From Candidatus Thalassarchaeaceae archaeon (GTDB lineage: Archaea > Thermoplasmatota > Poseidoniia > Poseidoniales > Thalassarchaeaceae), in NCBI GenBank assembly GCA_030747675.1, contig JASLKH010000074.1, positions 1 through 33,408 on the forward strand: a stretch of DNA of 33,408 bases, given 5' to 3'. The translations under genes and the position numbers were made by a program. Position 1 is the first letter of the stretch. The number at the start of each line of letters is the position of its first letter. This document shows positions 1 through 33,408 of this stretch, piece by piece. The notes below the pieces were generated by a model. The model was not told where the DNA came from, did no database searches, and saw nothing but the letters and a program-made list of their open reading frames with translations.

Positions 1-76
1 CAAGCTTGGTCAACGGCGCTGGGTTTAGGTCCCAGTCCTCAGTGGTTCGCAGGTTCAAATCCTGCCCCCTGCACCA
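1..76 (+). tRNA. tRNA-Leu(TAG), 5' end truncated by window edge, CCA encoded
   Basis: Anticodon stem CTGGG(19-23)/CCCAG(31-35) with loop TT-TAG-GT; long variable arm (36-48); T-arm GCAGG-TTCAAAT-CCTGC (49-65); acceptor 3' strand CCCCTGC-A-CCA ending at 76. Confidence 0.95.
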
Positions 77-87
77 TCCCTGAACCA

Positions 88-732
88 CTATTGATTCGAA
101 TTTTCCTCACTAGCAGCAATTCGTGATGAACGAGTTACCACAAAATATCCGGCAATTGAAATCAACAAAAATCCAAGAGGTACCCCGTAGATTACCAGTT
201 TCCCTACTGGTTCCGAAATGGTCCCATTGACCCCTGTAAATGTGCCTGAAACTTGATTCCATTTATCTGCATCAGATGGCATTTCATCGCCATTAACAGT
301 GTTAACAGTTAATCGCCAGTCAACACTCAATGTATCATCAATTGGAGCAGTCCATGAGACGTTCCAATTTCTCTGATTATTTCCCTGAAGAGTATGGGTT
401 AATTGCGAATTTTCAATTAGTTCTGTATCATTGGATACTGGTGCAAGGAAACCGTAGAGGATCCAAAGGTTAAATCCAGCACTATTGGTGGCATTTTCAA
501 TAGGTTCAGCACCACCGCTGACCGATATAGAAAAAGTATAGGTTAGATTTGACTCATAATAATCAGGAATTCCTTGAATTGTGATTTCGACATCAGAAGA
601 ACTCACTGCGGAATGACATATGCAACCATTTTCAACATTTGCGATCCCATCTGGTTTGGATTGTACTCCTGGTAAATTTGTAGATAGCAAGAATGCAATA
701 ATTGCGAATAAAACAAATCGTCGCAAATACAT
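88..732 (-). CDS. Secreted, membrane-anchored Reeler-like (choice-of-anchor V-like) protein
   Basis: 214 aa; N-terminal signal peptide; GCICH motif; segments SAGFNL, THT, WNVSWTAP and NTVNGD typical of this family; C-terminal TM helix followed by a basic tail. Confidence 0.65.
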   Translation of the reverse strand: MYLRRFVLFAIIAFLLSTNLPGVQSKPDGIANVENGCICHSAVSSSDVEITIQGIPDYYESNLTYTFSISVSGGAEPIENATNSAGFNLWILYGFLAPVSNDTELIENSQLTHTLQGNNQRNWNVSWTAPIDDTLSVDWRLTVNTVNGDEMPSDADKWNQVSGTFTGVNGTISEPVGKLVIYGVPLGFLLISIAGYFVVTRSSRIAASEENSNQ

Positions 733-837
733 TATTTGACCGGACGTAGCATTATCTCATGAATCCTGTTATGTTTTGAGATGATAGGCGCGTGCTCCTT
801 GCCAAAGGGACAAAAGGCGAACCTTGCTTCGCGTAGT

Positions 838-2946
838 ATGAGCGACGTGAATGAATCCGCCGAAGGTGAGTTTCCTCCTGCGTCGCCAGACAGTTTGATT
901 CAGGAACTCGATGTAGATGGTTCTGGTTGGATTGAGTCAGATGAATTTGAAGAACAGAATCAAATTGATAAAGAATTACAGAAAATTTTTGATCGTAGAA
1001 ATGGTGCTGTGAGGCGTTTCCCCAGAGGTATTGAAGATTATGTTTTAATTTCTGGATTACTGTATGGCCTGCTGTTTTTCGGAACAATGTTTGCCATGAG
1101 TGCAGGAATGTTGGGCAATGGCGTTGAAATGGATGAAACACTTTCTGCAACGGTTCTTGATTTCGATGAATGTGACGATCCAGGCAACAATGTTTGGGTT
1201 AATGCGTGGATAGACGATTCTCATAACGTTCGTTTGGATGCATACAATGTACCAGATGAAGCTGGATTTACCAACATTCGATGGAAATTCTCTGATGGAT
1301 CTAATTGGATTACAGAAGAAAACTCCACTACGATAAAAATCGATTTTTCGGAATGGGATGATAGTGAATATGAGTTACTAGCCGAGTTCAATAATCATAC
1401 ATCACTTGAGAACTCTCAAAACTATTCAAATACATATACTACTTTGGCAAATAAAACTGTGAAATTAGAAGTTAGTTCATCCAGCCCAAGTATGGGATGG
1501 TTGCCATGGGTTTCTAATGCCCCGGTCAAAGATGCAGAGGTACTCAATGACGGACCTCGGGCTTGCTGGACTACATCAGAACTTGGGGGTTGGTCATGGA
1601 TTTTGATGGGGGCAGAATGGGGTGGTGGTCGTGAAACAGCAATGTTAGCGGGCGGCTCTGCAGGTGTCCCTCCATGGTGGATGGCCTTTATTTCACTATC
1701 AATGTCTATCTTTTTCTTGTTTGTTCAATACCCATTGATGTACCGGTTTTACCATAGAGAGGAAGATGATGAATTGTCCGACCCTCAACTAGCTCGTTTA
1801 ATTGAGCGGTCTGTGAAAAGTTGTGAGAAGAAATTGAGAATAGAGGTTGATTGGGATTCTTATCGTTATCAGCAACGAGATATTAGCATCGATGTCCTTG
1901 TTCCTTACAATACGACCATGGAGACATTCATTGACTCTAGAGACATACGTGGAGAAATTGTCACTAAAGTTCTAGATGAATTGAAGTCATATGGTGTGAT
2001 GAAGCCCCTTCATTTACAAGCTAATGCTGGCGATTCCAGACAAGGGATATTTGAATCTCTAAGAAAAGGACTTGACCCTTCTAAATTAGAGATTGAAAGT
2101 GGAGGTAACTACAATTCTTTAGTCGAGGACTATTCTAAATTCTTTGAGTCAGTAGGAACACTAGCAGGAGTAGAAGATCGTGCTATTGATGCAATCAAGG
2201 ATTGGTTCAAAGATTCAAACCTAATTGATAGGGGAAGTAAAGTTTACTCTGATGATTTACACCTTTACGTGCGTGTAATATACAAACCCAAGCAGAGATT
2301 AGCTTTCTTCCGATTCAAACAATCATATGTTGATGTTGAAGCTCAATTAGAGAATTTCATGTTACGTGAAATGAAGGGCCATATGGCCGAAAGAGAACTT
2401 GTTGTTAGTGCTAGAAATGAAGTTGGGACCCTTGCAGATAGATCAGCAGCAGGACGTGTTGAAGTATCCAAAGGCGGAGAGCATCAGGTATTGGTTGCTA
2501 AGCAAGAAGGATTAGTTGGCACAATTCTTCAAAATCAAGTTATGGGTGATGTATTATCAACGGTCGAATTTGTTGCCCATGAGAAAAGAGATTTCATCAA
2601 TAAATGGGGATTTTGGGGATTAATTGTTTTCGTTTGGATTCCATTTATGGCATCAGGAGTGCTTGTTGGTGCAATGCTAGGTTTGCTTAGCCGGATGAAG
2701 TTCATACGCGTTTTGATTGCCTGTGCGATAGGTGGTTTTGCAGCATCTATAACGTGGGCCTATACAGCGAGGGGAATCATCGAAGTTATGGAAAAATATC
2801 ATGCAGAGGCCTTGATACCTTGGATGATTGCAATTGTAGTAATTTTTGCTTTGGTCCATCTAAGAACAAGCAAAAGACGGCGAAGAGAAGCACTTTTCAA
2901 GGAAACTCAACAATTTTTCAGTGGTGTTTCTGAAACTGAATCCTAA
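838..2946 (+). CDS. Membrane protein: N-terminal EF-hand, extracellular domain and split small multi-drug export (PF06695/COG2426-like) domain
   Basis: Likely ATG at 838 (702 aa; ORF open from 781). EF loop DVDGSGWIESDE (910-945). C-terminal KWGFWGLIVFVWIPFMASGVLVGAMLG matches the PF06695 C-half; GGGRETAMLAGGSAGVPPWW resembles its N-half. Confidence 0.7.
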   Translation: MSDVNESAEGEFPPASPDSLIQELDVDGSGWIESDEFEEQNQIDKELQKIFDRRNGAVRRFPRGIEDYVLISGLLYGLLFFGTMFAMSAGMLGNGVEMDETLSATVLDFDECDDPGNNVWVNAWIDDSHNVRLDAYNVPDEAGFTNIRWKFSDGSNWITEENSTTIKIDFSEWDDSEYELLAEFNNHTSLENSQNYSNTYTTLANKTVKLEVSSSSPSMGWLPWVSNAPVKDAEVLNDGPRACWTTSELGGWSWILMGAEWGGGRETAMLAGGSAGVPPWWMAFISLSMSIFFLFVQYPLMYRFYHREEDDELSDPQLARLIERSVKSCEKKLRIEVDWDSYRYQQRDISIDVLVPYNTTMETFIDSRDIRGEIVTKVLDELKSYGVMKPLHLQANAGDSRQGIFESLRKGLDPSKLEIESGGNYNSLVEDYSKFFESVGTLAGVEDRAIDAIKDWFKDSNLIDRGSKVYSDDLHLYVRVIYKPKQRLAFFRFKQSYVDVEAQLENFMLREMKGHMAERELVVSARNEVGTLADRSAAGRVEVSKGGEHQVLVAKQEGLVGTILQNQVMGDVLSTVEFVAHEKRDFINKWGFWGLIVFVWIPFMASGVLVGAMLGLLSRMKFIRVLIACAIGGFAASITWAYTARGIIEVMEKYHAEALIPWMIAIVVIFALVHLRTSKRRRREALFKETQQFFSGVSETES

Positions 2947-2970
2947 ATATCAATCATCGTATCAGACTTG

Positions 2971-3000
2971 CGAAGGTAGTATAAGTCGCCTTTTACTACC
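2971..3000 (+). promoter_or_regulatory. Putative TATA box (TATAAG, 2980-2985) within an inverted repeat upstream of the ABC operon
   Basis: TATAAG lies about 22-27 nt before ATG 3007, consistent with a leaderless transcript; arms GGTAGTA (2975-2981) / TACTACC (2994-3000). Confidence 0.4.
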
Positions 3001-3006
3001 GATTTT

Positions 3007-3828
3007 ATGGCACTAATTTCGTTGCAGAATGTGAGTCGTTTTTATCACTCCGCAGGTGAAGAAGTTCGTGCCTTGGATGGAGTGAATCTCGAAATAGAAG
3101 AAGGTGAAGTAGTAATGTTACTTGGCCCTTCAGGATCTGGTAAAACAACTCTACTAAACATCATTTCAGCACTTGATAGCCCCACTAGTGGAGATTACAA
3201 GTTTGGGGGAAATGATGTCCCATCTGCATCCCATTCTCGCAAATTATTGCAAGCTTGGAAACGCTCTAAAGAACTTGAGAAAATGGCCAAATTCCGTCGA
3301 GAGAACATTGGATATATATTTCAATTTTTCAATTTATTAGGAGATTTGACAGTTTTAGAAAACGTCCTCTTATCTCAAGAGATCCATGGTGGCCGAAACC
3401 GGGACAGAGCTCTTGAAGTATTGGAGATGGTTGGTCTTGAAGGCCTTGAGAATAGATTCCCTTCAGAGTTATCTGGAGGTCAACAACAGAGGGTTGCTAT
3501 TGCAAGAAGTATAGCAAAATCCCCCCGGATATTATTGGGTGATGAACCCACAGGTAATCTTGATTCGAAAACCACTGAACAAGTGATGAGAGTTCTTGTG
3601 GACGCATGCCGTAAGGAAAAAATTACAGCGATTATTGTAACTCATGATTCAAGTTTGACTAAATTCGCCACACGTGTTATTGAGTTGGATTCTGGGAAAT
3701 TGGTTAGTGATGAATCCAAAGCACAAACAATTCTCGATACCACTTTGGATACTGCCAAGATGGTAGGTGGTGCAATCAAAAATGTGGTTGTAAATGCTCT
3801 TGAAAAGAGTAGAGTCTCTGAAGAATAG
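3007..3828 (+). CDS. ABC transporter ATP-binding protein, LolD/MacB family
   Basis: Walker A GPSGSGKT, Q-loop IFQFFNL, signature LSGGQQQR, Walker B ILLGDEPTGNLD, H-loop VTHD. Confidence 0.95.
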   Translation: MALISLQNVSRFYHSAGEEVRALDGVNLEIEEGEVVMLLGPSGSGKTTLLNIISALDSPTSGDYKFGGNDVPSASHSRKLLQAWKRSKELEKMAKFRRENIGYIFQFFNLLGDLTVLENVLLSQEIHGGRNRDRALEVLEMVGLEGLENRFPSELSGGQQQRVAIARSIAKSPRILLGDEPTGNLDSKTTEQVMRVLVDACRKEKITAIIVTHDSSLTKFATRVIELDSGKLVSDESKAQTILDTTLDTAKMVGGAIKNVVVNALEKSRVSEE

Positions 3829-3837
3829 GTGCTTGAA

Positions 3838-6273
3838 ATGTGGCTTTTAGTCAAGCGATTAATCCGTAATCAGATACGGAGTGGTATTCTTTCAGTTGCT
3901 TTCCTAGCCCTTGTTTTATTGTCAACATCTGTTTGTGTGATGATGTGGGAACACACGCGGAATTCAGAGTTGGTTTATGATGAGTTTTATGATGAAACAA
4001 ATCTTGCTGACATTGTAGTCGAAACATTGCCTGGTTGGAATTATAGTTCAACAAATTTAATTGATGCATGTCATATGTCAAGAGATAATTTTGTAGAAAC
4101 AGATTTGTCAGTCAATGCCTGTGAAACACGATATACCCATCGTGAGGAATTCATAACTCCGGGTGGTGACATTTCTATGATTGCATATGGCTTAGAACAG
4201 GATGCTTCCGTAAGTATTCCTTGGTTCGACACAGATTGGGGAGAATTGGCGGATGAGCCAGGGGAAGTGGTCATCGATCGTCATATGCAAAAGCAATTAG
4301 AAATTGACATAGGTGATGAAGTCATTCTGATTTTGAATGGAAAAGAAGTGGAAATGACGGTAACTGGTATTGCCAACCACCCTCATCATATATTCTATGC
4401 AGAAGATGGAGATATATTGATGATTGAAGGAACGTTGGCAATCGTATATCTTCCAATTGATCAACTTCTCAGTGAATTAAATCTCAGTGGAAATGAGCGA
4501 AATTCGATGTTAATCGATGTATCGGGGACTCCTGAATATGATCTTTTGGATACTACTTCTAATGAGGGCGAACTCTTAGACACATTGCGAGATGACCTGG
4601 AAAAATCGTTAGAAATTCAAGGGATTGAAAGAGTTACAATTACTGACCGCAGCTCAATTTGGAGTGTAGAAATAATGCGACAAGATTTGGAAGGAAATAA
4701 AGTATTCACTCCAATAATTTTAGTAATACTTGCAGGAATTTCAGCATTAGTTATTAGCATTAGTTTAGAACGCCTAGTCCGCCGTCAAAGTCGTGAAATT
4801 GCAGTATTGAGGGCCGAAGGAATTGATTCTAAATCATTGTTAATTTCTTATCTTTCAATTCCCGTTTTCTACGGTGTAATTGGTGGTATTTCAGGAATAT
4901 TCCTTGGCCAATATTTATCTGAATTGATGACTACTTGGTATTTCGATATTATTGCAGGGATGCCAGTTGTAACTACTCGACATTATGCTGACATTGCTTG
5001 GTATGTACTTACAATCGTATTGTTCATACTGGTTTTGTTTGGAATGTGGCCTGCCATACAAGCTGTCCGTCTGTCTCCTTTGGATGTGATGCGCAAACAA
5101 TCGGGGGCTCGTCCAAATTCCTTTGTCGCAATGATTACTGCTAAATTACCTCCAATAGCGGGATTAGGTTTTAGATCAACATTCCGAAATCCGCGTCGTC
5201 TATTAATGACAGTTTTCGCTCTTGGAATTGCCTTGATTTTAGTTAGTGGAATGACTATGATTACAGAGGGAATGAAACAATGGATAGATGAAACAAATCA
5301 AGCGGAAACTTGGGATTACAAGATATATTGCAATGTTTTAGATCATGATGATTTGGGTAATTGGGTTCAAGAAAATACTGATCGGTATGAGTCACAATGG
5401 GCTTTAGAAGTTCCAGCTAATGCTTCTGGTGATACACGAATTTTGACAATGAATGCAGTGCAAGGATTCAGTACCGATGGAATTTCAACAATGCATAAAT
5501 CAAGGCTTGTGGATGGAAGACTACCTTCTATTGGAGCAGAACCACCTGAGGCTGTGATTGATATCGGCGCTCATGAATATCTAGATGATTGGGATATTGG
5601 CGACAATGTAGTCATTAAAGTCGGTGTTACTGAATTGGAATTCCAAGTTGTAGGAATTGTCGATGAAGCATCTCGATCGATATGGGTTCACCATACAGAT
5701 GTCATGGGAGAATTAGGTTCGATAGGTGAATCACTTCACAATGTGCTTTACTTGCGTGAAAATAGTGAATTCAATGAAAATCCATTGGATTTGAATGGAG
5801 TGGAAAGTGTAATTTCAATGACTAACAAGGAAGAAATGGTTGAAGGTATGGAACAAAGTTGGGATTCACAAAAGAAATATTTTCTTGCATTCCAACTTGT
5901 TGGAGCAATTGTTGCATTTATTGTACTATTGAATACATTACTCATTAATTTAACAGAACATGATTCGGAATTTGCGACTTTAAGGATTCTTGGAGCATCT
6001 TCACCAAAACTGATGAAAGTCATGATGTTTGAACATCTTGCAATTGGAATTCTGGGTGGTATTCTTGGGTCTATTTGCTCCATTTTGGCTGCAGAGGCCA
6101 TGGGGGCCGGTTTCAGTAATTGGGCATTCACATTGAATGTCTCGATTCAGTGGGATATCGCTTTCTATACTGCATTAGGTGTTGTAATTGCAAGTCTTTC
6201 AGTAGTACCATTTGGAATATTTAGGGTTCGCGGTATGGACCTTGTTGAAAAGGCAAAAGCATACTCGGAGTGA
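3838..6273 (+). CDS. ABC transporter permease, FtsX/MacB/LolCE-like, two-repeat architecture
   Basis: Two repeats of TM + large extracellular domain + 3 TM; motifs RQSREIAVLRAEG and EFATLRILGAS. AGGTG RBS (3827-3831) lies 6 nt before ATG 3838 (ORF track starts at GTG 3829). Confidence 0.9.
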   Translation: MWLLVKRLIRNQIRSGILSVAFLALVLLSTSVCVMMWEHTRNSELVYDEFYDETNLADIVVETLPGWNYSSTNLIDACHMSRDNFVETDLSVNACETRYTHREEFITPGGDISMIAYGLEQDASVSIPWFDTDWGELADEPGEVVIDRHMQKQLEIDIGDEVILILNGKEVEMTVTGIANHPHHIFYAEDGDILMIEGTLAIVYLPIDQLLSELNLSGNERNSMLIDVSGTPEYDLLDTTSNEGELLDTLRDDLEKSLEIQGIERVTITDRSSIWSVEIMRQDLEGNKVFTPIILVILAGISALVISISLERLVRRQSREIAVLRAEGIDSKSLLISYLSIPVFYGVIGGISGIFLGQYLSELMTTWYFDIIAGMPVVTTRHYADIAWYVLTIVLFILVLFGMWPAIQAVRLSPLDVMRKQSGARPNSFVAMITAKLPPIAGLGFRSTFRNPRRLLMTVFALGIALILVSGMTMITEGMKQWIDETNQAETWDYKIYCNVLDHDDLGNWVQENTDRYESQWALEVPANASGDTRILTMNAVQGFSTDGISTMHKSRLVDGRLPSIGAEPPEAVIDIGAHEYLDDWDIGDNVVIKVGVTELEFQVVGIVDEASRSIWVHHTDVMGELGSIGESLHNVLYLRENSEFNENPLDLNGVESVISMTNKEEMVEGMEQSWDSQKKYFLAFQLVGAIVAFIVLLNTLLINLTEHDSEFATLRILGASSPKLMKVMMFEHLAIGILGGILGSICSILAAEAMGAGFSNWAFTLNVSIQWDIAFYTALGVVIASLSVVPFGIFRVRGMDLVEKAKAYSE

Positions 6274-6277
6274 TTTG

Positions 6278-7054
6278 ATGCGTCTTGTAACTTGGAATTT
6301 GAATGGTATTCGTGCAGCAATCCGTAAGGGTTTAGATGATTTTGTTGAAAGAATAAATCCAGATATTCTGTTGCTGCAAGAAGTCAGAGCCCTACCCGAG
6401 CAATTGCCAAAGGAGTGGACCCCGAAAATGGCGCACACACTAATGCATCCTGCTGAAAAGAAAGGCTATTCAGGAGTTGCAACTTGGGCGAATGAGTCAT
6501 TCACTGAAATGAGTCGCGGAATCGATACGGCACTTGATGCTGAAGATAAAGAAGGTCGTATGTTGCATACATATCACAATGGAATCCATTGTTTGAATTG
6601 CTATTTGCCAAGTGGGTCAAACAAAATTGAGAGGCAAATTTGGAAGGAGAGATGGATGGAAGACTTGCTTGAATGGGCACGTCCTTTCACAAAATTTGAC
6701 GAACCTGTTTTCCTTTGTGGCGACCTCAACATCGCTCACACAGAAGATGACATCTGGAACCCAGTTGGGAACAAAAAAATGAGTGGTTTTCTACCTCAAG
6801 AACGCGAATGGTTCGACCGTTTACTTACTTCCGGTTGGAATGATTTGTTACGTATCAGTGTCGGCCCAGGAAAGGGCCCTTACTCATGGTGGTCTAACAG
6901 AGGTCAAGCACGAGAGAAAGATCGAGGTTGGAGGATTGACTATGTTTTGGCAAATGCTGCAGCAGCCCCTTTTCTACAACGCGCATCAGTCATGCGTGAA
7001 GGTGGGTTAGTTGTCAGTGACCACGCACCTGTAATCGTTGATTTGGACCTTTGA
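6278..7054 (+). CDS. xth: Exodeoxyribonuclease III / AP endonuclease
   Basis: MRLVTWNLNGIRAA, LQE, GYSGVA, GDLNIAH, YSWWS, GWRIDY, SDHAPV: all EEP/Xth catalytic motifs present. Start ATG 6278, 4 nt after the permease stop. Confidence 0.95.
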   Translation: MRLVTWNLNGIRAAIRKGLDDFVERINPDILLLQEVRALPEQLPKEWTPKMAHTLMHPAEKKGYSGVATWANESFTEMSRGIDTALDAEDKEGRMLHTYHNGIHCLNCYLPSGSNKIERQIWKERWMEDLLEWARPFTKFDEPVFLCGDLNIAHTEDDIWNPVGNKKMSGFLPQEREWFDRLLTSGWNDLLRISVGPGKGPYSWWSNRGQAREKDRGWRIDYVLANAAAAPFLQRASVMREGGLVVSDHAPVIVDLDL

Positions 7055-7055
7055 A

Positions 7056-7072
7056 TCGACCCGTAGGGTCGA
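7056..7072 (+). other. Perfect 7-bp intergenic hairpin TCGACCC-GTA-GGGTCGA
   Basis: Read directly; lies between the xth stop (7054) and the aroA' start (7107). Confidence 0.8.
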
Positions 7073-7106
7073 AGAGGATTGAAATGCAACACCACTTGGG
7101 CGAGGT

Positions 7107-7895
7107 ATGGAGGATGAGTTATCTGCGAGGATTTCACGCCTTTTCCCAAACGGAAGAGGTGTTTGGATTCCGATGGACCATGGGATATCCAGCTATCCTG
7201 AAAAGGGCCTTGATAAAATGGATACAGTCATCGATTCAATCATTGCAGGCGGAGCAGACGCAATAGTTTGTCAGAAAGGTGTTCTAACTAGCCAATATTC
7301 TCGTACAAATTGGGATGGATTTGTTTGCCATCTATCGGTTTCAACTGTCCATGGTGGTTCGAATTCCCAAAATAAAATTAAAGTTGGAACAGCGAAAGAA
7401 GCACTTTCACGTGGCGCAGTCGGTGTTTCTGGCCAAGTCAATCTTGGCGATAAAAATGAACCTGAAATGATTCTTGATATGGGGGAACTAACTAGTGAAG
7501 CACATGATGAAAAAATGCCTGTTTTGGGTATGATCTATCCTAGAGGGCCTAATCTTGTTAATATCCCTGGGGATTTGACTAATGGAATTGCTCACGCGGC
7601 CCGAGTTGCTTACGAATTGGGTTGTCATGCAGTGAAAGTACCTTGGACCGGTTCCGCCGAAATTTTTCGTGATGTTTGCTCTGCAGTTCCCATTCCAGTG
7701 CTAATTGCAGGGGGGACTAGTAGCGGTGATTTCGTTGAGACTTTACACGTAGTCGAGGCTGCAATATCTGCTGGTGCTAGTGGAGTGTGTATGGGGCGTC
7801 AAGTATTCGGTGCGGAGGACCCAGAAAGGTGTGTTAAAGCACTAAGAGCGATTATTCACCATGGCAAAAATGCGATAGAAGCCTGGGAGGTGTAA
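7107..7895 (+). CDS. aroA': 2-amino-3,7-dideoxy-D-threo-hept-6-ulosonate synthase (DhnA-type class I aldolase)
   Basis: PMDHG, MIYPRGP and AYELGCHAVK (Schiff-base Lys) motifs, IAGG, MGRQVF; directly upstream of dehydroquinate synthase II. Confidence 0.85.
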   Translation: MEDELSARISRLFPNGRGVWIPMDHGISSYPEKGLDKMDTVIDSIIAGGADAIVCQKGVLTSQYSRTNWDGFVCHLSVSTVHGGSNSQNKIKVGTAKEALSRGAVGVSGQVNLGDKNEPEMILDMGELTSEAHDEKMPVLGMIYPRGPNLVNIPGDLTNGIAHAARVAYELGCHAVKVPWTGSAEIFRDVCSAVPIPVLIAGGTSSGDFVETLHVVEAAISAGASGVCMGRQVFGAEDPERCVKALRAIIHHGKNAIEAWEV

Positions 7896-8944
7896 TGATG
7901 GAATTGTGGTTAGATGCTGCTAGTTTTCCAAATTCAGAGATAATGCCGTGTCCAGCTGAACGAGTTTTACTTGCGAGGGGAGATTCTATCCCCTCTTGGG
8001 TGGATAACCCCCTATTCGCATGTGATGATGGTAGAATATTGGATATTCAGGATGCCCCTATTGGAGCCCATGTTGACATTGGAGATTCGGAAGGTCAAGA
8101 TGCAGCAAAATCTCTAGTTGGTATGGTCAAGTGGTTGGTTTTGACAACAGGTGATTGGCAGATGATTCCATTGGAAAACCTCGTTGCAACAGCTCAGGGC
8201 AGTGGTACAATGCTTGTTGCTAGGATTAACAGTAAAAATACTGCAAGAGGGGCTGGATTTGCCCTACAAACTGGAGTTGATGCATTGTTACTACCCCCTG
8301 ATAACGAAGAGATTTGGGCAGAAGCTCAAGATGTTGCAGCAGAGAGATTGGCGTTACGCAGTAATGCTGAGGAAAGTGCATTTGAAGACGAAAACTCGGA
8401 ATTGGTATCTGTGGAAGTGTTATCCATTGAAGATGGAGGAGTAGGAGATCGTATTTGTGTAGACTTAACTTCAAGTTTGAAATTAGGAGAAGGTTTGCTC
8501 ATAGGTTCATCTGCATCCGCATTAACTTTGGTTCACGGAGAAACTATGGCAAGTGAATTTGTGCCATCGCGCCCATTTCGAGTCAATGCAGGAGCAGTTC
8601 ATGCATACGTGCAAATGGGAAATGGTTCTACAAAATATCTTTGCGAACTTGTTGCAGGGGATGAAGTTACTGTATGTGATTGTAATGGCAACATATCTAC
8701 GGCAATCGTTGGTCGATTAAAGATAGAGTCTCGTCCGTTTTTAATTGTAAGATTTCGACATTCTGAATCAGGTATTATTGGGCAAACATTCCTTCAACAA
8801 GCAGAAACTGTACGACTGATTTCTTCAAATGGAGGTGCACGTTCCGTCACTGAGTTAACAAAGGGTGAAATGTTGCTTGCCATGGTGGGAACAAGCGCTA
8901 GACATATCGGGAAGAACGTCTTGTCGAAGGTTGAGGAGCGTTAG
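7895..8944 (+). CDS. aroB': 3-dehydroquinate synthase II (oxidative deaminating)
   Basis: WxxIPLENLVA, GDRICVDLTS, SRPFRVNAGAVHAY, GRLKIESRP and QQAETVRL motifs; GGAGGTG RBS (second ATG at 7898 is an alternative start). Confidence 0.92.
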   Translation: MMELWLDAASFPNSEIMPCPAERVLLARGDSIPSWVDNPLFACDDGRILDIQDAPIGAHVDIGDSEGQDAAKSLVGMVKWLVLTTGDWQMIPLENLVATAQGSGTMLVARINSKNTARGAGFALQTGVDALLLPPDNEEIWAEAQDVAAERLALRSNAEESAFEDENSELVSVEVLSIEDGGVGDRICVDLTSSLKLGEGLLIGSSASALTLVHGETMASEFVPSRPFRVNAGAVHAYVQMGNGSTKYLCELVAGDEVTVCDCNGNISTAIVGRLKIESRPFLIVRFRHSESGIIGQTFLQQAETVRLISSNGGARSVTELTKGEMLLAMVGTSARHIGKNVLSKVEER

Positions 8945-8955
8945 GGGGATCGAAA

Positions 8956-9813
8956 ATGGCAGTGCTCGGACGAGGTGATGGACATGGATCCCTTACGATT
9001 TTACATGCCCTTGGTGCAGGTTACGGCGCAGCAGTTGGGATCGATCTCTCAACAAGAGTTCAATTGCGTGATACCCCTGTCAAAAAGGAGCCTGAAGATG
9101 ATCATGGATTATTACCAGCAGTAGTAGAATCTTGGGTGGCAGCAGGTTTGAATCTCCCTGACGTTGAAGAATTACATTGGGCAGTCCGTAGTGATTTACC
9201 AAAGGGTCGAGGTTTGAAATCATCTGCGGCTCTTGCTGTAGCAGCAATAAAAGCACTTTCGGAAGCAACAGAAATTAAACTTGAAAACCATCAGATTGTT
9301 GACATTGCAGCATCGGCCCAACTTGCTTGCGGCTGCTCATTTACTGGTAGCGTTGATGATGCTTGGGCTGCAGTTGAACCTGGATGGAAAGTAATTGATC
9401 CAACAGTCCCTGCAGCCGAAGGAGTTCTTATGGAAGGTACAATTGAAGGTGATTGGAATGTTTTAGTTATTGATCGAGGGCCAAGAGAAAATATTCCTGA
9501 CCCAGAAAGATTTCAGATGATGTCTAACCAATTTCAAACAGCAATCTCTGCGGTTGAGCAGGGGCATATATTCAATGCAATGTTGCACAATGGTCGCGCT
9601 GTTGCTTCCGCTTTAGGTGATCAACTAGGCAGAAAAATGTGTAATGACCTTTCAGTTTTAGGCTGCAGAGGATCTAGTATTGGTGGCTCTGGACCCTCAC
9701 TAGTAACTTTGATTCACGGCGAACAATCCGCGACGTTAAATCGGACAAAAAGCATGTTGGCTCCACGTGAATGGAACGTAATAGAAACAGGAATATGGAA
9801 GGGTGAGGCATAA
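8956..9813 (+). CDS. aroK: Archaeal shikimate kinase (GHMP family)
   Basis: GSLTILHALGAGYGAAVGIDL N-terminus, GHMP loop PKGRGLKSSAA, TGSVDDA and GGSGPS; located in the aro operon. Confidence 0.88.
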   Translation: MAVLGRGDGHGSLTILHALGAGYGAAVGIDLSTRVQLRDTPVKKEPEDDHGLLPAVVESWVAAGLNLPDVEELHWAVRSDLPKGRGLKSSAALAVAAIKALSEATEIKLENHQIVDIAASAQLACGCSFTGSVDDAWAAVEPGWKVIDPTVPAAEGVLMEGTIEGDWNVLVIDRGPRENIPDPERFQMMSNQFQTAISAVEQGHIFNAMLHNGRAVASALGDQLGRKMCNDLSVLGCRGSSIGGSGPSLVTLIHGEQSATLNRTKSMLAPREWNVIETGIWKGEA

Positions 9814-9830
9814 ACCCGAAGCCATACTGG

Positions 9831-9853
9831 CGCTGCTCCCGGAGGGAGCAGCG
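9831..9853 (+). promoter_or_regulatory. Perfect 10-bp hairpin covering the aroC ribosome-binding site
   Basis: CGCTGCTCCC-GGA-GGGAGCAGCG; GGAGGGAG (9841-9848) sits in the loop and 3' arm; ATG follows at 9854. Confidence 0.65.
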
Positions 9854-10909
9854 ATGGGCATGCGTCTTGGTGAATCAGTGCAAGTCACTCTATTTGGCGA
9901 GAGCCATGGGAGTGCTGTAGGTGCCTTACTGGAAGGAGTTCCAGCAGGTACTGGAATTGATTTGGACATACTAATTGACGATTTAAAACGCCGTCGCCCT
10001 GGTCGCCGTCTTCTTTCGGCACGTGTAGAAACAGATCATTGTGAAATTCTTTCTGGAGTGTTTGAAGGGAAAGCTACAGGCTATCCTATTCTGCTGTTAG
10101 TGCGTAATCAAGACGCTAAATCCAGAGATTACAGTTTCCTCCCAGATCACCCTCGCCCAGGTCATGCAGATTTACCTGAAGCAATTCGAACAGGTGGTTT
10201 TGCAGACCCTAGAGGTGGAGGTGCACATTCTGGACGGTTGACTCTTGGTTTAGTAGCCGCAGGCTCAATTGTGCGAGATACAATTGAATCAAAGGGAATT
10301 CAGGTAGTTGCTCATTGTGCCGCAATTGGCCCTATCACTTCAGAATTCTCAAATGAGCGCGGGGAATCAGAAGCTTGTGAAGTTCTGAATTGCAATAGTC
10401 TCTCAGCCGCTGAAGAAATGTTTGCGAAAGTACGCGAATTACGTAAGGATGGCAATTCAATTGGTTCAACAGTTGAAGTTAGAATTTCAGGTCTTTCTCT
10501 TGGTTTTGGTCAACCATGGTTCAATGGTCTAGAACCTGCATTATCGAGAGGCTTAATGGCCATACCCGGAGCAAGAGCAATTGAATTTGGAAGAGGAATT
10601 TCTGTCGTAGAAATGCTTGGAACAGATCATAATGACTGTTGGAACTCTGATTCTATACCTGTTGGAGATGATGCAGATGGAGTAATTGGTGGTATGGCTA
10701 CCGGATCCCCTCTACGAGTATTGGTACATTTCAAACCACCAAGTTCAATCTCAAAACCACAAATGACTCTACACCTCCCTTCTGGTGAAATGCAAGAGTT
10801 AACAATTGGTGGACGGCATGATCCAGTATTGGCTCCAAGAGCAGCCCCTGTTGTAGAAGCGGTCTGTCGTCTTGTTTTGGCAGACTTGATGACACTTTGT
10901 GGTGATTGA
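9854..10909 (+). CDS. aroC: Chorismate synthase
   Basis: TLFGESHG, RRRPG, RPGHAD, RGGGAHSGRLT, FKPPSSI and GRHDP motifs; likely start ATG 9854. Confidence 0.93.
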   Translation: MGMRLGESVQVTLFGESHGSAVGALLEGVPAGTGIDLDILIDDLKRRRPGRRLLSARVETDHCEILSGVFEGKATGYPILLLVRNQDAKSRDYSFLPDHPRPGHADLPEAIRTGGFADPRGGGAHSGRLTLGLVAAGSIVRDTIESKGIQVVAHCAAIGPITSEFSNERGESEACEVLNCNSLSAAEEMFAKVRELRKDGNSIGSTVEVRISGLSLGFGQPWFNGLEPALSRGLMAIPGARAIEFGRGISVVEMLGTDHNDCWNSDSIPVGDDADGVIGGMATGSPLRVLVHFKPPSSISKPQMTLHLPSGEMQELTIGGRHDPVLAPRAAPVVEAVCRLVLADLMTLCGD

Positions 10910-10910
10910 T

Positions 10911-12239
10911 ATGGGTTATCAAGTTCACAAATTTGGTGGGTCTTGCCTTACTTGTATTGAAGATATTTCAGCGATTACTTCGCGCGTTAGAAATTCATTA
11001 GGCCAACCATTAGTAATTGTTTCAGCATTTCATGGAATTACTGACCGTATTATAGAACAGATTAATCGTAACAATGAGGCATCAATCGAAGCCTTTGTAT
11101 CATCAGTAGAACTTGAGCATTTAGAACTAATTCCTGAAATTGTTAATTCTCCTTGGTCCGTTCGCTTTGCAGAGACCCTCCATTATTTGAAAGTGAAATT
11201 ACAATCGTATTGTGAAAACCCTTCTGTTGAAGTTAGATATGATGCTTTAGCCTGTGGAGAAAGATTGTCCAGTTTAGCAATATCGGCTGCATTGGATGCA
11301 GCAGGCATACCGGCAATTCCCGGCTGGTCTGAGGATATTGGAATTTCAGTTATTGGGAGTGGTGAATCTGCTCAAATTGATGCTCGAAAAACTCGTGAAA
11401 TTCTAAAATTACCTTTGGGGGCAGTACCTGTAATTACTGGATGGTATGGAGTCTCAAATCAAAAAATCGCATTGCTTGGAAGGGGTGGTTCTGATTTATC
11501 GGCAACTGCAATTGCAGAAACTGTCAATGCTGACCAAGTTACAATTTGGAGAGATGTACAAGGCGTGCTTGCATTGTCCCCAAAATGGTCACTTCCTGGG
11601 CGAAATTTGAGCAATTTATCATATACTGAAGCTGCTGAATTGGCATTATTTAGTGAACCAATGCTTCATCCCTCAGCAGTAGATCCTTTGAGAATTCCAG
11701 GTATCCCATTACGACTACGACCATTACATGCACCCGATTTAGAAGGTACTATTATTGGCCCTTCTTTGATTACAGAATCCCCCATAGTACGAGCTGTTGG
11801 TTGCCTTCCGAGGTTAGTGCCAATTTCATGGACACTTTCCAGTGCACTTTCATTAGTTGAAAGTGTGTCAGATGCTACTGCTGCTTTAGGCATGGCTAGG
11901 ATTCGTGTTGTATCCATTCGTGCCCAGCCAGGGCGTGTACGTATTCTTGTTAATCAAAAGTCAGCAACTAGGGCTGAAAGAATACTGAGTGAACGACCAT
12001 CTTTACCCACGCCATTGGTTGGTGAATCAATTTCCATTCTCTGTTTCGTTGGAGAGGGGATTGGACAAGATCTAAGCGTTCGTTCTCGTATTGAACAAGC
12101 ATCAATTGAGGGTGGTGTGACACTTTCATTCAATGCAGATGAACATCGCCCCCATGCAATTCATGCTGCAGTTCCTGCCCAGCAAACAGAATCAGCCCTA
12201 CGGGCATTATGCCTTGCATTGGATTTACTAGTAAATTGA
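10911..12239 (+). CDS. lysC: Aspartate kinase (monofunctional, divergent C-terminal ACT-like region)
   Basis: HKFGG, IVSA, ACGERLSS, LLGRGGSDLSAT, WRDVQGV and YTEAAELA...MLHP motifs; GGTGA RBS at 10901-10905, ATG 10911. Confidence 0.85.
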   Translation: MGYQVHKFGGSCLTCIEDISAITSRVRNSLGQPLVIVSAFHGITDRIIEQINRNNEASIEAFVSSVELEHLELIPEIVNSPWSVRFAETLHYLKVKLQSYCENPSVEVRYDALACGERLSSLAISAALDAAGIPAIPGWSEDIGISVIGSGESAQIDARKTREILKLPLGAVPVITGWYGVSNQKIALLGRGGSDLSATAIAETVNADQVTIWRDVQGVLALSPKWSLPGRNLSNLSYTEAAELALFSEPMLHPSAVDPLRIPGIPLRLRPLHAPDLEGTIIGPSLITESPIVRAVGCLPRLVPISWTLSSALSLVESVSDATAALGMARIRVVSIRAQPGRVRILVNQKSATRAERILSERPSLPTPLVGESISILCFVGEGIGQDLSVRSRIEQASIEGGVTLSFNADEHRPHAIHAAVPAQQTESALRALCLALDLLVN

Positions 12240-12240
12240 A

Positions 12241-13164
12241 TTAGTCACTCGATTCACGCCATTGTTGAATTCGCAATGGAATATTTGCCGCGAAAATAGT
12301 GGCAACAATAAGGAATACTAGCATAGTTCCCAGTGCCACACCGTAAACACTAGTCAATTCAACAGATTCAGAGAGTCTGTGAGCAGTTTCAGGATCAAAA
12401 ATACCGAAGAACCAAGGAATAATGACATTTATCATCAATGTAGCAAGCGCAACAAATGTTGCAATTAGTGGAGTTATAATCAAACTAATGTGGTATTTGC
12501 TGAGAACTTTCTTTACATTCATAACATACACTTCTCCAGTTCGAATACTGGTGTCTAGCATAGAGAATCGAATAATTCCATTTGTAACTTCGATGTACAT
12601 CACAAGGGATACAGCGTAAATGACCAGAAGAAACTTGACCCAACCTTCATCAAGACCGTCAAGCACACCAGACTCAAAATTAACTTTGGATGCTGCAAAT
12701 CTTAGGGATATAAGGATGAATAATACATATGATGCGAGGAGGCCCCGAGCATCACGACGGAAAATACCGTAAAAACCAGCACCTAATGCTGATACCACAA
12801 TTAGTAAGTGTAGAATTTGCCCTAGAGCATCAAAACCAATCCACAATGCAAATGAATTCCAGAAAGTTCCATCGACAGGTGTGATTAGGTAAGTGAGTAC
12901 GGCTAAAATCATCATCAAGCCACCACCTACCAACTGAAGAGTTTGCACCATTCGATCGGCAGGTAAGAATTTCATTTTTGGAATTAGAGGTCCACCGAAA
13001 AGGCTCTCAACAAAAGAGGGAACGTGAACCTCTGGAACTGCATCTTTCGGAATATCACTACTTCCAGTCATCCTCCCTGCAATTTTTTTCCGACTGGGGG
13101 CCGATGCACGAATTGTCTTACCATCGTACAAGTGGGATGTATCTCCAGATCTACCTGCTGCCAT
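12241..13164 (-). CDS. Hypothetical multi-pass membrane protein (about 7 TM) downstream of the MoxR/DUF58 genes
   Basis: 307-aa ORF with GAGGTGAG RBS; hydrophobic segments; no family recognised. Confidence 0.75.
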   Translation of the reverse strand: MAAGRSGDTSHLYDGKTIRASAPSRKKIAGRMTGSSDIPKDAVPEVHVPSFVESLFGGPLIPKMKFLPADRMVQTLQLVGGGLMMILAVLTYLITPVDGTFWNSFALWIGFDALGQILHLLIVVSALGAGFYGIFRRDARGLLASYVLFILISLRFAASKVNFESGVLDGLDEGWVKFLLVIYAVSLVMYIEVTNGIIRFSMLDTSIRTGEVYVMNVKKVLSKYHISLIITPLIATFVALATLMINVIIPWFFGIFDPETAHRLSESVELTSVYGVALGTMLVFLIVATIFAANIPLRIQQWRESSD

Positions 13165-13173
13165 TTTCTCACC

Positions 13174-14493
13174 TCAGAATCCTCGTGCGCCTGCCAAGGC
13201 TGTCGAAAGGAGCATGTCGGGCTCCCAATCCATTACAAAGGCTCCAAGACCTCGCAACTCACTAATCAAAATATCTCGTTCAGTCTTTAGGACCTCATAC
13301 CCTGTACGATCTAGTCTCTTTGCATCAAACTCAAATTCTAAACTCGATGGGCTCAATATCGTCACATCAAATTCTCTTGCGCGGAAATCACGCACTGCGT
13401 TTACTATTGTCGGGTCACCTTCTAATGGACTGAGAATAATAATTGGGCTACCTTTGTTGATGTGAGGCATTATTCGATTGGTAACAACCTGTAAAGGAGT
13501 ATTTCCTTTTGCTGCAGCGCCCGCAAGTTTGGTTAACAATACATAGAGCTGTTTCTTCCCGGTATCTCGGTCGACACTATTGATGTCATTACCATAAATG
13601 ACAAGTCCTACAGAGTCACGTCTGCTTAGGAAAAATTGAGCCAAACTAGCTGCGGCTCGCGTACTATATACTAGTGAATTCCGACTCACTGGGCCAGTTT
13701 CAGCAATAGATCGACTATCAACAATTAGGATGATGTCAGATACAGCATCTCTTTCAAATTCGTTAACCATCATCTTACCACTTCTTGCATAGGCAGACCA
13801 ATTGACCTTCTTCATCGCGTCACCAGGGATATATTCGCGCAAATTGTAGAAATTCGAACCTTCACCAGGTTGACGAATGTTCACAGCACCAGTGAAAATC
13901 TTTGGCACTCGACTCTTCACGAATGCATCCTTGAGGTCTTCCGTTTTAGGAAACACAAGGAAATCATCATACACATGGATTTCCTTTTCTTTGTGGAAAA
14001 GACCAAACGGATCTTGTACTCGAATACTGACAGGCCCTAATGTGTAAAATCCACGTAATGGGCACTCCATTGTATACTCAATTAGTGTTTCACGACGAGG
14101 CCCCAATTCCATCAAGATGTAATTGGCTCCTTCTTTGATGCGCATTACTTCAGGCACAGTGTCTTTGACTTCAAGAACCTTAGAGAGAGGAGATTCATTT
14201 TGTAGGCGTAAAGTCACTTGGATTTCACCATCTTCAAAGATACGTGCGGAGGAAATTTTGCGCATTGCAGAAAGAGATGCTAATGTGGGCGCATCTTCAG
14301 TTTCTTCATCTTCATCAATTCGTCGACCTGTTGAAGCAACATCAGCATGCGCAGCACGCAATGCAGCCCATGTCAGGAAGGATAGGAATACCACGGCAAC
14401 AGTCACAAGTTGTTGGTTTCGTAAAACGAGACCAAGCAAGTACAACGCTGTCGCTAGACTAGCGAACATTGCTGATTTGCGACTCCATGCCAT
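13174..14493 (-). CDS. DUF58 (vWA-like) family protein with N-terminal TM helices
   Basis: LRGFYTLGPVSIRVQDPFGLF, FYNLREYIPGD, KVNWSAYAR, MVNEFE and LIVDSRS motifs; adjacent to MoxR. Confidence 0.9.
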   Translation of the reverse strand: MAWSRKSAMFASLATALYLLGLVLRNQQLVTVAVVFLSFLTWAALRAAHADVASTGRRIDEDEETEDAPTLASLSAMRKISSARIFEDGEIQVTLRLQNESPLSKVLEVKDTVPEVMRIKEGANYILMELGPRRETLIEYTMECPLRGFYTLGPVSIRVQDPFGLFHKEKEIHVYDDFLVFPKTEDLKDAFVKSRVPKIFTGAVNIRQPGEGSNFYNLREYIPGDAMKKVNWSAYARSGKMMVNEFERDAVSDIILIVDSRSIAETGPVSRNSLVYSTRAAASLAQFFLSRRDSVGLVIYGNDINSVDRDTGKKQLYVLLTKLAGAAAKGNTPLQVVTNRIMPHINKGSPIIILSPLEGDPTIVNAVRDFRAREFDVTILSPSSLEFEFDAKRLDRTGYEVLKTERDILISELRGLGAFVMDWEPDMLLSTALAGARGF

Positions 14494-14535
14494 GACAAAT
14501 CTTCCTATTCAACGCAAATTAACACTACTAGTGCC

Positions 14536-15681
14536 TCAGACAGTTGGTACTGGAACTTCTCTGAGAATAGCTTCGATGACTTCTTGCTGCTCTAGTCCCT
14601 TAATCTGATGCTCAGGTTTGAGAATCAGACGGTGACTAACCGCTAGCGGTGCAACAGCCTTCACATCATCAGGTGTGACGAAGTCGCGTCCTCGCATTGC
14701 AGCAGCAGCACGACTGGTCTTGAGTAGTGCTTGCGAACCACGAGGTGATGAACCGACGAGTACACGAGGGTCTTCACGAGTTCGAGCAACAATTTCAACC
14801 ATGTACATGCGAACAGCTGGATCGACGTATACGTCTTCGACAGCTTGTTGCATTGCAACTACGCGTGCAGGGTCTGTAATGACATCAACATCAACCGCAT
14901 CCTTCTTTCGAGTAATACGGCGAGCTAGAATCTCATCTTCATCAGCACGGTCAGGATATCCTACGCTCATCTTGAACATGAATCTGTCAAGTTGGGCTTC
15001 AGGTAGTGGATAAGTTCCTTCTTGTTCAACCGGGTTTTGTGTGGCCATTGTTAGGAACGGACTTGGTAGTTTGTGGGTGACTGTTCCAATTGTTACTTGC
15101 TTCTCTTGCATAGCCTCCAACAAAGCAGCTTGTGTCTTTGGAGGAGCACGATTAATCTCGTCAGATAGCAATAGGTTGCAGAAAATCGGTCCAGGCTTGA
15201 ATGTAAATTCGCCCTTCTTTGCATCGTAAATGTTTGTACCAGTGATATCTGCAGGTAGTAAGTCAGGTGTGAATTGCACACGCTTGAAGTCGCACCCTAG
15301 TGCGTCTGCGAAGGTGTTTGTCATCAATGTCTTTGCAAGTCCAGGATAATCTTCGAACAGCAAGTTGCCGTTTGACAGGATGTTCACTAGAACATTGTCA
15401 ATAACGTGACTCTTACCAATAATCACTTTGGACACTTCAGCGCTAATTGCTTGTCCAATTGCACCTACAGCAGCGAGTCTCTCGCGTACTTCAGGTGTAC
15501 TCTGATGCTTGGGTGCCTGCGGGGCAGCCGGTGCCGGAGCCGGAGCTTGTGCCACTGGCGCAGGTGCTGGCGCAGGGGCAGGTGCTGGGGCTGGGGCAGG
15601 GGCCGGCGCAGGAGCCGCGGGTGCGGCTGGGGCTACGGGTGTCGTTGGCGCGGGTGCGCCTGGCGGTGGTGGTGCCTGCAT
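14536..15681 (-). CDS. moxR: MoxR-family AAA+ ATPase (MoxR-proper type) with Pro/Ala-rich N-terminal tail
   Basis: EDYPGLAKT, RVQFTPDLLPADITG, DEINRAPPKTQAALLEAMQE and ATQNPVEQEGTYPLPEAQLDRF motifs; GAGAGGAG RBS. Confidence 0.95.
   Translation of the reverse strand: MQAPPPPGAPAPTTPVAPAAPAAPAPAPAPAPAPAPAPAPAPVAQAPAPAPAAPQAPKHQSTPEVRERLAAVGAIGQAISAEVSKVIIGKSHVIDNVLVNILSNGNLLFEDYPGLAKTLMTNTFADALGCDFKRVQFTPDLLPADITGTNIYDAKKGEFTFKPGPIFCNLLLSDEINRAPPKTQAALLEAMQEKQVTIGTVTHKLPSPFLTMATQNPVEQEGTYPLPEAQLDRFMFKMSVGYPDRADEDEILARRITRKKDAVDVDVITDPARVVAMQQAVEDVYVDPAVRMYMVEIVARTREDPRVLVGSSPRGSQALLKTSRAAAAMRGRDFVTPDDVKAVAPLAVSHRLILKPEHQIKGLEQQEVIEAILREVPVPTV
15515..15678 (-). repeat. GC-rich degenerate hexamer repeat encoding (Ala-Pro)n
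   Basis: Protein QAPPPPGAPAPTTPVAPAAPAAPAPAPAPAPAPAPAPAP...; on the + strand repeats of GGCGCA/GGTGCT/GGGGCA. Confidence 0.9.
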
Positions 15682-15719
15682 TTTTTTTCACTTCTCCTCT
15701 CTTTTTTCACGCGATTTTA

Positions 15720-17309
15720 TCACGATTTCTTCCCCCAACGACGAATCGTTTGGAGTAGCGTTCGCAACTCCTCGGGGGAATAGGTCCGGTTCTGGCTATA
15801 TGCTAGTTCCGTAAGCCGGGGGTCGCCAATCATGTTCTGCACTTCAGCAGGTGGTTTCAAGGCCATTTCATCCCGGGTAAGATCGTAGAAAATACGAACC
15901 TTTGCCATCAACGCTTCTTTCACACGCTTACGATAACTACCTGGGTCAACTTTCTCCGGTCTTTCTCTAAATCTTGTCAAATCAAAGACATGTCTCCAAT
16001 TTGACTTCTCTGGTACGACCATAATCGCAACCATTAGTAGTAATAGTACATTCAAAATAATGAGCCATTTGAGGAAGGAATCGCTTGTTAAGAGGACAAT
16101 GGTAGCCATTGCATCTGTGAAAGGTGCACTCATGATTCCAGTTACGTGACGACTTTCATCGAATACGATATAGAAATTGGAATGTGATAATTTTATTGTG
16201 TTGGATAGTTCTTGATTATCAAATTCCATCATTGAGAAAATTAGTGATTTGAAGAAATATTCATTTCCGTTCCATCGAATTGCCCATGCGTCTTCCGTAT
16301 TACTCCCACTCATCTTCCCCATCCAACAATGCGAAGATGGAATGCATTCAGCACTCATCCCGGTATTTTCCCCTTCTTCGAAATCCCATAGCCTATTACT
16401 GAATGCCGTTTGATCTGATACGAATACGATGGAACCTGTAACATCAATGTCTGAACGACTATCGCTGGAACCGGCTTTGTAATCTTGAGTTTCAATATTG
16501 GGATAATCAATTCGTACAACTAAACTCAAATTCCCAGGGGCTGGATTCAAATCGTTACCACAGTCTCCATCTCCAGCAACATCGATACAAGCTCCTCTTC
16601 CTGCGTGAGCGAGAACTTTAATTTCTCGATTATCATTATTATCTTCAGAGAAATTTTCAACCATCATCCCTGTTGGTGAACGGAACATAACTGGCATCCT
16701 GCAACCGTCAAAGGAATGGATTTCCAGATTTGTTTTCCAACATCCTTGTCGGAGAGCTGATTCGGACATTCCATCAACAGATTCGTTAATTGACGATAGC
16801 CCCCATACATTTCTCCAATTTTCAGGCATGAATTCTTGTGTCGCTGGGTTAATTTGATCCCAATGTTGATCTTCATCAAACAAAGGTGCATTTTGATATG
16901 TAACTCCAAATTTTGCAGCAACGCGGTTGGCATTAGTATTGTCTGCCGCAATAATGACTTTCCCTCCACGTTCAGTAACAAATTCGTGAATCTTACTTGC
17001 TTCAGTTTCATCTATTGGTTTCTCGGGAGCGACAATTACCAACAATGTTCGGTGCGGGTCCTTCCAATCATTCACAAGCATTGGAGTAGACATTGTGTTA
17101 GCAATTGAGTAATCTTCGCCTCCATCACCTAGAGTTTCAGCCATCATGTTCAATTGACTTTCACTGGAATCAGTGACATATGCTGAGTACACTGTATCTT
17201 TATTTGCAGAGAATACCATGGGGAGGATTAGCGTTAGTAAAAGGGTCAGTACCAGAGAAATTGCAACAAATAGTCCAAATCGACTATTTTCTTCCTCTGT
17301 ATCTGCCAC
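15720..17309 (-). CDS. DUF4350-like membrane-anchored protein
   Basis: N-terminal TM; PHRTLLVIVAPEKP...IHEFVTERGGKVIIAAD; VFVSDQTAFSN; VFDESRH; C-terminal TM and cytoplasmic tail. Likely start GTG 17309 with GAGG RBS (ORF track starts at TTG 17342). Confidence 0.7.
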   Translation of the reverse strand: MADTEEENSRFGLFVAISLVLTLLLTLILPMVFSANKDTVYSAYVTDSSESQLNMMAETLGDGGEDYSIANTMSTPMLVNDWKDPHRTLLVIVAPEKPIDETEASKIHEFVTERGGKVIIAADNTNANRVAAKFGVTYQNAPLFDEDQHWDQINPATQEFMPENWRNVWGLSSINESVDGMSESALRQGCWKTNLEIHSFDGCRMPVMFRSPTGMMVENFSEDNNDNREIKVLAHAGRGACIDVAGDGDCGNDLNPAPGNLSLVVRIDYPNIETQDYKAGSSDSRSDIDVTGSIVFVSDQTAFSNRLWDFEEGENTGMSAECIPSSHCWMGKMSGSNTEDAWAIRWNGNEYFFKSLIFSMMEFDNQELSNTIKLSHSNFYIVFDESRHVTGIMSAPFTDAMATIVLLTSDSFLKWLIILNVLLLLMVAIMVVPEKSNWRHVFDLTRFRERPEKVDPGSYRKRVKEALMAKVRIFYDLTRDEMALKPPAEVQNMIGDPRLTELAYSQNRTYSPEELRTLLQTIRRWGKKS

Positions 17310-17455
17310 ATCTCTCGCCTCATTATTTAGATTCCAAGCCAAGGCTCGGGCACATCAACGCCCTCCCCAATCAAATATCGCAAATATAGGTTGCTGCACA
17401 TCGATTGAGATAAAATGGGCAATTTGAAAGGAGTTTCAAGTTGACCCTTTGCGTA

Positions 17456-18523
17456 TCATTTCTCTGTATCAGCATCTTTTTGAGAAGAAATATTTCTTTT
17501 TACACGCATAGTGATGGCTGCGAGTACCATCCCTAATGGTGTGGATAATATTGGGAAAAAGAGGAAATTATCATTCTCTACTTCTGCTTGATTTTCTGGT
17601 CCATCATCGTTACCTGTACTGGCATCATCGTTATCTGATTGACTTCCTATGGCACTTTCTTCAACATTTAGTTCAAGAGAATCCTTGTTCAATGAATCCC
17701 CAATACTTCCATCAGCCACCCCTTGTGAATATACAGTAATTTCAATTTCACATAAGCGAGTTGGATGGGCTGAAGAAGCATCGTATGAGATTACAGCACT
17801 CACACCTCCCCCTAAATCAGAATTCAACCAAGCTCCAGGATTTGCTTGTTTGTGTAATATCTCATCAAGAGAATTTTCTCCGTCAGAGTTAATTGTTAGC
17901 AAAGGACAATTATCATCAATTTCATAATTCTGAATTGAGTCTATTGCATTCCCATTATTTATGAGACTAACTTCCAAATATCCTTCTGTCCCTGCACTGA
18001 TTGGATACCCTAAATCTTCGATTACAACCCCCCATCTGTGGATATCAGGAACATATAATTCTCCTTCTATTGAATCGGTTGATATTGGTAGTGAATCAGG
18101 AATCGTAATGACTGACCAAGCAGTTAATTGTCCTGAAATCTCGAAAGGAATTGTGACCCCATTTACTGAAGTGGCAATTGTAGTCCAGAGTTGATCTCCC
18201 ATTCCGAACGCCACCATTGAATATGTTTTATTTTGGCCACTAGGGATTGTTACAGAATCAGGGCCGCCGACCCAGTTATCATCAGCATACTCCAACCCAA
18301 TTTCAATGTCTCCTACGATATTATTATTCTTAATCCAAAACTCAACAATAGTATCTTCTTCGCCAAGGGAGTAAGGAATTTGTTCTTCGCCATCGGGAAT
18401 GACAAATCCCATCTCCCAACCAATGAATTCTGGCATGTCTTGCTGAGCCCCAGAGGGGGCAGGTATTATGACAAAAAGCGCCATTAAACAAAGTGAAACA
18501 CAGATGCGTCGAAAAGCCGCCAT
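17456..18523 (-). CDS. Secreted/cell-surface protein with Ig-like (NEW3/CARDB-like) domains and C-terminal TM anchor
   Basis: Signal peptide; EVSLINNGNAIDS strand motif; acidic linker; C-terminal hydrophobic helix followed by RVKR. Confidence 0.6.
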   Translation of the reverse strand: MAAFRRICVSLCLMALFVIIPAPSGAQQDMPEFIGWEMGFVIPDGEEQIPYSLGEEDTIVEFWIKNNNIVGDIEIGLEYADDNWVGGPDSVTIPSGQNKTYSMVAFGMGDQLWTTIATSVNGVTIPFEISGQLTAWSVITIPDSLPISTDSIEGELYVPDIHRWGVVIEDLGYPISAGTEGYLEVSLINNGNAIDSIQNYEIDDNCPLLTINSDGENSLDEILHKQANPGAWLNSDLGGGVSAVISYDASSAHPTRLCEIEITVYSQGVADGSIGDSLNKDSLELNVEESAIGSQSDNDDASTGNDDGPENQAEVENDNFLFFPILSTPLGMVLAAITMRVKRNISSQKDADTEK

Positions 18524-18562
18524 CAATTAATGGGGGACACCCATCAAACATCAATGCGCCGA

Positions 18563-19531
18563 TTACAAGTCTTGTAATGGAGACATGGCTCTACGTGCCA
18601 AAACACGTAGCATTTTTCTTCTGTATGACGGGGGGAAGTACGTGTTACTTACTGGCTTTACAGCCTTGCGAATTGCTTCTGAAAGTGCTACAACACTTTC
18701 CTTCCCATTCCATTCCAACAATGCTTCCATAGCGAGTTTGGAGTGGTCACCAGGGATACTTTCACATCCAGTTGTAGCAATACGCAATTCCGATATTCTC
18801 CCCCCTTTCAATTTCCATGCTGCAGCAACTCCTGCTTCAGGGAAATCCCACGTTTCCCGCAACCTCAATTTTTGATAGCCACCTACCCATTCATTTACAT
18901 CATCTGGTAGGGTAATATGAGTGACCATTTCACCTTTTTCCAAAACATTTCGAGTCATTCCATCTAACTTGAAAAATTCAGAAAAAGGCATCGCGCGTGC
19001 ACCTGCTGCACCTGCAAGGTGAATTGTAGCATTTAGAGCGATAAAAGCAGCAGCAAGGTCGGCTTGATAGGTGGCAACACATAATGTATTTTGGTTTGGA
19101 ACAACTCGACAATCGGCGTTGGTATCACAGTCACATTTGTGACACCAATCTATACTGCGCCTCCATTCTTCAGTTTGATTGTACCAGTAGCACCGAGTAT
19201 CTAAGCAGATATTCCCTCCAACTGTGGCAGATCTACGAATCATTACACTTGCGATTGTGGCAGCAGTCTCTCGAAGAAGTGGGTGTATAATCTCGGATTC
19301 AACTAAGTCTTGGATCCGAACCATTGCTCCTACAATTGTGGTGGATAGAGTATTTAATTCCTGAACACCAGCTAAGGAAATAACATCTGATTTTGGATTT
19401 AATTTCCATTTGTAATTTGGTAGTAGATCAGTGCCCCCGGAAATCCAATCGAAGTCGTCCAATTCAGATGCCAATGTCAATGCTTGAGAGAGATTTGAGG
19501 GGGTGTGTAAAGTGAAGGGGGGCATCCGCAT
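18563..19531 (-). CDS. hcrB: Xanthine-dehydrogenase-family FAD subunit, 4-hydroxybenzoyl-CoA reductase beta-like, with Cys-rich Fe-S insert
   Basis: ISGGTDLLPN, RRSATVGGNIC, insert DTRCYWYNQTEEWRRSIDWCHKCDCDTNADCRVVPNQNTLCVATY, YQKLRLR. GAGGTGA RBS favours ATG 19531, overlapping the hcrA stop. Confidence 0.85.
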   Translation of the reverse strand: MRMPPFTLHTPSNLSQALTLASELDDFDWISGGTDLLPNYKWKLNPKSDVISLAGVQELNTLSTTIVGAMVRIQDLVESEIIHPLLRETAATIASVMIRRSATVGGNICLDTRCYWYNQTEEWRRSIDWCHKCDCDTNADCRVVPNQNTLCVATYQADLAAAFIALNATIHLAGAAGARAMPFSEFFKLDGMTRNVLEKGEMVTHITLPDDVNEWVGGYQKLRLRETWDFPEAGVAAAWKLKGGRISELRIATTGCESIPGDHSKLAMEALLEWNGKESVVALSEAIRKAVKPVSNTYFPPSYRRKMLRVLARRAMSPLQDL

Positions 19532-22335
19532 CACGAATCACCTCTGTGTCGGCGCTCAATGTGCGACCAAGCCTTCGCCGCTCGTTTCTTTGGGTCTGCC
19601 AAATCTTCAGCCGTGGGTGTTACAGCCTCTCTCCATCCCTTTTTTTGTTCGGACATGGGCACATCAGGGTCAAACCCAAAGAGAACACCATTGACATAAG
19701 AGGTTCGATCTTCTTGAATATCTCTCAGATGGTCACGAATCGCATGCTCTTCTGCACGCCCCGTTAATTTTTCTTGTAATGGTCCAGGCTCAAACCTTGG
19801 TACTGGTAAATCAAGAGGGTCTTCGACACCTAATTTCTTACATTGTTTCTCGATTTTTTTGTGAAGTCGGTCAGGTGTCACAGGCAATTCATCAATTCGA
19901 ATACCAATTGCATCGTATATTGCGTTACAAACAGCCGGCAAGATTGGTAGCAACGGCCCCTCGCCAGCTTCCTTTGCACCAAATGGGCCTTCGGGGTCAT
20001 TACTTTCAACAATGATTGGAACGACATCGGGCATTTCGTGAACACTCATGATTTTGTAATCAAGTAAATCAGGATTCATCAGATTGCCTCCTCTTCCATA
20101 TTTCATTTCTTCAGAAAGGACTTGCCCCATGCCCATGTGGCATGAGCCAATGATCTGTCCTTTTACTGCTAGGGGATTGAGTGCCTTTCCGCAATCATGT
20201 GCGGCCCAAGCGTTCACAACCTTGACGAAACCAGTTTCGACATCAACTTCAACTTCTGCAACATATGCTGAGAATGAATATGCTGGGGCTAATCCAGCAG
20301 CGGCCCCTTTGTGGATTCCACCCATAGGGGGCGTTCGGTAAGCCCCTGATGCAATCAGTGACCCCACATCAGCCTGTGCTTTGTGCACCGCTTCTAACCA
20401 AGAAACTCCAATGGCAGGGTCATGCTTGTAGTAAATTCTTCGATCACCAATGACTAACACATCGGGGTGATAACCCGTAATTTCCCAAGCGGCCTTCATC
20501 ACTTTGTCTCTTAATTCACAAGCCGCGCGAATCGCCGCATTACAATTCATGAAGGTCACACGGCTGGAATATGATCCCAAATCGACAGGTGATGTATCAC
20601 TTTCTTTACTTCGAATCCGTATCATATCTAATGGTAAAGCCAGAACTTCTGAAACTGCTTGTGCCACCGCTGTATCGCTCCCTTGCCCAATATCTGCTGC
20701 ACCAGTATGGACTGTTACTCCTCCATCCATATCACATTGTAAATGTACAGTAGCGTGGGGGAAATTTTCGGGATCCCAATGAATAGGTAACCCTGATCCT
20801 GAAATGAAGAACCCACATCCAACTCCAATTCCTCGCCCCAGAGGTAAGTTTCGGAATTTTTCATTCCAACCAGATTGCTCTTTTACTTTCGCTAGGCACT
20901 CTCGCATTCCCGTGCTTGTTATTCTAAATCCTGTTATTGTTCGACTGTGTGGTGGTAATAAATTTGCGAGTCGGAAAGTCATCGGGTCGACATTCATTTG
21001 CTCAGAAACAGCATCAATTCCAACTTCTACTGCGCATCGGCTGTTCACCGCACCATGGCCTCGCATTGCACCGCTTGCAGGTTTGTTTGTCCATACTCTG
21101 GCTCCTGTATAATTGAAACCTCCGATTTCATATGGTGCTGTATGCAAAACACCATTGTAATAGGTTGTTACATGCCCAAATGAAGCAAACGCTCCCCCAT
21201 CGATAAGTGCATCAGTTTCGATACCAGAGATACGCCCTTCATCATCTGCAAATACCCCCATTTGGATTCGTGATGGATGCCTTCCTCGATTAATCCAATA
21301 CACTTCTTCCCTGTCGAAATTAATTCGAACAGGCCGTCCGCATTTCCGAGCTAGAATCGCTGCGCACATTTCATGTGGAAATGGGTCCGATTTACCGCCA
21401 AATCCTCCTCCCACAAAGGTCCGATGGACATTGATTTGATGCATTGGAATATCTAATACAGCAGACAATCCTCTGTGGAGATAATGGGGGACTTGTTGAG
21501 GGGTCCAAACTGTAAGCCGTCCTGATGGGTCCCAATGAGCAACTACCGCATGTGGTTCAGTAAATCCATGATGTAGACCTGCAGTTTCCCAATCTGCTTC
21601 ATGTTTGAATGGCGCAGAACCCATTGAATCGAGATCTCCAAACTGTTGGAAAACACGTTTCTGAACATTCGATTCACCAATGTGATATTTCCCGCGATCG
21701 TGGATTGGATGTTCTGAATCGTTCAAACCATCTTCCATGTCATGTATACTTGGCAGAATTTCATATTCAACTGAGATAGCATTCATTGCTTCAATTGCAG
21801 TTGCTTCATCAATTGCACAAACACACGCCACTAAGTCTCCAACATGCCTAACCTTGTCTTGAGCCATCGCATGTTCATCTTTAGTTACAGGAAGAACACC
21901 GAATTTGTTTACAGAATCCTTTCCAGTTGCCACCGCAAAAACCCCATCCATTGCTTCAGCAACAGATATGTCGATTGATTTAATCTCAGCATAATGATGT
22001 GGAGAACGTAGTATCTTCCCTATTAGTTCGCCAGGTAACCTGATGTCATCGCCATATTGTGCTTGCCCAGTCATCTTCCAGTTAGAATCAACCAAAGGAA
22101 CGGGTTTACCAATTGTGGTACCTGTGATATGTTTGTCATGGACATGGGGTCCTCGTGGTTGTTTTTTCCATCCACCAACCGATTCAGGAACATAATCCAA
22201 ATCTTGGAGTTTTGAATGAGGTTCAGAACCACCTGATCCTGGGACGCCGAAGTCTTGTTGCCCTGCAATCCGTTTCCCATCAGTGCGTTTCTTGTCCTTC
22301 CCTTTACCGGGCGCTTGTCGATATCCTTTGCCCAT
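19531..22335 (-). CDS. hcrA: Xanthine-dehydrogenase-family molybdopterin subunit, 4-hydroxybenzoyl-CoA reductase alpha-like
   Basis: KMTGQAQYGDD, QQVP, VGGGFGGK, GAMRGHG, FPHATV...TGAADIGQGSDT, GSYSSRVTFM, GPFGAKEAGEG; 934 aa with N- and C-terminal extensions. Confidence 0.85.
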   Translation of the reverse strand: MGKGYRQAPGKGKDKKRTDGKRIAGQQDFGVPGSGGSEPHSKLQDLDYVPESVGGWKKQPRGPHVHDKHITGTTIGKPVPLVDSNWKMTGQAQYGDDIRLPGELIGKILRSPHHYAEIKSIDISVAEAMDGVFAVATGKDSVNKFGVLPVTKDEHAMAQDKVRHVGDLVACVCAIDEATAIEAMNAISVEYEILPSIHDMEDGLNDSEHPIHDRGKYHIGESNVQKRVFQQFGDLDSMGSAPFKHEADWETAGLHHGFTEPHAVVAHWDPSGRLTVWTPQQVPHYLHRGLSAVLDIPMHQINVHRTFVGGGFGGKSDPFPHEMCAAILARKCGRPVRINFDREEVYWINRGRHPSRIQMGVFADDEGRISGIETDALIDGGAFASFGHVTTYYNGVLHTAPYEIGGFNYTGARVWTNKPASGAMRGHGAVNSRCAVEVGIDAVSEQMNVDPMTFRLANLLPPHSRTITGFRITSTGMRECLAKVKEQSGWNEKFRNLPLGRGIGVGCGFFISGSGLPIHWDPENFPHATVHLQCDMDGGVTVHTGAADIGQGSDTAVAQAVSEVLALPLDMIRIRSKESDTSPVDLGSYSSRVTFMNCNAAIRAACELRDKVMKAAWEITGYHPDVLVIGDRRIYYKHDPAIGVSWLEAVHKAQADVGSLIASGAYRTPPMGGIHKGAAAGLAPAYSFSAYVAEVEVDVETGFVKVVNAWAAHDCGKALNPLAVKGQIIGSCHMGMGQVLSEEMKYGRGGNLMNPDLLDYKIMSVHEMPDVVPIIVESNDPEGPFGAKEAGEGPLLPILPAVCNAIYDAIGIRIDELPVTPDRLHKKIEKQCKKLGVEDPLDLPVPRFEPGPLQEKLTGRAEEHAIRDHLRDIQEDRTSYVNGVLFGFDPDVPMSEQKKGWREAVTPTAEDLADPKKRAAKAWSHIERRHRGDS

Positions 22336-22344
22336 TCAATCTCC

Positions 22345-22944
22345 TCATTTCGAGCTACCAGGTGGCAACGAGGGTTCATCGGGGCCCAATGGGTGTGGAT
22401 CTGATTTTGGATTAGTTGGATCTGGAGAAATTGTCCCACTTTGTTTCATTTCAGCAGCCATTTCGACAGCATCAACAATTTGTTGGTAACCAGTACATCT
22501 GCAAAGGTTACCCTCTATGGCGCACTTGATTTCATCACGTGTTGGCATTGGATTTACTTCTAGAAGTGCTGAACTAACAATCAAGAATCCAGGTGTACAG
22601 AATCCGCATTGACTTCCACCTGCTTCAGCAAAGCATTTCTGAATTGGATTGAGGTGATGCCCATCTGCTAAGCCCTCTACTGTGGTAATTGCAGCTCCAT
22701 CATGCTCTTTGGCAAGACAAAGGCAACTCAATCTGGGTTCACCATTCACCAAAACAGCACAACATCCACATGTCCCCATGTCGCAACCACGCTTGACACC
22801 TAATGTTCCAACTTGGTCCCTAAGGACATCGAGGAGGATAGCATTACTTTCAATCAGATGCTCTTGTTCGACTCCGTTCACATTTACATTCCAAGGAACT
22901 TTTTGTGCCCCCGGAAGCATCGGAACTCGGATGTGAATGCTCAT
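22345..22944 (-). CDS. hcrC: Xanthine-dehydrogenase-family 2x[2Fe-2S] subunit, 4-hydroxybenzoyl-CoA reductase gamma-like
   Basis: GCDMGTCGCC...SC and QCGFCTPG...GNLCRCTGY cluster motifs; likely start ATG 22944; first gene of a C-A-B order. Confidence 0.9.
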   Translation of the reverse strand: MSIHIRVPMLPGAQKVPWNVNVNGVEQEHLIESNAILLDVLRDQVGTLGVKRGCDMGTCGCCAVLVNGEPRLSCLCLAKEHDGAAITTVEGLADGHHLNPIQKCFAEAGGSQCGFCTPGFLIVSSALLEVNPMPTRDEIKCAIEGNLCRCTGYQQIVDAVEMAAEMKQSGTISPDPTNPKSDPHPLGPDEPSLPPGSSK

Positions 22945-22984
22945 GCGACCACCCCCACCGAATCCATAGAGCCCTTTGATGATT

Positions 22985-22997
22985 CGCCCGTAGGGCG
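22985..22997 (+). other. Intergenic hairpin CGCCC-GTA-GGGCG
   Basis: Read directly; in the divergent spacer between hcrC and the CD36-like gene. Confidence 0.6.
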
Positions 22998-23048
22998 GCT
23001 GCATTCGTTAGCGGATTACTTATGCCCTGTGCCCTGTGGTGGGGTGTC

Positions 23049-25784
23049 ATGAACACTAAGGTAATCGTGATGGCAGTTGTTGGGCTGATGCTTATTGGAA
23101 CCAATATGGCAGTAGTATCTCCTATGGTAATGTCGAATACTGAAGCCGCTCTTGAGGATGCCACAGTTATGACTGATGATACATGGGAAGACGATAGTTG
23201 GCTAAGCTCGACACTTGAACGAGTATTTTTTGCATGGGATTTGACAAATCCTAATGATGCTAAGGCTGACTCTGATGGCAATGGTGCAGAGGATTTAGGA
23301 AACGCTGTATTTGAGCGAAATGGCCCTTTTATTTACAATGTTACAGCAAAACGTGAAGTAATTTCACACAACGAAGATCAAGGTACATTGACGTATTCTG
23401 AATTCAATGAGTATGAATGGTGTGCAGAATGCACTTGGTCCGATGAGAATGGCACTGAGCATGCATCGGTGTCAGGTACAACGCCCATCACTAACATCAA
23501 CATACTATATGATACTCAAAGAATTGGTGCTTTAGGATCAGTGATTGCTTCAGGACCAGATATCGTGAAGGGCACATTCACTAAGAAAATGTTAGAAATC
23601 GATATGGCTGAGCGTGCACCTAGTATTTGGACTGTTGAAGAATTAAATTCAGATCTTTCAGTATATGCATCCAACGAAACTCTTGTTGGCAATGGTCCCC
23701 AACAGTATCGTGACTTAGGCGCAAAGATACACGTTCTCACTCAAAACAGCCGTTACGATGAAGAAAATTTGACAACATTCATGATGACTGCATTCAATGA
23801 ATCTATCCTGAATCATATCTTTGACAATGTCACCGATAATTCAACTGGATTGTGTATCGCCTTAACTTGCAACCTTGGCCCGATGCTCATCAAGAGAATG
23901 GGGGCCCCAGATACACAAAACTCTCTTGCCCGTGCCGAATTATATGGCTATACTGTATTCAATAATGATACCACAGTCAATCAATCTGCTACAATAATGG
24001 CTGATGAAGTCGTGTACGATGCCATAAATACACGTTATACTCAAGCCGGATATTTTTCCTCTGATTTACGCTCAGAATCTGATGCTAATTTGAAGAGTAG
24101 AATGGTAGAGATGGCAGGAATATCTGAAAATTTCGATGAAACCAAAATGCAGAATTTATTATTTGGAATGAATGGCAATGCTCCTGTTGGGATTCTGGTT
24201 TGCGACTCAAATGGATTCCTTTGTGGAGTTACCAATCTACTTCTTCTCGCAATAGATTTCAATTTGCCAGAAATCATGTCGCAATATGGACTTGGATTAA
24301 CCTCCTTGGAAAAAGTTGCAGGCGATTGGGTGAGTAAATGGCAGTTAGCTGAACGAAATTATGAGATGATTCTTTCAGATGGTTCAGGTTTTATTCATGC
24401 AGATGAATGGGTCTTAGAGGCGTTTGGTTCTAAAGACCCAGTCGATGGGAAATGTATTCCGTTTGGATTGAACATTGGTGTTGCAAGTTTGAATGGTTTG
24501 TGTTTGTGGGAATCCACCTATAATCCAGGTAATCCAGTTGATTTAGATCCAGCACAAACACATAACATATTGTATGGTGACTACGGATTGACCACTGACT
24601 TCGCTACAGATTTCTTGTACGGAGAAATTAGTGGGATGTCAGTACCTATGAATGAGCAACTTCAACCTGAAATTGGAGGCACTCAACACGCTTGGGACGA
24701 TGCATTTGTGGCCGGTTTATATGATATTGATTTGAATGGAGCAATGGCTCTTCGTTGGATGCTTTTCGATACACTTTTCAATGATAATATTGGTGGCATA
24801 ATTGAGAGCCAATATGGTGTTGAACCTGTTCTTACAATGGAAGTTAACAATTGGCTTTTGGGATGGGAAGATCCTCTTGTTGGCTGGGCATCTTTAGAGG
24901 ATAATGCGACTTACTATGGTTCGGATGGAATTGTTAATGACGGTGCAAAATCAATTTACACGGTTTATACTGGTGCAAAAGAAGGGTTACCAGGGCAGTT
25001 GTTGTTTGAATGGGATGATAACGACACTCCTGAAAACATGTCTGATGACGTCCCTCTTTGTGATTTCAAACCGGCTCCTGAAACGTCGCCTTGTTTCCTT
25101 TCATGGCGCTCTTCTGCTCGAGATGATGCAACCTATGGGCTACTAGGTACAGTTGATCAGGCAAATGTTGTTGGTACTGTATTCCCTGCAGGTGAATCTG
25201 CTCGAATGAGTTTAGCAGGATATGCAGTTGCAGAATCGGTTGTTGTTGGAAAGGATTCAATTGAAGGTATTGATACTTACAAGCATTCGATTAATGTTCC
25301 ACCGTTGGAGAACCCAATTCAGGCCAAGTTGCTTGGTCAAGAATCACTTCTCGATGTGTTTCCCAATGCCCTTCCTGTGTATTTCGGAGGTGAAGTTGAG
25401 ATGCAGGTTGAACCAAGTGTGAATGCAGTGCTTGGCCTTGAAATGAATTCGTATTTCTTTATTGACACACGTGGAATTAGTCGAAGTATCGGATTGACTG
25501 CTCCTACAGAAGGGGATTTACAACCAGTATTCCAAATTTCAATCGCAAAATCAATTGGAGATGACCCAGATGATGTTGATGCGTTCAAGGACAAGGTGAT
25601 TCATAATCAAAGACCCTATGCATATTGGACCAATTTCGATACAGGTGCAGATGCAATGTTTATCGATCAGGTTACGTTTTTAATTTGGCTAATCGCTGAC
25701 TTACTGCTACTTGCTGCATTGGTTATGGCAGTTCGTGGCGATTCTGATTTAGAAGAGCCTTGGACTGAAACAGAAGAAGAATGA
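23049..25784 (+). CDS. CD36/scavenger receptor class B (LIMP-2)-like protein with N- and C-terminal TM helices
   Basis: Motif chain W..FFAWDLTNP..ERNGPFIY..TLTYSEFNEYEW..ITNIN near the N-terminus; NVVGTVF, GIDTYK and MQVEPS near the C-terminus; 10 Cys in 5 local pairs; many N-x-S/T sequons; start ATG 23049. Confidence 0.7.
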   Translation: MNTKVIVMAVVGLMLIGTNMAVVSPMVMSNTEAALEDATVMTDDTWEDDSWLSSTLERVFFAWDLTNPNDAKADSDGNGAEDLGNAVFERNGPFIYNVTAKREVISHNEDQGTLTYSEFNEYEWCAECTWSDENGTEHASVSGTTPITNINILYDTQRIGALGSVIASGPDIVKGTFTKKMLEIDMAERAPSIWTVEELNSDLSVYASNETLVGNGPQQYRDLGAKIHVLTQNSRYDEENLTTFMMTAFNESILNHIFDNVTDNSTGLCIALTCNLGPMLIKRMGAPDTQNSLARAELYGYTVFNNDTTVNQSATIMADEVVYDAINTRYTQAGYFSSDLRSESDANLKSRMVEMAGISENFDETKMQNLLFGMNGNAPVGILVCDSNGFLCGVTNLLLLAIDFNLPEIMSQYGLGLTSLEKVAGDWVSKWQLAERNYEMILSDGSGFIHADEWVLEAFGSKDPVDGKCIPFGLNIGVASLNGLCLWESTYNPGNPVDLDPAQTHNILYGDYGLTTDFATDFLYGEISGMSVPMNEQLQPEIGGTQHAWDDAFVAGLYDIDLNGAMALRWMLFDTLFNDNIGGIIESQYGVEPVLTMEVNNWLLGWEDPLVGWASLEDNATYYGSDGIVNDGAKSIYTVYTGAKEGLPGQLLFEWDDNDTPENMSDDVPLCDFKPAPETSPCFLSWRSSARDDATYGLLGTVDQANVVGTVFPAGESARMSLAGYAVAESVVVGKDSIEGIDTYKHSINVPPLENPIQAKLLGQESLLDVFPNALPVYFGGEVEMQVEPSVNAVLGLEMNSYFFIDTRGISRSIGLTAPTEGDLQPVFQISIAKSIGDDPDDVDAFKDKVIHNQRPYAYWTNFDTGADAMFIDQVTFLIWLIADLLLLAALVMAVRGDSDLEEPWTETEEE

Positions 25785-25786
25785 CT

Positions 25787-26419
25787 CTAGTTATTTTTCA
25801 CAAACCATTGCATTAAATTTGCTTCAGCACGTTTTAGATGTTCACCGAGAGTAGAATGGGCGACCCCCAATCTTTCTGCCATTTCACGCATAGTTACTTT
25901 CCGAGGAGAATCATAGTAACCCCACCCAACAGCTGCTTGGACTACTTCCCATTGACGTTTCCCAAATATATCTGCTTGATTTTTTTCATCCCCTTCATTG
26001 ATTACTTTAATCTGGTCGGGTGGAAATAGTTTTCTTGCCAAATCAAGGAATCCTCTAATTCCTGAAGGCACACCCATAATAGTGATTGAAATGCCATCAT
26101 CAGAGATTGTATAAGGCGGTAATACAGCAATATCTAGAGACTGAACACTTGCAATGGTTAGCGGATGTGAATTGAATACTACAACGACATTTTCATCATT
26201 CCCTGAGGGGACAGTCGATTCAAATTCAAGGAACTCAGAATCTGAGAAATTTTCTTGATCAAAACCTTCCCGAAAATGGCACTTCATTAACTGACGAACT
26301 CCCTCGGGAGTAACATCAATATGAGCCACAATCTCTGCTTTTGAGCAAGGAATCAATATTTCTTCGAAACCAGTCCCATTGATACTAACTGGGTCCCAAT
26401 GAACATGAACGACTTGCAT
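25787..26419 (-). CDS. Bacterio-opsin-activator-type HTH_10 transcriptional regulator
   Basis: C-terminal RQWEVVQAAVGWGYYDSPRKVTMREMAERLGVAHSTLGEHLKRAE matches the HTH_10 consensus. Confidence 0.9.
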   Translation of the reverse strand: MQVVHVHWDPVSINGTGFEEILIPCSKAEIVAHIDVTPEGVRQLMKCHFREGFDQENFSDSEFLEFESTVPSGNDENVVVVFNSHPLTIASVQSLDIAVLPPYTISDDGISITIMGVPSGIRGFLDLARKLFPPDQIKVINEGDEKNQADIFGKRQWEVVQAAVGWGYYDSPRKVTMREMAERLGVAHSTLGEHLKRAEANLMQWFVKNN

Positions 26420-26433
26420 TGTTTTACGCTAAT

Positions 26434-26488
26434 CCAATCTTGATTTGAAGTAACCTGATGCCTGTGCAGAACTGCCAATCTTTGATTG
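26434..26488. promoter_or_regulatory. Two copies of CCAATC-TT(T)-GATT, candidate operator sites
   Basis: CCAATCTTGATTTG (26434-26447) and CCAATCTTTGATTG (26475-26488), 41 bp apart, in the divergent promoter of the regulator. Confidence 0.45.
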
Positions 26489-26531
26489 TGGTCGGGAAAC
26501 GCATTATGGCCTGATTAAAGCACGACGTAGT

Positions 26532-29500
26532 ATGAGTGATGATGAATCTGGTCGAGGGAGATTTCGAAATATTGTAATTCCAACTCAGACCAAGAAATCA
26601 AATGAAGCCTATATTCCGGGTTTTGCAGTTAATTCAATCACCGAATTACAACATCAATCAAACGCTCAATTCGGGATGATTATTTCTCTTGGTGGAGGAG
26701 TCATTGCACTTTTACTTGGAATATGGACCTTCATGGTCACAGATGCTGATGCGGACATTACATTTTTGTGGCTTTCTTTAGGCTCAATCGTTGCAGTTGC
26801 AGTAACATTTTCTTTAGTTGAAATTCAATATCGTCGACAAGGTATTCTTTCTATAATGCATGATTACTTACTTTCATTCGGACTTCTTTTCGGCATGTTG
26901 GGTAGTTTTTGGATCAGTCGCTATGGTCTTTTCTTTATTTGTGGGCATGGTGCAGATTCGTCAGGCTTCTGCCAAGGAGATACCGGGGCAGAAGATTGGC
27001 TTCCTGGTGCATGGGGTATCGTTGCTCAATCGAGTTTTGTGGCAGTCATTGCAGTTTTGTCTTGGTATTATACAAAGAGAGTAAATGGTTCGACCCTCCC
27101 TCGTTTGGTTCTTGTTCTAGCACCTTTAGCGATACTGATTATTGGAGCCGATGTATGGGTTGCTTGGGCTGAAGGGGATGCAGGCTTACCCCTTGTAATC
27201 GGTGTACTTTTGATGACCACGCTGTCGATGAGTTTGGCATCGATGAGCGATAGGAGCCCCCTCTTTCTTACTGCGGCCGCAATTTCATCCATTGCACCAT
27301 TTATTTACGAGATGAATTTGGATGGCCCAGCAGGTTCAGGTCTCTCGATGCTGACTATGATTGTCATAGTTCAAGGTATATTTGCAGCAAGCCCAGGTCT
27401 CTCTCGAACAATGATTGAGAAGGGTTCTGTCGGTTTAGTTGGCATTGTTATCTTAGCTCAATGGGTTAGTGGTAGTATTGAGGCAGATTTCATTCTGATT
27501 GAGCCAATTCAAAATAGTTGGATAACTTTGAATTTGATGCTCTGGCTTTCATTGCTTGTTGGCTATTTTTGGCCAGTACATATGCGCAGAGTCCCTTCAA
27601 TGCCCATTGGCTTAGGATTTGCTTTGTTACTCATACCAACTCCGGGAAGTATGCTTGCTTGGTGTTTAGCAATATTATCATTCATTTACATGCTGACTGT
27701 ACCTCAAACACGTCGATGGGTTGCAGATTGGACATTTATCGCAATGATGTTTGCATGGTGGGCAGGTGGATGGATATCATCTTTTGAGTCCGACATTGCG
27801 TCATTAGATCCAATTTTTATAGCAATCCCACCACTTGCATTGACAATAACTGGATATTTCGCAACGCGTGAAAATAGGTTATCATCCAACGCATTAAATA
27901 TTGGAATAATCATGATTATTCTATCGAATGAATTACTTTCAGGAACGGAACCTTGGTTACCACTAGGTGTTGCAACATCTCTTCTCCTCATGGTCTGGGT
28001 TCAAGCCCGAGAAGCAGAATCAATAATCGCTGCAGGAGACGCTGCTAGATTAGAAGCAACAGGGAGAATGGCACTTGCATTAGTTGGAATATTGGTTTTA
28101 GAACTAGCAAACAGACTGACAATCCCTTGGATTGATGTCAATGGCATACATATTGAGGCCTTGATATTGGCCACTGCATTGTATGCAATAGGAAGAGGCT
28201 TGCGGGGTGTTGAAGTAGACATTGGTCACTTACTTGCGAAGATTAGTGCAAGGACTACAAGTATACCCGAATGGGACCCCAATACAGCATCTTGGGTTTA
28301 TCGTCCATCGGTGATTTCTGAGAAAATGTCTACAGTTCGATTTGGGCCAGCGGCACGACTTGGATTAGCCGGCCCGCTCTTGCTTTTTTCTTTGGCCCTG
28401 TCAAGAAGTGGCGACCCTTTCACTGATCACTATCTGGTGGTTCTATTGGCATTACCAATCACCCTTCTTCTAAGAGAAATATTGCTAGAATTACCGAACG
28501 ATGACAAGACTCGAGCCGCAGGTATCTGGACACTTTTCTTAATTGCCTTACCAAGTTCTTTGGCTTTGCACTTCACAGCAGACAGTTCCTTAGATGAGAA
28601 TACAATTCCAGCATCTCTATTGCTTTTTGATTCGTTATTATTGATGGGCCCCATTCTTGGAGATGTTATGCTGCATCGCCGTGGACTTGAAGGCGAGAAA
28701 GACATGAAGGCAGGATCAATTGCATTGTTAGGATTACTCGCACTCGCAATTCTTGACACAAGTGGCGGTTTCCTTGCTCTACCGTTGTTTGCAATTGTTT
28801 TGATGCGTGGATTCATGCACCGCCAGGGACCTGCAATTCATTGGTTAGGATTCGCATGGATATTCTGGATTTTAACAATGGATTTGGAAAGTACAAGTTC
28901 ACTAATTGCACTTGTACCCGAAGTGACGGTGTTGGTCGAAACATCATTCTTTGATTTACCACGATGGGCAGGTCTTGGCCTTATTGCTATTGGATTACCT
29001 TCTCTCTATGGAGCGATACAGGATATTCGAGCGACTGCTAAGGGCCTTGAAGTTGATGAGCACTCTCATCCAATATTAGCCCCAACCATGTTCATTATTG
29101 CAGGAGTGTTCTTATTAATTCCCGATGCACATTGGCTGTCAGTAGGCATTATTATTTTGGCTTCAATAGGGGCATGGTTAGTAGGAAAAATGGGATGGTT
29201 TTGGATTGCTAGTCCGTTGCTTTTCATCAGTTTGATTTACGCAGGAGAAGTTGAATGGGGAGGCGCTATTGGAGAAACTATACGTTTTGCTGCTGCAGGT
29301 ACATTCGCATTTAACGCAATCCTTTTCATCACAAATTCACGCGAACAATTTTTCAAAAATTCAGATGATTCATGGGACGAGATTCGACAAGGAAATCTAG
29401 TTGATGTTATTACAATTGGTGCGTTTATTGCTAGCCTTATCGCAGATGATTACTTCTTTGGCATTGCATTGTTGCTGGGTGCACTTTTGATGACAAAATA

Positions 29501-30395
29501 TGCACATGGGCGTAGGTGGTCGAATTTCCTTGTATTCTGGTTACCACTTGCACACAGTTGGGTTATCTATCGTATTCTTGCAGATCCTTTACCAGAAGCC
29601 AATGTTGAGATTGCAGGCCTGGTTCTATTGGTTGAATCAATTCTTCTAACATGGTCCTCATGGACGATGTATGATTTTGGTTGGGATGATTTTTCTGATG
29701 ATGAAGTATTGGAACACGCTAACACATCAGGTTGGCTTGGTGCTGTATTATTTATTCCAGCAGCTTGGTTTACTGTAATTGATATGCCAATGTGGATGTT
29801 TGGAGGTATGCTTTGTGTGCATTCTGCAGGTCAAATGGCACTAGGATTCCAGCGAAATGAAAGTTGGAGGCGAATATATTCTTTAATCGGAGTTGCAGTT
29901 GGCTTCTTGATTATTGCAATTGATATTGAAAATGGTATCATGCGTGGTGTGATGCTAGTATTGGCCAGCTTAACGATGATGATGCAAGGTATTCTCTACA
30001 TGACGGAAGCAGGAATAAAAATGGCTGGAACAGGTGAGGGTGACGTTGTTGATGAAGTGGAAGAAGCTGAACCAAAAACCCGTAAGAAATTGGACCTCAC
30101 CTCGTTGTTGTCAATACCTGATCCCGTTCTAGATACGAAGGATGACGTCGAAGAAGGAGATGTGGACCCTTCGGAAGAAATTGAATTATCACTTCCTAGA
30201 GCGAAACCAGTTTCGGCAGAACCTTTGTTGGAAGAAAGAATCCGAACTGAGCACTACGATCTCGAATTACCAGTTGATGTTCGAGATAGAATTGGAACTG
30301 TAATTACCTCTACACCTCACGAAGGATTCCATCCAGTGATACGATGGGACCAATGGGGACAAGTCATACTGGATTGGGAGCCAATAAGCAAATAA
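26532..30395 (+). CDS. Very large polytopic membrane protein (about 35-39 hydrophobic segments), DUF2339-like C-terminal TM region
   Basis: 1287-aa ORF, mostly short hydrophobic helices, then an acidic linker and a small soluble C-terminal domain. Confidence 0.75.
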   Translation: MSDDESGRGRFRNIVIPTQTKKSNEAYIPGFAVNSITELQHQSNAQFGMIISLGGGVIALLLGIWTFMVTDADADITFLWLSLGSIVAVAVTFSLVEIQYRRQGILSIMHDYLLSFGLLFGMLGSFWISRYGLFFICGHGADSSGFCQGDTGAEDWLPGAWGIVAQSSFVAVIAVLSWYYTKRVNGSTLPRLVLVLAPLAILIIGADVWVAWAEGDAGLPLVIGVLLMTTLSMSLASMSDRSPLFLTAAAISSIAPFIYEMNLDGPAGSGLSMLTMIVIVQGIFAASPGLSRTMIEKGSVGLVGIVILAQWVSGSIEADFILIEPIQNSWITLNLMLWLSLLVGYFWPVHMRRVPSMPIGLGFALLLIPTPGSMLAWCLAILSFIYMLTVPQTRRWVADWTFIAMMFAWWAGGWISSFESDIASLDPIFIAIPPLALTITGYFATRENRLSSNALNIGIIMIILSNELLSGTEPWLPLGVATSLLLMVWVQAREAESIIAAGDAARLEATGRMALALVGILVLELANRLTIPWIDVNGIHIEALILATALYAIGRGLRGVEVDIGHLLAKISARTTSIPEWDPNTASWVYRPSVISEKMSTVRFGPAARLGLAGPLLLFSLALSRSGDPFTDHYLVVLLALPITLLLREILLELPNDDKTRAAGIWTLFLIALPSSLALHFTADSSLDENTIPASLLLFDSLLLMGPILGDVMLHRRGLEGEKDMKAGSIALLGLLALAILDTSGGFLALPLFAIVLMRGFMHRQGPAIHWLGFAWIFWILTMDLESTSSLIALVPEVTVLVETSFFDLPRWAGLGLIAIGLPSLYGAIQDIRATAKGLEVDEHSHPILAPTMFIIAGVFLLIPDAHWLSVGIIILASIGAWLVGKMGWFWIASPLLFISLIYAGEVEWGGAIGETIRFAAAGTFAFNAILFITNSREQFFKNSDDSWDEIRQGNLVDVITIGAFIASLIADDYFFGIALLLGALLMTKYAHGRRWSNFLVFWLPLAHSWVIYRILADPLPEANVEIAGLVLLVESILLTWSSWTMYDFGWDDFSDDEVLEHANTSGWLGAVLFIPAAWFTVIDMPMWMFGGMLCVHSAGQMALGFQRNESWRRIYSLIGVAVGFLIIAIDIENGIMRGVMLVLASLTMMMQGILYMTEAGIKMAGTGEGDVVDEVEEAEPKTRKKLDLTSLLSIPDPVLDTKDDVEEGDVDPSEEIELSLPRAKPVSAEPLLEERIRTEHYDLELPVDVRDRIGTVITSTPHEGFHPVIRWDQWGQVILDWEPISK

Positions 30396-30396
30396 T

Positions 30397-31224
30397 TCAT
30401 TGTCTCCAACTCGAAGAATATGAATCAACGCCTTTCAAATCAGCGATAATTTCGGCAAGTACTGCTATGGCAATTTCTTGAGGAGATTCGGCTCCAATAT
30501 TAATGCCGATTGGACAAATGACAGAATCAATTGCCTTTTGTGGAATTCCAGAATCCAATGCAGATTTCTCGAATGCGAGCCACTTTGATTTAGAACCGAT
30601 ACATCCAATTCTCGGCCTTTGCTCACATCTTTGTAGTAATCCAATCAGAAGAGTTTGATCTATTTCCCAATCATGACCCAATAGCAGCACATGTGAAAAA
30701 CGGCTTAGTGATTCAGTTGTTTCACGCGACAAGAATTCATTTGGTTGCGCTGCAACACATTCCTCTGCGTCAGGCCACAAGTCTTCATTAGCATATTCTG
30801 AACGCGTATCAAGTACAGAAAAATTCCAACCTAGAGAAGCACTTGCATCTGCAATTGCCTGAGCACAATGCCCCCCTCCTGCCAAAAGAACGTGAGGCAT
30901 TGGATGGATGATTTCCATAGCCACGGTTACTATTCCACCGCACAAGCTGTTCAATGGAGTCCCAATTTTTCCTTTTGACTCACGTTGGAGTTGATATGTT
31001 TCAACACGTCCTTCGCCAGTGCTCAAAATCTCACGAAGATGATTCAGAACTTTTGCTTCGAGACCGGCTCCACCAACTGTGCCAAACATCTCCGCACTGG
31101 TGAGCGCCATATGTGCACCAGGCTTTCCTGGAACGCTACCCTGCGCATTAATCACACTTGCTAGAGCAACAGTTTCTCCTTCTTGAAGGCGTCCTGTAAC
31201 CCATTCTAGAACTCGCTGTGTCAC
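30397..31224 (-). CDS. xdhC: XdhC/CoxI-family molybdenum-cofactor insertion chaperone
   Basis: ALASVINAQGSVPGKPGA, GTVGGAGLE, LCGG, LLAGGGHCA, IGCIGSKSK and CPIGINIGAESPQEIAIAVLAEI motifs. Confidence 0.92.
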   Translation of the reverse strand: MTQRVLEWVTGRLQEGETVALASVINAQGSVPGKPGAHMALTSAEMFGTVGGAGLEAKVLNHLREILSTGEGRVETYQLQRESKGKIGTPLNSLCGGIVTVAMEIIHPMPHVLLAGGGHCAQAIADASASLGWNFSVLDTRSEYANEDLWPDAEECVAAQPNEFLSRETTESLSRFSHVLLLGHDWEIDQTLLIGLLQRCEQRPRIGCIGSKSKWLAFEKSALDSGIPQKAIDSVICPIGINIGAESPQEIAIAVLAEIIADLKGVDSYSSSWRQ

Positions 31225-31307
31225 ACTTCACGGAGGACCTCATCACTCTTGAGTCATCGCACGAAGACCTCCCGAGAACATTTTCAATAGATTGCAGTGC
31301 GAGGAGC

Positions 31308-32516
31308 ATGGTCAACAGCGCAGATGTTGCAGAACTCATTGTTGTGAGTATGCGAGATGCGTTTTTGGCAGTCACAGTTTTTGTAGCTGCGATGATTTTA
31401 CTTTTTAGTTGGTTACAATTTGTAACAGCGGGGAAATTTGTTGATGCAATCCGTAGTAACAAGCGTATGCAACCGGTTATTGGTGCATTAATGGGACTTA
31501 CTCCTGGTTGCGGAGGAGCCATTATCATGATGCCAATGTATGCAAGAGGGTATGTGACCTATGGTACAGTAATTGCTACATTAATTGCAACATTGGGTGA
31601 TTCTGCTTTCATTCTAATTGGTGCAGCATTGACAGATTCATCGTTCATTGCACCTGTGATTGCGGTTCATGCTATTTCCTTCATCGTTGGGGTGTCATGG
31701 GGGTATCTTGTGGATGGTTTCAACATTACTCCAAAGCAACCCTTGGGTCGAATTGGGCCAACGTTTGAAGATCAACGGGAACTCGATGAATTTGATGCAA
31801 ATTCAATGGAAAGAGATGAAAACGTGCTCCTCGATTTGGGTAGGGAAGAACAAGAAGGATTGGGTTACAAAATTCTACATCAAGGATATGTAGCATGGTG
31901 GTGTGTGACAATATTGGGGTTAATTTTCGCAATTTTACTGTTGGTTTGGACTGCTCAGGATTCGGAATTTTCCTTAGAATTAAGTTACAATCCATTTACC
32001 CTTCATGGTTTCATTACATGGATTGGTTTACTTGGAACAATCATGTCAATTATCCTTTTTCTTGCTCAAAAAACGTGGTTATCAGATGATACAGAGGTCA
32101 CTATTGGCGATAAACTTCATTCGATGAAGGAAACTATGATTCATGCAGCTAGTGAAACCGCTTTTGTCACATTTTGGGTGATGGCTGCTTACTTGGTATT
32201 TGGATTTACAATGTTGCTCTCAGGTCTCAATGACTCAGATATTGCAAAATATGGAGGTGGATGGATAGCAGTATCCGTTGCAGCAATAATTGGTCTTATT
32301 CCCGGATGCGGGCCACAAATCATTGCAATAACAGCTTATACGAAAGATATGATATCATTCCCCGCACTTGCAGCAAACGCAATTAGCCAAGATGGAGATG
32401 CATTATTCCCATTATTGGTTCGTCATAAGGCCGCTAGTTTGTGGGCTACAATACATACAACCATACCTGCTTTGATTACGGGTTTTGTCTTGTTATATTT
32501 GCAAGTATCATTTTAG
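31308..32516 (+). CDS. Putative manganese transporter / DUF2899-like permease
   Basis: Duplicated motif LMGLTPGCGGAII / IGLIPGCGPQII, ATLGDSAF and ISQDGDALFP. Likely start ATG 31308; the ORF-track start at 31218 would overlap xdhC head-to-head. Confidence 0.8.
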   Translation: MVNSADVAELIVVSMRDAFLAVTVFVAAMILLFSWLQFVTAGKFVDAIRSNKRMQPVIGALMGLTPGCGGAIIMMPMYARGYVTYGTVIATLIATLGDSAFILIGAALTDSSFIAPVIAVHAISFIVGVSWGYLVDGFNITPKQPLGRIGPTFEDQRELDEFDANSMERDENVLLDLGREEQEGLGYKILHQGYVAWWCVTILGLIFAILLLVWTAQDSEFSLELSYNPFTLHGFITWIGLLGTIMSIILFLAQKTWLSDDTEVTIGDKLHSMKETMIHAASETAFVTFWVMAAYLVFGFTMLLSGLNDSDIAKYGGGWIAVSVAAIIGLIPGCGPQIIAITAYTKDMISFPALAANAISQDGDALFPLLVRHKAASLWATIHTTIPALITGFVLLYLQVSF

Positions 32517-32566
32517 TCAAAAGGTCCGATGCAAAAAACCTACTAGGGCCCCCCGTTCCGGAACAC

Positions 32567-33408
32567 GTGGGTAGTGTCTGGGTAGTTGATTCGAATTGTT
32601 TCATTCATCTTGGAGCAATGGCTCCTGATAGTTTTATAGGTGATTTGGAAAATATTTTGAAATCTGAATCTACGGGTATTTTTGTCACTCCAGGTGTGCA
32701 CGATGAAGTTCGAACTGTGAGGTTTCAGCGATGGTTAACCAAGCCGAATTTGTTGGATATCATGCGTAATTTATTGAACACGATTGCAATTGACGATTCG
32801 GAAATCCGTGCTTTAGCGAAAGAAATTGGTGAAAAGGAATCTCCCCAGGATGTTGACCTTTCATTAATGGTTCTCGCGTCAAAAATGTCTAAAGAAGGTA
32901 AAGATGTCACGTTGGTTTCAGATGATTTCAAAATGACTTTGACTGGAACCGGATCAAATTTTAATTTTGATACCTGTCCTCCCTCTACTTTTTTGCAAAG
33001 GCTTTCGGATTTAGGTTCGCGAGGGCAAAGAAATCGGTTGAGGAGCCTTTCGAGAAGAGTCCGTGCTGCTGAAATGCGATATGCCATTAGCCGCGCAGGC
33101 CAATATGATGTTCAGGCGAAATTGACTTGGATGGTTGACTCATTACTGTCATCTCAAGTCAACCTTGATTCGGATGAAGAATCCTCTACTCTTTCAGATG
33201 AAAGGAAACTAATTGCAGCATTGATTCGGTCAATTCGCGGAGAGGCGGTTAAGAAATCTACTTTGAACAAACTTGGCTCATTGCCTGAAATTTGTGCACC
33301 AGTTGCAAAATTAGATTCACATTTGTCCTCAATTTCATCCGATGAAAGTTCAGATGATGTGGCTCAAAAGTATGAAAAAACGGCCCAAATTTTGAGTGAA
33401 GTACTAGA
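32567..33408 (+). CDS. PIN-domain nuclease with long C-terminal extension (partial, runs off window; absent from the ORF track)
   Basis: Manual translation from GTG 32567: MGSVWVVDSNCFIHLG..IFVTPGVHDEV..PQDVDLSLMVLA..VTLVSDDFK; no stop codon before the window end. Confidence 0.75.
   Translation, partial: MGSVWVVDSNCFIHLGAMAPDSFIGDLENILKSESTGIFVTPGVHDEVRTVRFQRWLTKPNLLDIMRNLLNTIAIDDSEIRALAKEIGEKESPQDVDLSLMVLASKMSKEGKDVTLVSDDFKMTLTGTGSNFNFDTCPPSTFLQRLSDLGSRGQRNRLRSLSRRVRAAEMRYAISRAGQYDVQAKLTWMVDSLLSSQVNLDSDEESSTLSDERKLIAALIRSIRGEAVKKSTLNKLGSLPEICAPVAKLDSHLSSISSDESSDDVAQKYEKTAQILSEVL

Follow-up and report, generated by a model that had tools for sequence, protein, structure and literature searches.

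The tunnel mechanism of the CD36-family proteins CD36, SR-BI and LIMP-2 is established (structures 4F7B, 5LGD and 5UPH). The latest evolutionary survey of the family covers eukaryotes only and traces it to the last eukaryotic common ancestor (PMC10715195). In that survey the ectodomains of non-metazoan class B scavenger receptors (SR-Bs) range from 413 to 2294 aa (Boohar et al. 2023, PMC10715195), and its working definition, a CD36 ectodomain flanked by a membrane helix on either side, fits the Poseidoniales protein described here. The initial annotation of this protein had presented the family as one regarded as eukaryotic, which is too strong, since the actinobacterial LmcA and PgfA proteins are published structural relatives (PMC8972800, PMC9678360) and NCBI already names one Poseidoniales homologue "CD36 family protein". 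A literature search found no paper joining CD36 with Poseidoniales or describing this protein, and the same search for CD36 with Asgard archaea returned unrelated uses of the word only.

The gene lies in a stretch of 33,408 nucleotides from a Candidatus Thalassarchaeaceae archaeon of marine Group II, the Poseidoniales (the window), and its layout is as follows.

23049 to 25784, plus strand: coding sequence of the CD36-family protein, 911 aa and stop (ORF list and translation)
23038 to 23046, plus strand: Shine-Dalgarno-like GGTGGGGTG, just 5' of the ATG at 23049 (read from the sequence)
23055 to 23132, plus strand: N-terminal membrane helix, aa 3-28 (hydropathy; helix 3-39 in both AlphaFold models)
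23181 to 23504, plus strand: first CD36 beta-barrel segment, aa 45-152 (Pfam CD36 positions 3-118; strands 53-150 in the model)
23505 to 24824, plus strand: all-helical head, ~440 aa long, aa 153-592, an insert into the CD36 fold at its apex (helices 154-589 in the model)
24825 to 25643, plus strand: second CD36 beta-barrel segment, aa 593-865 (profile match to LIMP-2 residues 126-215)
25653 to 25745, plus strand: C-terminal membrane helix, aa 869-899 (hydropathy; helix 867-896 in the model)
25746 to 25781, plus strand: short acidic C-terminal tail, aa 900-911 (sequence; low pLDDT)

The reading frame can open at 23022 or 23049; the in-frame ATG at 23022 adds nine residues to the 911 obtained from 23049, and both lengths are present in databases. 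The 23049 start agrees with the N-termini of the aligned homologues (consensus MNxKA...), and the element at 23038-23046, judged by its sequence, may serve in ribosome binding. The gene has no introns and a GC content of 0.41, the same as its flanks, and a promoter and terminator scan around it gave chance-level results only.

The assignment to the CD36 family in the initial annotation holds, as PF01130 is matched above its gathering score (35.5 versus 26.5 bits), in a direct match that spans aa 12-132 (profile positions 3-118) and thus the N-terminal quarter only, the remainder being linked via profiles. All 55 aligned archaeal sequences (49 from Poseidoniales and 6 from Asgard archaea) match PF01130 at E <= 1e-3. 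A comparison of the family profile with the PDB retrieved CD36 and LIMP-2 chains only, in two collinear stretches, so that the expected similarity to these receptors is borne out; they were reached by profile only, a single-sequence phmmer search against the PDB giving no match. No NCBIfam model matched the protein, and Pfam searches with the separate pieces aa 130-450, 400-700 and 650-911 gave no family. An earlier AlphaFold model built from 20 sequences had a poor C-terminal barrel (pLDDT 70, with residues 616-711 below 50) and reached Foldseek TM values of merely 0.35-0.37, whereas the 55-sequence alignment mended this barrel and yielded a model with pLDDT 83.5 and pTM 0.75. Structural alignment to the CD36 family extends as far as model residue 850, with 15% identity, and in the model the ectodomain is predicted to adopt the asymmetric beta-barrel fold that characterizes the CD36/SR-B superfamily.

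The first barrel segment corresponds to CD36 residues 26-113 in the family profile and holds FFAWDLTNP, ERNGPFIY, TLTY and ITNIN, while the second holds WLLGWEDP, the conserved N619-A-T, VGTVF, GIDTYK and PVYFG..VEP. FFAWDLTNP, ERNGPFIY and WLLGWEDP match the Asgard and eukaryotic motifs column by column, and the barrel segments are conserved to the same degree as the head. The gene product is confirmed as a genuine, very divergent relative of CD36, SR-BI and LIMP-2, and as a member of the wider SR-B superfamily. It lacks the marks of the metazoan SR-B subgroup (short three-helix apex, conserved disulfides, ectodomain of ~400 aa); its 440-aa head, Poseidoniales-specific Cys pairs and separate clade make it a member of the wider family and not of that subgroup.

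Most of the sequence features reported initially are found as described. Two strong hydropathy segments, at aa 3-28 and 869-899, correspond to terminal helices in both models and bracket an outer domain of ~840 aa, and a third, marginal one (aa 382-400) falls within the folded head. The motifs all occur in the order given: FFAWDLTNP at 60, ERNGPFIY at 89, TLTY at 113, YEW at 122, ITNIN at 147, VGTVF at 708, GIDTYK at 740 and VEP at 787. The ten Cys do form five local pairs (125/128, 269/274, 385/392, 469/485 and 671/682), whose members are found in 26/26, 44/44, 25/25, 4/4 and 20/18 of 49 Poseidoniales homologues; the two Cys of a pair are nearly always co-present or co-absent among these, and such joint gain and loss is consistent with disulfides. 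Two further claims stand only in part. The DSDGNG sequence, proposed as a Ca-type loop, exists at aa 74-79, but the 8-residue loop that carries it is absent from all 16 other homologues checked (one row in three of the 49-row alignment) and has low confidence in the AlphaFold model, so that it is lineage-specific and not a conserved Ca site. The sequons noted as many are twelve (N-x-S/T), but their number is at chance (7.9 +/- 2.6 in shuffles, p ~0.08), and the sole conserved one is N619-A-T, found in 49/49 Poseidoniales homologues. The paired Cys and this one invariant sequon support an extracellular location of the large domain. The protein is strongly acidic (net charge -94). Our analyses show that a single helix at either end anchors it in the cell membrane, with a CD36-type asymmetric beta-barrel facing outside; from the hairpin topology, the C-terminal tail (aa 900-911) is probably cytoplasmic.

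The large insert that had been proposed proves to be a ~440-aa all-helical head, sited where the eukaryotic receptors carry their ligand-binding apex. Its block-mean pLDDT is 79-96, mostly above 84 (helices 154-589), its length ranges from 397 to 497 aa across the Poseidoniales family, and it is rich in residues invariant within the order. The last head helices align with CD36 residues 141-187 in the family profile. A Pfam search of the head gave no family, whole-model searches against known folds gave nothing over background for it and no evidence of a new fold, and its ESM-Atlas feature scores were all below 0.8, with no recognisable lipid-binding family. The head is a conserved domain of ~440 residues without recognised relatives, sited exactly at the ligand-binding position of the family.

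The CD36-family gene is near-universal in Poseidoniales and mostly single-copy: it was found in 133 of the 151 sampled genomes of the order, and in 53/58 of the high-quality ones. Among the ~240 genomes of other Thermoplasmatota that were searched it was found in none, and in Asgard archaea its distribution is patchy (20 of 301 genomes). On PF01130 the Asgard proteins reach 170-330 bits (up to 328), versus ~35 for the Poseidoniales protein. The two families are nevertheless matched by hhalign with a probability of 99.1% (E 9.6e-19, 651 columns), the N segments aligning at 98.5% (E 3.5e-15) and the C segments at 96.4% (E 1.3e-9). In a tree built from the barrel only, the Poseidoniales proteins form a single deep clade (100/99) with a long stem, outside the Asgard and sampled eukaryotic sequences, and the Asgard proteins group with the eukaryotic ones. 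The suggestion that this protein bears on the origin of the family holds only in part: the Poseidoniales form a separate deep clade, and it is the Asgard proteins that sit with the eukaryotes.

The literature, in which the family is almost wholly eukaryotic (PMC10715195), would in itself favour a eukaryotic contaminant, or a gene recently acquired from a marine eukaryote. Against both speak the conservation of the gene order in another genus at 42% identity, the occurrence in most genomes of the order, the flank-like GC, the lack of introns and the long-stem clade of its own, and the genes that flank it on either side in the 33-kb stretch are archaeal (DHQS II, HTH_10, XdhC). Contamination, a concern of the initial annotation, is ruled out by the archaeal neighbours, conserved synteny and ordinary GC, and we regard an origin by either route as highly improbable. 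A transfer long ago from a eukaryotic lineage outside the tree is conceivable, given that the eukaryotes in the tree are dictyostelids, one Diplonema and one transcriptome sequence only. On the sequence comparisons made here, we take the gene to be native to its archaeal host and old, and to encode a deeply branching protein of the superfamily of CD36 and the class B scavenger receptors.

In the window, the gene neighbours a molybdo-flavoenzyme operon (xanthine dehydrogenase family), an HTH_10 regulator and a polytopic membrane protein without assignment; no lipid gene is found among these immediate neighbours, which counts against a lipid function. Across the 24 neighbourhoods compared, no neighbour is conserved throughout the order and there is no consistent partner gene. 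A PlsC-type acyltransferase (PF01553) adjoins the gene in loci L023 and L024, and lies at a distance of one small ORF in L030 and of two genes in L040. Four relatives' loci have a co-directional LTD-PhoX-PLDc_2 giant together with Acyl_transf_3, and at three further loci Acyl_transf_3 lies directly downstream. In one of the 24 neighbourhoods, a divergent paralogue, P0136, forms an operon with an ABC_tran and FtsX/MacB-type pair, whose start it overlaps. The 1287-aa protein encoded downstream in the window is unrelated to the PLD/PhoX giant of other loci, and the 721-aa ORF that precedes the ABC/FtsX pair of the window, the position that P0136 occupies in L022, is unrelated to P0136.

We infer a role in lipid handling from the homology and from the lipid-related neighbours in some relatives. 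Lipophilic molecules, candidates being fatty acids, lysolipids and other lipid parts, would pass between the head and the outer membrane face through a hydrophobic channel in the barrel, avoiding water, by analogy with the channel of CD36, SR-BI and LIMP-2. The head would dock and select the lipid source, be it particles, vesicles, algal debris or what secreted lipases and phosphodiesterases encoded nearby release. The favoured direction is inward, with exogenous lipid putatively scavenged for beta-oxidation or PlsC-type acylation. Poseidoniales are predicted lipid and fatty-acid degraders, and lack G1PDH while having fatty-acid synthesis genes and PlsC homologues (PMC6962369); Lokiarchaeota, which are other archaeal carriers of CD36, also have PlsC/PlsY (PMC6737245). 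As a joint explanation, a CD36-superfamily member with barrel, head, lipid tunnel and lipid-source docking is the reading we lean towards, with some reserve.

The same machinery might instead build the envelope, moving lipids, lipid-linked glycans or lipid-anchored proteins of the cell itself from the membrane out to the surface layer, much as proposed for LmcA/PgfA, which work in envelope lipid and lipoglycan trafficking (PMC9678360, PMC8972800). The near-core status of the gene in the order points this way, as a near-universal, mostly single-copy gene would suit a housekeeping task in the envelope as well, instead of the scavenging of nutrients. Acyl_transf_3 proteins are membrane acyltransferases that modify surface glycans, and MacB/FtsX-type ABC transporters are better known for export or extraction. 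The recurrence of the former beside the gene and the overlap of P0136 with the latter are in line with outward transport, and the P0136 operon counts against inward movement of lipid. The Poseidoniales protein, however, belongs to PF01130 and not to PorA/DUF3068 (the PF11271 HMM gave no match to it even at E 10), the ABC link occurs in a single neighbourhood of the 24, and the PLD/PhoX neighbour and predicted lipid catabolism suit scavenging more than envelope building; on this comparison of loci and families, we hold an envelope role to be rather unlikely. The protein could also be a receptor or adhesin for a non-lipid partner (a particle, an algal surface, a secreted enzyme or an entering virus), in which the head would bind proteins or glycans and the barrel would be only a stalk. 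Such binding is known at the apex of LIMP-2 (beta-glucocerebrosidase, enteroviruses) and of CD36 (PfEMP1), in part from the titles of entries 9fjf and 5lgd, the head is large, conserved and order-specific, and apex expansions in protists have been interpreted as shifts in ligand specificity (PMC10715195). Yet the barrel is as conserved as the head and shares its signature motifs with lipid-conducting relatives, no partner gene is steadily adjacent, and rapid variation, as expected of a virus receptor, does not agree with the many invariant residues of the head; we hold a non-lipid receptor to be distinctly improbable.

Among the archaea of the surface ocean, Poseidoniales are the most abundant; they are uncultured, and how they acquire the lipids and fatty acids that they are predicted to consume, and which lipids they build, are still questions (PMC6962369). 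The surface protein described here, near-universal in the order and of the CD36 lipid-tunnel family, offers a concrete and clonable candidate for their lipid acquisition. Genuine members in two archaeal lineages push the history of the CD36 family further back, and the Asgard branch bears directly on the gene content of the archaeal ancestor of eukaryotes. It is even conceivable, if improbable, that the lipid-tunnel fold of CD36 arose long ago in prokaryotes and has distinct branches in archaea (the Poseidoniales, the Asgard and the short CD36/PorA-like forms), the Poseidoniales protein being the main acyl-lipid gateway of its hosts and the head a new lipid-source docking domain. If so, in Poseidoniales, without G1PDH and with fatty-acid and PlsC-type genes, this gateway would take up or place acyl lipids, and a eukaryote-type lipid receptor would be tied to the question of their membrane lipids and to the lipid divide.

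Compared with vertebrate CD36, LIMP-2/SCARB2 and SR-BI (PF01130; PDB 5LGD, 4F7B, 4Q4B, 4TW0 and 5UPH), the archaeal protein shares the hairpin topology with two terminal helices and the motifs (F/Y)xxWNLTNP, E..GP(F/Y)x(Y/F) and WL(F/W)..DP, but is only 15% identical in structural alignment. Its ectodomain measures ~840 aa, versus ~400 in vertebrates, because the ~440-aa helical head takes the place of the small apex of three helices; it does not retain the metazoan disulfides, having its own Cys pairs, and differs also in its strong acidity and archaeal host. The Asgard CD36 proteins (Promethearchaeota/Lokiarchaeota, Hod- and Hermodarchaeota, known from database entries only, e.g. P0249 and P0266) have 780-920 aa, likewise two anchors, and an insert at the same position of the fold. 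This insert is shorter (303-378 aa) and has no detectable similarity to the Poseidoniales head (hhalign probability 0.5%), and the Poseidoniales Cys pairs are absent from the Asgard sequences.

The protist SR-Bs with expanded apex (Dictyostelium LmpA, oomycete and ciliate proteins) similarly combine a conserved barrel with a lineage-specific, mostly helical expansion of the membrane-distal apex, but the Poseidoniales sequence diverges much further and falls into a clade of its own. Finally, actinobacterial LmcA/PgfA (MSMEG_0317, Rv0227c; PF11271 PorA, formerly DUF3068; PDB 7N3V and 7SHW) share with it a prokaryotic, membrane-anchored, elongated beta-barrel; they have internal cavities, and a lipid-trafficking role has been proposed for them. 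They are much smaller, have no head domain, and belong to another Pfam family and to a bacterial envelope context.

Translation from the ATG at 23049, a start which agrees with the N-termini of the aligned homologues, gives a 911-aa protein with strong membrane segments predicted by hydropathy at aa 3-28 and aa 869-899. The features of the gene itself are as follows.

23022..25784 (+), CD36-family open reading frame, the sole long one at the site in the ORF list
23038-23046 (+), GGTGGGGTG, upstream of the 23049 ATG, from reading the sequence
24903-24911 (+), N-A-T sequon, aa 619-621, within SLE.NATY, kept in 49/49 homologues

PF01130 matches aa 12-132 with 35.5 bits, against a curated Pfam cut-off of 26.5, and the rest of the protein has no direct Pfam match. 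A profile built from 20 homologues and compared with all PDB sequences (E < 10) retrieved six chains, every one CD36 or LIMP-2. The match is collinear and falls into two stretches: profile positions 23-108 pair with residues 26-113 of CD36, and positions 547-648 with residues 126-215 of LIMP-2, where WLfGWeDP lies over LLWGYkDe. The structure model was mediocre with 20 sequences (pLDDT 70) and reached pLDDT 83.5 and pTM 0.75 with 55. In the latter model a first helix (residues 3-39) is followed by strands (53-150); residues 154-589 are all helical (block-mean pLDDT 79-96), 594-835 are rich in beta structure, and a final helix spans 867-896. In the PDB, Foldseek gives its top 12 places to LIMP-2 and CD36 (E 5e-5 to 7e-3), and the next to LmcA of M. 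smegmatis. The agreement of all three approaches bears out the CD36/SR-B/LIMP-2 assignment of the initial annotation. Boohar et al. define SR-Bs by a CD36 ectodomain flanked on either side by a membrane helix (PMC10715195), and from the Pfam, PDB profile and structure results the protein is therefore a member of the CD36 family in this sense; it does not belong to the metazoan subgroup.

The large insert previously proposed within the CD36 fold was recovered as well: ~430 residues separate the two PDB-matched stretches, and the model places a helical head (residues 153-592) at the apex, far from the membrane. The head varies from 397 to 497 aa across the aligned Poseidoniales proteins and has many invariant positions, among them the C269-x4-C274 pair. 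Searched within the whole model and in protein pieces, it gave no family or fold match. In eukaryotic SR-Bs the same apex site binds ligands, and protist SR-Bs carry lineage-specific expansions there (PMC10715195).

All the sequence motifs that had been quoted are present in the order described, and the ten cysteines do form five local pairs. Among 49 aligned Poseidoniales homologues the partners are almost always present or absent together (26/26, 44/44, 25/25, 4/4 and 20/18), a pattern as expected of putative outer-domain disulfides. The protein is very acidic (net charge -94), as are its relatives. Two other readings did not hold: the supposed Ca-type loop, DSDGNG, lies in an 8-residue loop that is poorly modelled and absent from 16/16 other homologues checked in the 49-sequence alignment, and the "many" sequons number 12, a count within the reach of chance (shuffled sequences give 7.9 +/- 2.6). 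Only one of these, N619-A-T, is conserved in the Poseidoniales homologues (49/49), the other eleven not; this one may mark a fixed site of glycosylation or serve as a structural motif.

Eukaryotic contamination, a concern raised at the outset, is ruled out by the archaeal flanks, the recurring gene order and the GC content (0.41 in the gene, inside the flank range of 0.405-0.463). The flanking genes are of archaeal type (3-dehydroquinate synthase II, HTH_10 regulator, XdhC and a molybdo-flavoenzyme operon), and another genus, with a CD36 protein of only 42% identity, repeats the order XDH operon, CD36, HTH_10, ~1300-aa membrane protein, XdhC, ArsP_2. The neighbours considered here are the following.

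781-6273 (+), 721-aa membrane protein, then ABC ATPase and FtsX/MacB-type permease, by aromatic amino-acid genes
18563-23004 (-), flavoprotein, molybdopterin and 2Fe-2S subunits of a xanthine-dehydrogenase/CO-dehydrogenase-type enzyme
26532-30395 (+), 1287-aa protein with ~25 hydrophobic segments
30397-31224 (-), XdhC maturation gene

The 1287-aa protein matches neither a Pfam nor an NCBIfam family; in L020, a locus from another genus, a protein 51% identical to it occupies the same slot, after the HTH_10 gene and before XdhC. The CD36, HTH_10 and 1287-aa genes split the XDH-type subunits from XdhC, and L020 has the same interruption.

A word-indexed protein search returned 550 relatives, and the named ones among the 120 matches listed are all from marine Thermoplasmatota. 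The family profile matches 133/151 sampled genomes of the order (53/58 of high quality), in both large families, and no match was found in 8 genomes of the class's sister family or in ~230 other genomes of the phylum. In the window's own genus a second paralogue adjoins the first and is divergently transcribed, as in genome G049 (C3:23854-26424 (-) beside 26580-29120 (+)) and likewise in loci L002-L005; none lies beside the gene in the window, and the 78%-complete assembly shows one copy only.

An exhaustive profile search (212 matches) also reached full-length proteins of ~700-840 aa with 216-329 bits on PF01130, two of them named Promethearchaeota. PF01130 scores above cut-off in 20/301 sampled Asgard genomes, with named sources including Lokiarchaeota, Hodarchaeota and Hermodarchaeota; in every case the match falls into separate N and C parts, and the Asgard proteins therefore also carry an insert at the same site. 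On one Promethearchaeota contig (L007 2863-11141), a gene for an Arf/Ras-like small GTPase comes after two CD36-family genes in tandem, whose products have 815 and 900 aa. Profile-profile comparison relates the Poseidoniales and Asgard families at 99.1% (E 9.6e-19, 651 columns), N with N at 98.5% (E 3.5e-15) and C with C at 96.4% (E 1.3e-9), while insert against insert gives only 0.5%, with off-diagonal controls all < 2%. Since the barrel parts match and the inserts do not, the two archaeal heads would be either independent expansions or diverged past recognition.

An IQ-TREE PMSF tree was computed from 349 barrel-only columns of 40 sequences, with two short archaeal CD36/PorA-like proteins as the assumed root. 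Eukaryotes are thinly sampled (dictyostelids, one Diplonema and one transcriptome sequence), because the word-based search reached few. The Poseidoniales form one clade (100/99) with a long stem, the Asgard sequences another (99/98), and, given long branches and the assumed root, Asgard and sampled eukaryotes group together (99/98) with the Poseidoniales outside, which argues against a recent transfer from either into Poseidoniales.

Across 24 neighbourhoods (the window and 23 loci from other genomes and metagenome contigs) no gene accompanies the CD36 family everywhere, and lipid-related neighbours recur within the window's family. A PlsC-type acyltransferase (PF01553) adjoins the gene in L023 and L024, lies one small ORF off in L030 and two genes off in L040; the window's genome has a PlsC-like gene on a separate contig. 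Four loci share a co-directional set of an unknown gene, TctA, CD36, a 1520-aa LTD-PhoX-PLDc_2 protein, Glycos_transf_3 and Acyl_transf_3, and in three loci Acyl_transf_3 and then an M60-like peptidase come after CD36. The 1520-aa protein, directly downstream and co-directional in L018, L025, L027 and L028, contains a PhoX phosphatase together with lamin-tail and PLD-like domains, two of each (L018 10840-15408; L027 3298-7875). In L022 (8001-13311) the slot held in the window by the 721-aa protein belongs to P0136, a CD36-family paralogue of 730 aa that is divergent and overlaps the ABC gene; kinship between these two proteins was rejected, their sequences being unrelated.

A lipid-conducting tunnel is established for the CD36 family (4F7B, 5LGD, 5UPH), and by homology the barrel of this protein should contain one. 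Poseidoniales are described as likely fatty-acid/lipid degraders that lack G1PDH and carry genes for fatty-acid synthesis as well as homologues of PlsC (PMC6962369), and PlsC/PlsY are also present in Lokiarchaeota (PMC6737245). It is suggestive, with n=2 lineages, that the two archaeal groups bearing CD36 genes coincide with the two noted for acyl-lipid genes. From family homology, lipid-related neighbours and published lipid genomics we therefore lean, by a little, towards a lipid conduit that would be used for scavenging. The main rival, an outward, envelope-building role as in actinobacterial LmcA/PgfA, draws on the near-core distribution of the gene and on the one divergent paralogue that shares an operon with an ABC/FtsX pair of MacB type, and we consider it rather unlikely; a non-lipid receptor or adhesin role appears improbable.

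We found no paper linking CD36 with Poseidoniales, or with Asgard archaea in a biological sense, and the latest survey of the family covers Eukarya only (PMC10715195). Already known are the Pfam match, precomputed in public databases, and the corresponding NCBI name of at least one homologue, "CD36 family protein [Candidatus Thalassarchaeum sp.]". The published prokaryotic relatives are actinobacterial DUF3068 proteins (PMC8972800, PMC9678360). P0200 and P0230, short archaeal proteins (522-534 aa), match both the CD36 and the PorA/DUF3068 models; the surroundings of P0200 include another PorA-family gene, an HMG-CoA synthase/thiolase/DUF35 trio and a gene for an archaeal pilin. These two proteins look like a bridge between the CD36 and PorA Pfam families.
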